Positions 1 through 64,000 of a DNA stretch of 64,000 nt are shown one piece after another. Every line of letters starts with the position of its first letter. Within the stretch, counting starts at the first letter, position 1. Origin of the DNA: a virus. The translations under genes were made by a program, and so were the position numbers. The stretch spans positions 31,491 to 95,490 of IMG/VR virus record IMGVR_UViG_3300045118_000377. One strand, 5' to 3'. Below the pieces are notes generated by a model that searched no databases, had not been told where the DNA came from, and worked only from the letters and a program-made list of their open reading frames with translations.

Positions 1-2
1 GA

Positions 3-779
3 TCGGGAGCAGGGACATTCTGCCAGGGCAACGACAGTCGGCTCTCTGATGCACGAATACCTACGGCGCACAAGACCAGCCATGAGCCTGGTGGGTCGGA
101 CGCAATGGCAGTTGACGCCGCTGCCGGGACGGGCTCGCTGCGTACTCTCGGGACTTCGGCGACCGCTGCATGCGCTGGGAACGACAGTCGACTCTCAGAT
201 AGCCGTACTCCGACAGCACACGCAGCCTCTCACAAGAGTGGCGGCTCAGACGCGATCAAACTCGATGAGCTGGCTGCTCCGACTGATGTGACGACGCTGG
301 ACGCCTCCGTGTCGGCTCATGGGCTGTTGCCCAAGCTGGGAGGTGGGACCTCCAACTATCTCAGAGCTGATGGGACATGGGCAACCCCGTCAGGTAGTGG
401 TGGGGTGTTTGGTTCTAACCCACAGCAAGCGGCGAGTGATGGAATATCCACAACGACCAGCAGCACTTTCCAAGACAAGACTACCCTCACCACTGGTGCG
501 CTGACCGGGACCTACCGAGTGGCGTTCTCGTGCGAGATCATGATCGGAGCGGCCAACGCCAGATACCAGTGTAGACTGTATAACAGCACGGACGCTACGG
601 AACTATGTTTCGATGAACAGCGCCCGTCAGCGGTGAGTATGTACACGACCGTGTCTGGCTTCGTCTACGTGACATTCGCTGGAGCAGCCAAGACGTTCAA
701 GATCCAGTTTGCAAGTCAGAACAACTTCACTACCGTCACGATTCGTAGGGCTAGGATCGAATTCTGGAGGGTAAGCTAA
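3..779 (+). CDS. Tail fibre-like protein, C-terminal part (5' truncated by window edge)
   Basis: The frame is open from position 3, upstream of the listed ATG105. It has two copies of GNDSRLSDxRxPTAHxxSHxxGGSDA, a YLRADGTWATP fibre motif and a beta-rich C-terminal domain. Confidence 0.65.
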   Translation, partial: SGAGTFCQGNDSRLSDARIPTAHKTSHEPGGSDAMAVDAAAGTGSLRTLGTSATAACAGNDSRLSDSRTPTAHAASHKSGGSDAIKLDELAAPTDVTTLDASVSAHGLLPKLGGGTSNYLRADGTWATPSGSGGVFGSNPQQAASDGISTTTSSTFQDKTTLTTGALTGTYRVAFSCEIMIGAANARYQCRLYNSTDATELCFDEQRPSAVSMYTTVSGFVYVTFAGAAKTFKIQFASQNNFTTVTIRRARIEFWRVS

Positions 780-1897
780 TGAGCGCAACCAAGTACACCT
801 ACTCAATCCAGAGCGACTTCCCAAACCACATCGTGGCCACGGACAGACTCGCGCAAGAGATCAGAGCAAGCGCCATCATCACGGCTCTCGATGGGATCAA
901 CACGTCCGGTGACGTATGCGACATCTGGTTCAAGGGTTCGCTGTCGCAAGGAGACGAGACGATTCTTGCTGGACTCGTAGCGGCGCACCAAGGTCAGCCC
1001 CTGCCAGAGAATACAACCACACTGATCAGCACAGGCAAAAACACGAGCGACGGCTCCCCGATCTTCGCGTACAAGAAACCGGACGCACCGAAGCTCACGT
1101 TCATCACCAGCAACTGGTGCGACCGTACGACCTGGTACAGCTCGTCGGTCTATGTCGAGGATGAGGTCGCTACCGATTCCGGCGACCATACGACCTACAA
1201 CCTCGCCCACCCGGATGTGATCGACACCTACCACGGCAAGATCAGCTTCGAGGACTTTCTGAAGGACAGTCAGGGGCGCAGCTACCGCGTGGCTGTGAAG
1301 GTCGACGACGTGGCGAAGGTCGAGCGCGACCCGCATGTCGGTAGCGGTGGCGACTTCACCGTGAACTACGCCGACGGCAAGATCGTGTTCCTCTCCGCTC
1401 TCCAGGGAACCGAGGTGGTGAAGGTCACGCACCACTACGCCAACGGCAGCACCTTCGTCGTCGCGCCTATCACAGGCAAGGTGCTCATGATCGAGACGGT
1501 AGAGGTCCAGTGCTCGGACGACCTGGAGATGCTCGACACGTTCGTCTTCCAAGCCTACGGCCTGGTGGACGTCTTCGCGCCCTGGATCATGCTGCCACCC
1601 TACAACATCCCCAGCGGGACCAAGATCCCCCTCGGGAATGCGTTGAAGTACAAGACCATCCAAGACATCGTCAACGACAGCAACCACAGCTACCCCGCGT
1701 ACCCCGCTCTCGGCGGCGCGGGATGGAGAGGGACGCAGAAGCCGTCTTGGATCTTCGCCTGGAACTACGACGTGGGCTCGACGATGCTGCGGTCGAGCTA
1801 CGGAATGGAGATCAGGATCTCGCTCGAGCATGACACTAAGTGTGGCGGGACCTACGCGACAGCAACCCTCTATTGTACCAGCGGGGATGAATCGTGA
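779..1897 (+). CDS. Hypothetical virion-associated protein
   Basis: 372 aa ORF with strong codon bias; TAATG overlap with the upstream gene; beta-rich, includes FTVNYADGKIVF. Confidence 0.6.
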   Translation: MSATKYTYSIQSDFPNHIVATDRLAQEIRASAIITALDGINTSGDVCDIWFKGSLSQGDETILAGLVAAHQGQPLPENTTTLISTGKNTSDGSPIFAYKKPDAPKLTFITSNWCDRTTWYSSSVYVEDEVATDSGDHTTYNLAHPDVIDTYHGKISFEDFLKDSQGRSYRVAVKVDDVAKVERDPHVGSGGDFTVNYADGKIVFLSALQGTEVVKVTHHYANGSTFVVAPITGKVLMIETVEVQCSDDLEMLDTFVFQAYGLVDVFAPWIMLPPYNIPSGTKIPLGNALKYKTIQDIVNDSNHSYPAYPALGGAGWRGTQKPSWIFAWNYDVGSTMLRSSYGMEIRISLEHDTKCGGTYATATLYCTSGDES

Positions 1898-2229
1898 CCG
1901 GACAACTTCCCAAGATCACCATCGCACCGATGTTTGATCTGTGGTCGATCATCCACTTCGGATTCTGGGCGTTCATCTCCAGCTCCGTGGGCGCAACGTG
2001 GGAGCCGCCGCTCTGGGTGCATCTGCTCTACACGCTCATCGGCAGCTACGTGTGGGAGGGGATCGAATTCCCTCTTCAGCGGAAGTACCCAGCGCGGTGG
2101 AGCTACCGGCTGGAGAGCTGGCAGAACAGCTTCATCGGCGATCCGATCTCCAACCTGCTCGGTGCCGCTTTCGGCTGGTTCGTGGTGGCGTACTACAGAG
2201 AGCACTACTGGATCTGGAGGAAGCGGTGA
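1894..2229 (+). CDS. Small integral membrane protein, DUF2585-like
   Basis: Hydrophobic helices with DLWSIIH...WEGIE...ESWQNSFIGD motifs; GTGA coupling at both ends. Confidence 0.55.
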   Translation: MTGQLPKITIAPMFDLWSIIHFGFWAFISSSVGATWEPPLWVHLLYTLIGSYVWEGIEFPLQRKYPARWSYRLESWQNSFIGDPISNLLGAAFGWFVVAYYREHYWIWRKR

Positions 2230-2876
2230 GCCGTGACCCAAAGGCGACTCATTGTACGGATCCTCTGGGAGTGCCCGTGGTGCGGGAAGATCTGGACAAA
2301 GAGGCCGTTACCCCGGTCGAAGTGCCCATGCTGTCGTGCAACTGTGGAGGAAAGGGGCTGGGTATCACGATCGGATTCTCTACCACCAACAAGCTCATCT
2401 CGAGAATCATCCGGTGGATCACCAGAGGGAAGGTGAGTCACTCCTGGGTCGCCTACGACGACTTCACGCTTGGCTTGCGCATGGTCTTGCAGGCCGAGGC
2501 CTGGGGCTTCGAAGTACGGCCGTGGGCGAGGTGGTGCAGAGAGAACATCTGGGTGGCGGAGTTCCGTTTGATCAACGGGGCTCAGCACTCAGCGCTCCGC
2601 AAGAGAGCGAGGGAGATCGGGGAGAAGTACGACTACAAGTCGGCCATCGTGGCGGGGGTAATCTCCTGGTTCCGCAGGTGGGTGAGGGCGAAGTTCAGCT
2701 TCCGCTCGCACAGAACTCCTGGGAAACTGATGTGCAGTGAAGCAGTGGTGAGGTTCTTGAAGGACGCCGGGTGTCAAGCTGTGAGAAACTTGGACGAGGA
2801 GCTGACGTCTCCCGCGGAACTCTACGACATCGTTCGGTGCTCCACGGAATTCACTGCGGTGAAACGTGAGAGGTGA
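2226..2876 (+). CDS. Permuted papain-like NlpC/P60 (YiiX/YebB-type) amidase or acyl hydrolase
   Basis: His precedes Cys: ISRIIRWIT-GKVSHS ... GEKYDY ... LMCSEAV. Start reassigned to GTG2226, overlapping the upstream TGA. Confidence 0.75.
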   Translation: MSRDPKATHCTDPLGVPVVREDLDKEAVTPVEVPMLSCNCGGKGLGITIGFSTTNKLISRIIRWITRGKVSHSWVAYDDFTLGLRMVLQAEAWGFEVRPWARWCRENIWVAEFRLINGAQHSALRKRAREIGEKYDYKSAIVAGVISWFRRWVRAKFSFRSHRTPGKLMCSEAVVRFLKDAGCQAVRNLDEELTSPAELYDIVRCSTEFTAVKRER

Positions 2877-2879
2877 CCA

Positions 2880-3206
2880 ATGTCTGGATCGTATGCTGCG
2901 GTACTTCCTTTCCCGGCGCATGCTAGGGAGATGGAGACTCGGCACGAAGCGGTTGACGAAGACATCCCTACCATCGACGATGTGATCTGCTACCTGCGAT
3001 GGAAGCACCCAGAGATGGTAGAGACCCTCGACGACAGGATGAAACACCAGCACGAGATGGTGCTCGAGATCCTCATGAAGAAGGGGGTGTCTCCTCGTGA
3101 TCTGATGCGCATGACTCCCGGTGAAGCGAACGCGCTCGACGACCTGGAGTTGCGCCTCTGCTACCACGTCTTGAGAGACATCGCCTACATCGACTCCTTG
3201 CGGTAG
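2880..3206 (+). CDS. Hypothetical protein
   Basis: 108 aa ORF, GAGG RBS, tightly packed with neighbours. Confidence 0.6.
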   Translation: MSGSYAAVLPFPAHAREMETRHEAVDEDIPTIDDVICYLRWKHPEMVETLDDRMKHQHEMVLEILMKKGVSPRDLMRMTPGEANALDDLELRLCYHVLRDIAYIDSLR

Positions 3207-3214
3207 AATGGGAC

Positions 3215-3526
3215 ATGGACCCCACTGTAGTCAAAACCCTCATCAACCTAGGCACCTACGGGCCGCTGGGTATCATGGCAGCTGTGGGATTCATGCTGTT
3301 CCTCCTGGAGCGCAAGAAGACCTCTGAGCTGACTTCCAAGCTGCTGGAGTTCGCTCAGGCTAGCGTGAAGGCTGATGCTGAGCATACTAAGGCGATGGAG
3401 GCGCTGGGCAAACTCTATGACATCAGCGTCGATTCCATGGCAGCTTTGAACAACAACACTGCCACTCTTGGGACGATCAAGGATGCCCTTGGTCGGTTGG
3501 AGTCGAAGAATGAGCGCAAAAGATGA
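3215..3526 (+). CDS. Holin-like membrane protein (N-terminal TM helix plus coiled coil)
   Basis: YGPLGIMAAVGFMLFLL TM segment followed by an amphipathic coiled coil; BhlA-like architecture. Confidence 0.45.
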   Translation: MDPTVVKTLINLGTYGPLGIMAAVGFMLFLLERKKTSELTSKLLEFAQASVKADAEHTKAMEALGKLYDISVDSMAALNNNTATLGTIKDALGRLESKNERKR

Positions 3527-3890
3527 TCCTACGTCGTTGGGGCTGGTTCTGGTGGAGATGGGGGTGATCACGGAGGACCAGCTGCGGGAAGCGGTCGAGC
3601 GGCAAGAGAACTCGACGCTGGAGCAGCTGCTGGGTGCGGTCTTGGTCCACGAGGGGTTCTGCAAGAAAGAGGACATCGAAGCCGCGATCTCCGCCCAGGA
3701 GAGTATGCGCAGAGGCAAGAAGGTCCAGCACGCGATGGCCGTCGCCGACCTTGCCATCTATCGAAAGAAGACGAACGGGGCGCGTGACCGGGCGATAGCC
3801 AGCGGCGCACGTCTGGTGCGCACGGCCAGTGGTTCTGGCTTCCAGGCGGTCACGCCGGAGCTGCTGGCCAAAGGCACCGGAGATCGGTAG
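3510..3890 (+). CDS. Stand-alone MshEN (T2SSE_N-like, c-di-GMP-binding fold) protein
   Basis: Tandem motifs SLGLVLVEMGVITEDQLREAVERQ and LLGAVLVHEGFCKKEDIEAAISAQ match RLGxxLxxxGxIxxxxLxxxLxxQ except for the leading Arg. Confidence 0.75.
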   Translation: MSAKDDPTSLGLVLVEMGVITEDQLREAVERQENSTLEQLLGAVLVHEGFCKKEDIEAAISAQESMRRGKKVQHAMAVADLAIYRKKTNGARDRAIASGARLVRTASGSGFQAVTPELLAKGTGDR

Positions 3891-3899
3891 TATCCTCTC

Positions 3900-4439
3900 A
3901 TGGCCGTACCTGCCACAGTCGGGACGGCGGTCCCTATCGCCATGATCCTGGAAGACGGGAACGAGTCTCAGTTCCCGCAGGCGGAGATCTACAACGGCGG
4001 CTCTTTCCCTCTCTCTGTGTTGAACCTCGTCCACAAGGGCCGTGGCAGGTACGAAGCAAACTGGACACCTCCGATCGCTGGTGTGTTCGCGGCCATCTTC
4101 ATCGTGTACTCTGACTCGGCTCACACGATCGAGAACATCGTCTACACGCGGGAGATCGAGCAGATCTTCGCGACGGCCAGCAACGTGGACGACCTCGCGG
4201 CCAAGATCGCCAGGGTGCTGGGGTTGCTGCATGAGAACTCCTACATCGACAACACGACCTTTGACGCTTTCGGGCAGCTGCTGACCTGCCGCATTCGGCT
4301 GTTCGACTCCAAGGCGCACGTGGAGCTCGCCACCGATGGTGGAACCGAGACCCTCGGTCTGATCGCCACCTACTCTATGGAAGCCGACTACGAGGCGGCT
4401 GGCCGGCTGAAGACCTACCGGTACAAGAGGGTCGGATGA
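3900..4439 (+). CDS. Hypothetical virion protein (Ig-like N-terminus)
   Basis: 179 aa; GRYEANWTP strand pattern; codon bias. Confidence 0.55.
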   Translation: MAVPATVGTAVPIAMILEDGNESQFPQAEIYNGGSFPLSVLNLVHKGRGRYEANWTPPIAGVFAAIFIVYSDSAHTIENIVYTREIEQIFATASNVDDLAAKIARVLGLLHENSYIDNTTFDAFGQLLTCRIRLFDSKAHVELATDGGTETLGLIATYSMEADYEAAGRLKTYRYKRVG

Positions 4440-4735
4440 GCCTCTGCGCGACAGCTCTCGTGACCAGGGGCTACATCTGTTGCGACATCACGCAGAACCA
4501 GATGGTCTCGTGTGACAAGCCCGAGTTCGTCGGCTTCGTGGAGGTCCGGCCCAAGATCAGGTGGGTGGAGGGACAGCAGCCTCCCAGTACACCCGTGCCC
4601 TCGATGACCAGCGCCCAGGAGCTGCGGCCGCGGATGGTCGGCAAGGCGGACCCAGCGCCTACCACTGTCTCTGGGCCCAAGCAGGTGTCGGCTCAGGAGC
4701 TGAAGCCCAAGATCGTCAAGGCCGAGGAGGAGTAG
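4436..4735 (+). CDS. Hypothetical Pro-rich protein with internal repeat
   Basis: ATGA overlap; three repeats EVRPKI / SAQELRPRM / SAQELKPKI. Confidence 0.55.
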   Translation: MSLCATALVTRGYICCDITQNQMVSCDKPEFVGFVEVRPKIRWVEGQQPPSTPVPSMTSAQELRPRMVGKADPAPTTVSGPKQVSAQELKPKIVKAEEE

Positions 4736-4736
4736 C

Positions 4737-5687
4737 GTGGCCACCATCAAGATCAAGATCTACGTCTCCGAGCTGGCCAACGTCATGACGTTGTACGACA
4801 AGATCTCCGTGCAACGATCGACGACCGCTCCTCCGTCCACTACCGAGGACGACCTCACAGCCAACTCATCGGCACCAGCGACTCTCGTCGGCTCGCTCGA
4901 GGGACCGTACCTCCTCAACGGCAAGACCCTGACGTTCAAGGTCAACGGCACGCAGGTCTCCGTGACCTTCACGTACGCCGACCCGGTCGCGATCACCCAG
5001 GTCGTGGATGCCGTGAACGCGGCGCTCGCGGCCGCGGGCCTGGGTGCGACAGCCGATGCCTACGGCGGCAAGCTGCGGATCAGGACCACTTCCAACGGCA
5101 CGCAGTTCACGTTGGAGATCATTAGCGGTTCTGCTGTCACGGTTCTGGGGTTCACTGCCGGGCAGAAGGCGCACGGCCTCGCCGCTCACATCACGCTGGT
5201 CGTTGGCACGACCCAGTATGAGTTCGACGACGGCAGCGGGCTGGCCTCCTACTACTACCGATCTCGCTTCTTCAACACCGCCAATGGTACCTACAGCGCG
5301 TGGAGCGACTGGATCCAGGGAACGACTGGAGCCGCCATCCCGTCGGCCGATCTCATCATCGGAAAGGTCAAGCTGGCCGATCTGGATGGGAAGGCACTTC
5401 CGAACCGTGTGATCACCATCGGCAACGCCATGGAGCCCAGCAAGGCGGATGGGTACGGGATCTTCGGGGCGGCGATCACGCTGGAGACTGACGGCACGGG
5501 GCAGGCTGAGACAACGCTTGTGAAGGGATCGCTGGTGGATGTAATCTTCAATGGTACTTCCATCGTCCGGCGAATCCGGGTGCCGTCATCGGGGACTGAG
5601 TTCGACCTCCTGGACGACTCGCTGGTAGTGGGAGACGAGTTCGAAATCCAGGTGCCGGACATCCCCTATGCCCCTCGGAGATCGTAA
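4737..5687 (+). CDS. Virion structural protein with a flagellin-IN/FliD-like module
   Basis: GGAGGAG RBS; carries the LNGKTLTFKVNG...VVDAVNAAL...KLRIRT...VLGF module shared with baseplate proteins. Confidence 0.6.
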   Translation: MATIKIKIYVSELANVMTLYDKISVQRSTTAPPSTTEDDLTANSSAPATLVGSLEGPYLLNGKTLTFKVNGTQVSVTFTYADPVAITQVVDAVNAALAAAGLGATADAYGGKLRIRTTSNGTQFTLEIISGSAVTVLGFTAGQKAHGLAAHITLVVGTTQYEFDDGSGLASYYYRSRFFNTANGTYSAWSDWIQGTTGAAIPSADLIIGKVKLADLDGKALPNRVITIGNAMEPSKADGYGIFGAAITLETDGTGQAETTLVKGSLVDVIFNGTSIVRRIRVPSSGTEFDLLDDSLVVGDEFEIQVPDIPYAPRRS

Positions 5688-8319
5688 GACAGGGCGGTTG
5701 CTTCCAGCCAAGGGCGAATTCGCTCCAGGCATTCCGAAATCAAGAACGATCAGACCTCTGCCGCCGGTGCCGCGCGGCCAGCCCCAGCAGTGGGAGCTCG
5801 CCACTCAGCTCCACCACGCAGAGAAGGCCGGTCCGCACACCGACCTCCGCCTGGTAGATCCCGAAGGCCACGCCCACAGCTGGGTGCTGCCCGACACCGG
5901 CCTCCCAAAACCGGGTGAAAAATTCTACCTCCCGCAGGTCGAGACCCACACGCGGGAGTACGCCGCGCGCAAGGGCGAGTTCGAGCTGCCGGCTGGCTAT
6001 GGCAAAGGGACCGTGACCGGCTCGGGCCTGCGCCCGGTAGACGTCCATTACAGTGAGCCTGGAAAGCTCCGTTTCAGCCTGTTGGAAGGCAAAAACCCTC
6101 AAGATTACATACTGGTACGGTCACCCAAGGGGTGGGTTATCCACAACTTTTCACCGACAGCGGAAGCGGGTGTGCGTGGATCGAAGGGTTTCGCCATCCC
6201 GCAGGCGAAGCCAGCGTACAAGGAAAAGCCAACAACTTCGGTGGAGTTCGACGACCCGAGGGTGATCCATCAGGCCAAGATCGACGGCGCGCACGTGACC
6301 GTCCACATCCCGAACAAGGACAGCCAGGTCCGGGTGTTCTCCTACCGCCCGACCGAGGCTGGGACCGGGGTCATCGAGCATACCCACAAGTTGCCCTCGT
6401 ACCACACGCTGCGTGCCCCTGGGAGCCTCGCTGGCACCGTTCTCCGCGGTGAGGCATGGGCGGCAGGCCCGGACGGCAAGGCGCTGCCAGCGGAGCGTAT
6501 AGGCGGCCTCCTGAACGCGGGCGTGGCCCGTTCCAGAGAGCTCCAGCAGGAGCATGGCCCCCTACGCCTGTCGGTCTTTGACGTGGTGCGGCACAAGGGC
6601 AAGCTCATGGAGAACGCCCCCTACGCCGAGAAGCTCGAGGTGCTCCGGCAGGTGGCGAAGGAGATGCCCCAGCTCGAGCTCCCGCCCACGGCCGAGACGC
6701 CGGAGGAGAAGCTCAAGCTCTTCACTCGCATCCAGGAAGGGAAGGAGCCGGTCACCCGAGAGGGGATCGTGGCCTGGCATCTGGACCGGCCACTGCCAAC
6801 CAAGATCAAGTTCCGACCTGATGTTGATGCCGAGGTCGTGGGAGTGTTTCCAGGTAAGGGGAAGCACGAAGGACGAGCCGGTGGGCTGGTGGTGAAGCTG
6901 CCGGGGTCCGAGGCTACCACGAGAGTTGGAACTGGCTTCTCCGATCAGATGCGCAAGGAGCTGTGGGAGAGACAGCACGAGATCGTGGGGCGCGTGGCGC
7001 GTGTGGCGACTCAGCAGGTGTTCCCGAGCGGCAAGATGCGGGCACCGGCGTTCAAGGACTTCCACACGGAGAAGGGCAAGATCGCTTCGGGCAGGCACAG
7101 AGTCGAACATCTCACTACGGATGAAGAGAAGCTGGAAGCTGCTAAGTTGCAAGAAGGGATCGGTTTCGGACTTGGCCCGATCAAGCCATTGCATCCCAAG
7201 TGGGAGTATTACGGCATTCGTAGTGACGACAACAAGCTGGTTGCTGTGAGCCGAGTCAACAAAGAGCCGTTGAAGGAGTGGGAAGGTTCAAAGGACTACG
7301 AGCAGATCGCTCGGCACAGGCCGGATGTATCTATCTCGGCCACTACCGTCCACCCGGAACATCGCAGGAAGGGCATGGCAAAAGCTCTCCGAGCTCACGT
7401 CCAGGATCGATACAACACGATCATATCTGGTACCGGGGCAGAGTCAGACCTACCAGCTATGTCTAGGATCTTGGAGCAACAGGGGTTCGAGCCTATTTGG
7501 CACCGTGGGGCGAACACGCAGTACGTGTGGAAGAAGCAGGCAATGCTCGAGGCCCTAAAGGATGAACTGAACAAGGTCGCGGCTCCTGATATCAGCCCCG
7601 CGCAAGAAGTGGTTCCAGACCCTGCTCAAGATCGCCCATCGCTTGTTGGCGGCATCGCTGCGACTGGCGGCGGCACGTTGCTGGCGGCCGATATGAGAAA
7701 GCGGTTGCTTGGCGAGAAAGTAATCTACCACGGCACACATTCGGATGAAGCCGCAAAAGGGATCATGGAGCATGGGCTCCAACCTTCGTACGGTGGCACG
7801 GGGGCAGCGAAGCTGACGCCAAACTATGTAGCGCGTAGCAAAGGAAAGGTGCACGTCACGGGCGTTAAGCCTGTTGCGATGATGTTCCGATCGTTCGACC
7901 CAGAGACCTATCGTCGTGAGGGTTACGATATCGGACACCTCGTGCGCGGGAACTTGCCTGGGGCACCAGGCACGGTGGTCAAAGCGCGCATCCCGATGTC
8001 CCTTTGGGACAAGTTAGAGATCGATCCAGACATGCTGGGACATACCCCGCAGAACGAACTTCAAGAGGCCATGATCAAGGAGATCGGAGCTCGTGGGGCG
8101 CACCCCATCGAGTCGAAGTACATCAGTGGGGGCCGTGGCAGTATCAGTCGAATCCCCGAAAAGATCGTGGAACTCGGGAGGGAGTTGCCTGGCTATGTCA
8201 AGAGACACCCTCTGCGTTTCGGGGTTGGAGCGCTTGGAACAGCCGGGGGTCTCTATCTTGCCGGCAGGGGAATAGGATCTCTGCGTAGAAGATTCTCCAC
8301 GCCTACTGAGGAAGGATAG
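5668..8319 (+). CDS. Polyvalent protein: LigD-type 3'-phosphoesterase + ATP-dependent DNA ligase + GNAT acetyltransferase + ADP-ribosyltransferase-like domain
   Basis: PE motifs HHAEKAGPHTDLRL / HSWVLP / ETHTREY / GYGKGTV. Ligase KIDG, LRGE, VFDV, EGIV, KIK and OB-fold VGTGFSD...RAP. GNAT motif A VHPEHRRKGMAKAL. ART-like IYHGT...IMEHGLQP. Gly-rich hydrophobic segments. Confidence 0.8.
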   Translation: MPLGDRKTGRLLPAKGEFAPGIPKSRTIRPLPPVPRGQPQQWELATQLHHAEKAGPHTDLRLVDPEGHAHSWVLPDTGLPKPGEKFYLPQVETHTREYAARKGEFELPAGYGKGTVTGSGLRPVDVHYSEPGKLRFSLLEGKNPQDYILVRSPKGWVIHNFSPTAEAGVRGSKGFAIPQAKPAYKEKPTTSVEFDDPRVIHQAKIDGAHVTVHIPNKDSQVRVFSYRPTEAGTGVIEHTHKLPSYHTLRAPGSLAGTVLRGEAWAAGPDGKALPAERIGGLLNAGVARSRELQQEHGPLRLSVFDVVRHKGKLMENAPYAEKLEVLRQVAKEMPQLELPPTAETPEEKLKLFTRIQEGKEPVTREGIVAWHLDRPLPTKIKFRPDVDAEVVGVFPGKGKHEGRAGGLVVKLPGSEATTRVGTGFSDQMRKELWERQHEIVGRVARVATQQVFPSGKMRAPAFKDFHTEKGKIASGRHRVEHLTTDEEKLEAAKLQEGIGFGLGPIKPLHPKWEYYGIRSDDNKLVAVSRVNKEPLKEWEGSKDYEQIARHRPDVSISATTVHPEHRRKGMAKALRAHVQDRYNTIISGTGAESDLPAMSRILEQQGFEPIWHRGANTQYVWKKQAMLEALKDELNKVAAPDISPAQEVVPDPAQDRPSLVGGIAATGGGTLLAADMRKRLLGEKVIYHGTHSDEAAKGIMEHGLQPSYGGTGAAKLTPNYVARSKGKVHVTGVKPVAMMFRSFDPETYRREGYDIGHLVRGNLPGAPGTVVKARIPMSLWDKLEIDPDMLGHTPQNELQEAMIKEIGARGAHPIESKYISGGRGSISRIPEKIVELGRELPGYVKRHPLRFGVGALGTAGGLYLAGRGIGSLRRRFSTPTEEG

Positions 8320-8323
8320 GCTA

Positions 8324-9253
8324 ATGGCCGTCACTGTCAGAGTGTTCGTGGTCGACGAGCAGATTCCAACCCCGTCCCCGATCGAGAACGTGCTGGTGCG
8401 GGTGTTCGATTCCACAGGTGTGGTCTTCATCACGCAAGATCTGACGGACGCGAACGGCATCGCGGACTTCACGCTTGATGGGGACGACCCGCCGGTCGAC
8501 TACCAGGTCCGGCTCTCGAAGACCGGTGTCGCCTTCGACGGACTGCTGGGAGACGACAGCAAGAGCCCACAGCTCATTTCCGTCTACGATCCTCCCGGCT
8601 CCGCTCCATCTGGTACCAACGACTTCCAGGTCAAGGGGCAGACCTACCATCGGCCGGCCGCGACCAACCCTCGCCTGTGCCGTGCCAGCGGGTTCTTCAA
8701 ACGCGGTGATGGGCAGCCGTATCCTTGGCTTGACCTCATGTTCGTTCCCACGTTCAAGCCCACGATCGTGGATGGTGATGGTGTGATCGCCAGCACAGTC
8801 ACCGGTCGTACGGATGCCGACGGCTACTTCGAGATCGATCTCTACCGAAACGGTATCTACCACGTCACGATGGAGGGGCTGGAAGACGTACCGCGTGAGG
8901 TGGTCGTGCCGGACTTGTCGTCGATCAACATCATCGACCTGCTCTTCCCGGTGGTGGCCAAGGTCGAATTCGACGTCCCGTCCGTCAGCCTGGCCGTCGG
9001 CGAGTTCGCGGAAGTCTTCCCAACGATCACGGCGTCTGACGGGCACGTCCTGGAAGGGGCAGCGGTAGCTGACGTCCTCTACGCCATCGCAGACACGGTC
9101 GTGGCCAGCGTGCAGGCGAAGACCGACAGACTCGTCATCCAGGGAGCAGCGGCGGGCTCGACAGAGCTGAACGTCGAGCGCGCTGACACGTCAATCGTGC
9201 TGATCCCCGACACGGGCATCACCTACACGCCACTCCCTATCACCGTTTCATGA
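8324..9253 (+). CDS. Virion protein with transthyretin-like and Ig-like domains
   Basis: TDANGIADF and TDADGYFEIDL repeats; C-terminal Big_2-like pattern (SVSLAVGE...GAAAGSTELNV). Confidence 0.6.
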   Translation: MAVTVRVFVVDEQIPTPSPIENVLVRVFDSTGVVFITQDLTDANGIADFTLDGDDPPVDYQVRLSKTGVAFDGLLGDDSKSPQLISVYDPPGSAPSGTNDFQVKGQTYHRPAATNPRLCRASGFFKRGDGQPYPWLDLMFVPTFKPTIVDGDGVIASTVTGRTDADGYFEIDLYRNGIYHVTMEGLEDVPREVVVPDLSSINIIDLLFPVVAKVEFDVPSVSLAVGEFAEVFPTITASDGHVLEGAAVADVLYAIADTVVASVQAKTDRLVIQGAAAGSTELNVERADTSIVLIPDTGITYTPLPITVS

Positions 9254-9576
9254 TCGCTGTGGCCCCTATCCTCCTGGACCTCGAGCCGGACGAGGGATTC
9301 CGTCCGTGCACTCAGGATGGAGAAGGGGAGCGTCTGCTGCTGGCGTCTATCATCAGGAGGGCGGCGTTCGACATCGTGCTCTATCGCAACGCCCCGCGCC
9401 TGGTAGATCGCCTGGTTGGTGTCGGTGCGTACATGTGGATGTTCAAATCGGAGCACAATCACTTCACGTCGTTCTTGAACATCTGCGAGCTGTTGAACCA
9501 AGACCCGGAATGGATCCGAGAGGAGACGTTGAAGCTCAAGAAGTCCGACGTCAAGAAGTATGATAGGATCCGTTGA
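9250..9576 (+). CDS. Hypothetical helical protein, possible regulator
   Basis: LLLASIIRRAAFD...WMF...SFLNICELLNQDPEWIR pattern; ATGA overlap. Confidence 0.55.
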   Translation: MIAVAPILLDLEPDEGFRPCTQDGEGERLLLASIIRRAAFDIVLYRNAPRLVDRLVGVGAYMWMFKSEHNHFTSFLNICELLNQDPEWIREETLKLKKSDVKKYDRIR

Positions 9577-10036
9577 GAATCGAGGAAACGTGAAGAAACG
9601 CTGCACACACTGTGAGAAGAAGAAACTGTTGGATCAATATCATAATGATCATAACAGTGCCGATGGCAAGAGGAGTGTGTGCAGGGAGTGTGTTAATGAG
9701 TACCAGAGATCGCATTACGCAGCGGGTACTCCATCTGCTAAGAAAAAGAATGCGTACCGGAGAGAGTGGCGTGTGCGCATGCGCAAAGAAGTATTGCGAC
9801 ATTACGAAAATGCTTGCGCCTGTTGCGGAGAAGATCGATATGAGTTCTTAGCTATCGATCACATTAAGAAGGGGGGAAATAGGCATCGCAAGGAGGTAAA
9901 AACAACACACCTGGACTACTGGCTGTGGATGAACGACTTCCCTCCGGGATTCCGGATCCTCTGCCACAACTGTAATTCGGCTATCGGATTCTACGGATAC
10001 TGCCCCCACGAACGAGAACGTGGATCTCACAACTGA
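9560..10036 (+). CDS. HNH homing endonuclease with Zn fingers
   Basis: CTHC...CREC, CACCGE, AIDHI, LCHNCN; visibly more AT-rich than its neighbours. Confidence 0.8.
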   Translation: MIGSVENRGNVKKRCTHCEKKKLLDQYHNDHNSADGKRSVCRECVNEYQRSHYAAGTPSAKKKNAYRREWRVRMRKEVLRHYENACACCGEDRYEFLAIDHIKKGGNRHRKEVKTTHLDYWLWMNDFPPGFRILCHNCNSAIGFYGYCPHERERGSHN

Positions 10037-10047
10037 GTGGTGCGAAG

Positions 10048-12888
10048 ATGGCGAACTTCACGCAAGAAGAGATCGATGCCGCGGTCAAGAAGTTCATCCG
10101 TACGGACGTTCGCACTACCAGGGATCCACTCGGACCAAGGGACGCAGACCAGGTCTTTGCGGAGGTCATAGAGTTCGTCTCCAGCGGGCTGGTCTTCGAC
10201 ACGAACTCCATCTTCTACCTCATCTACCTGGCCAAGAACCGGGTCAATCAGGACCTGAACTCTGCGCTGTCCGTGTTGGAAGACCTGGAGCAGGCCATCA
10301 ATGAGGTAGGACGGTACACCACGAAGGTCACCCGTACGTCGCTGCTGTCGGATGCGGCTTCCGCGCTTCTGGAAGCGGACAGGCTGATCTCGCAGAAGAA
10401 GACCATTGCCTCTCCGCAGTTCGCGCGCTACGAGAACGCGCTTGATCAATTCGTAGAAGCCTCGCTCGCACCCAACATCAGGAACCTCGTGGGGTCCTAC
10501 CCAGAGACCTATGAAGTCGTGCGGCCTCCGCAGGCGGCACAGACTGCCATCAAGTCCGACATCATCTCCTTGCGTAGCTACCACACGACAATCCTCGCGG
10601 AGGCCGAGCAGCTGTCCGTGGCGCTCACCGAGTTCCTGGCCCAGAACCTGCCGATCCTGGCCATCCAGAACTCGGTGAAGAAGGTACAAACGGACCTGAA
10701 GTCGTTGCAGAAGGAGTTCGATGGCAGCACTGAGGCCGAAGCCATCGAGATGACCAGAGATGCGTACCTACGCATCACGGCCGGTAGGTCTGTGATCACC
10801 AATCTCGTTACCATGCGTGACCCGACGACATATCGCATGCGGGGCTCGGACTCGACTGCCGATCGTGCGCAGGCCGCTGTTGGGTCATCCAACACACCGG
10901 GGCAGGTGACGACGAGCAAGAGCGCGCCCTACAAGGTCGTCCCTGGATCAAGCGATCAACTGAGCCTGAAACTTGACGGGACGACTATCGTTCCCATCAC
11001 ACTGGTCCCTCCGGACCCCGCGAAGATCGCTGGATCGAACTCGGACCAGTCCTCATTTCAGATCACGGAATCGACTCGTGCGAAGCTCACAAGTTCGTTG
11101 GTCGATCCCTATATCGTGCCGGCTGGTCCGGGGAATGTGTTCGACGTCTACGTCGATGGTGTGGGATACCGAGTGACCCTGACTTCTGGGAGTCGTACAG
11201 CTGCTGAGGTAGCAGCCGAAGTGATGACGGCGACCAGGATTGACGGGTCACCTGGGGTGTTCTCGGACGTGGCTGAAGCTACCTTTGTTGCCAAGACCCT
11301 TGGCATCCAGCGGAACAGCTACGGCCAAGGGTCGATCGTAATAGGCAGCCAGTCGGTCAACTCAGCCCTTGGCTTCACCGACAACCAGACTGCTTCAGGT
11401 ACGACCGCCAACAACATCCTTCGCCTGATGGTGGACGACGAGCTCGAGGTCTTGGCGACCCTGACTGCGGGCAGCAGGACAGCCGCGCAGGTGGCGTCCG
11501 ACATCACGGCCGCTGCTTCAACGCGCATCTTGGGCGGGACCGTGACGTTGGGCACTGCTGATGGCGTGACGATCTCGTCCAAGAAGTACGGAGCTCAGTC
11601 TAGGATTCAGGTGAAGCCAGACAGCGACGTGCATCGAGCAGCAATGACGGTGCTGGGGTTCATCGAGGGCCAGAGCGCGCACTCAACAGATCTCAGCCTG
11701 GAGAGTCTGTACTCGACCTTGAACGCGGTCTCTGGCATCCAGCCAACTCGGTCCTCCACGCTCCTGGCTTCCGGCGTTGGTGGGGTGGCCACGCTTTCAG
11801 GATCGAACTACATTCTCCAACTGCCGACTGGCTCTATCCCAAGCGGGTTCACGATCAATGACGTGCTCTTCATCAAGGCCGGCGAAAACGCTGGCTACTA
11901 CCACGTGTCGTCCTTCACCAGCAGTCCGGCGGCCATCACCGTGGACAGGCCATTCGCTGCCGTCAGTGGTGACGCGGCGCAGAACCAGAGCTGGGAGCTG
12001 CGCAGAGATCTGATCACCATCGCCACCACTACGACCGACCTGACCTCTTCGTTGGAAGTGCAGAGTGGAACGGCGAACGGCGCGCTGGGCCTGACAACTG
12101 GCATCAATCGAGGTACGACGTCGGGGGTCAAGGTGATGGAGGCAGGCAAGGCGCTGAGCTTCTCTAGGAACAGTGTCGTTGCTGGTGATCTTCTCAACAT
12201 CCCGTCCGCGAGCCAACGCACCATCACGGAGGTGTCGCAGAACGGGTATCAGATCGAAGTCACGCCGGAGGTGTCGAACAACCTGACCGGTCAGCTCTAC
12301 TACATCGAAGGAGCGGCTCCGAAAGCCTACTCGATCTTCATCGCCGGCCTACTAGAGTGGCTGGCCGACATCGGAGCGTCCGTCTTCAAGTCCGACATCC
12401 TGGACCTCGAGCGAAAGCTCAACCCCTTGCTCTACAACATGCACCCCACGACCGGCATGGTGAATGACGCCATGAACTCGGTCCTGTCGCTGAAGGGGTT
12501 CTACACCGACCTTCAGGCTGTGTTCGACGCCTACGTCGTGTTGAGGGTATCTCTTGTGGACAGCATGTTGGACATGCTCTTGCAGAAAGGGATGCGTCGC
12601 GGGCACGATCTCCTACTGCTCGGCCAGTTCGAGGACTTCTTCTCTGTCAATCGTGACACCGCCTCCTACGGCGGGAACATGATGGAGAAGATGCGGAAGG
12701 TGGTGCAGAACGACGTCCCGGCAAGCCGCGGTCTGGACGGCGGGCAAGATGGCTCGCAACTGACAGCATCATTCGAGGACATCGACTACAATCGCGACTA
12801 CTCGGACGGTGACGACGAGAAGGCGATCGCAGAAACCGACGACATCCCCGAGCCGGATGTGGACGATCAGATCTTGAGTGGTGTCTGA
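10048..12888 (+). CDS. Large virion structural protein (baseplate/tail associated)
   Basis: 946 aa; helical N- and C-termini flank a Thr/Ser/Gly-rich beta region with two flagellin-IN-like modules; lies upstream of baseplate genes. Confidence 0.6.
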   Translation: MANFTQEEIDAAVKKFIRTDVRTTRDPLGPRDADQVFAEVIEFVSSGLVFDTNSIFYLIYLAKNRVNQDLNSALSVLEDLEQAINEVGRYTTKVTRTSLLSDAASALLEADRLISQKKTIASPQFARYENALDQFVEASLAPNIRNLVGSYPETYEVVRPPQAAQTAIKSDIISLRSYHTTILAEAEQLSVALTEFLAQNLPILAIQNSVKKVQTDLKSLQKEFDGSTEAEAIEMTRDAYLRITAGRSVITNLVTMRDPTTYRMRGSDSTADRAQAAVGSSNTPGQVTTSKSAPYKVVPGSSDQLSLKLDGTTIVPITLVPPDPAKIAGSNSDQSSFQITESTRAKLTSSLVDPYIVPAGPGNVFDVYVDGVGYRVTLTSGSRTAAEVAAEVMTATRIDGSPGVFSDVAEATFVAKTLGIQRNSYGQGSIVIGSQSVNSALGFTDNQTASGTTANNILRLMVDDELEVLATLTAGSRTAAQVASDITAAASTRILGGTVTLGTADGVTISSKKYGAQSRIQVKPDSDVHRAAMTVLGFIEGQSAHSTDLSLESLYSTLNAVSGIQPTRSSTLLASGVGGVATLSGSNYILQLPTGSIPSGFTINDVLFIKAGENAGYYHVSSFTSSPAAITVDRPFAAVSGDAAQNQSWELRRDLITIATTTTDLTSSLEVQSGTANGALGLTTGINRGTTSGVKVMEAGKALSFSRNSVVAGDLLNIPSASQRTITEVSQNGYQIEVTPEVSNNLTGQLYYIEGAAPKAYSIFIAGLLEWLADIGASVFKSDILDLERKLNPLLYNMHPTTGMVNDAMNSVLSLKGFYTDLQAVFDAYVVLRVSLVDSMLDMLLQKGMRRGHDLLLLGQFEDFFSVNRDTASYGGNMMEKMRKVVQNDVPASRGLDGGQDGSQLTASFEDIDYNRDYSDGDDEKAIAETDDIPEPDVDDQILSGV

Positions 12889-13256
12889 TGCCGAAAGCGC
12901 CGCCAAAGCCAAACGCCCCACAGGTCACGAAGACCAAGCTCAGCTTGCAGCTTCGTGAGATCTTGGGCGCTGCGTACGCCTTTGTGCAGGGCCGACAGTT
13001 CACGGAGACCGTTTCAACCGTGACGTTGGAAGTCCTGATGAAGGATCAAATCGACGACATCAAGGGCACGCCGAAGGTACCTGGGAGGTTGAACAAAATC
13101 GCAGAGATCGATAAGATCGTCACGGACACCACGAAAGCCGTGGAGGAAGTGAAGAAGGTGCCCCCAGAAACCTTCGCCGCGGCCGTGAAGGATGCTACGC
13201 AGAGCGAGTCCGCGAACGTCAACACGCCCGAGGACCCGGGAGAGGCTGAGGGATAG
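12888..13256 (+). CDS. Hypothetical protein
   Basis: TGATG coupling, 122 aa, codon bias. Confidence 0.6.
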   Translation: MPKAPPKPNAPQVTKTKLSLQLREILGAAYAFVQGRQFTETVSTVTLEVLMKDQIDDIKGTPKVPGRLNKIAEIDKIVTDTTKAVEEVKKVPPETFAAAVKDATQSESANVNTPEDPGEAEG

Positions 13257-13257
13257 C

Positions 13258-13911
13258 ATGGCTGACATTCAGGTCACCTATCTTCGAGACATCGTGAACG
13301 TCCTCTCCGTGACGAATGTCGTGGGGTCAGATCCTAGAACTCTGGACGTGCGTGGACCGGACTTCAGCAGCGTCGTCAAGGTCGAGGTCAACGAGATTGA
13401 GGCACCCAGCTACGTGGTCATGAGCAAGACACGTCTGTTGGTCCAGGTGCCCGATTCCATGCAGAACGAGCTGATCAGGTCGGTCAACGTCCTCAGCAGC
13501 AGGATGACGGCCACCGACCGAAGCCAGGTGTACTTCGAGCTCACCGACCGACCCCAGAAGGTCACCGGCATCCAGAAGCTCGTCCAGACCTTCCTGCTCT
13601 TCCTCATGCGGACCCCGGGGTCTGATGCGTGGGCTCCAAACACTGGCGGCGGCGTCCAACGCCTGGTGGGTTCGAACTTCTCGAAGAACGCAACCGGAGG
13701 TATCACGGCGGCGTTCACGCTGGCAGTCAGCAGGGTGCGAACGCAGATCATCTCCAGGCAAGCCAGGGATTCGAGGCTGAACACGGACGAGAAGCTGGCC
13801 GCGGCCAATGTCCTCAGTGCGATCTTCAGCGCGCAGCAGACGGCGCTGCTGGCTCGTGTGGAGCTCATCTCCCAGTCCGGCAAACGTGCTATCGTCGGCG
13901 TCAACTTGTAG
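13258..13911 (+). CDS. Baseplate wedge protein, gp25-like with N-terminal IPT/TIG-like domain
   Basis: VTGIQKLVQTFLLFLMRTPGSD..P..GGG motif; directly upstream of the baseplate J-like gene; start moved to ATG13258. Confidence 0.6.
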   Translation: MADIQVTYLRDIVNVLSVTNVVGSDPRTLDVRGPDFSSVVKVEVNEIEAPSYVVMSKTRLLVQVPDSMQNELIRSVNVLSSRMTATDRSQVYFELTDRPQKVTGIQKLVQTFLLFLMRTPGSDAWAPNTGGGVQRLVGSNFSKNATGGITAAFTLAVSRVRTQIISRQARDSRLNTDEKLAAANVLSAIFSAQQTALLARVELISQSGKRAIVGVNL

Positions 13912-13920
13912 GAGCGGCCA

Positions 13921-16900
13921 ATGTCCGGTTCCGTCGATCTGAAGACATTCCTCGAGGAGAGGTTCCTCGCGTACGATCCCGACACCGATCTCTCGGAGGG
14001 CTCTCCTGCACAGCTGACGGTCATCGACCCGACCGTCCGCCGATTCCAGCCGGACCCGTTCGAGATGGACCTGCCGACGTTCATCAAGACCCGCCTGCGG
14101 CAGGAGTTCCCGAACCTCCAGGCTGAGGATGGTGACGCTCTGGCTGACTTCCTGGTCAAGCCAATGGAGGCCCTGCTGGACCCGTTCGTCAGAGAGGTCC
14201 AGTTCCTCCGCAACAACCAGAGCCTGGCCTACCCCGAGCTCCTGGCACCGGATGAGGCCGACTCGCTGATGGGCAACCTCTTCGTCCGCCGATCGCGCGG
14301 GAAGAAGTCGGTCGGAAGCGTTCGTGCGTACTTCAGCGCCCCGACGGCCTTGACGATCTCCGTGGGGAACAGTTGCTACACGGCCGATGGGTTGAACTTC
14401 ATTCCCTCGAGCCCGCAGTCGATCTCGGCCGAGGCCATGCTCTTCAACCAATCCGGGAATCTCTTCTACTTCGACATCGCGTTGGAGGCCGAAACTGAGG
14501 GGGACGAATACAACATCGAGGCTGGGTCGATCGTGGGTATCACCAACGTGCCGTCGGCCGTGCGCGTCACCAACCTCCGGAAGTTCTCGGACGGCGAGCC
14601 GGAAGAGACCACGATCGGCTACGTCGAGCGCGGAGAGACCAGTCTGACCGAGAGGTCGATGGTCATCCCGCGCGGAGTGCTGGCCCGGCTCTTCGATGTC
14701 TTCGGAGACATCCAGCACCTCCAGGTGGTCGGGTTCAACGACCCCGAGATGCAGAGAGACATCCTGACGGGCGGCGGTCTTGGTTCGATCGTCCACTACT
14801 CCGCGACCGGATTCACCCAGGACGATGGGAACGGCGACACGTACTCCAACGTGTTCGAGGACAACTCTGCCGATTTCATCACGCTCCTTGGCCCCATAGG
14901 CGATGTGAAGAACTTCACGTTGTCTGTGGCCGGAGTCGACTACAGCATCACGCGGGTCATCAATGCCAACGCCGTCTGGATCACCAATCTGGATGGTACG
15001 GCTTCGACCCTCTCCGACACGCTCTCGAACGTGGCCTACTACATCCGGAAGAACGAGCTGACGCTGTCTTCCATCCCCGGTGGCGTGGTATTCCCGATCG
15101 GTCCCAACGGGGAGATCGTGATCGAGGGCAACGAAGTCCACATCGGCGGGTGTTCGGACTTCTTTCTTCGCGGCCTGACGGCGGAGGACGCAGATCAGGT
15201 GGTCAAAGAGATCAGCGACGAACAGCCGCTGACCGAAGGGAAGGATCTGAGCGTCGTCATCGCCGGGCTGCCGGAGGACATCGTTCGGGTTGGTCTCGCC
15301 AGCACCGACTTCATCACCAAGGGAGTGAAGGTTGGTCACTCTCTCGTGATAGAAGGAGCGGGCGTGGCTGTGGCAGGCAGCTACCAGATCATCAAGGTGG
15401 CACCCAGAGGGACTGGTGTGACGGAGTCCAGGGAGCTGCAGGTTGAGCCGGCCCCGTCGTCTTCGTTCTCGAATCTGTCCTACAAGATCGTGGACGAGCT
15501 GGACATCAACCTGAATGAGCCGAAGAACATGCGTGAGACCGGCTCAGATCTGAAGGCCGTCATGGGCAGTCGCCAGGTCAGCACGGTCTCCGAGGTCGAC
15601 TTCCTGGCGGTCGGCGGGCAGGTCGGCGACACACTACGGGTGACCAGCGATTCTGCCAACGCCGGTGACTACGGCGTGCAGCAGATCACCGGCACTGGCA
15701 ACAAGCTCATGGTCTTGGATGGCGAGTTGCGCCGGACGTCCGACTCCGAGCCTTGGCAGCTGTTCAACAAGCAAGCCGGCATCCAGCTGCCGCTCTTGCG
15801 TATCAAGACCATCGATCTGCTGGATTCGTCGTTGAACCCCACGGGCGAGACCCTTCCCTACGCGGACCCAGTGGACATCCAGTCGTCGGCGTTCTCCAAC
15901 GCCGGTGTCGGTCTGAAGAAGGCTGTGGCGGATGCCAAAGTGGGGATCATCGGAACGGTCGACCTCAGTGGCGGGGCATCGGCGCTCAACGGGAAGCAGA
16001 TTCAGATCTCCGTCAACAACGCACCGGCGATACCCGTCAACTTCTCCGGTGTGACCACGCTGCAGACGGCCGTAGACCAGATCAACGCCATCACCGGACT
16101 CAGCGGTATCGCTCAGGTCTACACCATCGGAGCGGCGCAATACCTGGCGATCAGATCTACTACCCGATGGCTGCAGGTGACGCCCTACGGCTCCGCCAAC
16201 AGCACACTGGGTTTGTCCACGAGCGTGTCTGAGGACAGTCGGCAGGTGACGAGCACGAGCGTGTCGGACTGGACGCAGTTCGGAATCGAGGTGTTCAGCG
16301 ACTCGGTCTACGTCATGTCCGGAGACAACATCGGCTTCTGGTGGCTGGAGTATCTGGCCGCCGATCGTCTCCTCATCGCGCAGGTGGACGACGCCGGTCG
16401 CGTCGTCTTCCCACTGCCTAGCGTCAACACCTCCATTCGCATCGGGAGCCGATCGTTCGGGAAGGTGCGCTGCTACTTCCTCGAGCCAACTTCCTTCGAG
16501 GTCCGCGGCAGCTACCGGAAGGCCGCCAGGCGCACCTCTGTGCATCAGGCGAATGCCGCTCTCGGCACGATCACGGCGGATGAGGAGCAGCGCACGGAGT
16601 TCACGCTCGACGTCAACGGCGACGGTGTGAGCCTCAAGAACTTCTTCCCCGATCCCGAGCTCCACTTCCAACTGCTGCCAGTGACATCGGAAGACGTACC
16701 GAACAACCTCGTGGTGGACCTCGCTGGATTGGGCACCCGCGTCGTGGAGAGCGTGCAGGATGCCGGCTCCATGCCGACTGGTCCGGGCATGTACTCGAGG
16801 GACGCAAAGATCGATTTCCTGCTTCGAGAGGTGCTGCCGGGTGACATCCTGGAGATCACCTACCAGCCTATTCAGGGCACGGTGAACATCTCCGCCAGCT

Positions 16901-18018
16901 CGTTCCCCTACACGCCCACTCCCAACGTCCTGGCCGGCAAGAGCCTGACGTTCTCGTTGGAGAACGGGCCCGACAAGACCATCACCTTCGATGACCAGGT
17001 CGATGGGCCCACGAAGTTGGTGGCCGAGATCAACGCCCAGCTGGGGGCCACCATCGCGTTCGTGGAGGACACTGGTTCTGCTCAGTACCTGCGGTTCGAG
17101 GCCGACTTCCCTGTGATCCTCCGCTCCTCCCATCCGACCACTCTGACGACCCTGGGGCTGACAGCGGGCAATAACGACGCCAAGGCCAAGGGAGAGTACA
17201 AGGTCCTAGACGTCGGGTGGATCTCGGGAGCAACTTCCAACCACTGCCGCATGACGCTCGATACGACGTTCGTGGCTGGTCAGGTGGGACCTTCCCAGCA
17301 CTTCACGATCAAGCGGCCCGGTGTCCAGCGTGTCAGCTCCACGGAGATGGCGGAGAACAAGGAGGGGGCGCTCTACTACGCCGACATCGAGCTGGTCTCG
17401 GACGGGGTGGGTGACGAGTTCAACATCGATCCCGATCTCCAGCTGACCGCGGAGAGGTACAAGTCCGACGGCTACCATCTCTACACCGAGGATGAGAACC
17501 TCAGCTTCTCGACCTCGGAGAAGCTGCACATGGTCGTGGGGCGTCGCATGCTCTCGGTCGGCTCCACCGACACGCCGGCCAACATGCGCCAGCTCAGTCT
17601 GTCGAACATCCAGCTCAACTACGAGCGGTCGCCGCTGGTGGAGCAGGTCCAGAACTTCGCGCAGTCGGAGCTAGACCGCGTGCTGACAGCCAGCATCCTG
17701 GTGCGGCACCTCCAGCCCCACTTCGTCCAGGTCGTGGTGAACTACAGTGGTGGATCGCTGGAAGACGTGGTGGTCTCCGACATCGAAGATCTCATCAACG
17801 GCCTACTGCCGGACGAGGCACTCGAAGCCTCAGCCATCGGCGAGATACCCCGCCGCCGTGGGGCGACCAGTGTGGAGATGCCAATCACTGTCATAGGGAT
17901 CGTCCACTACAAGGATCGAAAGGTGCGGGCCGTGAGGTCCAAGAACTCGATCACTGCCGGCCGTCTCGCTACCTTCATGCCGGACGTGTTGGACGTGACT
18001 CGAGCCGGAACTGCCTAG
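13921..18018 (+). CDS. Large baseplate J/wedge-like protein
   Basis: N-terminus has EAETEGDEYNIEAGSI...VTNLRKFSDGEPEET, typical of baseplate J; 1365 aa with inserted modules; GGAG RBS. Confidence 0.7.
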   Translation: MSGSVDLKTFLEERFLAYDPDTDLSEGSPAQLTVIDPTVRRFQPDPFEMDLPTFIKTRLRQEFPNLQAEDGDALADFLVKPMEALLDPFVREVQFLRNNQSLAYPELLAPDEADSLMGNLFVRRSRGKKSVGSVRAYFSAPTALTISVGNSCYTADGLNFIPSSPQSISAEAMLFNQSGNLFYFDIALEAETEGDEYNIEAGSIVGITNVPSAVRVTNLRKFSDGEPEETTIGYVERGETSLTERSMVIPRGVLARLFDVFGDIQHLQVVGFNDPEMQRDILTGGGLGSIVHYSATGFTQDDGNGDTYSNVFEDNSADFITLLGPIGDVKNFTLSVAGVDYSITRVINANAVWITNLDGTASTLSDTLSNVAYYIRKNELTLSSIPGGVVFPIGPNGEIVIEGNEVHIGGCSDFFLRGLTAEDADQVVKEISDEQPLTEGKDLSVVIAGLPEDIVRVGLASTDFITKGVKVGHSLVIEGAGVAVAGSYQIIKVAPRGTGVTESRELQVEPAPSSSFSNLSYKIVDELDINLNEPKNMRETGSDLKAVMGSRQVSTVSEVDFLAVGGQVGDTLRVTSDSANAGDYGVQQITGTGNKLMVLDGELRRTSDSEPWQLFNKQAGIQLPLLRIKTIDLLDSSLNPTGETLPYADPVDIQSSAFSNAGVGLKKAVADAKVGIIGTVDLSGGASALNGKQIQISVNNAPAIPVNFSGVTTLQTAVDQINAITGLSGIAQVYTIGAAQYLAIRSTTRWLQVTPYGSANSTLGLSTSVSEDSRQVTSTSVSDWTQFGIEVFSDSVYVMSGDNIGFWWLEYLAADRLLIAQVDDAGRVVFPLPSVNTSIRIGSRSFGKVRCYFLEPTSFEVRGSYRKAARRTSVHQANAALGTITADEEQRTEFTLDVNGDGVSLKNFFPDPELHFQLLPVTSEDVPNNLVVDLAGLGTRVVESVQDAGSMPTGPGMYSRDAKIDFLLREVLPGDILEITYQPIQGTVNISASSFPYTPTPNVLAGKSLTFSLENGPDKTITFDDQVDGPTKLVAEINAQLGATIAFVEDTGSAQYLRFEADFPVILRSSHPTTLTTLGLTAGNNDAKAKGEYKVLDVGWISGATSNHCRMTLDTTFVAGQVGPSQHFTIKRPGVQRVSSTEMAENKEGALYYADIELVSDGVGDEFNIDPDLQLTAERYKSDGYHLYTEDENLSFSTSEKLHMVVGRRMLSVGSTDTPANMRQLSLSNIQLNYERSPLVEQVQNFAQSELDRVLTASILVRHLQPHFVQVVVNYSGGSLEDVVVSDIEDLINGLLPDEALEASAIGEIPRRRGATSVEMPITVIGIVHYKDRKVRAVRSKNSITAGRLATFMPDVLDVTRAGTA

Positions 18019-18329
18019 TCCTCCGTCTTCAGGATTGGAAGCGCCGGCTCTACCGCCTGAGCCAGGTTTCCCAGCTTGACGATCATGCCGTTGTGGGGAT
18101 TGAACTGGCAGCCACAGGCCAGGCACTCGAGGTAGAACTTCGGGAGTATCTCGCCCTTCTGCCACATCGTGCGGAAGTCTCCGATCTTCCTGCAACTTCC
18201 TCCGCAGCGTGGACAAGTCTGCACGGCGTAAAATCTCTCGCGTTCCGACGCTGCCGGGGTGAGAATGTCCTCGTGCCCTTCGAGCAACTTGGCTGTGATC
18301 TCTGGCGACAATAGGAGAAGGTGTCTCAC
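18015..18329 (-). CDS. Small Zn-ribbon protein, antisense to the structural operon
   Basis: CPRCGGSC...CLACG; probable GTG start at 18329, 7 nt after a -10 box. Confidence 0.6.
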   Translation of the reverse strand: MRHLLLLSPEITAKLLEGHEDILTPAASERERFYAVQTCPRCGGSCRKIGDFRTMWQKGEILPKFYLECLACGCQFNPHNGMIVKLGNLAQAVEPALPILKTED

Positions 18330-18336
18330 GGCAATC

Positions 18337-18365
18337 AGGATAGACCAACAGCGCCGTCTTTTCAA
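18337..18365 (-). promoter_or_regulatory. Sigma70-like promoter, probably giving a leaderless transcript
   Basis: TTGAAA-N17-TATCCT on the minus strand, ending 7 nt before GTG18329. Confidence 0.55.
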
Positions 18366-18369
18366 TGCG

Positions 18370-18399
18370 TTGACGCCAGACAGATCACTGGAGTAGAAT
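18370..18399 (+). promoter_or_regulatory. Sigma70-like promoter
   Basis: TTGACG-N18-TAGAAT, followed by a GAGGTG RBS and ATG18434. Confidence 0.6.
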
Positions 18400-18433
18400 C
18401 CTTGGGAATCCAGACCTTGAAGAGGTGATCCAA

Positions 18434-20461
18434 ATGAATCTTCGAGCTCACGGAGTGCTGGGCATCGAGGGTCGCATTCGTATCGTGAAACACGACGTTC
18501 GAGGCCTTCAGGGCAGTGGGCCCGGCGGAGCCGTGGAGTACGAAGACCTCTGGGAGCATCTGCCTGACGGCACACGGAGGAGTCGCTACCCAGAGAGGGT
18601 CACAGAGGACCGAGAGATCCGCAACAAGTTCACTCGTCGTGGACTTGGGTATCTCATGTACTGCGCCTTCTGGTCCAATTCTGGATCTGCGCAGTCAAAG
18701 CAGCCGTCCGAGATCCTCGCCAACTGGAGCACGAACCCGTTCTTGGCGTTCATGCTGTTCGGCGATGATGGTGCGGTTCCCAGCCGACGCGGTGATGCGA
18801 AGGTCCTGTGGGCCGAGAGCGATGGGTCGTCGGACGACAAGATCCCAGGCAACCCACCAGGGTCCGGCACCGTAGCCTATGGGCGGCGTGGGATCTTGCT
18901 GTCGGCGACGACCGGCATCTTCAAGCGCGTCCAGCTCCGTTATCCGAACGCCTCTCCGGACTACGAATACAACGAGATGACGTTCTTCGCCCAGGCCAAC
19001 AGCCCCGCGGTCGAGACCACGGATGTCGGCCTGGACAACTTCGTGGCGAAGAGCATCGGCCTCTCCGCCGACGTCGCCTGCGGCTACAACGAAGCCAACC
19101 CCTTCATCGGCACGCGCGCCGTCATCGGGCAGCTGCCCTCGATCTTCGGGGCGCTGACCACAGGAGCCAAGGCCGGCAACCTCTCCGATCGCGTGTACAA
19201 GCACGAGAACTTCACCTACGGTGATGGGAGCGCGCTCGGTCTAGGATCGGCGACCGCGCTGCACAAGTTCGTGCTAGGCGAGACCATCGCGAATGGGCTT
19301 CCGGGCTACATCGCCTCGTCCGAGATCGCCGATGTCAACCTCTGGAGTTCTCCGGCTCCGGAGAACATCACGTTCAACAACACAGACAAGACGATCTTGC
19401 TCGGCACTGGAACCCCGTTCGTGGCCGCTACGCACACGCGCAAGACCATCACGACCGACGCGGCTCTGAACCCAGGCCCCTTCACGATCAAGAGGGTCAT
19501 CAACAACAACAAGGTGGAGGTGTTCGAAGCCGTCGTGGCCGAGGGTCCGGTGAGCAAGACACTCAACATCCTCACGCGCACTACGGGAGACAAGGCGTTC
19601 GACGGGCGGGTCGACAACGAGATGTGGGTGAGCAAGAACGCGGAGGACGGCGATACACCAGGGGCAATCATTCAGGGCGAGAAGTACGTCTCCAACGATG
19701 TGGCAGGTCCGCACTACATCGGCAGGATCTGGGCGAAGGACGACGCGAGGACCATCAGGGGGGTCAGGATCGTCTTCCCGAAGGGCAGCATTCGGGACTT
19801 CTGCCCGAAGTTCTTCACGATCCAGACTCTGAATGCGCTACATGAGTTCGGCGGAGATCCTCAGCCCTTCCACGCCAACGACTGGACGACGAAGTTGGAC
19901 TATTCTGCGTCCGATCAGTCGAACAACATCTTCAACAACGGCGAGTACGGCTACGAGTACACGTTCACGACAGCAGTCCCCACGTGTGGGATCAAGATCT
20001 CTGGCATCGTGCCAGTAGACACCGCCCGAAAAGTGGAGATCGCCGAACTCTACGTCTTCGAGGACATGCCGTCGAAGACGATCGATTCCACCAACAACAA
20101 GCTCCGGCTGTCGGTGGATGGAGGGTCCAGCTACAAGACGTTCACGATCCCCAACGTCGCCGCGACAACCAGCACGCAGACCCTGGCCGACGCCATCAAT
20201 CAGGCTCTCTACGGTTGGGGGTTGGAGGCCTACCGATCGGCATTCGGCTTCGTCGTCGTACGTGGAACGGTCGCCGGCAACTACAGCCAAGTCCACTTGG
20301 ACACGGTCGCCAACGCGATCAACTCGCTGCTGGGGATACCAACGGCGGGTCTGCCGAAGGGGTACACGGGTGTCACCCAGCCGTTCACAAAGGCGGCGGC
20401 CGACGCCGTGACCTTCATCTACACCCAGCGCATGGGTGGCAACTTCCCGAAGCCGGCGTAA
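18434..20461 (+). CDS. Virion structural protein with discoidin/F5-8-like and flagellin-IN-like modules
   Basis: KAFDG...CPKFFTIQ...WTT...VEIAELYVF discoidin pattern; C-terminal SVDGG...LADAINQAL module. Confidence 0.6.
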   Translation: MNLRAHGVLGIEGRIRIVKHDVRGLQGSGPGGAVEYEDLWEHLPDGTRRSRYPERVTEDREIRNKFTRRGLGYLMYCAFWSNSGSAQSKQPSEILANWSTNPFLAFMLFGDDGAVPSRRGDAKVLWAESDGSSDDKIPGNPPGSGTVAYGRRGILLSATTGIFKRVQLRYPNASPDYEYNEMTFFAQANSPAVETTDVGLDNFVAKSIGLSADVACGYNEANPFIGTRAVIGQLPSIFGALTTGAKAGNLSDRVYKHENFTYGDGSALGLGSATALHKFVLGETIANGLPGYIASSEIADVNLWSSPAPENITFNNTDKTILLGTGTPFVAATHTRKTITTDAALNPGPFTIKRVINNNKVEVFEAVVAEGPVSKTLNILTRTTGDKAFDGRVDNEMWVSKNAEDGDTPGAIIQGEKYVSNDVAGPHYIGRIWAKDDARTIRGVRIVFPKGSIRDFCPKFFTIQTLNALHEFGGDPQPFHANDWTTKLDYSASDQSNNIFNNGEYGYEYTFTTAVPTCGIKISGIVPVDTARKVEIAELYVFEDMPSKTIDSTNNKLRLSVDGGSSYKTFTIPNVAATTSTQTLADAINQALYGWGLEAYRSAFGFVVVRGTVAGNYSQVHLDTVANAINSLLGIPTAGLPKGYTGVTQPFTKAAADAVTFIYTQRMGGNFPKPA

Positions 20462-20471
20462 GGAGCTGATC

Positions 20472-21137
20472 ATGCAAGGACGTTTCGATCTTCAGATGCT
20501 CCACACCCCAGGCCTGACACAGGATCTTCTGGATGCCGTGCGCAGGGAGGGGGGAGACGCGGCTGTCATGGAGTACCTCCAGCGGTTCCCTGTGGATGGC
20601 CAATGGGCCATGGACAACCTCATCTTCAAGACCGCGCCCAGCTATTTCTACTACCAGGCGCTCAGCAACCCCGGCCATTACTTCACTACTGGCTACGGCT
20701 GGAACGCGCCGACGCTCTTCGCATGGATCGCGCTGACGCAGACCTCGACCGAGCCCTCCTATACGGGAGAGGTCTACACTCTCGACTTTGGGTGGGACAG
20801 CACGCCCGATATGGTTGGTGGGACCAGTTCGCACAAGGTCTTCATCAACAACTGCATCATCAGTCCGGACTTCAAAAGCGATCCGAATGGCCGCGAGGCC
20901 ATCTACGCCAAGCTCAAGTGGCTGTACCTGCCGGGCGAAGCCACACACTCAAGTATCAGGAGCGTGACCTACTACTCCTCCTGCCGTCTGGATTACACGA
21001 CCAGCAACTTCTCGGTTGGTCATGGTCGTACGGGGAGAGTCAGGATCAAGGACAGTGGCGGCAACCCGGTCACGATCAACAAGGCCAGCAACAAGAGCCT
21101 TTTGGTCGAGTACACGTTCACGATGCCGTCGCTCTAG
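20472..21137 (+). CDS. Hypothetical tail/baseplate protein
   Basis: AAGGAG RBS before ATG20472; C-terminal INKASNKSLLVEYTF resembles the ends of neighbouring tail proteins. Confidence 0.55.
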   Translation: MQGRFDLQMLHTPGLTQDLLDAVRREGGDAAVMEYLQRFPVDGQWAMDNLIFKTAPSYFYYQALSNPGHYFTTGYGWNAPTLFAWIALTQTSTEPSYTGEVYTLDFGWDSTPDMVGGTSSHKVFINNCIISPDFKSDPNGREAIYAKLKWLYLPGEATHSSIRSVTYYSSCRLDYTTSNFSVGHGRTGRVRIKDSGGNPVTINKASNKSLLVEYTFTMPSL

Positions 21138-21145
21138 GAGGCAGC

Positions 21146-21394
21146 ATGTGGTACTTCACGAAGAAGGCCGACAGCGACCAGCGCCCTGTCCTCGAGATGG
21201 CAGAGTCCGAATCCGAGGCCAATGCCGCGCGGCAAGCACTGTCTGAGGCGGACCCACTGGCTGTCTTGGGTAGCGTGTTCGAGGAGACGCACGACTACCA
21301 GTTCAGCTTTCCACGGATCTGCGGCGTGGTGTCACTCAGCGATGGGTCGGAAGAGCTGGTCTGGACCGATGGAGTCCGTACCCCCAAGACGTAG
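21146..21394 (+). CDS. Small hypothetical protein
   Basis: AGGAGG RBS before ATG21146; fills the gap between neighbours. Confidence 0.6.
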   Translation: MWYFTKKADSDQRPVLEMAESESEANAARQALSEADPLAVLGSVFEETHDYQFSFPRICGVVSLSDGSEELVWTDGVRTPKT

Positions 21395-21403
21395 GAGCTC
21401 AAC

Positions 21404-22516
21404 GTGTCGATTCCCAGTGCCAGGGCTGGAGCCGAGCAGGCGTGGGCACACACGTCCTTGCCGAAGACCGTGACGCTCGAGGGCGATGCTGTCAGCGACC
21501 TTCCGATCCGTCAGTGGAAGTGGACCATGCTGTACGTCCCGCCAGGAAGCGTGGCGGCGACGGGTGTGAACGGCAACTTCTCCAACGGCGTGTCGACCTC
21601 CCAGAACCCGTCCTTCGTCTGTGACGTCGACGGCTGCTACGTCCTGCAGCTCGAGGCCCGCAACGAGGAAGGTTGGAGCATCCCTCTTTCTGACAAGGAG
21701 CTGTGCCAGACTGCGATCTACATCCTGACGGATAAGCTGGGCATCCGACTGCCGGGGGCGTTCCTCTGGCGATACGACGGCGACCTCAATCAGTCCCTGT
21801 TGGACCTGGAGGCCGCCATCGGGACCAGCAGTGTGGACTCTACGGCTCTGCACAAGGCCGTGGCAGGTGAGCTCGCCGCCATGACGGAGAAGAACCCGTC
21901 TATCGGGAACGACCTGCTGCTCCTCGAAGATAGCGCCGCGGGGTACGCCAAGAAGAAGATCAAGGTCAGCAGCCTGACCGGCATCGTGGACACCACGGCG
22001 CTGCACAAGGTGACCGAGGGCGAGATCAACGCCATGACTGCGAAGGCCTCTCCGGTCGCCGCAGATCTTGTGGTCATCGAGGACTCGGCTGCGTCCTGGG
22101 CGAAGAAGAAGGTCACAGTCGGCAACCTGCCGCAGAGGTGGTCTACCTACAAGCAAGACACTGAGTACTCGCACGCCGGAATCACATTCGACCCCAAGTT
22201 CACCTTCAGGGTCGTTCGTGACTCTAACAAGGCACCAACATCCTGGAGGATCGTTGTTAGCATGCGCGCCACCAACTCGTATGGTGGTCGCGCGGAAGTC
22301 CGGGTGCGTGCAACCGGTTCTGGTGGGACCGATTTGGTGACGATCACTTCCCTCACGGGAAACACCGAACGGGTCTACTCCGGTGTCATCACGATCAACC
22401 CAACCAATGAGCCACAGGACGAAGTCATCACCGTAGAAGTGGCTCTGAGGATCGACACCAGCGGGGACACCGCCTACATGAAGTTCTTCGAATTCTTCTC
22501 CATTGCCGGGGGCTAG
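21404..22516 (+). CDS. Tail fibre-like protein with PKD-like domain and a tandem ~50 aa repeat
   Basis: VTLEG...WKW...PSFVCDVDGCYVLQL PKD pattern; duplicated DxTALHK...EDSAAxxAKKK unit. Confidence 0.6.
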   Translation: MSIPSARAGAEQAWAHTSLPKTVTLEGDAVSDLPIRQWKWTMLYVPPGSVAATGVNGNFSNGVSTSQNPSFVCDVDGCYVLQLEARNEEGWSIPLSDKELCQTAIYILTDKLGIRLPGAFLWRYDGDLNQSLLDLEAAIGTSSVDSTALHKAVAGELAAMTEKNPSIGNDLLLLEDSAAGYAKKKIKVSSLTGIVDTTALHKVTEGEINAMTAKASPVAADLVVIEDSAASWAKKKVTVGNLPQRWSTYKQDTEYSHAGITFDPKFTFRVVRDSNKAPTSWRIVVSMRATNSYGGRAEVRVRATGSGGTDLVTITSLTGNTERVYSGVITINPTNEPQDEVITVEVALRIDTSGDTAYMKFFEFFSIAGG

Positions 22517-22518
22517 CT

Positions 22519-23376
22519 GTGAATGTGGCGACCCTCTGCGATAGGAGATACTGCGTAGAGGGAGTCGTCTGCGCGCAATCGGCCTCCACTCAGGGAGCAG
22601 ACCTCGTCTTCATCCTTTGTTTGGATCGCGAGACCCGGGACGTCGCGGGACGCCTACTGGATTCCAAGGGGCCGGTGATCATTCCAGTTCGGGACTTGGA
22701 GGACTACTACCCGGTCCTACGTGAGCTGCGCTCCCAGCGGGATTGGAAGAGCTACGTCGCCGCGCTGAAGCCGTTCTACCTTGGCTACCTCCTGGAGTTC
22801 TTCGGGATCGAGGTCGTGGCCATGGTCGACTCCGACATGTTCTTCTGGGGACCAGTGGCAGAGATCGACCGGGTCATGGGAGACGCTGGCATCCTGGTGA
22901 TCGACAGAGAGCTCGACCCGCCGCCGAGGTGCGGCTGGTTCAACGACGGCTTTGTGGTCGCCCGTCCTTCCGGTCTGCCATTCGTGCGCTGGTGGCAAGA
23001 GCGCTGCACGGAGTGGTGCCAGTGGATGACCGATGGGGGAGGAGATCGATTCGGGGCCGAGGGGTACTTGAACGTCCTCCATGACCAACCAGGTATCTTC
23101 CCGTTCGCAAAGTGGGTTCAGCATTCGGGGATCAACCTAGCTCCGTGGAACGCCAGGTGGCACCGTCTGAACGATGGCGACCAGGGCTTCACCGTTGACG
23201 ACGAGTTCCCCCTGATCTGCTACCACTACCGGGACTTCCAGGACTTCAGACAGACGTTCTGGGAGGAGGCACCGATCGCAAAAGAGTACTTGGACGCCCT
23301 GTACCGGCCCTACTACGATCGACTGAGAGAAGTCGCTGCACTGATCGAGGAAGCCGGGCTCAAGCCGGTCGACTAG
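22519..23376 (+). CDS. Glycosyltransferase (GT-A fold)
   Basis: ALKPF, MVDSDMFF (DxD), FNDGFV, WWQERC.EWC, HSGINLAPWN, LICYHY motifs. Confidence 0.75.
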   Translation: MNVATLCDRRYCVEGVVCAQSASTQGADLVFILCLDRETRDVAGRLLDSKGPVIIPVRDLEDYYPVLRELRSQRDWKSYVAALKPFYLGYLLEFFGIEVVAMVDSDMFFWGPVAEIDRVMGDAGILVIDRELDPPPRCGWFNDGFVVARPSGLPFVRWWQERCTEWCQWMTDGGGDRFGAEGYLNVLHDQPGIFPFAKWVQHSGINLAPWNARWHRLNDGDQGFTVDDEFPLICYHYRDFQDFRQTFWEEAPIAKEYLDALYRPYYDRLREVAALIEEAGLKPVD

Positions 23377-23386
23377 GAGGTCGTTG

Positions 23387-25687
23387 ATGTCCGCCGGGTT
23401 CCTTCAGCGCTTCTACTCCGCCTTCCCCGGCGGAACCATGCAACAGCTTCTCGGGAACGGGACCATCACCGAGGCTGGAGGAGTTCTAACAGTCACCACG
23501 CCCGCGAGCGTGGATTGCGATTGGTGGGGATCGTCTCCGGCCAATGCGCCTATCGCCTATCAGTCAGTTCATGACCGCATAACTGCCTTCGATGGCGTGT
23601 TGAAATTCGAGGCGCGGTGCTATCAGTTCTCAGCGCTGGCCAATACCGAGATGTGGGCTGTGGTCTGGGTGGATCGGTCGACGGCCTACCTGCTTTGTTA
23701 TGGTAACGGCAGCCTGTACGTCAATAGATTCTACGGCGGGTCTAACTCGACGGTGACTTCTAGCACGGCCGTTGCCAGCCCTACCACCAGTCCTCACACA
23801 TACAGGATCTACTGGAACCCCACGTCTCGGCCTCTCTTCATTCAAGAGTCCGATGGTACCAATTTTGTGATCAATGCCAACGAGATCCAATTCTGGTATC
23901 GCATCGGTGATGGCGGCACCTGGACTCAGAAGTACGCACGCTCTATGGAGTTCACGAACGCACTCCGGTTCGGAGTGGGCTGCAAGAACTGGAGCACGTT
24001 CCCCGCGAATTCTAGCCTGTGGAGCTATGCAGGCATCTATCAGTGGGATGCCACAGCCCAGAAGTTCGTCCCGTCCAAGAAGGACGTGCAGCTGACGAAC
24101 ACGCAAGCTGATCCTCTGGAGGTCCTGGCGCTAGAGGATCGAGCCGTCCGGCTCACTGAGAGTGGCTACCCTGCCTTCGACTCGCCGGACGGGCTTGGCG
24201 GCCCGGTCGTTTTGGAAGGAGAGCAGTCGCAGTCGCGCGTCGCGTTCGAGGACAGCGCGCAGATCTTGGACGCCGGAGGCCAGCGCCTAGGATTCATGCC
24301 GGACGTTATGGGTGGCGGGCTTTCCCTCGACGACGTGCTGGCTCTCGAGGACGCGGTCACCTACTACCTGTCGCCCGACGCCGAGTTCAGCACCATCACG
24401 CAAGACACCGACCTCCACTACCACTTCACCCAGCCCAAGCCCTACATCGCTGTCCCCTACGACACCACGGGAGAGGCGTGGGCGAATCCGACCACGACCG
24501 GATTCACGGGCTACGCGCGCAACGGCTACCGATACACCAACGGTGTACAAGACGCAGGCCCGGTTTCAGCTCCTTGGAGGACCGAAGCATCCGGATCCAA
24601 CCGCAGTTCAAGAGGGGATTTCCCGGTCAGAGCGCTGATCGTAGCCACGCGATTGGAGCTTGTGATCTTCGACATGGACTCGTTCAACGGCACGCCGTCC
24701 ACCCTCCGCATGTGGATGCGTTTCTTGTTGGGCAACAGCAGCTCCGACTTCTACGCGCTAGGTCGTGGGCTTGACACCATTCGATCGGTGAGCATGGCCA
24801 ACGGCTTGCTGGCAGTCGGTACGCAGGACACTGGATGGGAACCGGGTCGTCTGCACACGATCGACTTCCGCGCGAACACGCCGGCCACGACATTCAGCCT
24901 CGTGGGGAACGACGGCCAGTGGATAGGACAGGGTACCAAGACCATCGTCGATCGGAACACGAACACCATCTGGTTGTCATCGGGCAGCTACCGGATCACT
25001 CTGTCTCAGCTCCACAGCCTCTCGATGCTGGTTGAAGGCACCTCGACGCACATCGCGATCTCCGGCGAAGACCCGACTCCCAACGTCGTCTCGTTCTCTG
25101 GCAACACCGTGAGCGCCGTGGCTGTGGCAGCGGGCGCGGACATCGGCTCTTCCAACGCCGGGGACACGAGGCAGGTGTACTTTGACGACGTCGGATGGCT
25201 GTGGTTCTCGATCGGCAGCCGACTCTACCGCAACTGCCACGACTGGAGGCACGGGTACATCTGGCCTGATAAGAGCGATCTCCGTCAAGGGACGGTCGAT
25301 ATCGGGTACACGATCACGAAGATCGTGGCGGCCAAGAACAACGTCTACTGTGCGACGGAGAAGGGCGTCTTCAGCGTGTCCAAGGGATCGCTGTCCAACT
25401 ACCTCGCCTACACCATTGTCGGCGGTGGGGGTGGTGGACGTTTGAACGCGCCGCCTGCCGGGGAGATCTTGGTGGGCACAGCGCCTGTCATCAGCGCGCT
25501 CAGGTCTTACACCTTGCTCCAGGGCATCACCGTCGTTCCGTACCTGGTGGTTGGGACCTTGTACTCTGGGGGCGGTGACGGGGGGTTCACCCTCATCCGA
25601 ATGTTCGATGACGTCGTGATCAAATCGCTGATCGTACCCAACCTCATTGAGCCCGGCACGTACATCGCGACCGTGATGATGGCCTGA
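23387..25687 (+). CDS. Tail-associated protein (lectin-like N-terminus, beta-propeller-like C-terminus)
   Basis: AGGAGG RBS; Trp/Tyr/Gly-rich; paralogous to 25690-28539. Confidence 0.6.
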   Translation: MSAGFLQRFYSAFPGGTMQQLLGNGTITEAGGVLTVTTPASVDCDWWGSSPANAPIAYQSVHDRITAFDGVLKFEARCYQFSALANTEMWAVVWVDRSTAYLLCYGNGSLYVNRFYGGSNSTVTSSTAVASPTTSPHTYRIYWNPTSRPLFIQESDGTNFVINANEIQFWYRIGDGGTWTQKYARSMEFTNALRFGVGCKNWSTFPANSSLWSYAGIYQWDATAQKFVPSKKDVQLTNTQADPLEVLALEDRAVRLTESGYPAFDSPDGLGGPVVLEGEQSQSRVAFEDSAQILDAGGQRLGFMPDVMGGGLSLDDVLALEDAVTYYLSPDAEFSTITQDTDLHYHFTQPKPYIAVPYDTTGEAWANPTTTGFTGYARNGYRYTNGVQDAGPVSAPWRTEASGSNRSSRGDFPVRALIVATRLELVIFDMDSFNGTPSTLRMWMRFLLGNSSSDFYALGRGLDTIRSVSMANGLLAVGTQDTGWEPGRLHTIDFRANTPATTFSLVGNDGQWIGQGTKTIVDRNTNTIWLSSGSYRITLSQLHSLSMLVEGTSTHIAISGEDPTPNVVSFSGNTVSAVAVAAGADIGSSNAGDTRQVYFDDVGWLWFSIGSRLYRNCHDWRHGYIWPDKSDLRQGTVDIGYTITKIVAAKNNVYCATEKGVFSVSKGSLSNYLAYTIVGGGGGGRLNAPPAGEILVGTAPVISALRSYTLLQGITVVPYLVVGTLYSGGGDGGFTLIRMFDDVVIKSLIVPNLIEPGTYIATVMMA

Positions 25688-25689
25688 CC

Positions 25690-28539
25690 ATGGCACTGAT
25701 CACCACATACCAAGATCTGTTCCCCAGCTCCACGATCATGAAGCAGTACGCCGGCAATGGCACTGTGAGTGTGCCTGGTGCCGGTGACGCGCGCCTAGTC
25801 GCACCGAACGGCGCGAACTGCAACTATGATCAGAACAACCAGTCCGCCCCGTGCCTCTACGAGAACATCTCCCAGCTGCGTCAGCTCGCCTCGCCAGCGA
25901 TGATGCTGCTAGTTGAGACCAAGCTCAGCAGCCTTACGGGAACGACGACCCAGCGTTTCGCGGACTTGTTCTTCGGCACTGCTCCGCAGTCGATTTCTGG
26001 CGTGTCGAACTACTCCTACCAGCTTGGATTCTACAAGGGTGAGGGCAAGATCATCTGCGACTACTACTACCCCGGTGGTGCCGCACGTCTCTTCACCTCT
26101 GGGGCGGTTTCAGATCCATCCAGTAACCACATCTATCGGATCTACTGGAACACCGGCAAGATCGCGTACGTTCCTGAGACCGGCACGGTAGTCCTGCCAG
26201 ACTATTTGGCGTTCATCTACTCCGTGGACAACGGCACGACGTGGGTGGCGCTCGGCACGCGGGCGAGAGACTTCGATCTCAACACGGCGTTCGCCGGTAT
26301 CGTGCTGAGAAAGTGGGAGACGTCTGCTGTCAACGCGCAAGCGGACTTCAGCTACTTCGTGGCCAAGCAGCTCAACCCCGCTGACGTGGTGATGGCACCA
26401 GATCTTAGCGGGGCCAAGGAGACCAGGCTTGCTCTCGAGGACGCGGCCTCCACGTTGGGTGAGGGAGGTCCAGAGCGCTTCGATGTGCTGGGTACCAAGG
26501 ACGCGGTCGTGCTGCCGTCGACCGACGTCGTTGGCCTGGAAGATGGTCTGGTTCTTCCATCGGTCGGTGGGCCGAAGCCGCGCTACGACTTCCCTCAGAT
26601 CAACGAGGACCCGTCCTTCAGCGACGTCATCGGGTTGGAAGACGGGTTCTTTGTCCAGATCGACGAGACCGACTACATCAAGGGCAAGTACGACGCTGAC
26701 GGCAAGGAGCTTCTCGCGGGCGCAAACGCCAGGCACGTCTTCTACTACGATGCGACCCTCGATCCCTGGCACACGCACGGAGCGGGGCACTACGGAGCGG
26801 GGCGAGACGGCAAGCTCTACTACGACGGGGTAGAGTGCGGCCCAGGGGACTTCGGGACCGTCGCTGGTGGGTTTCGGCGCACGGCCTGGGCCTTCCCCGA
26901 TGGCTTCTTGGACAGAGATCTGATCGCAAAAGCTGCGCAGATAACGATGCCAGCAGATGGCACCCTGCGCTTCACTGTGAACACGAACGGCACGGACATC
27001 GCTAGTTCCTTGCGCTGGTTCTTCACCGGCGACTTCGACGTCCAGGTCGACTACAACATTGTGTCGAATGGCTCCGGGCCGACAGACGGCGGCATAGTGA
27101 TCCAGGCGGTCATGGACTGGAACAACTACACCTACGCCCGACGCAGAATGTTCGGCAGCGGCAACCCAAATTGGGACAAGGACGTTCGGAATAACGGCAG
27201 TTGGGGCAGCTACGCCTCGGTTGGTGGGGCCACTGCTTCTGGGAAGTTGAGGATCACCCGTGTTGGGAGCACGGTCACGTCCTACTACTGGACCGGATCG
27301 GCGTGGGCGGCGATTGGTAGCGGCTCTGCGATGACCTACAACCGACCGATGCTCATCGATCTCGGGTTCTGGTTCAATAGCACACCCACCGGGACAGTGT
27401 TCGAGTTCAGCAACTTTACGATCAATAGCGGCACAACCACGAACCTGATCGGGTGGGCCAGGGAGGCGGCGGGCACCTACCGTGGGTCTCTGGCGGAGTT
27501 TCCGCAGCATGCTCTGATCGCTTGTACGGAGCCGAACATTGACATCATTGACGCTGACACCAACAAGCTCTGGGCGAGCTTCCGTGGTGCAGCCAACAAC
27601 ATGGTGTGGGGTCCGGCTAGCTGGGGGTATGTGCGTCAGGCGGTGATGAAGGACGGCGTGCTGATGGTCGCCCTCCCATCGAGCGGAGGGTATGGGCTCT
27701 GGATCGATTTCACCACAGACTGGGCTCGTTCAGCGCAGGAAGGCGGCGGAGGCGCGTTCTACAACCCAGAGTTGTCCACCAACATGTGGCCTATTTGGTC
27801 GCCGAGTGGAAGCGTCGCAGTCCGGAATAGTGGCAGGAACTATCAGGGGCCGTACGCCAACTGGGTGCTCCAGAGCTATTACGTTTACTGGTGCGATCTC
27901 CTGCATGACTCCGGTTATCAGTACCGCCTGTTCGCCACAGCGGCCGGTATCACTCTCCAGCGCTGGCAGCGCTGGAAGTTCCAAGGCGCTAACGACGCTC
28001 ACCTCGACACTCCCTACAAAGGCGTGTCCATGCAGACTGGGACCATGCGCTGGGCACAGTTCCAGCCGTCAACCCGTGACCTGCTGTACCACGATCGGTC
28101 GTCCCTCTACATCACCCACTTCGCCGCGTGGAATGCGATCATTTCAGGTGGTGGCGGCACGTGGGTGGAAAATCACACCTACACCCTCTCTGGGACGATT
28201 GACGAGGGCGACCGCGCACTGGCCCAGGACGCGATGGTGGTGGACGGGAACTACCTCTACTACGCCCGCAAGGAGGGTGTGTACAGGATGGATCTGACCA
28301 CCGGCACATCGGTGCTCCTGTACGGCATCGTCGGTTCTGGAGCAACGCACGAGATCCTTCCCACATCCCGCGCGGTGATCTCCGTGGCCTACGGTGTCGA
28401 CAACTCCGTTCCCATCCTCCTGGTGGGCATGACCTACCCCGACCTCAGTGTGGCTGTGAATCTGAACACCAACGTGCTCTACTGGAAGGGTCGTCTGGAT
28501 GACAGCCACACACCCTACTCCATGGCGGTGGGAGCATGA
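25690..28539 (+). CDS. Tail-associated protein with an inserted concanavalin/LamG-like domain
   Basis: TGDFDVQVDY...GKLRITRVGSTVTSYY lectin-like insert; otherwise colinear with 23387-25687. Confidence 0.6.
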   Translation: MALITTYQDLFPSSTIMKQYAGNGTVSVPGAGDARLVAPNGANCNYDQNNQSAPCLYENISQLRQLASPAMMLLVETKLSSLTGTTTQRFADLFFGTAPQSISGVSNYSYQLGFYKGEGKIICDYYYPGGAARLFTSGAVSDPSSNHIYRIYWNTGKIAYVPETGTVVLPDYLAFIYSVDNGTTWVALGTRARDFDLNTAFAGIVLRKWETSAVNAQADFSYFVAKQLNPADVVMAPDLSGAKETRLALEDAASTLGEGGPERFDVLGTKDAVVLPSTDVVGLEDGLVLPSVGGPKPRYDFPQINEDPSFSDVIGLEDGFFVQIDETDYIKGKYDADGKELLAGANARHVFYYDATLDPWHTHGAGHYGAGRDGKLYYDGVECGPGDFGTVAGGFRRTAWAFPDGFLDRDLIAKAAQITMPADGTLRFTVNTNGTDIASSLRWFFTGDFDVQVDYNIVSNGSGPTDGGIVIQAVMDWNNYTYARRRMFGSGNPNWDKDVRNNGSWGSYASVGGATASGKLRITRVGSTVTSYYWTGSAWAAIGSGSAMTYNRPMLIDLGFWFNSTPTGTVFEFSNFTINSGTTTNLIGWAREAAGTYRGSLAEFPQHALIACTEPNIDIIDADTNKLWASFRGAANNMVWGPASWGYVRQAVMKDGVLMVALPSSGGYGLWIDFTTDWARSAQEGGGGAFYNPELSTNMWPIWSPSGSVAVRNSGRNYQGPYANWVLQSYYVYWCDLLHDSGYQYRLFATAAGITLQRWQRWKFQGANDAHLDTPYKGVSMQTGTMRWAQFQPSTRDLLYHDRSSLYITHFAAWNAIISGGGGTWVENHTYTLSGTIDEGDRALAQDAMVVDGNYLYYARKEGVYRMDLTTGTSVLLYGIVGSGATHEILPTSRAVISVAYGVDNSVPILLVGMTYPDLSVAVNLNTNVLYWKGRLDDSHTPYSMAVGA

Positions 28540-30050
28540 GTCGCACGCTGTTCACGGGCATCGGGTGGGCGGTCGAGAAGCAGACGATCGCTGCCGGCAC
28601 CACGCTCACAGGCCCGGTCCTCGTGAGCGCTGTCAGCACGTCCCCCAACAGCGTCCGCCTGACCTTCGACCGCGCGTTGCAGCTCGAGTACCGAATGCAC
28701 GTGCCGCCCGGCGGCTACCGGGCCAAGACCTTGGACATCTCCAGCTACAGGATCGCGAAAGTGGTTGGCGGTGCGCCGCTGACCATAGTTCGCACGGTCT
28801 GGGTGGACAGCACGCATGTCGATCTCCTCACCGAGAACCAGGAGGCGGTGAGCTATCGAGTGACGACCGTTGCCGGCGGCGTCATGGACTTCTGGGGCAA
28901 CCTGATCACCGAGCAGACGGCCGACTTCACGGGCTTGTTGAAGTCCGACTACACCACGCCCTCGACTCTGCGCGCGTTCACCTCCGGTTACCCCGGCATG
29001 CAGGAGGACACTCCAAGCGAGATCTACCCAGATCTCGAAGCTCCGTACCTGCAGAACCTCAACCCTGGCAGCGGCACCATCGACAAGGACCCTGCAGGCA
29101 ACATCTACCTCGAGATCAGAGACGACGACGAAGGGGTCAACCTTTCGACGGTCAACATCTGGATCGATGGCACGCTTGCCTACAACGGCAGCACGTTCCT
29201 GGCTCCGTACAACGGGCCAGGGTCAGCGGTTGTGCTTGTTGGACCGGCGTACCAGTTCACGATCGATCCAACGTTCACCTTCCCCGAGTTCCACGTCGTA
29301 CTGGTGCACGTCCATGCCAGAGATCTGGCAGCGATACCCAACGAGCTCGATGGCGCGTACTCGTTCAGAACGTGGGACCACACGGCCCCGTTCGTGGACG
29401 CTCATTCGCCGACCGGCACAGGAATCAGCCAGAACACGCTCGTCACGTTCTCCGTGGATGAGACTTCCGGGTCTGGGGTCGATCTTTCCAGCATGAACGT
29501 GCTCATCGATGGGGCCGCCGCCATCATCGGTGGTGTGCTCCGTCCTGGTTTCGATGGGCCCTTCAGCGCCATCGTGGCCCACGGCCTGGGGTACAACGTC
29601 ACGATCCAGAAGACGACTCCATACCCGTCGTACGACTATGCCACGATCAACGTCTATGCCGAGGACAATGAGGGCAACGGCATGACGTACATCTGGAACT
29701 TCCGGGTGGAGGACTACCTTGGCCCGCTGGTGGAGCCGCTCTACCCATTGGCTGACGATGTCGATGTTCCGGCCAACAGCAACATCTCGCTCAAGATCTC
29801 GGATCTTGAATCCGTGATAGCGAATTCGATCAGGGTCAACATCGATACCGGGATGGGGTTCGAGCCGGTCTTCGACTGGACTCGAAGCCCCAAGTTCTAT
29901 CCCGGCTGGGATGGTCCGGGTTCGACCTTCAGCGTTGGAGGGGGCGAGTACACCATAGTGATAGATCCCGTGACCGATTTCACGGTAGCCTCTCTTGTAC
30001 AGGTTGAGGTGCTTGCCACCGACCCGACTGGCAACCCTGCGAGACTCTGA
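28536..30050 (+). CDS. Ig-like repeat virion protein
   Basis: Three D..[AG]P......P....I...I.D..SG(V).....V.IDG repeats. Confidence 0.65.
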   Translation: MSRTLFTGIGWAVEKQTIAAGTTLTGPVLVSAVSTSPNSVRLTFDRALQLEYRMHVPPGGYRAKTLDISSYRIAKVVGGAPLTIVRTVWVDSTHVDLLTENQEAVSYRVTTVAGGVMDFWGNLITEQTADFTGLLKSDYTTPSTLRAFTSGYPGMQEDTPSEIYPDLEAPYLQNLNPGSGTIDKDPAGNIYLEIRDDDEGVNLSTVNIWIDGTLAYNGSTFLAPYNGPGSAVVLVGPAYQFTIDPTFTFPEFHVVLVHVHARDLAAIPNELDGAYSFRTWDHTAPFVDAHSPTGTGISQNTLVTFSVDETSGSGVDLSSMNVLIDGAAAIIGGVLRPGFDGPFSAIVAHGLGYNVTIQKTTPYPSYDYATINVYAEDNEGNGMTYIWNFRVEDYLGPLVEPLYPLADDVDVPANSNISLKISDLESVIANSIRVNIDTGMGFEPVFDWTRSPKFYPGWDGPGSTFSVGGGEYTIVIDPVTDFTVASLVQVEVLATDPTGNPARL

Positions 30051-33000
30051 TGGCGATCTACTCCTTCGTAACCACGCTCGTCACTCCGGTCAGCGATGAA
30101 TTCGACTGCATGGACTTCAACCCGGGGTCCATCAGCCAGATCTTGTTGTTCTCCGAAGCCGAGATCAGCCGTGGGACGCCTTGGATCACGATCGACAGCG
30201 GAGAGCTGGCCATCCTGAGTGATGACGGCATCGCCAGCATCTTTCGGTACGAACTACCCATCGGACAGCAGTTCACGTTCGAGTTCCAGTTCCGGCCGGT
30301 CGCGCTTCCTACGAACCTGGACGCGCTGGACAAGAGCAGGTTCTTCGTCGCGGCGTTCGACAACCAGGACAACGCCGGAGGTCTCCTGATCTCCCAGAGC
30401 GGCCTGGCCATCGTCTCCCAGTTCGGCAACGCCGTGATGCCGATCGCCGGCAGTCAGCACATCATCGAGGAGGGGACCAGCCCCTACACCGTCCGGATGG
30501 TGGTCGACGGCGTGACCAACATCATGGATCTCTACATCACGAAGACCTCGGAGCTGACCACCCTCGGGCACCAGCTGCGGTACACGAGCGCCGCGCCAGT
30601 GAGCCCGAGCTCGGTCATCAGCTCCGTGCGCATAGAGATCGTGGGCCAGGGAGCCCACCCGGTGCATGGGCACTTCCGCTCGCTTCGGTGTGCCTGCAAT
30701 GCTCTGCGCATCCCAAACCGTCGACCGATCGCTGATACCGGCCGTGACCAGACGGCTGTGATGGGGTCCGTCATCCGCCTGGACGGGACCGAGAGCTACG
30801 ATCCCGAAGGCTCGCAGCTGACCTACAAGTGGTCACTGATCGGCACGCCCGATCAATCGGACTACGTGCAGAGGGACTCTGGCGGCTTCACGACGGACGA
30901 TGGGGACACCGATGGGTTCACCGACGTTTTCCAGCAGGCCGGAGATCCGTGGAGCGCCGCGAACTCCCCAAGCCTTCAGCCGGGAGACGTCCTGATCGTT
31001 GATGACACCCAGTACGTGGTGTCGTCCTACGGGTGGGCGTACAACACCAGCACCAGCAAATGGGATCGAAGCGTCGGGTTCGACCCCAGTCGGTTGGTGG
31101 TCACGACCGAGACCATTCCCGATGACCTGGTTGCTGTCAGCTGGTCGCTGTTCTTCCAGAGCACGTTCTTCGACAACCGCACGCTCCCACAGCCGGCGTT
31201 CGTACCGGACGTCCATGGGCTCTACACCCTGCAGTTGGTGGTGAACGACGGGTCGTTGGACAGCCTACCGGCCGAGGGCCTGGTGAACATCACCGACAGC
31301 AACGTCCCGTTCGGGGTCGTGCCGGACGTGAACTTCATCTGGGACTACCTCTCTGACGCCTGGAACCTGTACGACGATCGAGACCCAGTCACTGTCATGT
31401 GGTCGGGTTTTGCTCAGGCCGCGGCGAACTTGCTACTGACGGCCTGGCAGCACGACTACGGCAAGAGCCTGGTGGATGTCCAACGCACGTTCCAGCGCCG
31501 CTGGTTGAACTACAGCTTCTTGCTCGATGAGCCGCCGACAGAGCGCGCCGACGTCAAGCTCCACATCCTCCGAGGAGTAATCTCGTCCAAAGTAGAGGAC
31601 TCGATCACGTTCACCAGTCCCGTCTACCTCAAGATCTCAAGAAACGGCGGAGACCTGGTGCGTGTCGATCTCACGGGCACGATGACGAAGGAAGAGATCG
31701 TGGACGCCATCAACGTGGCGTTCGGCGATCAGGCGGTTGAGAACCCCATCGCGTCGCTGGCCCATAACGTCGATGGCATCCTCTATGGTGGGCCCTACGG
31801 TGCCCAATACGGCATCCTCAGCTACATCGACTCCTGGTGGCTGGTGCTGGGGAACTCTGAGCTCATCGTGGTGAGCAAGGACGGGACGGCGAACTCCTAC
31901 TTCGGTTGGGGCTCGACCTACGATACGCAGAACGAGCTCACGGGACCGAGTTGCACGACCGCGCCTCCCCGCGGATTCTCCGTGCCCGGCACCCCGGTGC
32001 TGAGCTTCATGGATGAGGGCGTGCTGCACGGGGACCTCCTGGTCCTGGGCGAGGTCGGGGAGAAGGGGACAGGCTACCAGGTCAGCAAGGCCGTTCGACA
32101 TCAGGCGCTCACCACGATCTCCGACATCAAGAACTGGACGGGGAACTGGTGGGTGCCATCGACCGTGACCTCAACGTACACGGACTTCACCAGGCAGTTG
32201 GTGGAGACCGGTGACATCGCGCGGTTCGATGTCCGTGTGCCTGGAGCCCCGGACTCGGTCGAGATCCTGTGTGAAGTCCGGGGAGTTGACGGCAAGGTGC
32301 TGGGATTCGACGCCCGCCCGTTGCTCGAGGCCACGGCCGGAAACGTAGAAGACTACGAGATCACTTTCATGGGCGTGAGGCGCGTGTCCAACATCCCGGT
32401 CGACGCGCTCGTGGTGAGGATCCCGCGACTGCAAGAGATCATTCTGGACCCGACCGTGTGGTGGGACCAGAACTCTGACTACGTGCTGGAGGTCGATGCC
32501 AACGGCGTGAACGGCATTCGGTTCAAGGACGTCTTCAGCTTCTCCTCTCCGCCGCCAGACACCGTCTGGGCGGAGGTGACGTTCCTCGACAACCGTCCCA
32601 CGATCGAGAACAACTTCGGGAAGGCGGTCAACTTCAAGGTCGAAGACCTGACCACGCGCACTGACGATCTCGACTACCTGTCTGCCGTCCGCGGGCTGTG
32701 GTATGCCTACTTCAACGGCCCGTCGCTGTGGAACGTGCGGATCGGAGTCCAGATCCTTCTCGGCCTGCCGTTCGCGGAGGTCGACGGCATCATCACCGAC
32801 ATCAACCACACCTTCAACGCCGCCCAGGCGCGGATGGTGGTTCAGGACAAGGCCGACCCCGCTGTCTACCGCACGTACTTCATCCCACGAGATGTGGTCT
32901 GGGAGGGGGACGGGGAGACCATGATCGGGACGAACCCCGACACGGGAGAGGACTACAAGGTCGGAGACACGGTCCTGCAATTCAACCCGTTGTCGAAGGG

Positions 33001-33640
33001 CGTGGAGATCCACGACTGGATCAAGACGCCCGAGTGGTGGAAGGGGTACTGCGGACAGGGAGAGTTCCTGGAGGTGCGCAAGTTCTTCACGTTCCTGATG
33101 ATCGCGGACATCGACGTGTTCAACATCGCGAATCTGGTGTTCGCGATGGACTTGGTGAAGACGCTCAAGCCCCACTACACGTTCCCGATGTTCGTGGTCC
33201 TGAAGCGCCTGCCGCCGGACTACATCGAGGTCACGGACGACATCGCCTTCCGTGGGATCTTGCACCTGTTCGACGATCCTGCATCGCAGGGAGCGCGCGG
33301 GACCGGCGGCAGCTTCCGACACGACGACACCGACGAGTCCGGCAACCACAACTGGGCATACGACGGCGGGGCCGTTGGCGTGTCGAAGCCCGCGTACCTC
33401 TACGACGTGCGACGTCTGTTCCCAGAGATGTACAAGATCGGAATCATGCGAACGCTGTTCGCGGGAGGGTATCTCCCGTTCGATTGGATCTGGGCCTACG
33501 ACGATGGCGGTGGGGCCGATCCCATCCCATTGTCCGGCCCCGACAGCAGCCCTCCACCACCGTACGGCCCGGCTGTCGGAGTCATCCAGTGGGATTCAAC
33601 GTACCCCGCAGGCAAGTACACGAGGGCGAAAGTTCTCTAG
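30050..33640 (+). CDS. Large baseplate/tail protein with PKD domain
   Basis: PIADTGRDQ...IRLDGTESYDPEGSQLTYKWS...GLYTLQLVVNDG; C-terminal YLSAVRGLWYAYFNGPS wedge-like region. Confidence 0.65.
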   Translation: MAIYSFVTTLVTPVSDEFDCMDFNPGSISQILLFSEAEISRGTPWITIDSGELAILSDDGIASIFRYELPIGQQFTFEFQFRPVALPTNLDALDKSRFFVAAFDNQDNAGGLLISQSGLAIVSQFGNAVMPIAGSQHIIEEGTSPYTVRMVVDGVTNIMDLYITKTSELTTLGHQLRYTSAAPVSPSSVISSVRIEIVGQGAHPVHGHFRSLRCACNALRIPNRRPIADTGRDQTAVMGSVIRLDGTESYDPEGSQLTYKWSLIGTPDQSDYVQRDSGGFTTDDGDTDGFTDVFQQAGDPWSAANSPSLQPGDVLIVDDTQYVVSSYGWAYNTSTSKWDRSVGFDPSRLVVTTETIPDDLVAVSWSLFFQSTFFDNRTLPQPAFVPDVHGLYTLQLVVNDGSLDSLPAEGLVNITDSNVPFGVVPDVNFIWDYLSDAWNLYDDRDPVTVMWSGFAQAAANLLLTAWQHDYGKSLVDVQRTFQRRWLNYSFLLDEPPTERADVKLHILRGVISSKVEDSITFTSPVYLKISRNGGDLVRVDLTGTMTKEEIVDAINVAFGDQAVENPIASLAHNVDGILYGGPYGAQYGILSYIDSWWLVLGNSELIVVSKDGTANSYFGWGSTYDTQNELTGPSCTTAPPRGFSVPGTPVLSFMDEGVLHGDLLVLGEVGEKGTGYQVSKAVRHQALTTISDIKNWTGNWWVPSTVTSTYTDFTRQLVETGDIARFDVRVPGAPDSVEILCEVRGVDGKVLGFDARPLLEATAGNVEDYEITFMGVRRVSNIPVDALVVRIPRLQEIILDPTVWWDQNSDYVLEVDANGVNGIRFKDVFSFSSPPPDTVWAEVTFLDNRPTIENNFGKAVNFKVEDLTTRTDDLDYLSAVRGLWYAYFNGPSLWNVRIGVQILLGLPFAEVDGIITDINHTFNAAQARMVVQDKADPAVYRTYFIPRDVVWEGDGETMIGTNPDTGEDYKVGDTVLQFNPLSKGVEIHDWIKTPEWWKGYCGQGEFLEVRKFFTFLMIADIDVFNIANLVFAMDLVKTLKPHYTFPMFVVLKRLPPDYIEVTDDIAFRGILHLFDDPASQGARGTGGSFRHDDTDESGNHNWAYDGGAVGVSKPAYLYDVRRLFPEMYKIGIMRTLFAGGYLPFDWIWAYDDGGGADPIPLSGPDSSPPPPYGPAVGVIQWDSTYPAGKYTRAKVL

Positions 33641-33669
33641 TTGATTCGGACAGCTAGAGATCTTAGAAT
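33641..33669 (+). promoter_or_regulatory. Sigma70-like promoter
   Basis: TTGATT-N17-TAGAAT in the intergenic gap, followed by a GGAG RBS. Confidence 0.5.
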
Positions 33670-33686
33670 CGTGGTCGGAGAACGAT

Positions 33687-34391
33687 ATGGAACTCATTGA
33701 TCGCCCGTTGGTCGGCAAAGGGGGGCTGCTGATTCCAGCCAACATCTCGATCGTTGTTCGGGAGCGCGGCAAGCGCATCCCACAGCACTGTCGAGAAGAT
33801 CACAACATCTGGGTGGACCTCGGGCGTGAGTACCTGGCTCGTGTCATCGCCCCCAAGGCCGGGTTCGCCGACCACTACGCGGAACCACCTCGCGAGTTCG
33901 TCCAGTTCATGGGTGTCGGCATCGGCGGCGAGAGCCAGTACCATCCGATGGCCTACACCACGCCGTTGTCCACCGACTATCCACCAGCGACCGGCTCTTC
34001 GCCGGGTGGGTGGGGAAACAAGCAGTCGGACGAGGACCTGACCGTCACGACGCTCGAGCGGCCGGTCAAGATCAACCCGACTTCTCCCATCTGGTTGGAC
34101 AACGTCGTCACTCCCGTCACCTTCCTCAACAGCAACAGGACCGTCCGGTTCGATCACCTCTTCGATGAGACCGTGATCAACAGCGTCGGGCCCTACACGG
34201 TCGTGCCGTTGTCGGAGATCGGTTTGTTCTTGTGTACCAGGGACAAGAACGCAAGCAACGTCTACGATCTCTCGAATCCGCCGTCGATGGTTGGGGCGGG
34301 CAGGCAGACGTTGCTGGCCTACAACACGTTCGAGGCGATTCCGAAGACCGTCAGCTTCTCTCTTGAGGTCCGCTGGGAACTCAGGTTCTAG
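33687..34391 (+). CDS. Tail fibre attachment/collar-like protein
   Basis: HNIWVDLGREYLA...MGVGIGG...LSEIGLF...AYNTF..IPKT...LEVRWELRF, a typical myophage fibre-adaptor pattern. Confidence 0.6.
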   Translation: MELIDRPLVGKGGLLIPANISIVVRERGKRIPQHCREDHNIWVDLGREYLARVIAPKAGFADHYAEPPREFVQFMGVGIGGESQYHPMAYTTPLSTDYPPATGSSPGGWGNKQSDEDLTVTTLERPVKINPTSPIWLDNVVTPVTFLNSNRTVRFDHLFDETVINSVGPYTVVPLSEIGLFLCTRDKNASNVYDLSNPPSMVGAGRQTLLAYNTFEAIPKTVSFSLEVRWELRF

Positions 34392-34400
34392 GAGATCACG

Positions 34401-37400
34401 ATGTCCAATCTTCCGCATGGTCTTGGTAGCAGCGTCGCTGGCCAGCTCTTCTACCCCGGCCCGCCAAACGTCACCGCCTACGACGTAGCAGGAGCTCACG
34501 GCAGTCGCGCGGTCGAGTTCGGCGAGGATGGGACGTCGGCAGCTACCAACCGCCTGGGCTACGCACTGGCAAAGAACGACGAGTACCAGCAGGCCCGTCT
34601 GGAAGCGCCGATGGCCAGGCCGACCTCTGTCAGCTGGACGCCCTCCGGCGGAAGTGGGAGCAGCTACACTTTCAGCGGCGTCAACCTCTTCGTGGGCGAT
34701 GCCACCTATCTGCCCGAGACTCAAGATGTGAGAGACAGCCTGATCTGCGTTCTGGACTCCAACTACAACGAGCTGCTGGACACCTACGGCAACCGTGTGT
34801 GCGTGAAGTCGATCAAGAACGCGGGTGAGACCTCTACCATCGTCGGTGATCAACCTGGCAGCGGCGGTGACGGCAACGGATTCTACAGCGGAGGCGCTGT
34901 CATCCGTTTCAAGAGCGTCAACCCCGTGAATGGCAGCGAGTACCTGCCCACGGTCGACATCCCCGACGGCACGAACGTCATCCTCGTCTTCGGGATAGCA
35001 GGCACGCTCGACACGCTGGCCACCGTCGGCAGCGAGTACATGATGCGAGATGCTCTCGTCCGGGGCACGATCCGCTCTGCTACCCACATCCCGGCAGCTG
35101 CCTTCCTGCGTGATGGCAGTCGTCCGATGCTCGGCAATATCAACATGGGCATCTATGAGGTGATCAACTGTGCTGGTATCAGGGGATCTGGTGGATCGCC
35201 TTTCAATATCAGGAACACCGACGGTGTTGGAAATCGCATCGTTTTCAGTGACGTGAATGTCTCGTCCGTCTCGTTGTCCATCACGGACGACACCGGTCCA
35301 TACACTCCAGGCGGTTTCCATGCCTCAGTTCTTGGTGTGCTGAACTCCAGTGCCCGGCTGAATGAGAAACTGCACGGTAATCGTGTGATCAGCAAAGGTG
35401 GGGTCCTGGATTGGCAGACTGGGTACCTGAACGTCCCGGATATGGTCGTGGCTTTGAATGGTGAGGCCGTGGATGTCGCGGCCCAGCGTTTCCCGCTCGT
35501 CGGGACCGTGTCCTCAAACGTCACTCGCTATCTGGTCTTGGATAGCACCGGAACCTTGGATGAGCGCGTTTCCGTCTCAGCCACTGACGCAATCATAGCC
35601 TACTACCGTTGGAACGGTGCCACGTGGGATACAAAGGTCGACTCCAGGTGGACGTTCAACGGCACGACTGCCTCGTTCGAAGTCACTGTTGGCCCTTCGA
35701 CCTATCACGGGGCAGATTTTACAAGCTTGCAGGAAGCGTGCGATTTCGTGGCGTCCATCGCGAGCGACAAGCCCGAGGGCCGATGGACTATCAGGATCTG
35801 TGGAGAAGTGGAGCTCACTGATACCCTCGATCTCTCTGCTTATTCCACCTTGGTTCATCTGACTATTGCCGGGGACAATCCACGGGCCTCAGTCGTCAAG
35901 ACCAACTCGACGTTCGCGGCGGCAAAACATCTGATCAAGATCAACGGTACAGGACCCAGTGGTGACGCTAACCGTGTGGACTTCAAGGACCTAACGTTCA
36001 AATGGGCCAATACCTCAACCAATCAGGCCGCAGGATATGGCGCAGTCTACAATCCGGGGCTGAATACCGTAATTCAGAACTGCTTGTTCTTGGGCAATAG
36101 CACTTATGGTTTTCAGAACGCCATTTACTATCCCGCTTCCAGCACTCCAACCCCCGAAGGCCTGCTCATCAAAGGCTGCTACTTCAGCTTGATCAAGCGC
36201 TCGATTGTAGATGCTAACGGTCTGGCGTCGCGCGTGATGGTAGAGGATTGCCTGGCCGAGAACTGCAGCTCAACCCAGTTTGCGTTCCTTCTCACCACCA
36301 GTGGCAACAAGGTTGTTCGAACGATCGTGAGAGGTGATGTCACCAACTACTTCTACGCTGGTGTGAGGATCGGTCATCTGGGTGAGGTGAGGGGGTGCAG
36401 GTTCTACAACGCTGGCGGGACCTCGGTCACGGTTAACAATCCCAATACTGGGACGGTAAAGGTCGACATCGAGGGCAACTTCTTCCAGCTCGTTGGCGGC
36501 AGCGCGTTGCTGGTGTCCAACACCACGGGCCAGAATTGCCACATAGGTTTTCGGAACAACACGGTCTCGGCCGGTGACTACGGGGTCTATATCAACAACG
36601 GCAGTCTCAATACCGGCATGATCTCGATCACTGGCAACCGTTTCGACGGACAGGCTAGCAAAGCGATCTACGGTGTTGACTACGCGCGTGAGATCCACAT
36701 TCAGGGCAACCACTTCCTCAACCAGCAGGGCGACCTCATTCACTTGGTGGACAACTATTCTGCTTGGATCGAGGACAATCGCTTCGCTGGCTTCGGCGCG
36801 CTGGCAACGAACTTCGGAATCAAGCTCGACGGGACATCCCCGTGCAAGGCTACGGTCACCAACAATCTCTTCACGGCAGTCAGCGAGTCAGGCCCCATCG
36901 AGACGGCATTGATCGTCAACGGGACGGCGAAGGTGAAGGTGGACGGCAATCGGTTCTTGGTCGAGGGCGCGTATGTCCTCAACTACTTCATCCAGACTGA
37001 TGCAGAAGATCTCCAGATCCTGGACAACTACTTTGATGGCAACAACAAGCCCACGCGGTTCATCTTGGCCAACAGATCGACTCTTGGGCACGGGCTGGTA
37101 GTCAGGGGCAATCAATTCCTAAACGCCAAGACTCAGACGATCACGGCAGCCGTGTATGGTTATGCCGGCTCCATTATCGAGGGCAACACGTTCAGGGACG
37201 GGGACAACACTGCCTTGCTCTTGAATTCTGCCGGTACCGGCCCGGTCTCGGGCTCGATCGTGCGCGGAAACGCATTCATCAACATCACCGGTTACCGTGG
37301 GGTTGGGTCGAACGCCTATGTCACGGACATCGGCAGTGACACGCTATCTTCTGGCATCTTGATCGATGGCAACAACTTCCAGGACTGTGGTACCACACAG

Positions 37401-38060
37401 GATGTCTACGGTTTTGGGATCTTTGCCCGTGGTAACGGTACCATCCGCGGGAATTCCTTCACCAATTTCAAGGGCTATGCCGCAGATCCATCTACTAGCA
37501 CGGCGATCTGTATCTCAGTCAGTACCAACGGCAAGTATCTGGTGGAAGGCAACAAGTTCTTTCAGGAAGTCAATTCCGTCATGGCCAGGCAGATGTATGT
37601 GATCAATATCGAGGAGACTGGCTGTACGGTGCAGGGGAATCATTGCGTTTTGACAGGCACATTGGCGGGCTGGACCAATGGCGTCTTCCGATTCATTCGC
37701 TCCATCGGTAAGATCTACACCACCGTCATGCACAATGTCGTTCTGCACCAGGTGGGTAGCATGGCTGGGACCGGGGTCGATCTCAAGGCTATCGAGGTCA
37801 CTGGTGCATACTGCATGGTGTGTTTGAACAACACGCAGAGATATAACGTCGTTGCCAATGGTGATGGTTCGGTGGTGATGGGGAACTTGGTCCTAGACGC
37901 CAATCTGGATCCATCGGGCAGTCATTCGATCGTGTCTGGGAACTCTATTCCGAACGGTACATTCACCCTCAATAGCACGGCGCACCCAGTGCAAGGTACA
38001 CAATATCAGAGCAGCTCCAAATATCCGGGGCTCGATGCCAACCATTACAGTGGAGAGTAG
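34401..38060 (+). CDS. Tailspike / receptor-binding protein with right-handed parallel beta-helix
   Basis: ADFTSLQEA entry motif followed by many I.GN.F / I.DN.F repeats (Asn ladder). Confidence 0.8.
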   Translation: MSNLPHGLGSSVAGQLFYPGPPNVTAYDVAGAHGSRAVEFGEDGTSAATNRLGYALAKNDEYQQARLEAPMARPTSVSWTPSGGSGSSYTFSGVNLFVGDATYLPETQDVRDSLICVLDSNYNELLDTYGNRVCVKSIKNAGETSTIVGDQPGSGGDGNGFYSGGAVIRFKSVNPVNGSEYLPTVDIPDGTNVILVFGIAGTLDTLATVGSEYMMRDALVRGTIRSATHIPAAAFLRDGSRPMLGNINMGIYEVINCAGIRGSGGSPFNIRNTDGVGNRIVFSDVNVSSVSLSITDDTGPYTPGGFHASVLGVLNSSARLNEKLHGNRVISKGGVLDWQTGYLNVPDMVVALNGEAVDVAAQRFPLVGTVSSNVTRYLVLDSTGTLDERVSVSATDAIIAYYRWNGATWDTKVDSRWTFNGTTASFEVTVGPSTYHGADFTSLQEACDFVASIASDKPEGRWTIRICGEVELTDTLDLSAYSTLVHLTIAGDNPRASVVKTNSTFAAAKHLIKINGTGPSGDANRVDFKDLTFKWANTSTNQAAGYGAVYNPGLNTVIQNCLFLGNSTYGFQNAIYYPASSTPTPEGLLIKGCYFSLIKRSIVDANGLASRVMVEDCLAENCSSTQFAFLLTTSGNKVVRTIVRGDVTNYFYAGVRIGHLGEVRGCRFYNAGGTSVTVNNPNTGTVKVDIEGNFFQLVGGSALLVSNTTGQNCHIGFRNNTVSAGDYGVYINNGSLNTGMISITGNRFDGQASKAIYGVDYAREIHIQGNHFLNQQGDLIHLVDNYSAWIEDNRFAGFGALATNFGIKLDGTSPCKATVTNNLFTAVSESGPIETALIVNGTAKVKVDGNRFLVEGAYVLNYFIQTDAEDLQILDNYFDGNNKPTRFILANRSTLGHGLVVRGNQFLNAKTQTITAAVYGYAGSIIEGNTFRDGDNTALLLNSAGTGPVSGSIVRGNAFINITGYRGVGSNAYVTDIGSDTLSSGILIDGNNFQDCGTTQDVYGFGIFARGNGTIRGNSFTNFKGYAADPSTSTAICISVSTNGKYLVEGNKFFQEVNSVMARQMYVINIEETGCTVQGNHCVLTGTLAGWTNGVFRFIRSIGKIYTTVMHNVVLHQVGSMAGTGVDLKAIEVTGAYCMVCLNNTQRYNVVANGDGSVVMGNLVLDANLDPSGSHSIVSGNSIPNGTFTLNSTAHPVQGTQYQSSSKYPGLDANHYSGE

Positions 38061-38063
38061 CAG

Positions 38064-38432
38064 ATGGAACAGTTGGACAAGCTCACGGACGTGTTCTTCA
38101 ACTGGCAGGTACTACTGATCTCCTTCGTGTCGTTCGCGGTCGTGAGCGTCATCAGACAGATCGGCACGAAGAAGGACAAGGACAAGAACGTCGTTGGCGG
38201 TTGGGCTGAGAACAAGTACTTCAAGATCATCCTGCCGATATTGCCCTACGGTATCACCCTCGGCCTGGTCTTCATTCCAGGCGTGCCGTTGCCGGAGACC
38301 GTGGTGAAAGCCGCGCCTAAGTTGCTGGCGGTCAAGATCCTCTACGGTATCTACGCCGGATGGCTGTCCGACAAGAGCTATCAGGTGGTGAAGAAGGTGC
38401 TCGAGAAGTTCGGGGTGATCTCGGAGGGCTGA
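38064..38432 (+). CDS. Holin-like membrane protein (about 3 TM helices)
   Basis: Three hydrophobic segments with basic loops, directly after the tailspike. Confidence 0.55.
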   Translation: MEQLDKLTDVFFNWQVLLISFVSFAVVSVIRQIGTKKDKDKNVVGGWAENKYFKIILPILPYGITLGLVFIPGVPLPETVVKAAPKLLAVKILYGIYAGWLSDKSYQVVKKVLEKFGVISEG

Positions 38433-38433
38433 G

Positions 38434-38481
38434 ATGCTCGATCGTGGTATGCTCGACGCTTTCTGGGATGAGATGCAATGA
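38434..38481 (+). CDS. 15-aa mini-ORF MLDRGMLDAFWDEMQ (not in ORF track)
   Basis: GGAGG RBS; fills the gap between TGA38432 and ATG38478 (ATGA overlap); AFWDEM is identical to the motif at 42913-42930. Confidence 0.5.
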   Translation: MLDRGMLDAFWDEMQ

Positions 38482-38801
38482 CCAGGGTGTGGGAGTGGCT
38501 CAAGATCTACTGGAAGTGGCTCATCCTGCCGTTGTGGGCGGCTTCCATCGTCCTGGTCTGGCTGTTCACCCGCGGCGGGGTGTTGAAGAAACCACCCGTG
38601 AGCGGTACGACAGACCAGGCGGCCAACAACGCGGTCAACGGTGTCATCAACGCGTCCGAGAACAAGGACCAGGCCATCGCCAAGCTCGAGACCCAGTACC
38701 AGGACAAGCTCAACAAGATGTCCGAGGCACAGCGGGCCGAGTGGGAGCAACAGAAGGCCAAGCCCATCGAAGAGGTTGCCTCGTGGATCGATCGGTTCTG
38801 A
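38478..38801 (+). CDS. Membrane-anchored coiled-coil protein (i-spanin-like)
   Basis: N-terminal TM helix followed by a coiled coil; adjacent to the holin-like gene. Confidence 0.5.
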   Translation: MTRVWEWLKIYWKWLILPLWAASIVLVWLFTRGGVLKKPPVSGTTDQAANNAVNGVINASENKDQAIAKLETQYQDKLNKMSEAQRAEWEQQKAKPIEEVASWIDRF

Positions 38802-39274
38802 TCAAGGAAGCGACCTACCGCGCCTTCATCGACGAGCTGGAGAAGATAGCCAGCTCGATGTCGGACGAGGAGTGGGAGAAGCTTGCGCGCATCTTCGAGC
38901 GCATGGGCCTCGGCATGAAGCGCAAGGTTGTGCCGGCGCTCAAGCGCGGCTACGAGAGCGCGCAGGTCGGGGCCGGTCAGTTCATGAGCGGCCACCACGG
39001 TCACCTCTTGGGTGAGGCCGCGCAAGAAGGTCTCCAGCACGGCGGCATGTGGCACTCCATTGACCCCTCCCACGCCCTGACTGGAGGAGCCGAAGGAGCC
39101 GCAGCGATGCTGGCCCCGGCCGCGGCCGCCGCCGCCGTGAAGGGCATCAGGAAGGCCGCGCCTATCGTGAAAGAGAAGGCGACGCGAGTGGGTGGCTATC
39201 TGAGGAGTGCGTTCGGCGGCGGTGGCCCTCCCAGCGTTCCGCCCGTCTTCGCCCCGTCGTTCGTCGGACCATGA
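38783..39274 (+). CDS. KxA-tagged small Gly/Ala-rich protein
   Basis: GTG38783 after GAGG; begins IKEATYRAFIDELEKIAS; has an Ala/Gly hydrophobic stretch. Confidence 0.6.
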   Translation: MDRSVLIKEATYRAFIDELEKIASSMSDEEWEKLARIFERMGLGMKRKVVPALKRGYESAQVGAGQFMSGHHGHLLGEAAQEGLQHGGMWHSIDPSHALTGGAEGAAAMLAPAAAAAAVKGIRKAAPIVKEKATRVGGYLRSAFGGGGPPSVPPVFAPSFVGP

Positions 39275-42114
39275 GCCGCCTGCTGCCCAAGATCGCCCAG
39301 GAGCACAAGCTCCAGGGGCACACCGAGGTCCAGGGCATACCCATAGCGATCGAGAACCGCAAGGGATCTGTCCGTGAGGGGACGACTGAGGACGGTCATC
39401 ACTGGCGCACGAAGATGAAGTTCCCCTACGGCTACATCGAGGGGACCAAGGGCGCAGACGACGAGCCAGTGGACGCCTATGTCGGGCCGGACAAGGACGC
39501 GCCCTACGCCTACGTCGTCCACCAGCACAAGCCGGATGGGACGGGCTTCGATGAAGACAAGGTCATGCTCGGGTTCGACAGCAAGGAGGACGCGCGCAAG
39601 GCCTACCTCGAGCACTACGACTCCGACAAGTTCCTCGGCCCCATCTCCCAGGTCACGATGGAGCGTCTGCAGGAACTTGTGGACAGCGGCAAGAAGCTGG
39701 AGAAGATCAGCCATCCGCATGTCCGCATGGAGAAGCCCGGAAGGTGCGGGGCGGCCGCGTTGAGGATCGCTCTTCGCGTTCACGGCATGGACATGCCGGA
39801 GGGCACGGCCGCGAAGTTGGTGAACACTGACAAGGAGGGGGCTGACCCGGAGTCTCTGGCCTCGGTCGCTGAAGCTGCTGGTCTGGATGCTGAGATCGTG
39901 GACGGCATGAAGTTCCACGAGCTCGCATGGCACACCGCAAAGGGCAGGCCGGTGGTCGTGGCATTCCAAGCGTGGCGCGGGGACACCAAGCGCCCAGCGT
40001 GGGAGGACAACTGGGACGACGGTCACTACGCCGTAGTGCTGGGCGTGGAGAACGACAAGGTTCGGATCAGTGACAGCTCGGATAGCGACAACAGCTACCT
40101 GCTAGATCGCGCGGAATTCGAGCGCCGATGGCATGACGTGGACAAGGACGGCACAGTCCGAGATCATCTTGGGATCGTGATCTCTCCGAAAATGGAGAAG
40201 CGTGCCTACAACAGGGGCGTGCATTTTCATCTGATGAACAAGACCATCCAGAAGGCGTTTGGGGACGACCTGACTCCAGAGGCCAGGCGTGTGATGTTGG
40301 ATCAGGCTCGAGAGTCAGATGTAGGGCTTCGACACCCGTGGAATCCATGGAATGCGATCCAGCACGCATTCCCCACGCTCTCGAAAGAGGAGCTTCGAGA
40401 AGAGACGCAGGGCAAGCACGAAGAGGCGATCGGATCTCTTGCCAGGGCAATCGGGGACAGGCATCTCTCCGACGTCCGCAGGTCTGTCATGGCCACGGGC
40501 GCACTGAAGGACCTGGCCCAGGCACAGCATGCCCGTATCGATGTCCACTCTCACCACGACAAGCCGCTGGAGATCGCCGAAGCCAAGGGCGGCCCAGAGC
40601 GTGTGCAGGAGTTCGTCAAGCTGCGCAGTGCGCTCCGCGATCGGCTAGGTCCGTACGGTGGGTTCGTGTCCTCTGGTATCGAGCATCTCAGATCTGGGTT
40701 CGATCTGAGGCTGAAGATGCCGGTCCTGCGCAGCGAGCTCGACAAGTTCAATCCAGAGAAGTGGGAATCGGACAAGAGCACGTTGCGCACAGCCGATGAG
40801 TACGGGCGGGAGATCAAGCACGATCTTCTGAGAACGCTGAAGTCCGAACACGACCTGAAGCCGCGCGAGGCAAAGAACGCGGTCCACGAGTTCCTGCGGT
40901 CGTTCTCGCCCGGGGTCGTTGACGAGGCTGCTGCTGAGGTGAAGGACACCGCCAAGTTCCTGGCGAGCACTGCCGGCAGGTTGTGGCGCGGTGGTGAGAA
41001 GACGTCAGCCGTCGAGCCGAAAGGGATCAAGTTCCTCTACATGGATACAGGCGGTGGCCATCGCGCACAGGCGCAGGCAATGGTGGAGGCCGCACAACAG
41101 CGTGGTATTCCGGCCGAGGCCATCCATTGGGGAGAGTTCGCGAAAGGCACGTCGCTCAAGAGCTACGAGAAGGCGTACACGGACTACCTTCAGGACAAGA
41201 AGGGCCTGCCTGCGTTAGGGTTGGCGCACATCAGGTTCCACATGATGGGGACCGACAAGGAGAAGCTTCGCAACTGGGTCGACCAGAACAGAGACCAGGC
41301 GATCGTCGTGACTCACGAGCATCTTCAACGTCACTTCAAGGGCATCGAGCATCCAGTTCATGTCCTGCACTCAGATCCCGTGAAGTGGCCAATGGCTTCC
41401 AAGGTGGACAAGCCTGATCGTATCCACATCGGCCTCCCAGAAGTTCTGAAAGAGCTCGGTGTGAAGAACAAAGTGCCGATCAGCAACGTCCCTGTAGGAA
41501 AGGGCGTGCTCCAACCCAAGGGCAAGTCGGGCTTGATCGACCCTGAGAAGTTCAACGTCACGGTGAGTGGTGGCGGTCTTGGCGCTGAGGTCGCTCCGCT
41601 CACAAAGCAGGTGTTGAAGTCAGATCTGCCGGAAGACGCAGTTGTTCATGCAGTTGCCGGCAAGAACAAGGGCGCGTTGAAGGAGCTACGAAGCATCGCC
41701 AAGAAGGATCCTCGTCTTCAGGTCCATGGCTTTGCACCGTTGCCTACGATGATGCGGGAGGCAGATCTGAACGTCGTTCGTACGCACGGCACGACCTTCG
41801 CGGAGACCGTGGCGTCGGGCAAGCCCGCGGTCTACTACGGGCCGAAAGCGCCGCTGGTGGGCAAACTGCATCCGGTCACCGATTTCCAGGCAGATCTGAC
41901 AAGAAGAACTGCGTTGTATGCGGGAGAACAGGTGGGGCATCCTGTTGCTATCGGTCTGGAGAACGTACCCGATGCCGTGGAAGAGGCGGTAGAGAACGCT
42001 CCGAAGTTCAGGCGACTGGCTGTCGAGGCCAAGAAACAGATGGGTAACCCCGCGGACCAGGCTGTGAAGCAGATCATGAAGCCACGTAGGGGATACCTGC
42101 GCCCGAAGGAGTAG
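39271..42114 (+). CDS. Polyvalent protein: inorganic-pyrophosphatase-like + C39 peptidase + Zn phospholipase C/P1-like + MGDG-synthase/UgtP-like glycosyltransferase
   Basis: InPase IENRKGS..YGYI.GT.GADDEPVD..DEDKVMLGF. C39 CGAAAL...GHYAVV...ISDS. PLC/P1-like YNRGVH...QHARIDVHSH. GT-B TGGGHRAQA...VTH...GGGLG...AGKN...VHGF...MREADL...GTTFAE...GKP. Confidence 0.75.
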   Translation: MSRLLPKIAQEHKLQGHTEVQGIPIAIENRKGSVREGTTEDGHHWRTKMKFPYGYIEGTKGADDEPVDAYVGPDKDAPYAYVVHQHKPDGTGFDEDKVMLGFDSKEDARKAYLEHYDSDKFLGPISQVTMERLQELVDSGKKLEKISHPHVRMEKPGRCGAAALRIALRVHGMDMPEGTAAKLVNTDKEGADPESLASVAEAAGLDAEIVDGMKFHELAWHTAKGRPVVVAFQAWRGDTKRPAWEDNWDDGHYAVVLGVENDKVRISDSSDSDNSYLLDRAEFERRWHDVDKDGTVRDHLGIVISPKMEKRAYNRGVHFHLMNKTIQKAFGDDLTPEARRVMLDQARESDVGLRHPWNPWNAIQHAFPTLSKEELREETQGKHEEAIGSLARAIGDRHLSDVRRSVMATGALKDLAQAQHARIDVHSHHDKPLEIAEAKGGPERVQEFVKLRSALRDRLGPYGGFVSSGIEHLRSGFDLRLKMPVLRSELDKFNPEKWESDKSTLRTADEYGREIKHDLLRTLKSEHDLKPREAKNAVHEFLRSFSPGVVDEAAAEVKDTAKFLASTAGRLWRGGEKTSAVEPKGIKFLYMDTGGGHRAQAQAMVEAAQQRGIPAEAIHWGEFAKGTSLKSYEKAYTDYLQDKKGLPALGLAHIRFHMMGTDKEKLRNWVDQNRDQAIVVTHEHLQRHFKGIEHPVHVLHSDPVKWPMASKVDKPDRIHIGLPEVLKELGVKNKVPISNVPVGKGVLQPKGKSGLIDPEKFNVTVSGGGLGAEVAPLTKQVLKSDLPEDAVVHAVAGKNKGALKELRSIAKKDPRLQVHGFAPLPTMMREADLNVVRTHGTTFAETVASGKPAVYYGPKAPLVGKLHPVTDFQADLTRRTALYAGEQVGHPVAIGLENVPDAVEEAVENAPKFRRLAVEAKKQMGNPADQAVKQIMKPRRGYLRPKE

Positions 42115-42117
42115 GTG

Positions 42118-43362
42118 ATGCCTTTCAAGAGCGAGGCACAACGCCGTCTGTTCTGGGCCAAGGTCGGCCGCGGGGAGATCAGTCGGGATACGGCCAAGGA
42201 ATGGGAGGACGCCACGCCTGGGGGGAAGCTACCGGAGCGCGTCAAGCAGTCCAAGGAGAAAGAGGGAACCATGCTGAAGACAGCTCGCATCTTTGGTGCC
42301 AGCACACCAGAGGATGTCATTGCGACCACCACGATCCCCTATCGCCATCGCGCGGCCGCCTACAAAGAGTACCTGCAGCAGAAGAGCGAAGAAGATCCAA
42401 CGCCGTGGGGACACGCTCTCTTGGGTGGTGGGGCCATCGGTGCGGGGCTCGGCGGCCTGGTTGGGGCGAGTGGAGGTCTTCGAGGAGCTGGTCTCGGCGC
42501 GCTCATTGGGGGACTCGGCGGGGCCGGTCTCGGCGCGCTTGCTAGGGCGCACGACGTCGGTAACATCGAGCGTGCCCAGAACGTGCTGCGGGGAGGCGAC
42601 ATCGACGCCGACCTGGCTTCACAGATCGGTCACGTGGAGAGCAGACGGCGGCTGGACGATTACCTCACTCGCGAGCGCCGGCACCGCGAGATGGTCGGCA
42701 CGATCGGCGGCCTGAAAACCGCGGCGCTGTCCGAGGGCGGCAAGGTCGAGATGGAACACGCCGACACCATCCGACGTCTCATGGCCAACTCCGGTGCGTC
42801 CGTGGAGGAGGCAGCGAACATGATCGCGAACGATCACGAGAAGGAGCTGGGTAGGGACTACTACCCGGCGCTCAAGGGCATGGAGGCCGCGCTCGAGCAG
42901 ACGAAGAAGGCTGCCTTCTGGGACGAGATGGGCAAGATCGCGGCGAGCGGGAAGGGCGTGCTCAAGAAGCTGCTGAAGGCCACCAAGCCATCCGCGATTG
43001 AGGGCGAGCTTGGCAAAGGCACGGTCCCGGAAGAGCTGAGGACTGGCGCGCTCGACAAGCTCAAGAAGCTCATTTCCAAGCCCGTTGGGCCCGAAGCCAT
43101 GCACGGCGAGCACAGGCTGGTGTCCATCCCGGAGATCTTGCAGAAGACCGGCTCGGCTGAGGAGCTGACGACGGGTGAACGCATCAGGAAGGTCGGCCCG
43201 CTGCTGGGAGGCCTCGCAGGTGCCGGCCTCGGCCTGCACTCGGGGCTGCGAAGCGGGAACGTCTTGGCCAAGACACTGGGCGGGGCCGCCGCCGGCACAA
43301 CTGCAGGCTGGGTGCCGGACATCATCGCCAGCGGCGTCGAGGGCATCAGGGGCCGCGCATGA
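42118..43362 (+). CDS. KxA-segmented protein with glycine-zipper membrane segments and a DUF5661-like domain
   Basis: MPFKSEAQRR N-terminus; GxxxG zippers; GKVEMEH...IANDH.KE..DYYPAL..ME; linkers KTA, KTAA, KKAAFWDEMGKIAAS, KTGSA. Confidence 0.65.
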   Translation: MPFKSEAQRRLFWAKVGRGEISRDTAKEWEDATPGGKLPERVKQSKEKEGTMLKTARIFGASTPEDVIATTTIPYRHRAAAYKEYLQQKSEEDPTPWGHALLGGGAIGAGLGGLVGASGGLRGAGLGALIGGLGGAGLGALARAHDVGNIERAQNVLRGGDIDADLASQIGHVESRRRLDDYLTRERRHREMVGTIGGLKTAALSEGGKVEMEHADTIRRLMANSGASVEEAANMIANDHEKELGRDYYPALKGMEAALEQTKKAAFWDEMGKIAASGKGVLKKLLKATKPSAIEGELGKGTVPEELRTGALDKLKKLISKPVGPEAMHGEHRLVSIPEILQKTGSAEELTTGERIRKVGPLLGGLAGAGLGLHSGLRSGNVLAKTLGGAAAGTTAGWVPDIIASGVEGIRGRA

Positions 43363-43949
43363 GGTTCTTCATCCTCATCCTATCTTTCCTTACATGCTCC
43401 TACGTGATGGCGGCCCCGCCGGCAGTCCCGGCCGCTCGCAGGGAGGCCCCTGTCGCCGCCCCGGCTGCCCCGGGAACCCCGTGCGTGGAGGCGACCTACG
43501 CCGACCCCAAGCGGGAGCCCAACTACGCCTGCAGAGGCCCCTGGGAGGACGTGCTGGTGCCTGACGTCCAGTTCCGGCCCTCCATCGGCCTGGCCAAGGG
43601 CAAGCCCGTCAGCCTGCCGGCGCTCGAGTACGACGCGGTCCTCATGGACCGGGCCAAGGTCATCGAGCTGGGCCTACGCATCGAGGCCCTACGGAGACTC
43701 CGATGGATGGACCTCCATCGAAGTTCGGACCTGCTCACGATCGAGCAGAAGTACCTGCGGGACACGGCTGCGGAGAAGGACAAGCTCGCGCAGAGCCAGG
43801 TGGAGTCGTACAAGAACCAGCTCGTGCAAACGCAGGCGGAGCTCGCAAAGGAGCGGCGCTGGTACCGCAGCTGGACCTTCGGTCTGGTTGTGGGCGTGGT
43901 TCTAACCGCCGCGACCGCCGCGGGCGTGGCGATCGCTGTCCGCAAGTAG
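43359..43949 (+). CDS. Secreted coiled-coil protein with C-terminal TM anchor (spanin-like)
   Basis: Signal peptide, Pro/Ala linker, coiled coil, RWYRSW followed by a TM helix. Confidence 0.5.
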   Translation: MRFFILILSFLTCSYVMAAPPAVPAARREAPVAAPAAPGTPCVEATYADPKREPNYACRGPWEDVLVPDVQFRPSIGLAKGKPVSLPALEYDAVLMDRAKVIELGLRIEALRRLRWMDLHRSSDLLTIEQKYLRDTAAEKDKLAQSQVESYKNQLVQTQAELAKERRWYRSWTFGLVVGVVLTAATAAGVAIAVRK

Positions 43950-43960
43950 ATCGTAGCTAA

Positions 43961-43989
43961 GCAAAGCCAGCACCGACCGCTGGCTTTGC
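43961..43989. terminator. Hairpin between convergent modules
   Basis: Perfect 11-bp stem GCAAAGCCAGC / GCTGGCTTTGC with a 7-nt loop; U-tract is weak. Confidence 0.6.
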
Positions 43990-44008
43990 CCCGCCCCCGT
44001 CCTACTTG

Positions 44009-44422
44009 TCATTTCAGTTTGACCGTGAACACCTCGCCCACGAACGTGTCTTCAAATAGCTCGTGGATAGCGAAGTCCACCTCGATCGTCGCGCGCTTGG
44101 GAAGAGACAGAAGGAACTTCTTCTTGTCGGGCGACCATACCCCATCGCTGGTCGCCGAGTCGTAGAAGAAGATCTTGCGGCTGGACTCGGGAAGCCAACA
44201 CGTGAGCATGGGGTCTCCGCGCTTGTTGGTCGTGAAGCCCATGTGCTCGCAGACTAGCTGTGCGCGTTTCCCGAGAGCGGCCTTGCCGTCGGCCATGATC
44301 TCGGTGTAACTGCGGTAGTCGACCGAGCACAGGTCCCTGTGCCAGTAGTACGGCAGGCAGGTGGGTTTCGGTTCGTTCTTGCACCCAGTCAGCAGCATGG
44401 CCAGACACAGAACTCGGATCAT
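44009..44422 (-). CDS. Lipoprotein
   Basis: Lipobox MIRVLCLAMLLTG-C; AAAGGAGG RBS. Confidence 0.7.
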   Translation of the reverse strand: MIRVLCLAMLLTGCKNEPKPTCLPYYWHRDLCSVDYRSYTEIMADGKAALGKRAQLVCEHMGFTTNKRGDPMLTCWLPESSRKIFFYDSATSDGVWSPDKKKFLLSLPKRATIEVDFAIHELFEDTFVGEVFTVKLK

Positions 44423-44537
44423 CTGATCCTCCTTTCCTTACTGATCTTATACCACGATCCAAGCTAAGAAGAGACCGCTACTGGCTCTCTCCATCGCCGA
44501 TTCTTTACCCTGGTTGGCGTCCCAGCCGTTGGAGTAC

Positions 44538-45065
44538 CTACCCGCCGAGCTTGCCGACGAGCGCCGACGCGATCTCGAGCGCGACCTTGTCGGCCGCGTC
44601 CTGCCTGCCAGCGTAGCGCAGGTCGATCTCGAGCTGCCTCAGCTGCGTGAGACGCCTCGACTCGTCCTCGAGCGCGTTGTCACGGGCCGAGGACGCGGCG
44701 ACCGCACGCACGATCATGCCACCGATCGCCTTGAACGCCTCGGTGTCGAGCCCGAAGACGCCGAGCACCTTCTTGAGGAAGGCGATCTTGTTGTCGGCGA
44801 TCTTCGCGTTGCGCTCCTCGCGCTCGTCGTCCGAGGTCATCTCGTCGAGCAGCTTGCGGGCGCTCTTGAGCTCGTCCTCGGTATCGGCCTTTTCCTCGTT
44901 GGCGTCGCGAACCTCGTTCTCGAGCCGCCGAGTCTCGGCGTTCAGCCGCTCGACCTCCTCACGGAGGTACTCGAGCGTGTAGTTGGAGCCCTCATCCAGG
45001 GCGGACTCCGCAGCCCTCTTCGCCGCCTTCTTGGGGCGAAGCGTCTCTTCCGAGTTGAAGTTCAT
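44538..45065 (-). CDS. Coiled-coil hypothetical protein
   Basis: AAAGGAG RBS; heptad-rich. Confidence 0.7.
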   Translation of the reverse strand: MNFNSEETLRPKKAAKRAAESALDEGSNYTLEYLREEVERLNAETRRLENEVRDANEEKADTEDELKSARKLLDEMTSDDEREERNAKIADNKIAFLKKVLGVFGLDTEAFKAIGGMIVRAVAASSARDNALEDESRRLTQLRQLEIDLRYAGRQDAADKVALEIASALVGKLGG

Positions 45066-45126
45066 ATAGCTCCTTTCTCGGTTATGATCTTATACCCCCA
45101 TCTGCGATCTGATTTTCAAGCTAACA

Positions 45127-45151
45127 GGAGACGGCTGGTATCGCCGTCTCC
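45127..45151 (-). terminator. Putative terminator hairpin
   Basis: 9-bp stem GGAGACGGC/GCCGTCTCC followed on the minus strand by TGTTAGCTT. Confidence 0.5.
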
Positions 45152-45183
45152 CATGCCCTTATCCCTGGTTGCCGTCGAGGATT

Positions 45184-45354
45184 CTAGGAGGGCCTGTTGA
45201 TGTGGTAGCAGCCGTCCGGCGTGGGGTGTCCCTTGACCCGGTTCTGCGCGGCGACCAGCCTCTTGGCCGCCGGAGAGAGGTCTTCGAACCGTCTGTGTCC
45301 GTTTCGGTACTGCATGATCTGCAGCACCACTTTGAACAGCTCAGTTCGTTCCAA
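45184..45354 (-). CDS. 56-aa hypothetical protein (not in ORF track)
   Basis: TTG start after AAAGGAG; MERTELFKVVLQIMQYRNGHRRFEDLSPAAKRLVAAQNRVKGHPTPDGCYHINRPS. Confidence 0.6.
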   Translation of the reverse strand: MERTELFKVVLQIMQYRNGHRRFEDLSPAAKRLVAAQNRVKGHPTPDGCYHINRPS

Positions 45355-45414
45355 GGTACGTCTCCTTTCTCGGTTATGATCCTTATCCCAAGATCAGAGA
45401 CGTTCTTGCTAATG

Positions 45415-45439
45415 GAAAAGGCCCCGGGAGCCGGGGCCT
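45415..45439 (-). terminator. Rho-independent terminator of the replication operon
   Basis: AGGCCCCGG-N3-CCGGGGCCT running into a T-tract on the minus strand, just after TGA45441. Confidence 0.7.
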
Positions 45440-45440
45440 G

Positions 45441-45638
45441 TCAAACGAAGCGAGCGTCGTTCAGTAGGCGGGTGCGGGCTTGCTCGATGTTCTGGGCACC
45501 TTGAAGGCTGACGCCCAGCTTGTCGGCCATGCCCGCGAGCTCGGAGAGGTCAAGCCGCAGGAATTCTGCCTGCGGGATCGTGGCCCACTTCTCGTTCTCG
45601 GGACCGACCGTGCCGGGCCGTATGCCCGGCTGTGTCAG
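45441..45638 (-). CDS. 65-codon reading frame with no canonical start (CTG start or -1 frameshift extension), HeH/Rho_N-like
   Basis: Coding-like codon usage; EFLRLDLSELAGMADKLGVSLQGAQNIEQARTRLL; fills the gap up to the terminator. Confidence 0.5.
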   Translation of the reverse strand: MTQPGIRPGTVGPENEKWATIPQAEFLRLDLSELAGMADKLGVSLQGAQNIEQARTRLLNDARFV

Positions 45639-46204
45639 GAACCCTGGATGTCGCCCTCGATCTTCTCCATCTCGTCGGCCACCGTGCGGTCGTCATCGGC
45701 GCTCTCGCCCGTGATGATCTCCTCCGCCTCCATGCGCTTGGCGAAGTACTTGAACCCGCCGGTGAGCACGTAGACGTCCGCGCGCAGCTCGTTGAGCTGC
45801 TCGGTCGAGGACTTCGTCAGGGCGTCGAGCACCTCGCCGATGGCGTCGAGCTTCTTCTCCAGCGTCTTGAGCTGGTCGGCGACGTCACCATCGTCGCGGG
45901 AGGACGACTTTCCCTCGCCGCGGCCACGGGGACGCTCGTCCTCCTTCTCGTCCTCCTTCTCGTCCTCCTTCTCGTCCTTCTCCTCCTTCTTCCCTCTTGC
46001 GGGCACGCCGCGTCCCTTCTTCGGCTCCTCCTTCTCCTCCTTCTTGCCCTTGCCGTCCTCTTCCTGGTTCTCCAAGATCCACTCGATCAGCTGCTCCTGG
46101 GTCAGCTCCGCCACCTTCTCCGCGTCGTAGCCCATCGCCCTCGCGGTCTTGCGGAGCAGGAAGCGCTTCATCCCCTGGAGCTCGGACTTCTTGTAGATCG
46201 CCAT
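45635..46204 (-). CDS. Rho_N/HeH-like domain + charged linker + coiled coil protein
   Basis: ELQGMKRFLLRKTARAMG...QEQLIEWIL; EKED repeats; AAAGGAG RBS. Confidence 0.65.
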   Translation of the reverse strand: MAIYKKSELQGMKRFLLRKTARAMGYDAEKVAELTQEQLIEWILENQEEDGKGKKEEKEEPKKGRGVPARGKKEEKDEKEDEKEDEKEDERPRGRGEGKSSSRDDGDVADQLKTLEKKLDAIGEVLDALTKSSTEQLNELRADVYVLTGGFKYFAKRMEAEEIITGESADDDRTVADEMEKIEGDIQGS

Positions 46205-46421
46205 TCAAGATCTCCTTTCGAGGTCTGCCTCTGCGGACAACTTCAACTTGTCTGATCATGGCCTCGAGCGCCGAGACGTCCGCGATTTCCAGCGCCCGGT
46301 TTCTGGCATTCACGATGTGTGGTGGTGCCGGTTCCCAATCAGCGCAGTATCTGCCCTCCTTGAGCATCTCCAGGCTGGTGTTGACACACCGGCCCAGTAG
46401 TTTGCACGTGAAGCACCTCAT
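45885..46421 (-). CDS. Cys-rich hypothetical protein whose 3' part overlaps the next gene out of frame
   Basis: ATGA coupling at 46421; CFTC...C...C in the first ~30 aa. Confidence 0.5.
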   Translation of the reverse strand: MRCFTCKLLGRCVNTSLEMLKEGRYCADWEPAPPHIVNARNRALEIADVSALEAMIRQVEVVRRGRPRKEILNGDLQEVRAPGDEALPAPQDREGDGLRRGEGGGADPGAADRVDLGEPGRGRQGQEGGEGGAEEGTRRARKREEGGEGREGGREGGREGGRASPWPRRGKVVLPRRW

Positions 46422-46894
46422 CCCCTCTCCTGGAATTGGTGCTCGTTGTCGATGAAGCACTCCATCACGCAGGCGTCGCTGCAGTCTTCACAGGCGATCC
46501 CGCAACGGATCTGGGAGTAGATGTACCTCCAGTTCTGCTGTTGCCAGAAGGCGATCTTGTCCCGTAGCATGTTCACGGGTGAGTCCTTCAGATCGGTGGT
46601 GGACAACAACCCCATGATGATGTCGATGAGCTGCCGCCGTGACAGCGTTCTGCACAGCACACGACAGAGCTCGTTCTCGCTCCTGATGTCTTTTCCCCGG
46701 TTGTAGTAGCACAGGCGCAGCAGCTCCGTGTGGCTGATGTCCTCCCAGGGGATTCTGGTGATCTTGAACGTCCGAGGGTCGGTCTTCTTGCGACGCTTCT
46801 TGGGCTTCACCTCCTCGACGTGGTGATAGTGCCGATCATCGTGCATCGGCTCCGGTGGCTCCATGCCCTCGAACATCTCGATGTCGTAGGTCAT
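46418..46894 (-). CDS. Hypothetical protein with C-terminal Cys cluster
   Basis: CGIACEDCSDACVMEC; ATGA coupling. Confidence 0.6.
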   Translation of the reverse strand: MTYDIEMFEGMEPPEPMHDDRHYHHVEEVKPKKRRKKTDPRTFKITRIPWEDISHTELLRLCYYNRGKDIRSENELCRVLCRTLSRRQLIDIIMGLLSTTDLKDSPVNMLRDKIAFWQQQNWRYIYSQIRCGIACEDCSDACVMECFIDNEHQFQERG

Positions 46895-47340
46895 AGACCC
46901 ACCGCCAGGCAGAGAGTGACCTCCACCCTCGGGTTCTGGGGGTCGCAGTCCTTCGCCAGCGTGTGGATGAACGTGCAGCTGTCATCCACCCCGACCGCGT
47001 CCTTGATGGCGTCCTCCAGGAGCTTGATGCGGTTCGAGAGGTCCATCCGCTTCCACCGGTTCTCAGCCTTCCTTTCACCCGCGTGCTTGCCTTTGACGAA
47101 CCTCTCGCTCCACCCCTTGTTCTCGATCTCCTCGAAGTAGAAGTGGAGCGTGAGGTCGTACTTCTCATTGGGATCAAGCGGCTTGGCAAACTGCAACCGG
47201 TTCTGGTTGATGATCTCGATGACGGCCTTCTTCTTCCAGCTCTTGGCCTCACCCGTCATGCCGCGGCCGCCACCGTGGATGTTGAAGTAGATGTGGTTGC
47301 TCGATGGCGGCATCGTCAGCGTTGCTTGGATCGGCTTCAT
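46891..47340 (-). CDS. rusA: RusA-like Holliday junction resolvase
   Basis: PPSSN...DLSNRIKLLEDAI...DDS...PRVEV. Confidence 0.8.
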   Translation of the reverse strand: MKPIQATLTMPPSSNHIYFNIHGGGRGMTGEAKSWKKKAVIEIINQNRLQFAKPLDPNEKYDLTLHFYFEEIENKGWSERFVKGKHAGERKAENRWKRMDLSNRIKLLEDAIKDAVGVDDSCTFIHTLAKDCDPQNPRVEVTLCLAVGL

Positions 47341-47993
47341 TCCTTGGTTCTCCCCGGAGGTAGCCGACCTGGTCTCGTTGGCGGCAGAGCTAGACGTCGG
47401 GGCCTAGCTTCCTGATCTTCGATCTGCTTCGACATGCGTCTCATGCCTTCGATGTGGGCATGCCTGGCACCCTTCTTGATCTCCTGATCTCGCAGGGTGA
47501 TCATGCGTGAAAGGTGTGTCCAGTTGCCTTCCCAGGCGTCGACTACGGTCTTCATCAGTTTGCACAGGCACTCCATCTCAAGCATCCGTGCCCGAGACAG
47601 GACGTACCGACGATCGGTGATCTTGCGAGACTCCTTGTCGGCGGACGTCCCGTCCTTCGTGAGCCTCACCTTGCTGGAGATGAACTCATGCTGCTCCTTG
47701 GCCTCTTTGAGCCGGATTTCCGTATCGGCCAGCTGTCCGTTGATGTACCCGCAGTACAAGATCACGACCGTAGACAGCTCTCCGATGTCTTGCTCGCTCA
47801 TCTCCATGATGGAGATCGGAACTTCTGGGACTCCCGCATCATTCAGGAACTTGGACTTCCCCTGGATCTTGGGCGGCAGTTGCAGACCACGGCGGACCAT
47901 CTCACTGTAGGCGCTGTCGGCCACCTTGTAGGCATCCTCGCCCTCAGTCATGTCCATCTGCATGCCGCCACCAGTTTTCTCGCGTCGCGACAT
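47337..47993 (-). CDS. Helical coiled-coil protein, possibly UvsY-like recombination mediator
   Basis: Long helices ending LSRMIT; located in the recombination cluster; assignment is inference. Confidence 0.4.
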   Translation of the reverse strand: MSRREKTGGGMQMDMTEGEDAYKVADSAYSEMVRRGLQLPPKIQGKSKFLNDAGVPEVPISIMEMSEQDIGELSTVVILYCGYINGQLADTEIRLKEAKEQHEFISSKVRLTKDGTSADKESRKITDRRYVLSRARMLEMECLCKLMKTVVDAWEGNWTHLSRMITLRDQEIKKGARHAHIEGMRRMSKQIEDQEARPRRLALPPTRPGRLPPGRTKE

Positions 47994-48000
47994 GATCACC

Positions 48001-48837
48001 TCACAGTCGGTAACGCGGACCTCGCCCGCGCTGCACCCTCGTCTCGCTCATCTTCGGGGGCTTGCAGACGTGAGCGTACCGGCAGGTCCGGCAGTGGAAG
48101 CCAGGCTCCTGTGGGGGCTCCTGGTCGTTGAGCGCGCACTCGCGCACGTACTTGAGCTTCCGAACGATCGCGTCCCACAGCGGACGGTGGAACTTCACCG
48201 CGTACTCCGCCATGGCGCTGGTGTTCTTGTCGTAGTAGAGGATCACGCAGACGGGCACGTCCAGGCAGCCCATGTAGAAGGTGGACTGGACCGTGTGCTC
48301 TTCCTTGGCCCGAGACATGGACTTGAACTCGTCGGTGTTGATCGACTTGATCTCCACCAGGAAGCGGATGTTGTCCTCCGTCACGATCTCGTACAGGCCG
48401 TCGGTCGTCGACAGGATGTCCAGCAGGTCCGCGGCCTTTGAAGTCTGGGGGTCGATGGGCTTCTCGTCCTCGAACTTCTCGGTACCGTCGGAGCGCTTGC
48501 AGATCTGGGTCATGTAGTCCTGGAGCTGCAAGTGGATCATGGTCCCGGTGTCGAAGATGCGCCGGAGTCGCGGCTCGATGTGCTCGTGCGCCTCGATCCC
48601 GATGTAGCGGTAGTACATCTTGCGGCCGCAGCCCATGACGTACTGCCCGCAGAGGGAGAGCCCACCAGTGGACCCCACATCCGAGGCGCTGAAGCAGCCG
48701 GTCTCCTTCTTGTGCTGGTCCATGTTCAGATCTTCGAGGTAGGCCTCGATCCGAGGTATCAGCTGCACGTGACGGAGCGCCTGTCGGAGCTCCGGCTCGC
48801 GCATGGATTCGAGATCAGCGATTGTCGTCAGGCGCAT
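48001..48837 (-). CDS. Cas4-like PD-(D/E)XK exonuclease
   Basis: CGRKMYY, GTMIH, TDG...VEIKS, Q..FYM, CRTCRYAHVC (Fe-S Cys pattern). Confidence 0.8.
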   Translation of the reverse strand: MRLTTIADLESMREPELRQALRHVQLIPRIEAYLEDLNMDQHKKETGCFSASDVGSTGGLSLCGQYVMGCGRKMYYRYIGIEAHEHIEPRLRRIFDTGTMIHLQLQDYMTQICKRSDGTEKFEDEKPIDPQTSKAADLLDILSTTDGLYEIVTEDNIRFLVEIKSINTDEFKSMSRAKEEHTVQSTFYMGCLDVPVCVILYYDKNTSAMAEYAVKFHRPLWDAIVRKLKYVRECALNDQEPPQEPGFHCRTCRYAHVCKPPKMSETRVQRGRGPRYRL

Positions 48838-49372
48838 TTGCCAGCTCCTTGAATAGTGAGTAGGGGATGACGGCGAATGCCTCCCTGGCTTTGTTGAACT
48901 CCACGATGAGCGCCGGCTTCTCGCTCGCCTCCGTCGCCAGCCCCACGATCTTCGCCAGATCGATGAGCTTGAGCTTGAAGGCGTGGAGGCTGTCGGTGAA
49001 CTTGTGCTCCAGCCTCCATCGCCCCATCAGCCGGACATCGCCCTTGTACCCTCGCATCCTCGTACCACCAGATCCGGGCTGGGGCCTCCCCCCGAGGTCG
49101 TCGGCCAGTACCTTCTCCAACCTCCGCGAGGTCTTGATTCGTTCCTTGGCCTCCCGACTTCGCTCGGGGTCGGGCCCCAGCTCGAGATTCAGGTCGATCT
49201 CTACACCGTCCTCGATGCAGACTTCGCAGAGGTGGGACTGTCGCAGAACGCGGCCGCTGTCACCCGTGCGCTGCATGAAGTTGATGCAGACGGTACTCGT
49301 GACATGACGGCAGCGATCGCAATGATTGCCGTAGCCCTCATCGACGACCTGGATGTAGAACGGGGCCTTCAC
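48815..49372 (-). CDS. PD-(D/E)XK nuclease (Hjc-like) with N-terminal Zn finger
   Basis: CDRC...CEVC; EK.LA..LGG.PQPGSG...KGDV...LEHK. Confidence 0.7.
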   Translation of the reverse strand: MKAPFYIQVVDEGYGNHCDRCRHVTSTVCINFMQRTGDSGRVLRQSHLCEVCIEDGVEIDLNLELGPDPERSREAKERIKTSRRLEKVLADDLGGRPQPGSGGTRMRGYKGDVRLMGRWRLEHKFTDSLHAFKLKLIDLAKIVGLATEASEKPALIVEFNKAREAFAVIPYSLFKELANAPDDNR

Positions 49373-51228
49373 GTCAACCTCACGTGAGCCAACCCCGCGT
49401 GGACGTTGAGCAGCTCCTTCAGGGTCTTCACGAGATCGGGCTCGCTCTCGATGAGGTTGATCATCTTCTCCTCACCATGCACCGGGTCCATCTCGATCTC
49501 CGGCACAACGTAGCGAGCGCCCTCCCTCTTTTCGATGACCTTGTGCCGAATGCACTGGGCCAGCAGATCGCTGGCGGTGTCGACCTCCAGCGGGTCGAAG
49601 TACAGCTGGAAGCTGCCGGTCGCGCCTTCGTGCGTCCCGGCCTTGCCCTTGGTGATCTCCCAGTTGACCTCCTTTCCGACCTTGACCTCCTTGACCTTGA
49701 TGTTCTGGCCAGGGTGCAAGCTGAGCCGGATGAGGTTGACGTGCTGGAGCGCGTAGGCTCCCTTGCTGTCGTACTTCCGTCCGTAGACCTTGCCGCCGCC
49801 CAGGTCGAGCTTGGCGCGAGACTGGCGGATGGCGATGACCGTGGTCTCGTTGACCTCGACCTCTGGTTCGAGACCCTTCCAACCGCAGTCCGGGCACTCG
49901 TACTTGTAGTTGATCTTGTTGCTGTCGGTGACCTTCTTCGACAGCGGCGCACGAGCACAGCCGGGACAGCGATAGACGGGGTTGAGGGCGTCCAAGATCT
50001 TCTTCGACCACTTGGTCTGCAGCATCGCGGGCGAAGCGACCTGGGGCGTTTCGTCCAGGCTCGCCACGTCCTCAGCTCCGGTCAGCATCATGTCCCAGCT
50101 GTCGATGCCGATGACCTGGTAGATGTTGTGTTCGACCGCGTAGACGATGCCATCGAGCACGTTCTCAGCCGGTCCCTCGAAGATGTGGAACTCGCCGACC
50201 CCGGGGCACCGCATCGCCTCCTCGACCTCCTTCTTGGTCAGCGGATCTTCTCCGCGCAGCTTCCGGGCGCGCTGGGTGACGTCGATGTCGTACTGGCTCA
50301 TCGCCACCTTCACCCCGCACATCTGGGCGAAGTGCTTGTCCACGAAGTTCTCGAAGCAGGCCATGGCCAGGCAAGAACGCTCGCCGTAGTGCCGCTGGAC
50401 CTCGGCGAAGTAGCGGTAGAGCAGGTAGTTCTTCCCCGTGCTCTCCGGCCCATCGATCTGGCAGACCCCACCAGCCGGCAGACCGCCACCGGTCGCGAGA
50501 TCGATGGAGGGGATGCCGTTGGGTCGGCGCAGGTCGAACGCGCTCCATGCCTCGCTGGCGGGTCTGATGATCGGCCCGTTGTTGCCGAACCTCATGTTGA
50601 TGGCGAGCGCTACCTGCTTGGGGTCTGGCTTCGGGAACCGTTCCCAGTCGCCCTTGGCGTTCTCCCTCGCCTCGGCTTTGGCCTTACGGCCCTTGGAGGC
50701 CGGCTTCTCCTCGCCGTCCACGGACTTCGCCGTGATCCTGCTAGGTGCTTTCCTACTCAAGTGCCCTCCTTTCTGTATGTATTCGACTGCCCTATTCAAA
50801 AGGCCAACATCATCTCTGAATACGCCCAATCCATAGTTGCAGCTCGAGCACAAAAGACCACGAACCATGCCCGTACTATGATCATGATCCACGTACAATC
50901 TACCACCGCGTTCCTTACTTGTCGGAGGAGACTCGCAGATCGCACAAGAGCCATCTTGCTCCTCTAGGAGTAGATCGTAGTCTTGTGACGTCATGCCGTA
51001 CTTGCTCCGCAAGGAGTATTCTTTGAAGTACTCCCTGATATGGTCTCTTGTCTCTCTCCTGTACTGCCTACGTCGCTCTTTGTTCGTGTTCTTTTTGTGT
51101 TTCTCCCTCGCCACCTGTGGATCACGATCGTATAGACGCTTCGCCCTTTCACGGGCATTCCTTCTGCATCGCTCACACAGCTTGTAGCGATCGTTGGGCT
51201 TTGGCCTTTTGCAGAAAGTGCAGTTCAT
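49369..51228 (-). CDS. recA: Endonuclease VII-like HNH domain fused in frame to RecA/UvsX (internal RecA start probably TTG50760)
   Basis: CAIC...YVDHDH.TG.VRGLLC..CN, then with no stop GIPSIDLATGGGLPAG..QIDGPESTGKN, GIDS, IRQSR, GAYALQH, ITKGK. Confidence 0.85.
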   Translation of the reverse strand: MNCTFCKRPKPNDRYKLCERCRRNARERAKRLYDRDPQVAREKHKKNTNKERRRQYRRETRDHIREYFKEYSLRSKYGMTSQDYDLLLEEQDGSCAICESPPTSKERGGRLYVDHDHSTGMVRGLLCSSCNYGLGVFRDDVGLLNRAVEYIQKGGHLSRKAPSRITAKSVDGEEKPASKGRKAKAEARENAKGDWERFPKPDPKQVALAINMRFGNNGPIIRPASEAWSAFDLRRPNGIPSIDLATGGGLPAGGVCQIDGPESTGKNYLLYRYFAEVQRHYGERSCLAMACFENFVDKHFAQMCGVKVAMSQYDIDVTQRARKLRGEDPLTKKEVEEAMRCPGVGEFHIFEGPAENVLDGIVYAVEHNIYQVIGIDSWDMMLTGAEDVASLDETPQVASPAMLQTKWSKKILDALNPVYRCPGCARAPLSKKVTDSNKINYKYECPDCGWKGLEPEVEVNETTVIAIRQSRAKLDLGGGKVYGRKYDSKGAYALQHVNLIRLSLHPGQNIKVKEVKVGKEVNWEITKGKAGTHEGATGSFQLYFDPLEVDTASDLLAQCIRHKVIEKREGARYVVPEIEMDPVHGEEKMINLIESEPDLVKTLKELLNVHAGLAHVRLT

Positions 51229-51386
51229 TTCTTGTCCGGCTCGGACTCCTTCTCGTACGGCTCGGTCCCCTTCTCCGGGTCCAGCGGCACGTTGACGTTG
51301 GGATCGGGCTTGGGCTGTCCGCCCTTGCTGCCTACCTTCTCCTTCTCGACCTTCGCGGGGTCGATCTCGACTCCGTACTTTTCCAT
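51225..51386 (-). CDS. Small charged hypothetical protein (frame also open upstream to 51539)
   Basis: GAGGAGG RBS before ATG51386. Confidence 0.55.
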   Translation of the reverse strand: MEKYGVEIDPAKVEKEKVGSKGGQPKPDPNVNVPLDPEKGTEPYEKESEPDKK

Positions 51387-51510
51387 GGGTTCCTCCTCTG
51401 ATCTTCGCAGGGGTAGGTACTCCCGGAAGATCCTCTCGTTCGCCTCCCTCAAGACCTTCAGGTACATGAGAGGCTTGATCAGACTTTGGATCAGGGGGAT
51501 ACCCCAACCC

Positions 51511-53565
51511 TCAGTGCGCTTCGGTCCAGCTTTCTCCATGGCCGATGTCCACTCCTAGTGGGATGCTGAGCTCCCGGAACGGGAAGCCCTTGATGATGTC
51601 TGGAAGCGGCTCGAACGGGTGTTCCATCAGCTCACGGATTCGGGGTATGGCCTCCTCCAGACACTCCGGAGGAACCTCCATCATGATCTCGTCGTGGATC
51701 TGAAGGATCTGCCGGACACCCATGTCACGCAGCTGCTCGGCCTCCATGCTGTCCCACTCGCCGATCCCCTCCAGTCGCAGCTGTGCAAGACGAGCCACGT
51801 CCGCTGCCCCACCCTGGATGCGGGAGTTCACGTCCTGGCGAAGCGCGCGAGCAGCTAACGGCCCCGGGCGCTCAGGAACCCACTTCTTATCTCGAGGATT
51901 CCAGTATCCTTCTTTCCAGTCGTGATCTGCGTCTACCAGCCTCCGCACCCGGCCCAGGTAGGTGTAGACCTCGAGATTGCGCCGGCAGAAGTCGTGCGTG
52001 TCATCGAGGAACGCCCGCACCCGCGGGTATGGAGCGAAGTACTTCTCGATCTTCTCTTCGGCCTCCTCCACGGTGCACCCGAGATCCTCGGCTAACGCGC
52101 GCTTGCCCTTGCTGTAGTTGAGACCGAAGCCGATGGCCTTGGAGTCACGACGGTGCCCCAGCAGCATCCTCACCCATTCCGGCCACTCGGTCTTGGGCAC
52201 CTCCGCCTTCTCGAGCTTGCCGCCTTCTTTCTTGGCCTTGACGATCTCCTCGTAAGGCACGCCGTACATCAGGGAGGCGGTTCCCATGTGGATGTCCCAT
52301 CCACGGCGGATCACGTCTCGCATGTTCTCGTCGCCCGAGAGGTCTGCCATGATCCTCATCTCGAGCTGCATGTAGTCGGCGCAGACGAGCTCGAACCCCT
52401 GGCCGGGCATGAAGGCACCACGCAGGTCGTATGGGTCCTCGTCCGGACGCTTGATGTTCTGGAGGTTGGGGTCGGTAGAGGTGAGACGGCCGGTGACGGC
52501 GACGTGCTGGTTGAGCGTTGGATGGATGCGGCCGCGGTGGTCGGCCCTCTTGATCATGCCTTCGACGTACGTGCCCCTGGTCTTGCCGAGATCGCGATGC
52601 TCCAGAAGCAGCCGGCTGAGCTCGCACCCGTTCTTCTTCCAGACGGTCAGCACATCCTCATTCAGCTGGGGCTTCCGGTTCCCGCTCTCCCCGCCCTTCG
52701 TCCAGGTCACGGGCCCGTACCCCAGGTCGCCGAAGAACAGCTCCTGAAGCTGCTTGGGGCTGGCAAGATTGACGTCCTTGCCTGCGAGCTTGTTGAACTG
52801 TCTCTCGATCTTCTCCATGTCCCTCGTGATGGGACCTTCGAGGTCTCGGAGATAGCCTCGGTCGATCATGACGCCGCGGCGCTCGCAGTTGTAGAGCACC
52901 TTCGTGTACGGCACCTCCACCTTCTTGAACACGTCCCACAGGCTGAAGCGCTCATAGACCGTGGGGGAGCGCTCGAGCTTGTCCTTGAGGTAGCGGTGGA
53001 CCGCCAGGCTCGCCCAGGCATCGCAGGAAGCGTAGTCGATGGCCGCCTGTGGGTTCTCCTTCATGATCCTGATGAGCGTGTCCTGGTAGGTCTCCTTCCT
53101 GGCCTTCTTGAAGACGGACTTGAACTCCTCCATGTTGAGGTGGAGGTAGCGGGCGGCCACATCCTTCAACCCGTGGCGCTTGTTCTCATCGTATAACCAA
53201 TCCATCACCAACGTGCAGTGGATAGGTCCAGCGAGCAGCGGCACGCCGGAGTTGGCGAGGATGTTGTTGTCGTAGTTGGCGTTGGTCATCACCCAGGTGA
53301 TGTTCGGGTCGTCCCCGATCTCTCTGCTGAAGACCTCCAGCATCGTGCTGTCGAGGCAATACCGATCACCCAGCTCTGGGTGCTTCTCGGGATCTGGTCC
53401 TAGGTCCGTGCACAGAGACCAGAAGAGGACCACGTCCCTCGATCGATCCAAGCCCGTGGTCTCGGTATCCAGCGCACAGATCTTCTTGTCCCTGATCTTT
53501 CTGCAGATCTGAACCACCCGTTGCGGACTGTCCACCCACTCAGGGATTGGTAGCTTTCGCCACAT
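51511..53565 (-). CDS. polA: DNA polymerase family A with 3'-5' exonuclease
   Basis: DTETTG, TGRLTSTDPNLQNI, ADYMQLEMR, R..SKAIGFGLNY, NSRIQGGAAD, QIHDE. Confidence 0.95.
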   Translation of the reverse strand: MWRKLPIPEWVDSPQRVVQICRKIRDKKICALDTETTGLDRSRDVVLFWSLCTDLGPDPEKHPELGDRYCLDSTMLEVFSREIGDDPNITWVMTNANYDNNILANSGVPLLAGPIHCTLVMDWLYDENKRHGLKDVAARYLHLNMEEFKSVFKKARKETYQDTLIRIMKENPQAAIDYASCDAWASLAVHRYLKDKLERSPTVYERFSLWDVFKKVEVPYTKVLYNCERRGVMIDRGYLRDLEGPITRDMEKIERQFNKLAGKDVNLASPKQLQELFFGDLGYGPVTWTKGGESGNRKPQLNEDVLTVWKKNGCELSRLLLEHRDLGKTRGTYVEGMIKRADHRGRIHPTLNQHVAVTGRLTSTDPNLQNIKRPDEDPYDLRGAFMPGQGFELVCADYMQLEMRIMADLSGDENMRDVIRRGWDIHMGTASLMYGVPYEEIVKAKKEGGKLEKAEVPKTEWPEWVRMLLGHRRDSKAIGFGLNYSKGKRALAEDLGCTVEEAEEKIEKYFAPYPRVRAFLDDTHDFCRRNLEVYTYLGRVRRLVDADHDWKEGYWNPRDKKWVPERPGPLAARALRQDVNSRIQGGAADVARLAQLRLEGIGEWDSMEAEQLRDMGVRQILQIHDEIMMEVPPECLEEAIPRIRELMEHPFEPLPDIIKGFPFRELSIPLGVDIGHGESWTEAH

Positions 53566-53582
53566 AGGTCATCCTTGGTAGT

Positions 53583-53612
53583 GGGAGGGAGGGGCCGCAA
53601 CCCCTCCCTCCC
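53583..53612. promoter_or_regulatory. Strong intergenic hairpin between the SSB gene and polA
   Basis: Perfect 12-bp stem GGGAGGGAGGGG/CCCCTCCCTCCC, 6-nt loop, no U-tract. Confidence 0.6.
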
Positions 53613-53623
53613 GGGTGGTCGTT

Positions 53624-54760
53624 CTAGTACGGGATGTCCCCGTCCTCGGCGTCGTTCCTGGACTCGTCGCGCTCGCGGTCGTAGTCCTGAACGTGACGGC
53701 GGGTCTCGTCGTCGCCGAAGGGGTTCTTCACCCGCAGGTGCTTGGCCTGGTACTTGTGGTCGTCGCCCATGAAGACGCGGTGGAGGATGTCGCGCTGCGG
53801 GATGAGGTCCTTCACGCGCTCATCGATCTTGCCGGGGACGTGCCTACCGATGATCAGCTGCGACTTCGTGCCGTCGCCCTCACGCCGAACCTCGAGATCG
53901 ACGTCCCAGAGGCGCAGGGGGTCGGGGTCGTTGCAGCTGTCGCAGTCGTAGTTGGGGTTGAGGAAGTCGATCGTGTCGCACTTCTTGCACTCGTGCGGCT
54001 GGCTGGTCTTCTCCCTGACCTTCTTCGGGGTCCACAGATCGGGGTCGCCGTCGACGTCGATGACGTCGGCGTCGCAGCCCGCACAGGACCACAGGGGGAT
54101 GATGATCTTCCCGCCGCAGGTGCACTCCTTCTCGAGGTCGTTGGTTTTGGCGGTGAGGGCGGTCATGTGGTTGCCGCCGATGCTCCAGTGCATGAGCTTG
54201 CCGAAGACCTTGTCGTAGCCGGCCTTGCGGATCTTGGGGTCCTCGTCCTCGGCCTCGGAGCAGAGGACGCGGTTCATGATCGGATCGCCCTTCTTGTGGA
54301 ACTTGCTGTCCTGCTGGTAGACGAGCTCCTTGCCGTCCTTGTCCTCGGCCGGGATCAGGTAGAACCAGTCGAGGTGGACCAGGAGGAAGCCGTAGAGCGG
54401 GCGGAAGCTGACGTCCTTGGCACCGTGCTCCCGCTCGTAGCACGCGACGCAGTTGCCCGTGCCCTTGAGCTTGTCGTCCACGACCTTGTAGTGCTTGTTG
54501 CAGAGGAAGGTCTTCTTGCAGCGGTCGGCGTAGTGCTCGATGTACTCGAAGTACGGCGCGCGGCCGCCCTCGAACGTGGGGTAGTTGCCGGGGATCAGCC
54601 GGATGAGGGCGGGCTCTCCCTGCGGCGGCTTGAACCTGGCGTTGAACCGGAACCCGATCATCGGGCGTCCAGAGCTCCGGCTCTTGTTGTCGGCCAGCTT
54701 CTTGTTCATGCGCCGGCCGAAGTTCCTATCGAGGTCAGTTCTTCCCGGATCGTCGGACAT
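53624..54760 (-). CDS. Single-stranded DNA-binding protein (gp32-like, Zn-binding)
   Basis: Located between primase and polymerase; IRLIP, H...C...C..C, several CxxC pairs; acidic tail ending DGDIPY. Confidence 0.65.
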   Translation of the reverse strand: MSDDPGRTDLDRNFGRRMNKKLADNKSRSSGRPMIGFRFNARFKPPQGEPALIRLIPGNYPTFEGGRAPYFEYIEHYADRCKKTFLCNKHYKVVDDKLKGTGNCVACYEREHGAKDVSFRPLYGFLLVHLDWFYLIPAEDKDGKELVYQQDSKFHKKGDPIMNRVLCSEAEDEDPKIRKAGYDKVFGKLMHWSIGGNHMTALTAKTNDLEKECTCGGKIIIPLWSCAGCDADVIDVDGDPDLWTPKKVREKTSQPHECKKCDTIDFLNPNYDCDSCNDPDPLRLWDVDLEVRREGDGTKSQLIIGRHVPGKIDERVKDLIPQRDILHRVFMGDDHKYQAKHLRVKNPFGDDETRRHVQDYDRERDESRNDAEDGDIPY

Positions 54761-55739
54761 AGCGTTCTCTCCACCTGTTGAAGGTCTCTGGATTCTCGAT
54801 CACGTTTGTGATCTCCTCTTGTGGAAGGTTGTCGGGCTGTGTCCCTTCATCACAGTCTTTCGGGTACCGACAGACCGCCACGGGGTTGGACTTCCTCAGT
54901 CGCTCTCCTGCCTCAAGCACTCCTTTCTGTGCGTCGGGCGTGTTGTCCAAGAACAGGACCAGCTCACACGCCGTTCGCTGAAGCAGCCGTTGCTGGACGG
55001 CTGACAAGTACGTCCCCATCAAGGCCACCGTGTTCCAGGCACCGTTCTGGATCATCCAGAGGCAGGCCTTGAAACCCTCCACGACATAGATGCGCTCGAT
55101 GTCTCCATGGAAGGCCGGAGAGTACACCTGGTGCATGTTCCAGAGGAACTGGCTCTTGTTGAAGTCGTACCCTCGGTAGCGGTCGCTGAACCGCATGAGG
55201 TCCGGCTCCTTGTAGAAGAGGTAGCGCGGTCGATCCCCAACCACGGTCCTGCCTGAGATGCCGTACAGCACTCCCAGGTGGTTGCGGATGGGGAACGTGA
55301 TCCTCTGGTAGTCCTTGTCGAATCCGATGTCGTGCTTGGCGAGCAGCTTCTTCTCGAACCCGGCATCCAGTAGCGACGTCGGGCAGAAGTCGAAGATCCC
55401 CAAGATGCTCTCGTTGAGCGGCATGAGCCCCTTGAACAGCTGACGGGGCATCTCCTTCTTGCGTGGTGTGTCGGTGAGCGAGTCCTTTACCGCGTCCAGT
55501 ATGGCTGCCCGCTTCCTCGGCGGCGCTCCGATCTCCTTCAGGAACGTGAGTAGGTTCCCGCTCGCGCGGCAGGAGTGGCAGATGAAGAGGCCGTTCTCCA
55601 GGCTCATGTAGAAGGCCCCCTCACTGCGCTCTTGATGGAACGGACACGCCCCCTGGATGTTCTTGTGATCAGACGTCTCCTTCCACCATTTGAGGTAGGT
55701 CTCCGCGAGGTCGCTCACGACGCTTCGGATGTCGATCAC
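54735..55739 (-). CDS. dnaG: DnaG-type primase
   Basis: CPFH...CHSC Zn finger, RITFPI, GR, VVEGFKA, FLDN TOPRIM; GTG55739 overlaps the helicase stop. Confidence 0.9.
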   Translation of the reverse strand: MIDIRSVVSDLAETYLKWWKETSDHKNIQGACPFHQERSEGAFYMSLENGLFICHSCRASGNLLTFLKEIGAPPRKRAAILDAVKDSLTDTPRKKEMPRQLFKGLMPLNESILGIFDFCPTSLLDAGFEKKLLAKHDIGFDKDYQRITFPIRNHLGVLYGISGRTVVGDRPRYLFYKEPDLMRFSDRYRGYDFNKSQFLWNMHQVYSPAFHGDIERIYVVEGFKACLWMIQNGAWNTVALMGTYLSAVQQRLLQRTACELVLFLDNTPDAQKGVLEAGERLRKSNPVAVCRYPKDCDEGTQPDNLPQEEITNVIENPETFNRWRERYVRRSGKN

Positions 55740-57196
55740 CGCCGTCTCCCACCAGGTCGATCCTGGATGTCGGAGGTGTACTTCTTGTCCTTGATGCGGC
55801 CCATCTCCCGCTCCTCCTCTAGCGCGGCTTGCTCCTCCTCGGCTTTGAACAGTGCCCGAATCTGCTTGGAGCTTTCGAAGATCCGATTGAGGATGATGTA
55901 CTTCGCGAGGTCGACGTCCAGCAGGAAACCCGGCAACTTGATCTCTCTCGCCCCTGCTATGACCACAGCTAGCTGCACGAGGTTGTCCTTCTCGATCTTG
56001 ATGATGCGCGCAGCGAGGTCGCATTCCTGCCCAAAGGCGTCGCTGTAGGCGAGCTCGGCAAGATTGCCACCACGACTCTCCTCGCCCTTGCGGTTGGCCT
56101 GGGTCGTGATGACGACCGGGATCTTGTACTGCTGAGCTGACTTCTTCAGACTGCGCACGACGGTGATCATGTCGCGCACCCAGTCCTTCTCTTCGGTCTG
56201 CATGCGGTAGGCAGCGTCCAGGAACACGATGTCGGGCTCGAACTCTTCGATCTTGGCCCTGAAGGCTGCGATCTCCTGCTCGGTCTTGCCGCCCCAACCG
56301 GTAGTGATGAGAAGCGAGCTGTTCTGTCCGGACTTGGCCAGATCTCTCTCGTTGTCCTCCAACTCGTCCACGAGCTCGAAGAATGCTCGCTCCTGCGGCT
56401 CCGATAGCTGACCATTCCTGAACGCCAGGTAGTCCACCCCCAGCATTCTGGCAACCGCGCGAGTGCGGATCTGAGCCGGTGCCATCTCCTTGCTGAAACA
56501 CAGGCACCGGCAGTGCTGGTGGACGTAGCACTCGACAAGCATGTCCACCAGCAGCCAGGTCTTCATCGACTTCGGACGGCCGTAGATGATGATCAGCTCG
56601 CCCTTTTGCATGCCGCGGGTCTGTTCGTTCAGTGGGTGGTCTTGACGCCCGGTCTTCTTCGTGATCTTGGGACGACCCTTCTCATCGTGCCGTCCCCAGC
56701 CCATGGGATAGGGGATGCCGAGGTAGCCGCCCTCGTTCTTGGCCAGCTCGTACTCGCGCTTGACCTCCTCCATGGTCGAGGCCAGCGCGATGTCATCGGA
56801 GACGGACGCTGTGATCTGCAGACCCTTGATCTCCTTGTGCAGGCGATCGAGAGCGTCTTGCGGGTCCTTGTCGATGAGGTCCGGTAGATCTTCTTGGAGG
56901 CGCGTGAGCTGCCTCCGCATGTAGTCCTCCCTGACCTCGATGCAGAGGCTCTTGAGCGACATGCGCTTGGACGGGGAGGGAAAGTCCCACGAGGGGAACT
57001 TTCTGTTCATGCTGTCCCAGTCAGGAACGGTGTTGCGCGTGTCCCGGCTCTGGTACTTGTTCAGGATGAACTTGAATGCCTCGCGTGCTTCCACGTTGCC
57101 GAAGATGTCGACCGTGATGTTCTCAGAGAGCGGGGTCTTCATGTCCCCCGTCTCCACGATCATCGATATCAGCTGGAGTTCGGGGTTCGCTGGCAT
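55736..57196 (-). CDS. dnaB: DnaB-like replicative helicase
   Basis: GMQKGELIIIYGRPKSMKT, FSKEM, IVFLD, TTQANR, YSDAFGQECD. Confidence 0.9.
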   Translation of the reverse strand: MPANPELQLISMIVETGDMKTPLSENITVDIFGNVEAREAFKFILNKYQSRDTRNTVPDWDSMNRKFPSWDFPSPSKRMSLKSLCIEVREDYMRRQLTRLQEDLPDLIDKDPQDALDRLHKEIKGLQITASVSDDIALASTMEEVKREYELAKNEGGYLGIPYPMGWGRHDEKGRPKITKKTGRQDHPLNEQTRGMQKGELIIIYGRPKSMKTWLLVDMLVECYVHQHCRCLCFSKEMAPAQIRTRAVARMLGVDYLAFRNGQLSEPQERAFFELVDELEDNERDLAKSGQNSSLLITTGWGGKTEQEIAAFRAKIEEFEPDIVFLDAAYRMQTEEKDWVRDMITVVRSLKKSAQQYKIPVVITTQANRKGEESRGGNLAELAYSDAFGQECDLAARIIKIEKDNLVQLAVVIAGAREIKLPGFLLDVDLAKYIILNRIFESSKQIRALFKAEEEQAALEEEREMGRIKDKKYTSDIQDRPGGRRR

Positions 57197-57547
57197 CTAT
57201 GCCTCCCGGATGTGGACAATGTGCCCCTTGTTGTAGAGGAACTCCTTCGGTATGTTGCGGTTGCCGTGGCTATCCTCTACCAGCACCTCGACCCCGATGT
57301 GGTAGCGGTCGGCCCAAAGCAACTTCCCGGACAGGCCACCTCTTGACTGCTGGGGATCGGTGCTGAAGATGATCTCCTTGCCGAGGAGCTTCACGATCTT
57401 CGAGTGCCAGTTGTCCTGTGCGAACAGCACGTCCTTGAGACTGGCCACGGTCGACCTCAGCTCCTTCACGGTCTGCTGAAGGGTTTTGAAGTCCGTCCAC
57501 AGCTGCGTCAAAGACGACGGTTGCGTGGGTTTGGTGTCCTTCCCCAT
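57197..57547 (-). CDS. Hfq/LSm-like protein with N-terminal coiled coil
   Basis: LLGKEI...LSGKLLWADRYHIGV (Sm1) and FLYNKGHIVHI (Sm2, compare Hfq MVYKHAISTV). Confidence 0.6.
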   Translation of the reverse strand: MGKDTKPTQPSSLTQLWTDFKTLQQTVKELRSTVASLKDVLFAQDNWHSKIVKLLGKEIIFSTDPQQSRGGLSGKLLWADRYHIGVEVLVEDSHGNRNIPKEFLYNKGHIVHIREA

Positions 57548-57556
57548 GAGTCCCAC

Positions 57557-58669
57557 TTACGCGGCCTGCGCGAGATAGGTCCCGGCGTACTCCTCGAGGG
57601 CAGCCCGGCGCTCCATGTCCCGCACGTTCTGGGCGGCGCGCGTGATGGCCTGCCACACGCCGTAGCGGGTGGGGATCGGCTCGGCCTTGAACGCCTCCTT
57701 GACCTCCTCCTGGAAGGTCTTCGTGGCCTCCATCTTGGTGAGGAACTTCACGATCTCGTCGTTGACAGCCTCCTCGCCGCCGAGCGTCTGCTCCTGGAGG
57801 ACGGTCATGCGCTTGCGGTTGTTCTCGTACTGGGAGGGGAGGGAACGGAAGGTGTCGTCGAGCAGGCTGTCGATCCCCATCTCGTCGATGGAGCGGTGGA
57901 CGCGGTAGAGCATCCGGCCGCCCTTGACCGTCACGATCGCGCCGTTGAGGCAGACCAGACGGAAGGTGAAGCCGTCGATGATCAGGGCCGTGTAGCCGAC
58001 CTCCGAGTTCCGCATGTGGAAGCCCTGGTAGACCCAGTCGCCATCGGGCAGCTTGCCCTCACGCTCGGCCAGGTCGTAGATGGCCTTGGTCTCGGGGCGC
58101 TTGCGATCGAGCGGACCCATGTTGATGGGCTCGCCGACGACCGTGAAGTGACTGGCGCGGTCGTTGTAGAAGTCGGTCCCGAGGTGGTTGCGCATGAAGC
58201 CGAGCTCGTCCACCTGGTTGCGGAAGCGCTTCGCCAGGCGGTCGAACACGCGGACGTTGTCGATGGGGGAGTAGGTCGGGGAGAGGAAGCCGCGAAGGTA
58301 GCCATCAGCTCCCTTCACACCGGGGTCACCGGGCTTGAAGCGCCGGGCGCGGATGAGACGGGCCTCCTTCGTGCGGGAGAACCGCCTCTGCAGCTCCTCC
58401 TGCATCTCGGCCGGCTGGACGATCTTGGGGTCGAACCACTTGTCCCACTTCACGCCCAGCATGCTGCCGAGCTGGCCGCGGGACCAGTCGGTCATGTTGA
58501 GCACGCCGACGTTGGGCACCTCGATGTTGAGACCCGGCATGATGCGAAGCTTGTCCAGCTCCACCACCTGGTCCCTGAAGTTCAGGTCGTGCAGCTTGTG
58601 GACCTCGTCGCACACGCTGTCAAACTTGATCACCTTCTTCCGATCCATCAGCAAGCCCATGGGGTTCAC
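57557..58669 (-). CDS. DUF932-like protein
   Basis: LRGFLSPTYSPIDN, RNSEVG, RLVCLNG, H, YGVWQAITRAA. Confidence 0.7.
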   Translation of the reverse strand: MNPMGLLMDRKKVIKFDSVCDEVHKLHDLNFRDQVVELDKLRIMPGLNIEVPNVGVLNMTDWSRGQLGSMLGVKWDKWFDPKIVQPAEMQEELQRRFSRTKEARLIRARRFKPGDPGVKGADGYLRGFLSPTYSPIDNVRVFDRLAKRFRNQVDELGFMRNHLGTDFYNDRASHFTVVGEPINMGPLDRKRPETKAIYDLAEREGKLPDGDWVYQGFHMRNSEVGYTALIIDGFTFRLVCLNGAIVTVKGGRMLYRVHRSIDEMGIDSLLDDTFRSLPSQYENNRKRMTVLQEQTLGGEEAVNDEIVKFLTKMEATKTFQEEVKEAFKAEPIPTRYGVWQAITRAAQNVRDMERRAALEEYAGTYLAQAA

Positions 58670-58937
58670 GTGGTGCTCCTTTCTCTTCTGCCGTGGGTGA
58701 GTCGGGAAACAGGATGGCGAGCGCGTCGGACTCCAACGACTCGATCAGCCTGTCCATAAGATCTCGGGTCAGCCGACTCTCGAACCCGAGCTCTGGCGCG
58801 ATGGTCCCGTAGGGACGCCCGGTCTTCCGGTTGACGTACCCGAACCGGGCGGTACGGACTCCCTTCACCTTGTCGATCACCAGCTCGATGAGGACAAGGC
58901 TGTCGAAGATCGGTTTTCCGATAGCGGTCTGCATCAC
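58620..58937 (-). CDS. Hypothetical protein
   Basis: Coupled to the upstream stop; codon bias. Confidence 0.55.
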   Translation of the reverse strand: MMQTAIGKPIFDSLVLIELVIDKVKGVRTARFGYVNRKTGRPYGTIAPELGFESRLTRDLMDRLIESLESDALAILFPDSPTAEEKGAPREPHGLADGSEEGDQV

Positions 58938-59284
58938 TTCTTCTCCAACCAGTCGACGAACCGGTCAAGGTCGCCCTGGATTGCCTTGTGGTCCTTCCAC
59001 GCGAACTCGTGCGCCATGCTGGCCGCGTAGTTGTTGGCTCGCTGCATCACGTTCTCGTTGCGTGCGCAGGGGATCGTGACCGTGCAGGTGGTCTCGACAG
59101 ACATGCCGGACTCCCTGTTGCTCTCCCACCTCTTGATGCCGTGAGTCACTTGAACCTGCGCCGGGCCGTCCTCGATGTCCGTGGTGATGTCCCTTGTGCG
59201 GGCCTCCTCGTTGACCTTCTTGCCGTCCTTGCTGGCGATCGTGTGCGTATGAGCTGTCGCTCCGCGTTTTGGGATCTGCCTCAT
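58934..59284 (-). CDS. Hypothetical protein
   Basis: TGATG coupling; codon bias. Confidence 0.6.
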   Translation of the reverse strand: MRQIPKRGATAHTHTIASKDGKKVNEEARTRDITTDIEDGPAQVQVTHGIKRWESNRESGMSVETTCTVTIPCARNENVMQRANNYAASMAHEFAWKDHKAIQGDLDRFVDWLEKK

Positions 59285-59769
59285 CAGAAGTTCATCTCCT
59301 TGGGCGAGCCGGGCATGAGCGAGATCGTGGGCTCGTCCTCATGGAAGGCCTGCCGCGCGATGTCGGCGTCGATCTCCCCCTGCCTGAGCAGCTGCTCGAG
59401 CTTGGAGACGTCGACCTCGTAGACGGTCTTGGCCGTGAGGAACAGCTCCTGCTTGTCGCGCGGCACGCTGTTGGCCAGGATGTGGCCGTCCCACCACTCC
59501 CGGCGTCTCTTCATGGCCCCGAACTCCCCGACCACGAGTCGGTTCTGCTCGGAGTCCCTCAGCTGCGACTTCAGGGCGTGGACGGCCTCCCTGATGCAGG
59601 CGTTGTAGTCGTCGATGAGCCGGCGGAGCTCCTGGACGTAGTCGTCGTTCTCGTCCATGAACTCTCGAAGAGCGGTCTTGGCGAGGCCGAACTTCGCGAC
59701 GGCCCTCTGCGTGGGGCTCTCCTCCGCTACGTCTCGTCTCGCTCTTCTTGGTGCTGCTCTTCCTGGCAT
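59284..59769 (-). CDS. Hypothetical protein (Gam/Gp157-like architecture)
   Basis: GGAGG RBS before ATG59769; coiled coil then YEVDVSKLEQLL. Confidence 0.5.
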   Translation of the reverse strand: MPGRAAPRRARRDVAEESPTQRAVAKFGLAKTALREFMDENDDYVQELRRLIDDYNACIREAVHALKSQLRDSEQNRLVVGEFGAMKRRREWWDGHILANSVPRDKQELFLTAKTVYEVDVSKLEQLLRQGEIDADIARQAFHEDEPTISLMPGSPKEMNF

Positions 59770-60506
59770 AGCTGTTCCTCCTTCTCCTCCAGGGTCTCGG
59801 TGTTGATGAACAGTCCCAGCCGGTCGAACCCGCGGTCGAGTGGCTTCTCCCCGTAGTAGATGTAGCGAAGTTGATCCACGTAGTAGATCGCTCGCCGCCA
59901 ATCAACGAGGGCCTGATGCCAAACCCCACCGTAGGTCTTGTCTCCGCTGCGCGCCAGGAAGGCTGGGTGGTACATGGTCATGACGGGGTAACGGATCGGA
60001 ACGACGAGGCCAGGAAGCTCACAGTCTGTGATCTTCCCGTGCTCCTTGTACATCTGGATGCCTCGCTGCTTCGAGAGCTCCGCCACGGCCGGTTTTCCTA
60101 GCGCGACGATCAGCATTGGATCCACGATGTAGAGCGTAGAGAGCCACAGTTCCTGGCAAGAAGCGCGCTCAATGGGCGCTGGGTCTCTGTTGTCGATCTT
60201 CTTCCTCTTCGTCACCGGGTCCAAGACCTCGGCCGTTGGTCGGCACGCCACGATGTTCAGAAGGAAGAGATCGCCTCGGCTGTACTTGTTCTTCGCCAAG
60301 AACTCATCGAGGATGTCACCGCTAGGACCCCAGAAGGGGTTGCCGGTCTTGTCCTCTTCCTCTCCCGGGCCGATGCCGATCACCAGGATGTCAGCGTCAG
60401 GGTTGCCTTGGCCGAAGACGATGTTGCGGCGCTTCTCGTGAAGTGGACAGCGCTTGCATCCGATCCAACGCTTGAACAGCTCCTTCAGCCTTGCTTCCTT
60501 GTCCAT
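59727..60506 (-). CDS. Uracil-DNA glycosylase family 4
   Basis: CKRCPL, VFGQG, GIGPGEEED..G.PF.G.SG, NIVACRP, NRDP, YHPAFL. Confidence 0.9.
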   Translation of the reverse strand: MDKEARLKELFKRWIGCKRCPLHEKRRNIVFGQGNPDADILVIGIGPGEEEDKTGNPFWGPSGDILDEFLAKNKYSRGDLFLLNIVACRPTAEVLDPVTKRKKIDNRDPAPIERASCQELWLSTLYIVDPMLIVALGKPAVAELSKQRGIQMYKEHGKITDCELPGLVVPIRYPVMTMYHPAFLARSGDKTYGGVWHQALVDWRRAIYYVDQLRYIYYGEKPLDRGFDRLGLFINTETLEEKEEQLCQEEQHQEERDET

Positions 60507-62803
60507 CAGACACCCCTCGGCTTGAGTGTCGTGTAGTCGTAGGGTCCTCCTTCATCGGTTGGCCATCGACGCATCTGCAGGCGCAGCTTGTTGCACATCT
60601 TGTGGAACTGCTTGATGTAGAGGTCGTCGAAGATCACAACGAGGGGCTGCTTCATTCCCTCTCGGAAACGGTAGCCCTGGATGCGCCCCATACCCTGCTG
60701 GAGCGCATTCTTCCCGCCGTCCGGGTGGTTGCTGCCGAATGGGGTCAGCCAGAAGAGGGTGTCGAGAGAGTCCTCATCGATGGCCTCCATCACCAGCTGG
60801 TGGGTGCCGAAGATGATCTGCTTCTCTCGCAGCGCCCTCCACCGCTCTGCCACCTTCTGGTCGCCCGTGCAGATGCCGCAATCGACGTCCAGATTCTGGA
60901 ACATGGCGTGCAGGAGCTTGAGCTGATCTTTCGAGTGGCTGAGGGCCAGTACCTTCCTGCCAGCCCTGACAGCGTCCAGAAGATCGAGCGCGATGTACTC
61001 GTTGCGGTCGGGCATAGCCCCAACGTAGACGCGCAGCTTGCTGACGTTGGTGTTGCCACTCTTGTCGGTGATGATCTTGACGTAGTCGTCCTCCGGGATG
61101 AAGAACGGCGTCTGCCTGAACCTGATGGTCGGCTTCACAGTCTGCATCAGGTCTTTGTAGAACGGATCGCCGACATGGTAGTTGTAGATCACCTCCGTCC
61201 CATCCTCACGGTGGACGGTCGCACTGAGCCCGTAGCGCTGGCCCGGGAACATCGTGGACGTGATGCAGAAGTAGGGCGCGCTCAGGTGGTGTACCTCATC
61301 CCAGATGACGATCCCGAAGTGCCTCCGCATGGCCGGCGTCACGGCGTCAGGATATCGGGCGAGCGTGTGCAGCATCGCAATCGTGATCGGACGCTCCCAG
61401 TCCCAATCTTCCGGGTCTCCCTGGATCCTGCCTACGCCACCATCGAACTCGAGGAACCGTTGGATGGCCTTCTCCCACTGGTCCAGGATCGTGGTCTGGT
61501 TGACGATGATGAGCGCGTTCAGACCGCGCTTCGCGATGTGGTGCAGGGCCAAAGTTGTTTTTCCCTTACCACAGTTATGGATCACGATCCCATTTGCCAC
61601 GAAGTTGTGGTGAGGTGCTGCGCACACTACATCGTAGACCTTCTCAAACTTCCCGCATTCGATCTTGACAAGTTTTACGGGTGTGGGAACTCCGTAGCCA
61701 AAAGCCTTGTAGCCAGGACGGTGCCGACCAAGGTGGTCTGCTTTGGGACAGACTTCGAGATTGGTTGGATCGTTGTTGTGTATGTCCTCGTCCATGTGGT
61801 GGACATGGAACTTGGACGGGTCTATGAACCGTAGTCCTTCCACATTCCCGTCCATGCAACGTTTGCGGAACTCTTCCAGCGACATGTCATTCAATTCCGC
61901 TTCCGCGGTTGCTCTATGTACCTCGATCACGTAGCAGACGAACTGCTTATGGTATCTCTGTGGACGGGCGTAGGGGTGGCTTTCCCCGATCACGAAGCGC
62001 TTGTACGCACGCTTCTTCTTCCGTACAGAAACCTCACGTTCTCCATCAATGATGATCGAGTCGTTGACAAACAAGTACTGGGTCTGTACCCATCCGCGGG
62101 TCGTGAGGACTTCGTTATCCCTGGTCAACCGGAGAGTCTTGCCATCCTCCAACGTGATCTTAGTGGTGAGCTTCTTGCCGCGGTAGAGGATCTCGAGGAC
62201 TTGTTGAAGACCTATTCTCCCTTCCTGGTTCGAACGGATGAGGGTCGGGATGCTATGGTCCCAGTTGTTCCTGGAGTGGGGGTCCAGACCGTGCGAGCGT
62301 TCGTAGGCTTTCTCGATCGTGGTCTTGAATCCTTTACCTCCTCGATTGAGACACAGCTCGGTGTCACCCGCCACACAGGCGAGGTTGAGGATGCCGTGGT
62401 CGACCGCGGACATGGCCTTGAACGCCTTCCTCTGCGTGTCCTCTTTGGGCTCGAGCTGGTCGAGCACGACGCGGCTTCTGAATGACGTGCGCGGGAAGTC
62501 CTGTGGTGTGAGGTCCACGATCGGGAAGGTCAGCTTCGCGTAGTCTTCGTTCTTGATGTACTCTCGGGGCACGGCAAGATGGCTCCCAGCGTCTTCCCAG
62601 AGCTGCAGGAACTCTTGACCGGCCTCCCCGGCAACAGTGAACTCCAGGGAGGCCTTGACCGCGTGGGAGTTGATGTACTTCTTTGGGAGCCAGAGCTGGG
62701 TGCCGAGATACGCCTTGTCCGGGTCCTTCACGACGAACGCCAGGTCAGGCATGACGGCTCCTGCCGAGATCATATCGGCCGCTGGGGACAGGTGAACATA
62801 CAT
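60506..62803 (-). CDS. Superfamily 2 (UvsW/XPB-like) helicase containing an intein
   Basis: Spliced Walker A LACGKGKT, DEVH, GLSAT, QGMGRI. Confidence 0.9.
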   Translation of the reverse strand: MYVHLSPAADMISAGAVMPDLAFVVKDPDKAYLGTQLWLPKKYINSHAVKASLEFTVAGEAGQEFLQLWEDAGSHLAVPREYIKNEDYAKLTFPIVDLTPQDFPRTSFRSRVVLDQLEPKEDTQRKAFKAMSAVDHGILNLACVAGDTELCLNRGGKGFKTTIEKAYERSHGLDPHSRNNWDHSIPTLIRSNQEGRIGLQQVLEILYRGKKLTTKITLEDGKTLRLTRDNEVLTTRGWVQTQYLFVNDSIIIDGEREVSVRKKKRAYKRFVIGESHPYARPQRYHKQFVCYVIEVHRATAEAELNDMSLEEFRKRCMDGNVEGLRFIDPSKFHVHHMDEDIHNNDPTNLEVCPKADHLGRHRPGYKAFGYGVPTPVKLVKIECGKFEKVYDVVCAAPHHNFVANGIVIHNCGKGKTTLALHHIAKRGLNALIIVNQTTILDQWEKAIQRFLEFDGGVGRIQGDPEDWDWERPITIAMLHTLARYPDAVTPAMRRHFGIVIWDEVHHLSAPYFCITSTMFPGQRYGLSATVHREDGTEVIYNYHVGDPFYKDLMQTVKPTIRFRQTPFFIPEDDYVKIITDKSGNTNVSKLRVYVGAMPDRNEYIALDLLDAVRAGRKVLALSHSKDQLKLLHAMFQNLDVDCGICTGDQKVAERWRALREKQIIFGTHQLVMEAIDEDSLDTLFWLTPFGSNHPDGGKNALQQGMGRIQGYRFREGMKQPLVVIFDDLYIKQFHKMCNKLRLQMRRWPTDEGGPYDYTTLKPRGV
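61574..62377 (-). mobile_element. Intein (268 aa) with HNH endonuclease, inserted in the helicase P-loop
   Basis: Starts CVAGDT, ends HNFVANGIVIHN followed by Cys+1; internal HVHHMDEDIHNNDPTNLEV...H. Confidence 0.92.
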
Positions 62804-62838
62804 ACACTGTACATCCGTTCCGTGTCCAGTGAAATCGA

Positions 62839-63186
62839 CTAGAACCTGAAACGACAGAAGAACTGGTAGCCCTCGTAGAGCGCGCCGCGGCAGGCACCGG
62901 TCGCGCAGTCCTTGCAGAACCGCGTGAACGGCGTCTCTCCCTCCCTGACCTCGCCGGCCTTGCCTGCTTTGAGCACCTCCACCTTCTCCTCATCACGATC
63001 TCTGTCTCTAACAGAGATCCTCGACCCTCCGTAACGCTTGTCTCGGATGGTGTCCGAGCATTCGTCGTAGTCGGCGCAGCGCTGACATTCGGGATCGGTT
63101 GACCTGTAGTAGGCCTCTCGACCGAAGCAGTCTTTGTGCTCCTCCGCGTGTCTTCTTGGAAAACGATCCTGGTATCTCAAAGGCAT
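62839..63186 (-). CDS. Cys-rich hypothetical protein, first gene of the replication operon
   Basis: AGGAGG RBS before ATG63186; CFG...CQRC...C. Confidence 0.6.
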   Translation of the reverse strand: MPLRYQDRFPRRHAEEHKDCFGREAYYRSTDPECQRCADYDECSDTIRDKRYGGSRISVRDRDRDEEKVEVLKAGKAGEVREGETPFTRFCKDCATGACRGALYEGYQFFCRFRF

Positions 63187-63226
63187 GGATCCTCCTGGGC
63201 AGCTAGTTTCGTGCCTAGACAAGAGG

Positions 63227-63256
63227 CTTATAGCGACAAATCCCCACTCTTTGCAA
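63227..63256 (-). promoter_or_regulatory. Promoter of the leftward replication operon
   Basis: TTGCAA-N18-TATAAG. Confidence 0.6.
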
Positions 63257-63271
63257 TCTGTACTGGTTCAC

Positions 63272-63301
63272 TTGACACAGACGTGCTCCTGCCATTACTA
63301 T
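63272..63301 (+). promoter_or_regulatory. Sigma70-like promoter
   Basis: TTGACA-N18-TACTAT upstream of ATG63331. Confidence 0.6.
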
Positions 63302-63330
63302 CGGATATCACATAGTTTTATGGTGTAACA

Positions 63331-63903
63331 ATGGAGATCAATACATCAACTCGAAAGATACCATCCAAGGTGTGTACGAAGTGCGGGGTGAGGAAGGCTC
63401 TCACACGTTTCTATCACAGCAAGATCAGTCAGGACGGCCGCGAGAAAGTGTGCAAAAAGTGTCGTGATGGGCAGCCTAAGAAATTGAAGCCCGAATCATT
63501 GCAGAAGATCAAACAGTACAAACGCGCGTACTATCAGGCGCACAAGGAGGAGTACAAAACTAGATCTAGAGACGGATACCGCGCCAGGAAGAAACGGGAT
63601 GTGGATCGCAAAGAGAGGAGGCGGCAGTCTCTTTTCAAGTACCGCCTGAAGAAGTATGGGCTCACGTTACAGCAGTTCGATGCACTGCAGCTGCAACAGG
63701 CTGGATGTTGTGCGGTGTGTGGTTCTACTCTAGACCACACTTGCCACGTGGATCATGATCATTCCACTGGTCGTGTTAGGGGTCTTCTCTGCTGCCATTG
63801 TAACCACGGCTTGGGAGAGTTCAGGGACGACGTAGATTTGTTGCGGAAAGCGATTCAGTATGTACAGGATGGCTCCTTGACACAGGGCAATACACGTAGG
63901 TAA
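63331..63903 (+). CDS. Endonuclease VII-like HNH homing endonuclease
   Basis: CTKC...CKKC; KYGLT...CAVC...HVDHDHSTGRVRGLLCCHCN; AT-richer than the genome background. Confidence 0.88.
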   Translation: MEINTSTRKIPSKVCTKCGVRKALTRFYHSKISQDGREKVCKKCRDGQPKKLKPESLQKIKQYKRAYYQAHKEEYKTRSRDGYRARKKRDVDRKERRRQSLFKYRLKKYGLTLQQFDALQLQQAGCCAVCGSTLDHTCHVDHDHSTGRVRGLLCCHCNHGLGEFRDDVDLLRKAIQYVQDGSLTQGNTRR

Positions 63904-63906
63904 CAT
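63877..63906 (+). promoter_or_regulatory. Sigma70-like promoter overlapping the endonuclease 3' end
   Basis: TTGACA-N18-TAACAT. Confidence 0.55.
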
Positions 63907-63934
63907 CGATCCTGACTTCAGCATGGGGAAACCA

Positions 63935-64000
63935 ATGATCAATCAGTCGCTTGACTTCTACGACGACCTTGAGGGTCACACGCTCAAGGCCAAGGTCAGT
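63935..64000 (+). CDS. Start of a gene truncated by the window edge (MINQSLDFYDDLEGHTLKAKVS...)
   Basis: Open frame to the end of the window, downstream of a promoter; in-frame ATG also at 63923. Confidence 0.5.
   Translation, partial: MINQSLDFYDDLEGHTLKAKVS

Follow-up and report, generated by a model that had tools for sequence, protein, structure and literature searches.

The question raised by this locus is what a LigD-like phosphoesterase and ligase, joined in one polypeptide to two further putative enzymes, does in a phage gene block far away from the replication genes. The locus belongs to an uncultured lake phage with a genome of roughly 180 kb, which is represented by a contig of 95 kb (52% complete; IMG/VR record IMGVR_UViG_3300045118_000377). 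The window analysed here is the stretch of 64,000 nucleotides at positions 31,491 to 95,490 of this record. The encoded protein, here called P0001, is read from a stop-free single open frame of 883 codons. The upstream gene extends 20 nt beyond the start of this frame, and the downstream gene starts 4 nt past the stop of the frame. A first-pass annotation made from the letters alone had called four domains, namely a phosphoesterase (PE), a ligase, a GNAT and an ADP-ribosyltransferase-like (ART) domain. This architecture is borne out by profile matches, conserved catalytic residues, homology and an AF2 fold (Table 1).

Table 1. Predicted parts of the P0001 gene and features of its surroundings (positions of the window).
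Feature	Position	Strand	Remarks
Conserved trio of genes upstream, encoding a tandem Ig-like protein (179 aa) and proteins of 99 aa and 316 aa	3900..5687	+	Keeps synteny with PE-ligase in relatives
P0001 gene, PE - ligase - GNAT - ART polyprotein, 883 aa	5668..8319	+	Single open frame
N-terminal motif EFAPGIP, residues 17-23	5716..5736	+	Near-invariant across the PE-ligase family; K-x-A leader immediately before it in most relatives
LigD-type 3'-phosphoesterase, ~residues 40-165	5785..6162	+	
ATP-dependent ligase nucleotidyltransferase domain, residues 184-375	6217..6792	+	Motif I is K204-I-D-G
Ligase OB domain, residues 380-472	6805..7083	+	Motif-VI-like R458...K469; PF14743; PDB Lig E, P-SSM-type and Chlorella virus ligases; family invariants
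Junction 1, K471-I-A473	7078..7086	+	Immediately past the ligase-core end motif FHxEKG; from sequence
Small GNAT acetyltransferase, ~residues 511-622	7198..7533	+	Motif A is H-R-R-K-G-M-A-K-A
Junction 2, helical tag AMLEALKDELNKVA ending K636-V-A638	7540..7581	+	Member of the phage's common tag family
Gly/Ala-rich hydrophobic helix preceding the ART core, residues 659-681	7642..7710	+	AF2 helix 15-37 of the 239-aa piece; kept in stand-alone homologues
Minimal ART-fold core, residues 682-824	7711..8139	+	Y-H688-G-T; V-H729-V-T (H or Y in relatives); D786
C-terminal motif P-x-Y-x-K-x-P-x-R-F, then long Gly-rich helical hairpin, residues 829-877	8152..8298	+	
309-aa protein of Ig-like domains	8324..9253	+	Syntenic in 5 relatives
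Baseplate_J-like protein, 1365 aa	13921..18018	+	PF04865, 23.4 bits, above cut-off; syntenic in relatives; clearest structural marker of the same-strand block
Second polyvalent protein of the phage (InPase, C39 peptidase and more)	39271..42114	+	
Replication/recombination module: Cas4-like, EndoVII-RecA, PolA, DnaG-type primase, UDG, intein-bearing helicase	47337..62803	-	AT-skew flip

The phosphoesterase-ligase core

Judged by its sequence, the N-terminal domain is a member of the LigD 3'-phosphoesterase superfamily (PF13298). The match of P0001 itself to the Pfam family LigD_N stays under the curated cut-off (19.6 bits against 31.1, E 1.1e-3); the PE domains of relatives reach 50.5 bits. Searched against the PDB, the P0001 sequence finds 3p4h with an E value of 8e-5, and the profile of the PE family finds 3p4h (2.9e-14), 3p43 (2.9e-10) and the LigD PE of Pseudomonas aeruginosa (3n9b/2lj6, 1.6e-7). 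The six residues H, H, D, R, H and Y noticed in the first pass (H49, H57, D59, R61, H94 and Y98) are invariant in an alignment of 23 diverse relatives. They align to the motifs H-x5-H-x-D-x-R and E-D-H-x3-Y of the P. aeruginosa enzyme, whose catalytic residues H42, H48, D50, R52, H84 and Y88 we take to be their equivalents.

The ligase that follows is predicted to be of the minimal ATP-dependent type, composed of a nucleotidyltransferase (NTase) and an OB domain. It matches phrog_114 with an E value of 9e-27, and the OB domain exceeds the cut-off of DNA_ligase_OB_2 (PF14743; 34.5 bits, E 2e-8); the Pfam score of the NTase domain itself is under the curated cut-off. Motifs I, III, IIIa, IV and V as well as OB motif VI are all conserved, and the 23 sequences show no or almost no variation at K204-x-D206-G207, E262, F304-D305, E365-G366, K379/K381 and K469. 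Among ligases with a solved structure, those nearest to it act on DNA (Lig E and the enzymes of Chlorella virus and archaea). Weak matches to RNA_ligase (PF09414) were obtained for two relatives, P0013 (8.5e-5) and P0007 (3e-3), and for P0001 (0.09). The substrate could be DNA or RNA.

Bacterial LigD, for example that of P. aeruginosa, is a Ku-dependent NHEJ ligase comprising Pol, PE and Lig domains. P0001 resembles it in the six PE residues, in carrying an ATP ligase within the same polypeptide and in the implied healing of 3' ends followed by sealing. However, the order in P0001 is PE-Lig, its ligase is of the minimal Lig E/viral type, the gene stands in a phage late block, and GNAT and ART domains are fused to it. 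The lack of a polymerase domain and of Ku, first noted for the window, holds for the contig and likewise for four complete relatives, as the LigD Prim-Pol domain (PF21686) and Ku (PF02735) are absent from all of them; Ku of the host might be used.

The GNAT and ART domains

Residues ~511-622 are, by homology, a GNAT domain. The Pfam matches of P0001 itself are sub-threshold (12.7-15.5 bits), with seven GNAT families hitting one place. The region shares 40% identity with the relative P0008 (E 5e-34) and 38% with P0049 (E 7e-29), whose GNAT regions score 29 and 38.9 bits and thus lie above the Pfam cut-off of 20.7. GNAT motif A (R/Q-x-x-G-x-G/A) is present.

The call of an ART-like domain around the YHGT motif was confirmed by structure prediction. 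An AF2 model of a 239-aa piece (pLDDT 89.9) is an ART fold of ~140 aa flanked by Gly-rich helices. In a Foldseek search against the PDB every leading match is an ART, at E values of 0.035 or weaker, and the matches in BFVD are ART-like as well. In a VIA comparison KptA (Z 8.2), Arr (Z 7.8), Tpt1 (Z 7.1) and TreX (Z 7.1) were found, with KptA/Tpt1 as best structural neighbours (rmsd 2.9 A over 83 residues). In the family alignment H688 is invariant and aligns with the HGT motif of PARP14 and Tpt1, D786 hardly varies, and either H or Y stands at position 729. These sequence positions suggest a conserved H-[H/Y]-D triad in a putative NAD site, resembling the H-Y-D of Arr. In small size and fold the domain is like Arr and the C-lobe of Tpt1/KptA, but it has no significant sequence similarity to them and possesses flanking Gly-rich helices and, as a type, a K-x-A leader. 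Only the C-lobe of KptA is matched (chain residues 94-178), and the globular core lacks the N-terminal RNA-binding lobe of Tpt1/KptA. It is this lobe that holds most of the catalytic Arg-His-Arg-Arg tetrad in Tpt1.

About 177 relatives of the ART module are detectable. No Pfam family covers it, and PTS_2-RNA, for which P0001 gives no match, is the commonest weak Pfam match among its relatives (10 of 40 members). The module lies between membrane-like helices and is mostly an independent cassette; the Gly-rich helices may anchor it in a membrane. The host-modifying role that the first-pass annotation proposed for both transferases is putative. Of the folds nearest to the ART, Tpt1/KptA acts on nucleic-acid phosphates and Arr on a small molecule; proteins are not their targets.

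A shuffled family of polyvalent proteins

The PE-ligase core constitutes a module of ~490 aa. Over 220 metagenomic protein clusters and 63 IMG/VR loci contain it. In cultured phages the core was not found, the INPHARED matches covering the ligase domain only, at 28% identity or less. Its partners are shuffled and stand at the C- or N-terminal side: InPase, C39 peptidase, SNF2, NUDIX, AAA_33 P-loop kinase, GNAT, ART, DUF4269 and ParB-like domains. LigD-type PE and ligase, removed from the NHEJ setting, form a widespread phage module that is Ku-less, polymerase-less and shuffled with effector domains. With at least two unrelated effector-type domains and domain shuffling throughout its family, P0001 is, as far as sequences tell, a phage polyvalent protein.

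Such partner domains are of the types found in the phage polyvalent proteins that were predicted to be packaged by Iyer, Burroughs, Anand, de Souza and Aravind in 2017 (PMC5512222; also PMC9503650). P0001 shares with these proteins the multi-enzyme composition, the late-gene setting and, at the level of the family, the partners InPase, C39, GNAT, ART, SNF2, NUDIX and ParB-like. In contrast to them, no MuF or portal fusion was seen here, and K-x-A tag junctions are present instead of an embedded metallopeptidase. The survey does not mention the LigD phosphoesterase and uses the term 'ligase' only for RNA ligases (PMC5512222). We regard P0001 as a real and new variant of phage polyvalent effectors, with a putative function.

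Gene neighbourhood and K-x-A junctions

P0001 sits in a late block of 60 kb with all genes on the same strand, and the gene order of its region is kept in five relatives (L002-L006). Genes for proteins with Ig-like domains overlap or abut it, so that it is coupled to them. The Baseplate_J-like gene lies 5.6 kb downstream, and a gene for a tail-like protein lies upstream. As had been stated earlier, the replication module is distant, at ~40 kb and on the opposite strand. The description of the locus as part of a virion gene cluster stands only in part: the context is late and structural-like, but PHROG and Pfam searches of this genome and of the four complete relatives recognised no gene for capsid, portal, terminase, sheath or tube, so the description depends on Baseplate_J, on Ig-like domains and on tail-like repeats.

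Both K-x-A linkers noted in the first pass are present (Table 1). The tag phi-x-DE[LM]-x-K-[IVM]-A, of which junction 2 is one copy, occurs four times in the late block of this genome, where 0.006 copies are expected. Among relatives, K-x-A occurs within 14 aa upstream of the PE-ligase core in 67 of 107 (~7% expected) and within 22 aa of the core end, the point of junction 1, in 39 of 82 (~10% expected). A K-x-A leader such as MNKYLEKIA also opens 57 of the 78 stand-alone ART modules and matches the internal ELNKVA junction of P0001. The N-terminus of P0001 has no such leader; it begins with MPLGDRK..., as in its closest relatives. Candidates for a protease acting on K-x-A are a ClpP/crotonase-like gene (1941-2876; phrog_1128) and the C39 domain of the second polyvalent protein.

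In T4, the internal proteins and Alt carry a capsid-targeting sequence that is cut off by the prohead protease gp21. The likeness consists in a short tag, presumably removed by a protease, that is common to late proteins with no other relationship, an ART among them. The tag here is K-x-A rather than L/I-x-E, it also occurs internally between modules, and it is absent at the N-terminus of P0001.

Possible function

We favour, with a confidence slightly above even, a modular polyvalent cargo polyprotein that is transcribed late, packaged, cut at K-x-A and active around DNA entry. We infer packaging and injection from gene context and polyvalent-type architecture, and likewise infer the cleavage, the timing, the substrates and all enzymatic activities. 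P0001 would be transcribed together with the late, structural-like genes, most likely be loaded into the particle, and be cut at the K-x-A junctions into three enzymes acting at DNA entry or shortly after. The first product, PE-ligase, would be a Ku-independent heal-and-seal enzyme: the Mn-dependent LigD-type PE would expose a 3'-OH by stripping off extra 3'-ribonucleotides or a 3'-phosphate that blocks the end, and the minimal ATP ligase would seal the nick once this is done. In some relatives the P-loop kinase would repair 5'-OH ends too. The purpose may be to reverse nuclease or lyase damage beyond ordinary ligation, on nucleic acid that the phage owns or needs. The second product would be a small GNAT acyltransferase and the third a minimal ADP-ribosyltransferase with the H-[H/Y]-D triad between two putative membrane anchors. 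Two uses proposed in the first-pass annotation fit poorly. Repair of restriction or Cas cuts needs no 3'-phosphoesterase, because those ends are 5'-P/3'-OH; relatives with an AAA_33 P-loop kinase point to 3'-phosphate/5'-OH ends instead. Circularisation of the genome is unlikely because Ku is missing and the genome of one complete relative carries direct repeats at its ends.

The same domains could also serve a late enzyme that stays in the cytoplasm, where it would either counter host nucleases during infection or heal and seal nicks of the replicated phage DNA ahead of packaging. The K-x-A elements would then serve for processing or as linkers and have nothing to do with loading of the capsid. 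The missing N-terminal leader of P0001 and the lack of identified head genes adjoining it speak for this reading, and large phages are known to need their nicks sealed before the DNA is packaged. However, the partners in the family (InPase, C39, SNF2, NUDIX, ParB-like and ART) are typical of proteins predicted to be delivered with DNA, most relatives share their leader tag with other late cargo-like proteins, and a separate ordinary ligase is kept by relatives. We consider a cytoplasmic role possible but unlikely. The separate enzyme, an ATP ligase of ~450 aa encoded elsewhere in the genome in three of the four complete relatives, also argues that P0001 is not the replicative ligase. That it is the Okazaki ligase of the phage with acquired extra domains appears very improbable: it is the sole ligase found in the contig, where a NAD-dependent ligase was searched for and none was found, but this contig is just about half complete, PolA, primase and helicase are remote and on the other strand, and Okazaki joining needs no 3'-phosphoesterase.

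A kit for RNA, in particular tRNA, repair deserves consideration. Here the damage would come from metal-independent anticodon nucleases, whose 3'-phosphate or 2',3'-cyclic ends PE would open or remove. The kinase that relatives carry would phosphorylate 5'-OH, the ligase would join the RNA, and the Tpt1/KptA-like ART would handle the residual phosphate with NAD+. In accordance with this are the AAA_33 kinase fusions (P0004, P0013 and others), the weak RNA_ligase and PTS_2-RNA matches, the structural neighbours of the ART, and the fusion of PE to 8 of 150 ART-family representatives, four of them without ligase. Jumbo phages have a known KptA-based RNA repair (PMC9503650), and with this system and T4 Pnkp plus Rnl1/Rnl2 P0001 and its relatives share the heal-and-seal logic, the added kinase and an attached Tpt1/KptA-like ART core. 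Unlike in these systems, healing here would use the LigD PE fold and not a HAD phosphatase or 2H enzyme. Against RNA repair, the OB domain and the nearest solved structures are of DNA-ligase type, and the ART lacks the N-lobe of Tpt1, is flanked by membrane-like helices and mostly occurs alone. We consider RNA repair quite unlikely.

Since hundreds of uncultured phages encode the core together with changing add-on enzymes, it looks like a deliverable repair kit. A more far-reaching and speculative idea, which we rate as possible yet improbable, is that the core, with a kinase or a Tpt1/Arr-like ART, represents an unrecognised class of counter-defence: a particle-borne kit, released at K-x-A, that would reverse 3'-phosphate/5'-OH damage done during the first minutes of infection by nucleases or lyases of the host, with the PE-ART fusions indicating an ART that acts on nucleic-acid phosphate ends and not on proteins. 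If delivered with the genome, the module would be the first 'repair effector' of its kind and would suggest that defences producing 3'-blocked ends are sufficiently common in hosts to drive its selection. The recurrent fusion of ART and PE is a testable lead on ADP-ribosylation of nucleic acids, and the products predicted from processing at the K-x-A junctions can be checked directly.

The PE-ligase core

In the first-pass annotation, P0001 (883 aa) was read as a LigD 3'-phosphoesterase (PE) joined to a compact ATP ligase, followed by GNAT and ADP-ribosyltransferase-like (ART, "YHGT") domains behind K-x-A linkers, with no polymerase domain in the protein and no Ku in the window. These readings held, and the absence of Ku and of the LigD primase-polymerase extends from the window to the whole contig and four complete relatives. 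Lacking both the polymerase domain and a Ku partner, P0001 lies outside LigD/NHEJ; judged by sequence, it may work in the manner of the two corresponding LigD modules, PE and Lig.

The PE assignment is carried by profile matches to solved structures and by invariant catalytic residues. P0001 alone matched the Pfam model LigD_N weakly and under the cut-off (E 1e-3) and the archaeal PE structure 3p4h at 8e-5. A profile of 23 family members matched solved PE domains at 2.9e-14 (3p4h), 2.9e-10 (3p43) and 1.6e-7 (P. aeruginosa LigD, 3n9b/2lj6). The residues H49, H57, D59, R61, H94 and Y98 are invariant within the family and align to the Pseudomonas motifs QKH-x5-H-x-D-x-R and EDH-x3-Y, in which H42, H48, D50, R52, H84 and Y88 bind the metal and serve in catalysis. 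Ahead of the domain stands the motif EFAPGIP, which hardly varies.

The ligase (residues 184-472) matches phage ATP-dependent ligases (phrog_114, 9e-27) and, above the cut-off, the DNA-ligase OB_2 domain (34.5 bits). Among solved structures, those closest to it are minimal DNA ligases (Lig E, phage, Chlorella virus and archaeal types). Motif I (K204-I-D-G), E262, F304-D305, E365-G366, K379/K381 and the C-terminal R458...K469 vary little or not at all, and the module is apparently an active, compact NTase+OB ligase.

The GNAT and ART modules

Seven GNAT-clan Pfam models match residues 515-608 with just 12.7-15.5 bits, a single-sequence phmmer search of the PDB gave nothing significant, and a word-based search found no stand-alone homologues. 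Motif A is present in the region as HRRKGMAKA. The region shares 40% (E 5e-34) and 38% (7e-29) identity with its counterparts in two related metagenomic proteins, P0008 and P0049, which exceed the Pfam Acetyltransf_1 cut-off with 29 and 38.9 bits. Because of this homology, the first C-terminal module is accepted as a predicted GNAT domain, although its own Pfam scores are weak.

For the ART module (residues 645-883), 177 relatives were found at E<=1e-3 among 1.84 billion representatives. They are mostly stand-alone proteins of 210-260 aa which share the layout seen in P0001: behind a leader come a hydrophobic helix rich in Gly and Ala, a core of ~140 aa, the motif P-x-Y-x-K-x-P-G-R-F and another long helix, also rich in Gly. 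Around YHGT, the family profile matches PARP14 (7e-4) and Tpt1/KptA (2e-3), and weak Pfam matches to PTS_2-RNA and PARP occur in 10 and 5 of 40 members, respectively; no Pfam family covers the module of P0001 itself. Its AlphaFold model is confident (pLDDT 89.9, pTM 0.82). The leading Foldseek matches in the PDB, at E 0.035 or weaker, are all ADP-ribosyltransferases (Tpt1, pertussis-like and cholera-type A subunits, Rhs ART toxins, Arr and ExoA). The top chains in a Foldseek-independent search were KptA (Z 8.2, rmsd 2.9 A over 83 residues), Arr (Z 7.8), Tpt1 (Z 7.1) and TreX (Z 7.1), which cover model residues 38-181, the remaining rows matching the long helices only. Across the family H688 never varies, D786 hardly ever does and position 729 holds H or Y, so that the putative triad reads H-[H/Y]-D, as in the H-Y-E clade. 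Profile, model, structural matches and conserved residues together identify the C-terminal module as a predicted ART-fold domain, belonging to a family that has no Pfam model. Orthology to Tpt1 was rejected because only the NAD-binding lobe is present, with no N-lobe.

Among viral predicted structures, the neighbours of the model include DarT, a phage RNA 2'-phosphotransferase, PARP-like proteins and proteins of Bacillus phage G. Five of the latter (Gp53, Gp251, Gp336, Gp532 and Gp568) are among the best viral neighbours in BFVD, which hints at an expansion of a minimal-ART family in this giant phage.

Genomic context

The contig (95,490 bp; CheckV completeness 52%) extends beyond the window, which forms its right two thirds; genomes of complete relatives measure 178-198 kb. 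P0001 is a single uninterrupted ORF, and a frameshift fusion with the upstream gene was rejected for want of support. The upstream 316-aa gene runs 20 nt into the P0001 gene and the downstream 309-aa gene starts 4 nt past the P0001 stop; the three genes are therefore almost certainly co-transcribed.

Features around P0001 and in the replication module
Feature	Position	Strand	Match or property
Unannotated gene	779-1897		one unannotated huge-phage match among 50,697 cultured or deposited phages
ClpP/crotonase-like gene	1941-2876	+	phrog_1128, 7.6e-11; own EDLDKEA site
179-aa protein	3900-4439	+	104 clusters, length fixed at 179-180 aa, >=47% identity
P0001	5668-8319	+	883 codons
GNAT and ART cassettes of P0001	7090-8316	+	GC3 0.64 (GNAT), 0.61 (ART)
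HNH / endonuclease VII-like gene	9560-10036	+	between Ig-like gene and 946-aa protein
Tail-protein-like gene, 604 aa	+ strand block	+	phrog_1197, 2e-27
Ig-like-domain proteins	flanking P0001	+	
Baseplate_J-like protein, 1365 aa	+ strand block	+	
PKD-bearing protein, 1196 aa	+ strand block	+	
Second polyvalent protein	+ strand block	+	InPase + C39
EndoVII-RecA fusion, 712 aa	49369-51507	-	recombination endonuclease VII (2e-23) + RecA-like ATPase (2e-10)
Replicative-type helicase (ResIII/DEAD)	60506-62803	-	split by intein with HNH_3 homing endonuclease

Between about -15.9 kb and +43.9 kb the + strand carries almost every gene. The gene order around P0001 is kept in five IMG/VR loci (L002-L006), and in a more distant clade the upstream trio is found within 10 kb. 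PolA, a DnaG-type primase, a UDG and a Cas4-like gene are encoded on the - strand at 47-63 kb, together with the intein-bearing helicase and the EndoVII-RecA fusion, the latter an unusual pairing of domains. This arrangement supports a late, structural-like block far from replication. The earlier placement of P0001 at a distance from the replication module thus stands, whereas its "virion gene cluster" is upheld only as a late structural-like block, no capsid, portal, terminase, sheath or tube being recognised by sequence. The Pfam sheath, Terminase_6N and HK97-capsid models gave nothing usable in this genome and four complete relatives, and 35 neighbouring or upstream proteins yielded next to nothing in PHROG and Pfam scans. 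The neighbours at 1941-2876 and 3900-4436 had no match among the 50,697 phages, and in the ESM Atlas the 179-aa and 316-aa neighbours fell into unnamed viral clusters only.

In this phage clade the 179-aa protein is probably one of the main constituents of the virion. A tail-tube identity was considered and not retained, the predicted structure being a tandem Ig-like beta-sandwich, which is not diagnostic. The HNH gene is probably a mobile insertion, since it is absent at that position in L002-L005.

Module junctions

K-x-A tags stand at the module borders of P0001: K471-I-A473 directly past the ligase end motif, and the helical tag AMLEALKDELNKVA (K636-V-A638) past the GNAT domain. Across the family, 67 of 107 proteins have K-x-A no more than 14 residues ahead of EFAPGIP (~7% expected), and 39 of 82 have it in the 22 residues that follow the core (~10% expected), counts which include proteins whose core is internal. 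Stand-alone ART modules begin with a K-x-A leader in 57 of 78 cases, typically MNKYLEKIA; the internal junction of P0001 therefore corresponds to the leader of a module that exists in other places as a gene of its own. Four copies of phi-x-DE[LM]-x-K-[IVM]-A, a pattern picked after seeing the data, are present in this genome, all in + strand late genes (shuffles 0.006).

P0001 and its nearest relatives have no N-terminal K-x-A leader and start with MPLGDRK. In the related proteins P0005 and P0006 (cores 81% and 79% identical), a MPLGDRK/MPVG start is followed by a peptidase-like module of ~100 aa inserted before LLPAKGEFAPGIP and ending in K-H-A or K-K-A, one with a Cys/His signature and the other with a C39-like GHY...DP signature. 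Modules are therefore added at the N-terminus too. A candidate for the maturation protease that would cut at K-x-A is the ClpP/crotonase-fold protein, whose L003 relative is 44% identical.

Proposed role

We lean towards P0001 as a cargo polyprotein. It would be synthesised together with the late gene products, probably be loaded into the particle, be cleaved at its K-x-A junctions and act at DNA entry. There its PE would clear ends of a 3'-phosphate or of 3'-ribonucleotides, and the ligase would join these ends independently of Ku. Relatives that bear a kinase imply, from their domain content, 5'-OH/3'-P breaks as the target. Restriction enzymes and Cas nucleases do not leave such ends, which come from metal-independent nucleases, phospholipase-D-type nucleases or AP lyases. 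Genome circularisation, proposed earlier as an alternative to end repair, was rejected in its NHEJ form, as there is no Ku and one relative has direct terminal repeats.

A late repair enzyme that is not packaged is rather unlikely in our estimation. An RNA repair kit in which a Tpt1-like ART takes part, with the Tpt1/KptA matches on its side and the minimal DNA ligases nearest to the ligase module on the other, appears improbable. A replicative ligase decorated with further modules is highly improbable: three of the four complete relatives encode a second ATP ligase of ~450 aa elsewhere in the genome, which makes the PE-ligase unlikely to be the replicative one. No NAD-dependent ligase was found.

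Family distribution and possible module gain

Compared with the cargo polyprotein proposed here, phage polyvalent proteins have a fitting architecture. Neither the founding survey of that group (PMC5512222) nor the later NAD/ADPr survey (PMC9503650) mentions LigD modules or DNA ligases, and literature searches turned up no relevant work on LigD phosphoesterases of phages or virions. The PE-ligase fusion occurs in none of the 50,697 cultured or deposited phage records: the P0001 gene (megablast and tblastn) and the ART module had no match, and the core gave ligase-domain matches only, at <=28% identity. In IMG/VR, a single-protein query found no close relatives, while an alignment-based scan recovered 63 loci.

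The core (~490 aa) forms more than 220 clusters of 40-82% identity. Its partners are InPase, C39 peptidase, GNAT, an AAA_33-type P-loop kinase, NUDIX, SNF2 helicase, DUF4269, the ART module and a ParB-like module recognised by eye from its DGLHR motif. Fusion of the ART module to PE-ligase is seen in several lineages (P0010, P0125, P0148, P0152 and P0155), and in four more it is joined to PE alone. Against a GC3 of 0.82 in the ligase and 0.76-0.83 in neighbouring genes, the lower values of the GNAT and ART cassettes are consistent with recent acquisition.

Another LigD derivative of ~490-530 aa was observed on ~35 IMG/VR phage contigs (L024-L063, e.g. L025:9203-10786). It consists of a LigD primase-polymerase (PF21686, 4.5e-12) followed by PE (PF13298, 1.6e-7), without ligase. 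The Pol-PE half and the PE-Lig half of LigD are therefore both found in phages, each in genomes other than those with the other half.

What the first reader, a model, noticed from the sequence alone, without database searches (positions are those of the whole stretch)
38434..38481. An 'empty cassette': a 15-codon ORF that is just the core of the tag
MLDRGMLDAFWDEMQ has its own RBS and is translationally coupled to the next gene. It reproduces the tag core (compare MLEALKDEL and AAFWDEM) but stops before KIA and has no cargo. It looks like the scar of a deleted cargo gene or a free competitor peptide, and supports the tag being an independent mobile unit.
Basis: partly seen in the sequence, partly recalled or inferred. 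Interest (0 to 1): 0.7.

Follow-up and report, generated by a model that had tools for sequence, protein, structure and literature searches.

The report
Leftover stub of a deleted phage cassette gene
The 15-codon reading frame is real and is most likely the front-end remnant of a small "leader-plus-cargo" gene that related lake and sediment phages still carry at exactly this spot, so it marks a fast-changing cassette slot and is probably not a working peptide.

Summary
Observation confirmed. ORF 38434-38481 has a GGAGGG ribosome-binding site 5 nt upstream. It starts 1 nt after the stop of a holin-like gene, and its TGA overlaps the ATG of a conserved 107-aa membrane-protein gene.

Its last 10 residues score 2nd of 152,801 six-frame 10-mers in the genome against a leader profile built only from other phages.

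In 28 distinct related loci, the gap between the same two flanking genes runs from -4 to 1430 nt:
- 9-10 loci are empty.
- 17 hold one or two genes that all begin with the same acidic leader (two hydrophobic residues, D-E-L-E-K-I, then a small residue), followed by unrelated, mostly very basic cargo of 75-472 aa.
- One other locus (L025) holds a second, independent leader-only stub.

On a tree of the flanking genes, the window's two nearest relatives both carry an 81-82 aa cassette that starts at the same TGAGATG junction. Deletion of the cargo in the window's lineage is therefore the best reading.

The stub lacks the invariant Lys-Ile-small residues, so a competitor-peptide role is unlikely. 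At most it relays translation to the next gene.

What the leader does is inferred only. By analogy with T4, it may target proteins to the virion. No expression data exist. This scan's first-stage notes had already flagged the motif on this genome.

The parts
38064..38432 (+). Left flank of the slot: a 122-aa, three-helix membrane protein (holin-like; the name is a weak lead only)
   Evidence: tblastn found homologues in 34 of 35 related loci. No Pfam or PHROG hit. The ESM Atlas gives a weak lead to Phage_holin_5 (score 0.83-0.85, TM about 0.5).
38423..38428 (+). Shine-Dalgarno-like GGAGGG, 5 nt before the stub's ATG. It lies inside the last codons of the holin-like gene.
   Evidence: Sequence. 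GGAG-type sites precede 12 of 26 genes against 10% of random 18-mers. The sister locus L007 has GGAGAAG at the same place, serving its full cassette.
38434..38481 (+). 15-codon stub ORF: the 5' remnant of a leader-led cassette gene. Its stop overlaps the next gene's ATG.
38458..38475 (+). Truncated leader core (A-F-W-D-E-M). The K-I-small part and all cargo are missing.
   Evidence: Ranks 2nd of 152,801 against the profile. Nucleotide match to the L007 cassette leader over GCTTTCT..GATGAG.TG.
38478..38801 (+). Right flank of the slot: a conserved 107-aa single-pass membrane protein
   Evidence: 22 homologues at 46-100% identity, aligned from Met1. 36 related loci.
38783..39274 (+). Intact leader-led gene (163 aa). 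Its GTG start overlaps the end of the 107-aa gene. Leader core at 38822-38851.
   Evidence: The start position is conserved (M/V-D-R...) in L004, L005, L007, L009, L012, L013 and L029. Best-scoring leader in the genome.
39271..42114 (+). 947-aa multi-domain protein (InPase, C39 peptidase, and a glycosyltransferase-like C-terminus named from first-reader note e1-5988775 and not detected by Pfam here). Its first 13 residues sit where the L012 homologue has an intact leader.
   Evidence: Pfam InPase 1.3e-42 and Peptidase_C39 3.3e-11. The 149-aa InPase protein of L012 is 68% identical and begins with a full leader.
42913..42942 (+). Internal leader copy in the 415-aa protein (42115-43362). It has the same rare F-W...M variant as the stub.
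   Evidence: The sister-lineage homologue (L008, about 6536-6565) reads A-F-W-D-E-M-Q, identical to the stub over 7 residues.
7555..7581 (+). Degenerate internal leader copy in the 883-aa ligase-containing protein (5668-8319)
   Evidence: 7th best profile score. Ligase domains.

Best explanation
The ORF is the 5' stub of a leader-led cassette gene. In this clade of uncultured large phages, the boundary between a holin-like gene and a conserved 107-aa membrane-protein gene is a hot spot. It holds zero, one or two small genes, each beginning with the same roughly 10-residue acidic amphipathic leader followed by unrelated, mostly very basic cargo. In the window's lineage a deletion removed the rest of the leader (Lys-Ile-small) and all the cargo. 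It left the ancestral ribosome-binding site, the start codon and 14 further codons, which now end in a TGA that overlaps the ATG of the 107-aa gene. Shown: the anatomy, the homology to the leader, the variability of the slot, the cassette in the nearest relatives, and a second independent stub. Inferred: the stub is still translated because its start signals are intact, and its only likely use is to hand ribosomes on to the 107-aa gene. That gene is stop/start-coupled to whatever precedes it in most relatives. The peptide itself is probably inert. Also inferred, with about 45% confidence: the intact leader is a short helix that targets diverse proteins for packaging into the virion so they are ejected with the DNA, as the T4 capsid targeting sequence does.
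For: 1. Anatomy.
2. Non-chance match to the leader: 2nd of 152,801 10-mers, using a profile built without the window.
3. The slot length runs from -4 to 1430 nt over 34 loci. Every gap of 96 nt or more encodes a leader-led ORF.
4. The sister locus L007 has an 81-aa cassette starting at the same TGAGATG junction, with nucleotide similarity across the leader.
5. Tree of the two concatenated flank proteins: the window is sister to L007 (99/96) and then L009 (92/93), and both carry the same 81-82 aa cassette family. Slot state changes at least 12 times on 26 tips.
6. L025 carries an independent leader-only ORF of about 30 codons. It is collinear for 27 codons with the 180-aa gene of L021.
7. Tight stop/start geometry at both slot boundaries in most loci.
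8. The leader is selected as a peptide: synonymous codons vary freely.
9. For the virion-targeting idea: 16 of 17 slot cargos have pI 9.8-12. Cargos include an SNF2 helicase resembling modules of DarB-like proteins. InPase domains are predicted to be virion-packaged (PMC5512222) and are leader-led in L012. An AlphaFold model puts the leader in a helix, residues 3-26, at modest confidence. [quoted passage not shown]
Against: No expression data exist for this uncultured phage. The contigs of the closest relatives (79-74% identity in the 107-aa protein) could not be fetched, so no intermediate allele or deletion junction was seen. The stub's leader variant (F-W...M-Q) matches the internal leader of the 415-aa protein family better than that of its positional counterpart in L007. 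The lost cassette may therefore not have been the L007 type, or a short conversion patch is involved. The tree is unrooted, so polarity rests on parsimony. The leader's function is by analogy only: no receptor, no cleavage site and no recognisable prohead protease of the T4 or HK97 type was found. The head genes could not be identified.
Confidence: 0.8

Rival explanations
1. The stub is a functional micropeptide: a decoy or competitor that occupies the leader's receptor, or a small regulator of packaging.
For: It keeps a good ribosome-binding site and start codon. A second leader-only ORF exists in the same slot in L025. The sequence is unchanged in contigs from two other lake samples, though those strains are nearly identical throughout.
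Against: It lacks the invariant Lys and the Ile/small pair of the leader. Ten related loci have nothing in the slot, and the two stubs differ in length and cut point (15 against about 30 codons). The pattern therefore looks like random truncation. Any deletion that spares the 5' end of a cassette leaves leader sequence, so recurrence needs no selection.
Confidence: 0.07
2. The stub is kept as a recombination landing pad: a half-leader of DNA that helps capture new leader-led cassettes from co-infecting phages.
For: Cassettes move as leader-plus-cargo units between positions. The stub's core equals the internal leader of the 415-aa family over 7 residues and 21 of 24 nt, which hints at leader-to-leader copying.
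Against: Only about 18 nt of leader DNA remain, and leader DNA varies at synonymous sites. The conserved flanking genes offer hundreds of bases of better homology for exchange. Empty slots without any leader are common and evidently get filled or emptied anyway.
Confidence: 0.06
3. It is a chance ORF in a 45-nt intergenic spacer that happens to resemble the motif.
For: It is very short, and short ORFs are common in 60% G+C DNA.
Against: It ranks 2nd of 152,801 against an independent profile. It is in the same slot, at the same start junction and on the same strand as real cassettes. No promoter, terminator, Rfam family or unusual RNA fold offers another reason for the spacer.
Confidence: 0.02
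4. The leaders, including the ancestor of the stub, are double-glycine-type leaders cut by the phage's own C39 peptidase domain (39271-42114), not packaging signals.
For: A C39 domain with Cys and His is encoded 0.8 kb downstream. The leader's E-L-x-x-I spacing equals that of bacteriocin double-glycine leaders (established knowledge of that family; the comparison is by eye).
Against: No C39 domain was found in any related locus. None was found in five related virus records, two of them 100% complete, although those records carry many leaders. The positions where Gly-Gly should lie are not conserved. Leaders also occur at C-termini and inside proteins.
Confidence: 0.05

Closest known systems
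T4 and T-even internal proteins (IPI-III, Alt) with their N-terminal capsid targeting sequence
   Same: A short conserved N-terminal sequence heads otherwise unrelated, often small and basic proteins, and the set of cargo genes differs between related phages. [quoted passage not shown]
   Different: There is no sequence homology and no T4-type prohead protease by Pfam (though the control did not ring). Here the motif also works, or at least persists, inside proteins and at C-termini. Packaging and cleavage are untested. The stub itself has no described T4 counterpart.
Phage polyvalent proteins (Iyer, Burroughs, Anand, de Souza, Aravind 2017; PMC5512222)
   Same: Neighbouring leader-bearing proteins carry InPase, peptidase, ligase and SNF2 helicase modules typical of polyvalent proteins, which are predicted to be packaged and injected.
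   Different: Here most modules are separate small genes, each with its own leader, and are not joined in one giant polypeptide. A search of that paper's main text for 'linker' and 'C39' found no occurrence of either.
Encapsulation peptides of bacterial microcompartments and cargo-loading peptides of encapsulins
   Same: Short amphipathic helices at the N-terminus, C-terminus or between domains that load unrelated cargo into a protein shell (general knowledge, not tested here).
   Different: Different sequence and a different shell. No evidence here of binding to any shell protein.
Double-glycine leader peptides processed by C39 peptidases
   Same: N-terminal position, acidic helix, E-L-x-x-I spacing, and a C39 domain encoded nearby in this genome.
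   Different: No conserved Gly-Gly. C39 is absent from the relatives that carry the leader.

Membership tests
Leader-led cassette genes of this phage clade (defined here) | Lies between the holin-like gene and the 107-aa gene, on the same strand, and starts at or next to the holin-like gene's stop | tested here: met
   TGA-G-ATG junction identical to L007, L012 and L029.
Leader-led cassette genes of this phage clade (defined here) | N-terminal leader, first half (small residue, two hydrophobic residues, D-E-L/M) | tested here: met
   Profile rank 2 of 152,801.
Leader-led cassette genes of this phage clade (defined here) | Leader, second half: invariant Lys, Ile/Leu, then a small residue | tested here: not met
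   The ORF stops one codon after the Met of the core. Lys is present in 48 of 48 intact leaders.
Leader-led cassette genes of this phage clade (defined here) | Cargo of about 60 aa or more after the leader | tested here: not met
   No residues follow the truncated core. Cassettes elsewhere are 75-472 aa.
T4-type capsid targeting sequence system | One short N-terminal sequence shared by unrelated proteins of one phage | tested here: met
   Six leader copies plus the stub in this genome, and about 11 in the complete relative G004. Seven of the 11 sit about 8 residues after Met, two more sit 4-5 residues after the start, and two are internal or C-terminal.
T4-type capsid targeting sequence system | Tagged proteins are found inside the capsid and the tag is cut off by the prohead protease | not testable with these tools
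   Uncultured phage. No proteomics, and no RNA run listed.
T4-type capsid targeting sequence system | gp21-type (Peptidase_S77) prohead protease | tested here: inconclusive
   No match in 5 records, but the control genomes did not ring either. A ClpP/crotonase-like protein at 1941-2876 is the only protease candidate.
Double-glycine leader / C39 peptidase system | Gly-Gly (or Gly-Ala/Ser) at the last two leader positions | tested here: not met
   The position right after Ile is small, the next is variable, and there is no fixed pair.
Double-glycine leader / C39 peptidase system | C39 peptidase co-occurs with the leaders | tested here: not met
   0 of 35 loci. 0 of 5 related virus records, 2 of them complete.
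Regulatory upstream ORF / leader peptide of the 107-aa gene | A short ORF conserved upstream of the regulated gene across relatives | tested here: not met
   10 loci have the two flanking genes abutting or overlapping with no ORF between them.

The most novel reading that the evidence does not exclude
Leader-only stubs (this one and the one in L025) are not just debris. They would be maintained elements of a previously undescribed virion-loading system, in which a roughly 10-residue acidic helix loads a changing set of basic proteins and enzymes into the capsid. The stubs would act either as decoys that tune loading or as DNA landing pads that let the slot recapture cassettes.
Probability: 0.1. 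Interest if true: 0.75.

Novelty: new variant of a known kind. Interest (0 to 1): 0.5.

Why it matters
On its own the stub is an ordinary deletion scar. Its value is as a marker. It pinpoints a gene boundary that turns over faster than the flanking genes diverge. It also shows that the units gained and lost there all carry one short leader that is absent from Pfam, PHROGs, NCBIfam and the searchable literature.

If that leader is a virion-loading signal, this uncultured clade of 100-190 kb lake and sediment phages would offer a second, independent example of the T4 capsid-targeting principle, with a simple sequence rule for listing candidate ejected proteins from sequence alone. It would also offer a compact tag for loading foreign proteins into phage particles.

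The stubs show that cargo is lost as well as gained. They also show that deletions which keep stop/start coupling to the next gene are the ones that survive.

Tried and rejected
**Tools and searches that gave nothing**
The contigs of the closest homologues (P0002-P0008, 79-69% identity) could not be read, so the deletion junction could not be reconstructed.
- Single-protein scans of viral contigs found nothing. The exact 26-nt stub sequence is absent from viral contigs.
- No relatives in 50,697 deposited phage records, by DNA or protein search. None in GTDB genomes.
- Sequencing runs: 11 lake-water metagenome runs hold the stretch, and no RNA holder is listed.
- Laid contigs of four runs show no insertion, deletion or joint at the stub, and two contigs cover it without change. 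Contigs of three runs end between 38374 and 38438. I draw no conclusion from that.
- No Pfam, PHROG or NCBIfam family for the leader or for most cargos. No paper holds the string FDELEKI.
- The Atlas gave nothing usable for the 163-aa protein.
- Head genes could not be named by Pfam, PHROGs or PDB sequence search.
- No S77 or S78 protease was found.
- No promoter, terminator, Rfam match or unusual fold at the stub.

**Ideas rejected**
- C39 as the general leader-processing enzyme.
- A nucleic-acid-level function for the leader.

**Not run**

Full report
**What is there**

The window is bases 31491-95490 of a 95,490-bp virus record. CheckV rates the record at about 52% complete.

At 38434-38481 on the + strand there is an ATG, 14 further codons and a TGA. 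GGAGGG lies at 38423-38428, 5 nt before the ATG. The upstream 122-aa membrane-protein gene (38064-38432) ends 1 nt before the ATG. The stub's TGA overlaps the ATG at 38478 of a 107-aa gene (ATGA).

That ATG is the true start of the 107-aa gene: 22 homologues at 46-100% identity align from their first residue. GGAG-type ribosome-binding sites precede 12 of 26 genes on this strand, against 10% of random 18-mers.

**Is the resemblance to the tag real?**

The motif is two hydrophobic residues, D-E-L/M, any residue, K-I, then a small residue. It occurs six times in the 95-kb genome, plus the truncated copy in the stub. It is abundant in related loci.

I built a position matrix from 48 leaders of other loci, leaving the window out, and cut it to the 10 columns that the stub can supply. 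The stub's last 10 residues rank 2nd among 152,801 stop-free 10-mers of the six-frame translation of the whole genome. The seven best are all leader sites.

Synonymous codons at the conserved positions vary freely: GAC 22 against GAT 20, four Ala codons, and four or more Leu codons. The motif is therefore selected as a peptide, not as DNA or RNA. Nothing else explains the spacer: there is no promoter, terminator, Rfam family or unusual fold.

**The slot**

An alignment of the 107-aa family retrieved 6 viral and 30 metagenomic loci. In 34 of them the holin-like gene lies upstream on the same strand. The distance between its stop and the 107-aa start ranges from -4 to 1430 nt.

After removing duplicate contigs:
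- 9-10 loci have the two genes abutting or overlapping.
- 17 have one or two genes in between.
- 2 have only a short ORF (the window and L025).

Every insert of 96 nt or more encodes a protein that begins with the leader 4-10 residues after its start codon. The cargos are 75-472 aa and belong to several unrelated families. One of these is an SNF2 helicase (L028).

In 16 of 17 cases the part after the leader is strongly basic, with pI 9.8-12 and net charge +5 to +21.

The same leader-led families occur on the other side of the 107-aa gene in other phages. The L016 slot gene against the L005 downstream gene gives 45% identity (E = 3e-34). The L028 slot helicase against the L005 downstream helicase gives 58% identity. 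Leader plus cargo therefore moves as a unit.

**Polarity**

On a maximum-likelihood tree of the concatenated flank proteins, the window is sister to L007 (support 99/96), and L009 is next (92/93). Both carry the same 81-82 aa cassette family (alignment A2).

In L007 the cassette starts at the same TGAGATG junction, behind a GGAGAAG site. Its leader DNA aligns with the stub over GCTTTCT..GATGAG.TG. Loss of the cassette body in the window's lineage is the parsimonious reading.

Slot state changes at least 12 times on 26 tips, hardly fewer than with shuffled labels (mean 13.9). The slot therefore turns over faster than its flanks diverge.

L025 has a second, independent stub. It is an ORF of about 30 codons, collinear for 27 codons with the start of the 180-aa gene in L021, and it ends 14 nt before the 107-aa gene.

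**What the stub does**

It lacks the Lys (48 of 48), the Ile/Leu and the small residue (47 of 48) that are the best-conserved leader positions. Ten relatives have nothing in the slot. A decoy or competitor role is therefore unlikely.

At most boundaries of this gene string, stop and start codons overlap or lie within about 14 nt (ATGA, TGATG, TGAGATG). The deletion that survived in the window restores this geometry.

I infer that the stub is translated from its inherited start signals. If it has any use, it is to deliver terminating ribosomes to the 107-aa start. This is inference, because no expression data exist. No RNA run is listed for this phage, and contigs from other lake samples show the stub unchanged but are nearly identical throughout.

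**One unexplained detail**

The stub's core has the rare F-W...M-Q variant. This variant is otherwise seen only in the internal leader of the 415-aa protein of this genome (42913-42942) and of its homologue in the sister lineage L008. With L008 the stub shares 7 consecutive residues and 21 of 24 nt. Either the lost cassette was not of the L007 type, or leaders are occasionally copied onto one another.

**What the leader is for (inference)**

- It is absent from Pfam, PHROGs and NCBIfam and from the searchable literature.
- An AlphaFold model of the L007 cassette family puts it in a helix, residues 3-26. Mean pLDDT is 64, and 70 for the first ten residues.
- In the complete 178-kb relative G004, about 11 copies lie on one strand across the genome. 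Seven of the 11 sit about 8 residues after the start codon and two more sit 4-5 residues after it. One lies inside a protein and one at a C-terminus.
- Leader-bearing proteins include small basic proteins, glycine-rich hydrophobic proteins, an SNF2 helicase, a ligase-containing multi-domain protein and InPase proteins.
- InPase domains of phage polyvalent proteins are predicted to be packaged and injected (PMC5512222).
- T-even internal proteins are a diverse set sharing only a capsid targeting sequence (PMC3012670).

The most coherent reading is a virion-loading helix for proteins ejected with the DNA. I put this at about 45%.

The alternative that the nearby C39 peptidase cuts these leaders fails as a general rule. 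C39 is missing from all related loci and from five related virus records, two of them complete. No Gly-Gly pair is conserved either.

Some leaders are decaying in place:
- The first residues of the window's InPase protein sit where L012 has a full leader.
- The 269-aa protein upstream of the window (G000 bases 24228-25037) has a degraded copy where G004 has an intact one.

**Verdict**

The 'scar of a deleted cargo gene' reading is supported (about 0.8). The 'competitor peptide' reading is not. The stub is ordinary in itself, but it marks a cassette hot spot and a leader that has not been described.

Noticed in passing
L025:7901-7990: A second leader-only ORF of about 30 codons in the same slot of a different phage. 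It is collinear with the first 27 codons of the 180-aa slot gene of L021, then stops 14 nt before the 107-aa gene.
   Followed up: partly
window 38458-38478 against L008:6536-6559 and window 42913-42933: The stub's leader core is identical over 7 residues (21 of 24 nt) to the internal leader of the sister lineage's 415-aa homologue, and it shares the rare F-W...M variant with the window's own 415-aa protein. This suggests leader-to-leader copying, or that a different cassette was lost.
   Followed up: partly
window 39271-39312: The first 13 residues of the 947-aa InPase/C39 protein occupy the place of an intact leader in the 149-aa stand-alone InPase protein of L012 (68% identity over the domain). 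The InPase module also ends in a leader-like L-E-K-I-S, exactly where the L012 protein stops.
   Followed up: partly
G000 bases 24228-25982 (L047:8228-9982), upstream of the window: Three consecutive genes carry the leader at an internal, a C-terminal and an N-terminal position. The first also has a decayed N-terminal copy that aligns with an intact leader in G004. The same trio exists in G004 at 60.7-62.3 kb.
   Followed up: partly
window 43359-43949: A 196-aa protein with a lipoprotein-like signal (Cys at about residue 13), a long helical middle and a C-terminal membrane helix. It is conserved downstream in 20 related loci. Its topology resembles a unimolecular spanin, which would fit a lysis role for the holin-like and 107-aa genes.
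   Followed up: no
window 39700-42114: The C39 peptidase part has no counterpart in any related locus, and the C-terminal part after residue 560 is shared only with L004. These look like lineage-specific cargo modules added to a conserved InPase head.
   Followed up: partly
window 38374-38438: Logan contigs of three lake-water runs (X8, X9, X10) all end within this 65-nt stretch at the end of the holin-like gene and the start of the stub. This could reflect coexisting slot alleles in the population or only assembly chance.
   Followed up: no
window 1941-2876: A 311-aa protein with a ClpP/crotonase-like PHROG match (E = 7.6e-11). It is the only candidate for a head-maturation protease. No S77 or S78 protease was found in this or four related records.
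   Followed up: no
G000 bases 25986-26810 (L047:9986-10810): A 274-aa protein with a Sigma-70 region 3 match, encoded directly after the leader-bearing trio and before the structural genes.
   Followed up: no

Follow-up and report, generated by a model that had tools for sequence, protein, structure and literature searches.

A phospholipase C/P1 nuclease-like domain, probably latent, behind a K-x-A tag in a phage polyprotein

In the phospholipase C (PLC) of Bacillus cereus, the amino-terminal W1 is spaced from the first histidine ligand as W1...H14. In Listeria monocytogenes PlcB, an N-terminal propeptide keeps the enzyme inactive until it is removed by the dedicated protease Mpl; the enzyme loses its activity when one residue is added ahead of W1, but it tolerates W1F (PMC10576769). 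That an enzyme of this kind stays latent as long as its N-terminus is blocked is thus known from PlcB, and the principle itself is not novel. The mature N-terminus of S1/P1 nucleases is likewise produced by leader removal (PMC5201275), and this first residue, Trp21 in S1 and Trp27 in SmNuc1, binds zinc with its main-chain atoms (PMC5201275, PMC11705217). In SmNuc1, the residues concerned are Trp27, His32, Asp71, His88, His141 and Asp145, with H175/D179 as the last pair; renumbered from Trp27, the series reads W1, H6, D45, H62, H115, D119, H125 (PMC11705217). On the phage side, Iyer et al. 2017 proposed that embedded peptidases process polyvalent proteins into separate effectors (PMC5512222).

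The window analysed here is a stretch of 64,000 nt from a virus record. In its late region, where neighbouring genes include Baseplate_J and tail proteins, the gene at 39271..42114 (plus strand, as are the parts of its product described below) encodes, by ORF translation, a 947-aa protein with four modules: an InPase, a C39 peptidase, a ~270-aa region of no assigned family and a GT28-like glycosyltransferase. The N-terminal leader MSRLLPKIA (39271..39297) ends in K-I-A immediately before the InPase, and the K-[IM]-A/QEH junction at this border recurs in the homologue P0004 and in the InPase-GT protein of L003. The InPase, an inorganic pyrophosphatase of the polyvalent-protein type (aa 15-136, 39313..39678; Pfam PF18823, E 1.3e-42), has PHROG matches to virion, minor head and DarB-like proteins. 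The junction E-K-I-S (aa 144-147, 39700..39711) lies at its border with the C39-like papain-fold cysteine peptidase module (aa 151-289, 39721..40137; PF03412 E 3.3e-11, PF13529 E 8e-06). The E-K-R-A linker (aa 309-312, 40195..40206), with a predicted cut behind Ala312, leads into the domain of interest (aa 313-585, 40207..41025, hereafter P0002), whose PLC-superposing core covers ~aa 313-530. Towards its end lies a further junction, E-K-T-S (aa 576-579, 40996..41007; also EKTS in P0004), at the border with the GT28-type glycosyltransferase (41026..42111; Pfam Glyco_tran_28_C, E 0.012). The closest solved relatives of the latter among PDB sequences are diacylglycerol (DAG) glycosyltransferases, namely 9wde, a UgtP-type processive DAG glucosyltransferase (E 0.004), and MGD1, 4wyi (E 0.052). 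With PF18823 InPase, C39 and GT domains in one polypeptide of a phage late region, the protein has the make-up of a polyvalent protein.

The AF2 model of aa 313-585 has a pLDDT of 91.9, and its top VIA-align matches among 48,161 PDB chains are 1olp, 1ah7, 8cqm, 8qjl and 5fb9: Clostridium absonum alpha-toxin (Z 7.9, rmsd 3.5, 147 residues aligned), B. cereus PLC (Z 7.7) and Listeria PlcB (Z 7.6), then SmNuc1 (6.0) and S1 nuclease (5.9). A second model (pLDDT 91.5), built with its leader for the homologue P0022, which is 27% identical, gives the same ranking with Z 9.6, 9.4, 8.6, 7.0, 6.2 and 6.0. For both models the three PLCs thus hold ranks 1-3 with rmsd 3.3-3.7 over ~147-151 residues and Z 7.6-9.6, values that, as the search tool itself notes, chance alone can give with helical proteins, and S1/P1 nucleases hold ranks 4, 5 and 7 or 10 of the 48,161 chains (Z 5.3-7.0). 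The domain is therefore predicted, from two independent models of pLDDT about 92, to be of the all-alpha PLC/P1 type. This structural comparison was the one on which the preliminary description had staked its claim of a PLC/P1-like fold, and the claim came through it. In Foldseek searches the domain model has no match in the PDB at E<=0.001, where SmNuc1 comes first (E 0.099, TM 0.24), and none among BFVD viral models; ESM Atlas returned no usable match.

At the sequence level the relationship is faint. Exhaustive HMMER searches yielded 41 homologues, three of which carry co-linear matches to the Pfam Zn_dep_PLPC profile (E 0.0016, profile positions 24-164 of 167; E 0.019, positions 2-109; and E 0.043). 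All stay under the gathering thresholds of PF00882 and PF02265, the best relative reaching 18.9 bits against a cut-off of 26.8. The 947-aa protein itself has no Pfam PLC match at E<=1, a six-frame PF00882 search of the phage contig gave none either, and the domain gives no signal with PF02265 (S1-P1_nuclease). Because PF02265 was not found in 201 genomes of one phylum, no S1/P1 profile was built. When the family alignment A1 was compared by hhalign with A3, a 20-sequence subfamily of bona fide PF00882 domains, the probability was 0.5%, and single-sequence hhalign matched solely the local H-x3-D-x3-H stretch of L010; both L010 and L011, bona fide PF00882 proteins, have this identical spacing. 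Against PDB sequences, phmmer of the region gave chance matches only, and profile A1 found neither PLC nor P1. The best match of that profile, to a helical segment at the C-terminal side with SMC4 as the target (E 0.0036), was judged spurious. Among 50,697 GenBank phages tblastn gave no match for the domain; scanning IMG/VR with its own sequence retrieved no relative and with the closer sub-alignment A2 retrieved five loci.

Could the resemblance then be a coincidence of helical packing, the region being a non-enzymatic structural or linker domain? The Z scores below 10, the Foldseek values (E ~0.1, TM ~0.25) and the negative hhalign and profile-versus-PDB searches speak for it. Six superfamily members at ranks 1-5 and 7 or 10 of 48,161 chains for two independent models, seven invariant His/Asp residues co-linear with the known ligand set and the three co-linear Pfam PLC matches speak against it, and we regard it as highly improbable.

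The putative metal ligands are conserved across the family. Tyr313-x4-His318 (40207..40224) provides the proposed residue 1, with its free amino group, and the first His ligand; the preliminary description had noticed EKRA followed directly by Y-N-R-G-V-H, and indeed Tyr313 starts at 40207 with His318 five residues on. At these two positions 28 sequences of the 30-sequence alignment A1 could be compared: Tyr is present in 25 and Phe in one, Gly or Ala stands at +1 in two relatives, and His is found in 28/28; Phe at +1 occurs also in L003. In the full alignment A1, D38, H53, H108, D112, H116, R140 and H160 (domain numbering) are invariant (30/30). Asp350 and His365 (D38 and H53; 40318..40365) are proposed metal ligands 15 residues apart, as compared with D71-H88 in SmNuc1 (PMC11705217). 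His420, Asp424 and His428 (H108, D112 and H116; 40528..40554), also proposed ligands, lie on one long helix within the string QHARIDVHSH (aa 419-428, 40525-40554) that the preliminary description had singled out for its H-x3-D motif. The motif is invariant in the family; the string's other histidine, H426, varies (G/S/A in relatives), and the conserved third residue is H428, so that the motif reads H-x3-D-x3-H. Arg452 (R140; 40624..40626; 30/30) may bind phosphate. At the position of the canonical last H-x3-D/E pair, the phage family has an adjacent dyad, Glu471-His472 (E159-H160; 40681..40686), with E in 29/30 and H in 30/30. Set against the nine-ligand order of the superfamily (residue-1 main chain, H, D, H, H, D, H, H, D/E), seven positions, Y1/H6/D38/H53/H108/D112/H116, appear co-linear in the aligned sequences (compare PMC11705217). 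A lone Y-x4-H or H-x3-D string is unremarkable by chance; here conservation is family-wide.

An aromatic residue is aligned with Trp1 both in the sequences and in the models. All six structural alignments of P0022 begin at Tyr14, which directly succeeds K-I-A and is paired with chain residue 1, 27 or 21 (three rows are untrimmed), so that the Tyr behind K-x-A, which had been proposed as residue 1, falls on the mature residue 1 of PLC/P1 enzymes. Judging from the aligned sequences, the obligatory first residue of the phage clade would be Tyr instead of Trp.

The junction itself is equally constant. Among 35 relatives, all from uncultured phages, P3 is Lys in 35/35 and P1 is Ala, Gly or Ser in 35/35, including 8/8 fused forms; this holds whether a short leader or another domain stands upstream, as expected if K-x-A before an aromatic residue is a functional boundary, as first suggested from this single locus. 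Module indels stop exactly at K-x-[AS]: compared with P0004 (62% identical), aa 148-312 form an inserted block, a clean indel, and in P0004 K-I-S is directly followed by the Tyr of the PLC-like domain. Since bare K-x-[AGS] is too common (16 occurrences in the 947-aa protein), we counted only junction-anchored and long forms of the tag. In these phages the long form, F-x-D-E-L-x-K-I-A, stands ahead of various unrelated cargo domains, InPase among them. With A or G as its last residue, it is found in PLC-like genes, in two neighbouring small genes of L003, where three adjacent genes carry it, and in a 137-aa gene of the present phage, and it is also internal to three other polyproteins of this phage. 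At the DNA level, the tag pattern occurs 5 times forward, 0 times in reverse and 0 times in the control in the contig. One short leader that ends in a constant motif is thus common to unrelated cargo. The leader of P0022 is conserved yet modelled apart from the domain with a pLDDT of ~53, which would be expected of a recognition peptide. The observations of the preliminary description are thereby confirmed, and its interpretation is largely supported.

The reading that we favour, with some reserve, places aa 313-585 in the tri-metal PLC/S1-P1 nuclease superfamily as a strongly diverged member that is specific to phages and has Tyr1, latent until a protease cuts after K-x-[A/G/S], and most likely acting on lipid. 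As the essential Tyr always stands behind Lys-x-Ala, the enzyme is probably off until the bond is cut exactly there. It would be synthesized as a latent precursor, here a four-module polyprotein and in relatives a protein of 270-300 aa headed by a leader of 12-24 aa. The tag, either F-x-[DE]-E-[LM]-x-K-[ILV]-A or the short E-K-x-A, would be read in trans by a phage protease that cuts after the small residue; this would free the alpha-amino group of Tyr313 and complete the metal cluster. Such cuts would also part the InPase, the C39 peptidase, the PLC-like domain and the glycosyltransferase from one another. If T4 internal proteins are a guide, their timing would most likely be head maturation, the products being packaged and ejected.

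Alternatively, the same enzyme could never be cleaved: K-x-A-Y would cap the domain at its N-terminal end or help it to dock, the enzyme would function inside the longer protein with two metals or with a site completed in some other way, and the tag would be a binding peptide, for instance for capsid or scaffold targeting. Bona fide PF00882 domains in L010-L013 indeed lie within 544-1080-aa proteins without obvious processing site, and a free N-terminus is possibly not needed throughout the superfamily. Two relatives lack the aromatic +1 residue, and the last ligand pair is non-canonical, so that the metal site may differ anyway. Searches for the protease also came back empty: six-frame searches of five phage records with Pfam S78, S77, S49 and ClpP profiles (PF04586, PF03420, PF01343, PF00574) found none, in very divergent phages and with a contig ~52% complete, and PHROG and Pfam scans of 20 further contig ORFs revealed no capsid, portal or protease. 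On the other side, Tyr is precisely where the structural alignments start, facing Trp1, the low-confidence leader lies away from the domain in the model, a single extra N-terminal residue kills the nearest characterised enzyme (PMC10576769), and the tag precedes unrelated domains (InPase, small cargo), which argues that it is not part of the PLC-like fold. We consider permanent retention of the leader unlikely. A crotonase/ClpP-fold PHROG match at 1941-2876 of the window is an unverified candidate protease lead.

Within the cleavage reading, the protease that cuts at EKRA might be the C39-like cysteine peptidase of the polyprotein itself, acting in cis or in trans, rather than a head-maturation protease. 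C39 peptidases are known to cut at Gly-Gly sites, not at K-x-A, and P0004 and nearly all standalone relatives keep K-x-[AS] before Tyr without a C39 module. An apparently intact C39/papain-like module does lie directly upstream (its end is at aa 289 or 7 residues before Tyr313), in keeping with the processing by embedded peptidases proposed by Iyer et al. (PMC5512222); even so, we find this cutter very unlikely.

If the favoured reading of a Tyr1 enzyme released by cleavage holds, its most likely substrate would be the head-group phosphodiester of phospholipids, because the models resemble PLCs more closely than nucleases and because the domain is repeatedly fused or adjacent to a DAG-glycosyltransferase-like GT, which would use the PLC product (P0001, P0004, P0036, L003, L004). 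In other phages it is fused to a DNA ligase or a LigD phosphoesterase (P0041, P0026), and with these fusions a nucleic-acid role fits as well as a lipid one. The released enzyme might then be an S1/P1-type nuclease or nucleotide phosphodiesterase whose targets, once it is ejected, would be host RNA or ssDNA, 3'-nucleotides or the cyclic nucleotides of immune signalling. The W/Y-x4-H spacing agrees with S1/P1 nucleases (Trp27 and His32 in SmNuc1) and not with the W1...H14 of B. cereus PLC, the first Foldseek match is the c-di-GMP-cleaving SmNuc1 (PMC11705217), fusions join the domain to DNA ligase or the LigD 3'-phosphoesterase and, in the present protein, to an InPase, a domain for which Iyer et al. 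suggest a connection with nucleotide targets (PMC5512222), and the invariant R140 could bind phosphate. Yet PLC Z scores are consistently above nuclease ones in both models (7.6-9.6 versus 5.3-7.0), the weak Pfam matches are to Zn_dep_PLPC and not to S1-P1_nuclease, and the repeated GT partner points to lipid. A nucleolytic or nucleotide substrate thus seems possible, if rather unlikely; its likelihood overlaps with that of the favoured reading and is not to be added to it, as fold and cleavage are common to both and the substrate differs.

If the cleaved Tyr1 enzyme is correct, a phage-only clade missed by sequence tools joins the tri-zinc PLC/P1 superfamily, and the new part, compared with Listeria, is that this Tyr1 clade is built into leader-cargo polyproteins. 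It would also give an independent, structure-based argument for the cut position of a previously unknown phage processing system: since the enzyme chemistry demands a broken bond before Tyr, the K-x-A found at further module borders could be tested as a cleavage consensus, and mature products could be predicted for many unannotated polyproteins of uncultured large phages. Attack on or remodelling of membrane lipids would be a possible virion-delivered function. More speculatively, and in our opinion distinctly unlikely in its full extent, K-x-A would be the address-and-cut signal of an undescribed maturation protease of large uncultured phages whose polyproteins are chains of leader-cargo units, and the released Tyr1 PLC and the DAG glycosyltransferase would be delivered with the genome to turn host phospholipid into glycolipid at the start of infection. 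The virion would then carry a pathway for lipid remodelling that stays locked, zymogen-like, until cleavage.

Compared with known systems, the domain shares its all-helical fold with PlcB (8CQM), B. cereus PC-PLC (1AH7) and the clostridial alpha-toxin N-domain (1OLP), its top structural matches, and has an aromatic residue 1 like PlcB, in which exact placement of that residue is needed for activity (PMC10576769). It differs from these PLCs in that residue 1 is Tyr and not Trp and the first His comes at +6 versus about +14, and in having H-x3-D-x3-H versus H-x3-D-x5-H, an E-H dyad versus H-x3-E and ~60 extra C-terminal helical residues; it is phage-encoded, scores under the PF00882 threshold, and instead of a signal peptide has a hydrophilic leader ending in K-x-A or enzyme domains upstream. 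With S1/P1 nucleases (SmNuc1 8QJL, S1 5FB9, AtBFN2 3W52) it shares the superfamily fold (Z 5.3-7.0), the spacing residue 1-x4-His and co-linear D...H (~15-17), H...H (~53-55) and H-x3-D elements (PMC11705217), whereas structural scores are lower than with PLCs, disulfides and secretion signal are absent here and the last ligand pair differs. As for processing, the tag resembles the head cargo of T4 (internal proteins and Alt with their capsid-targeting sequence) and the head proteins of phiKZ and SPN3US: a short N-terminal leader with a fixed motif end is shared by unrelated cargo encoded in the late/structural gene region, and packaging and ejection would be expected (PMC9026906, PMC10052503). 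Unlike in those phages, the motif is K-x-A/G/S with an upstream F-x-D-E-L instead of L/I-x-E or S/A/G-x-E, and leaders double as internal polyprotein linkers. Finally, the protein resembles the polyvalent proteins of Iyer et al. in its multi-enzyme polypeptide, phage-type InPase (PF18823), embedded peptidase and late-gene context. It differs from them in its putative phospholipase and glycosyltransferase modules, neither word occurring in that paper, and in the linker motif shared between its modules, whereas Iyer et al. credit embedded metallopeptidases for processing, with no shared linker motif (PMC5512222).

The PLC-like region lies within a 947-aa protein (P0001), encoded by a single gene (window 39271..42114, +). 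On its N-terminal side, Pfam recognizes a phage-type inorganic pyrophosphatase, InPase (aa 15-136, +; PF18823, E 1.3e-42), and a C39-like cysteine peptidase (aa 151-289, +), while the C-terminus gives a faint GT28 signal only and aa ~300-590 have no Pfam match. As the preliminary description had it, EKRA (aa 309-312, 40195-40206) directly precedes a tyrosine, Tyr313 at 40207, with His318 five residues on, and QHARIDVHSH stands downstream exactly as claimed (aa 419-428). Because the InPase part matches PHROG virion, minor-head and DarB-like proteins, and Baseplate_J and tail proteins are among those encoded nearby, the 947-aa protein is a polyvalent protein sensu Iyer et al. (PMC5512222) in the late region of an uncultured phage, whose record measures 95.5 kb (CheckV completeness estimate, 52%).

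The middle region forms a genuine, conserved domain. Exhaustive HMMER searching of 1.84 billion representatives yielded 41 relatives; there was none among GenBank phages and none in BFVD, whereas IMG/VR phage contigs (50-188 kb) hold five and a MAG contig holds one. The majority stand alone, with a length of 270-300 aa; in others the domain is joined to LigD phosphoesterase, DNA ligase, a GT28 domain, P-loop domains or a glycine zipper. With Tyr313 as residue 1, D38, H53, H108, D112, H116, R140 and H160 are invariant in an alignment of 30 sequences, H6 is found in 28/28 and E159 in 29/30. The sole genome-collection match, L008 (CALEMW010000041.1, a 71.7-kb contig of an uncultured-bacterium MAG), falls in a GTDB phylum that also holds a genome annotated Candidatus Krumholzibacteria; this placement is a weak clue to which lineage hosts the phage, or else a phage contig ended up in the MAG through binning.

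AlphaFold2 on this alignment produced an all-helical model (pLDDT 91.9, pTM 0.89), for which Foldseek placed the S1/P1 nuclease SmNuc1 first, weakly (E 0.099). When the model was aligned to each of 48,161 PDB representatives, the first five ranks went to Clostridium absonum alpha-toxin (1olp, Z 7.9), B. cereus PLC (1ah7, 7.7), Listeria PlcB (8cqm, 7.6), SmNuc1 (8qjl, 6.0) and S1 nuclease (5fb9, 5.9), and rank 10 to a plant bifunctional nuclease (3w52, 5.3), values to be read with the search tool's caution that Z below about 8-13 can be chance for helical proteins. A second model, that of P0022, a distant homologue (27% identical) folded together with its 13-residue leader (pLDDT 91.5), gave Z 9.6, 9.4, 8.6, 7.0, 6.2 and 6.0 against the same six chains. 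The first aligned P0022 residue is Tyr14, directly after K-I-A, in all six alignments, in three of which the low-confidence leader had been left untrimmed. It faces chain residue 1 in the PLCs and 3w52, 27 in SmNuc1 and 21 in S1; the mature N-termini are indeed Trp27 (SmNuc1) and Trp21 (S1), whose main chain ligates zinc (PMC5201275, PMC11705217). The PLC/P1-like fold proposed earlier thus held for two models, both led by Zn-PLCs and S1/P1 nucleases. What counts is that a single superfamily tops both searches with predicted structures, over most of the domain and in residue-1 register.

SmNuc1 has nine ligands, Trp27, His32, Asp71, His88, His141, Asp145, His151, His175 and Asp179 (PMC11705217), which become W1, H6, D45, H62, H115, D119, H125, H149 and D153 when renumbered from the mature N-terminus. 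The phage family displays Y1, H6, D38, H53, H108, D112 and H116 as candidate ligands, in the same order and with similar spacing. Unlike SmNuc1, its third motif is H-x3-D-x3-H, a spacing shared with the bona fide PF00882 proteins L010 and L011, and an adjacent invariant E-H dyad replaces the last H-x3-D/E pair. These PF00882 matches occur in bacterial proteins of 700-1080 aa (motif LGYLSHIALDITAH), where the Zn_dep_PLPC domains are internal, with no obvious processing site. Three of the 30 relatives show co-linear sub-threshold matches to Pfam Zn_dep_PLPC (E 0.0016, profile 24-164/167; E 0.019, 2-109; E 0.043). The window's own protein has no such match in Pfam, hhalign of the family against a 20-member PF00882 subfamily gave nothing, and a profile search of PDB sequences retrieved neither PLC nor P1. 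Since sequence-level tests are weak or negative, the domain is placed in the superfamily by predicted structure and ligand pattern, not as a PF00882 member.

The proposed K-x-A/aromatic boundary is likewise well conserved. In 35 junction sequences (26 aligned relatives, eight fused forms and the window protein), P3 is always Lys and P1 is Ala (29), Gly (4) or Ser (2); 25 of them carry Leu, Ile or Val at P2. The wider consensus is F(P9)-x-[DE]-E-[LM]-x-K-[LIV]-A. The junction pattern is kept whether a 12-24-aa leader or another domain lies upstream. The +1 residue is Tyr in 25 of 28 aligned sequences, and Phe, Gly and Ala once each; the related locus L003 reads FFDELEKIG followed by FDTPGH, its gene call having dropped the leader. 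The P0022 leader has pLDDT of about 53 against above 90 for the domain, which fits a recognition peptide that would not be part of the fold.

Judged from the sequences, the tag is portable and precedes unrelated cargo. InPase starts after K-I-A in the window protein and after K-M-A in L003, QEH following in both, and two small genes beside the L003 PLC-like gene begin with the identical FFDELEKIG. Aligned with one another, P0001, P0004 (62% identical to it) and the L003 InPase-GT protein differ in entire modules, with edges at exactly K-x-[AS], the C39 block and trailing EKRA (aa 148-312, window 39712-40206) being inserted between EKIS and Tyr. Relative to P0004, where InPase ...EKLTKIS directly precedes the PLC-like Tyr, this is a clean cassette insertion. 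K-[ILMVRT]-[AGS], a pattern picked after seeing the sites, has four matches in P0001, all of them at module borders; the bare K-x-[AGS], with 16 matches, carries no information.

The coding strand of this phage carries all five of its long-form copies: a gene for a 137-aa protein has one as its leader, the ORF upstream of this gene has another, eight residues short of its C-terminus, and the remaining three are inside other polyproteins. The degenerate DNA pattern of the long tag gives five forward hits, zero reverse and zero for the reversed control. The 883-aa LigD-phosphoesterase and ATP-dependent DNA ligase polyprotein (window 5668-8319) carries LKDELNKVAA at window 7555, and its relative P0041 has the same ligase architecture with a PLC-like domain at its end. 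Upstream of the window, at G000:C1:25511-25640 (L002:7511-7640), two copies lie in tandem, one ORF ending in FLDELQKIALKAETVRGR and the next gene starting with MAIHDFELVKIAFLDELRKMAA before S, just ahead of a sigma-factor-like gene (L002:7986-8810). The same modules are shuffled among related phages: a separate PLC-like gene with a leader, immediately preceding an InPase-GT fusion (L003:8861-12883), GT then a second PLC-like copy (L004:3272-6551), and InPase flanked by two PLC-like copies (L008:3467-6882).

As for the substrate, a lipid appears the likelier choice: structural scores against PLCs exceed those against nucleases, and the weak Pfam matches point to PLC, not to S1/P1 nuclease. Moreover, the C-terminal GT (window 41026-42111) has diacylglycerol glycosyltransferases as nearest solved relatives (UgtP-type 9wde, E 0.004; plant MGD1 4wyi, E 0.052, over the GGGH motif), and in five lineages this GT is either fused to the PLC-like gene or its neighbour. 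If the GT is of diacylglycerol type, the PLC product diacylglycerol would be its acceptor. A nucleic acid or nucleotide substrate is appreciably less probable; in its favour are the W/Y-x4-H spacing, the ligase or LigD phosphoesterase fusions of other phages and the activity of SmNuc1 on c-di-GMP (PMC11705217).

Concerning the processing protease, the embedded C39 module is ruled out as the general K-x-A protease, because P0004 and the standalone genes are devoid of it. Pfam S78, S77, S49 and ClpP have no match in five related phage records. Within the structural block, the C-terminal half of an ORF at window 1941-2876 (+) matches PHROG 1128 'enoyl-CoA hydratase-like' (crotonase/ClpP fold, E 7.6e-11), with nothing in Pfam or PDB sequence searches; its product is a possible ClpP/S49-type protease candidate. 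Herpesvirus proteases, whose fold is common to phage prohead proteases, cut assemblin-type V/L-x-A sites before S; the small-P1 preference may recall these, as a lead only.

Members of this superfamily use the free N-terminus of residue 1 to bind metal (PMC5201275, PMC11705217). While the fold and boundary interpretation is supported, we infer that the phage enzyme would be latent as long as Tyr is internal and activated by cleavage after K-x-A, the same protease also splitting off other modules of the polyprotein. If T4 internal proteins and the head proteins of phiKZ/SPN3US are a guide, the cut would come at head maturation. A literature search found no paper on a phage zinc-PLC-like virion protein, nor do Iyer et al. 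(PMC5512222) mention one. The zymogen principle is already known: Listeria PlcB is an inactive proenzyme switched on by the protease Mpl, in which a single additional residue before W1 kills activity and W1F is tolerated (PMC10576769). What appear to be new are a Tyr1 clade confined to phages, with an altered set of ligands and missed by standard annotation, its embedding in leader-cargo polyproteins, and the recourse to enzyme chemistry for locating the scissile bond within a shared K-x-A tag.
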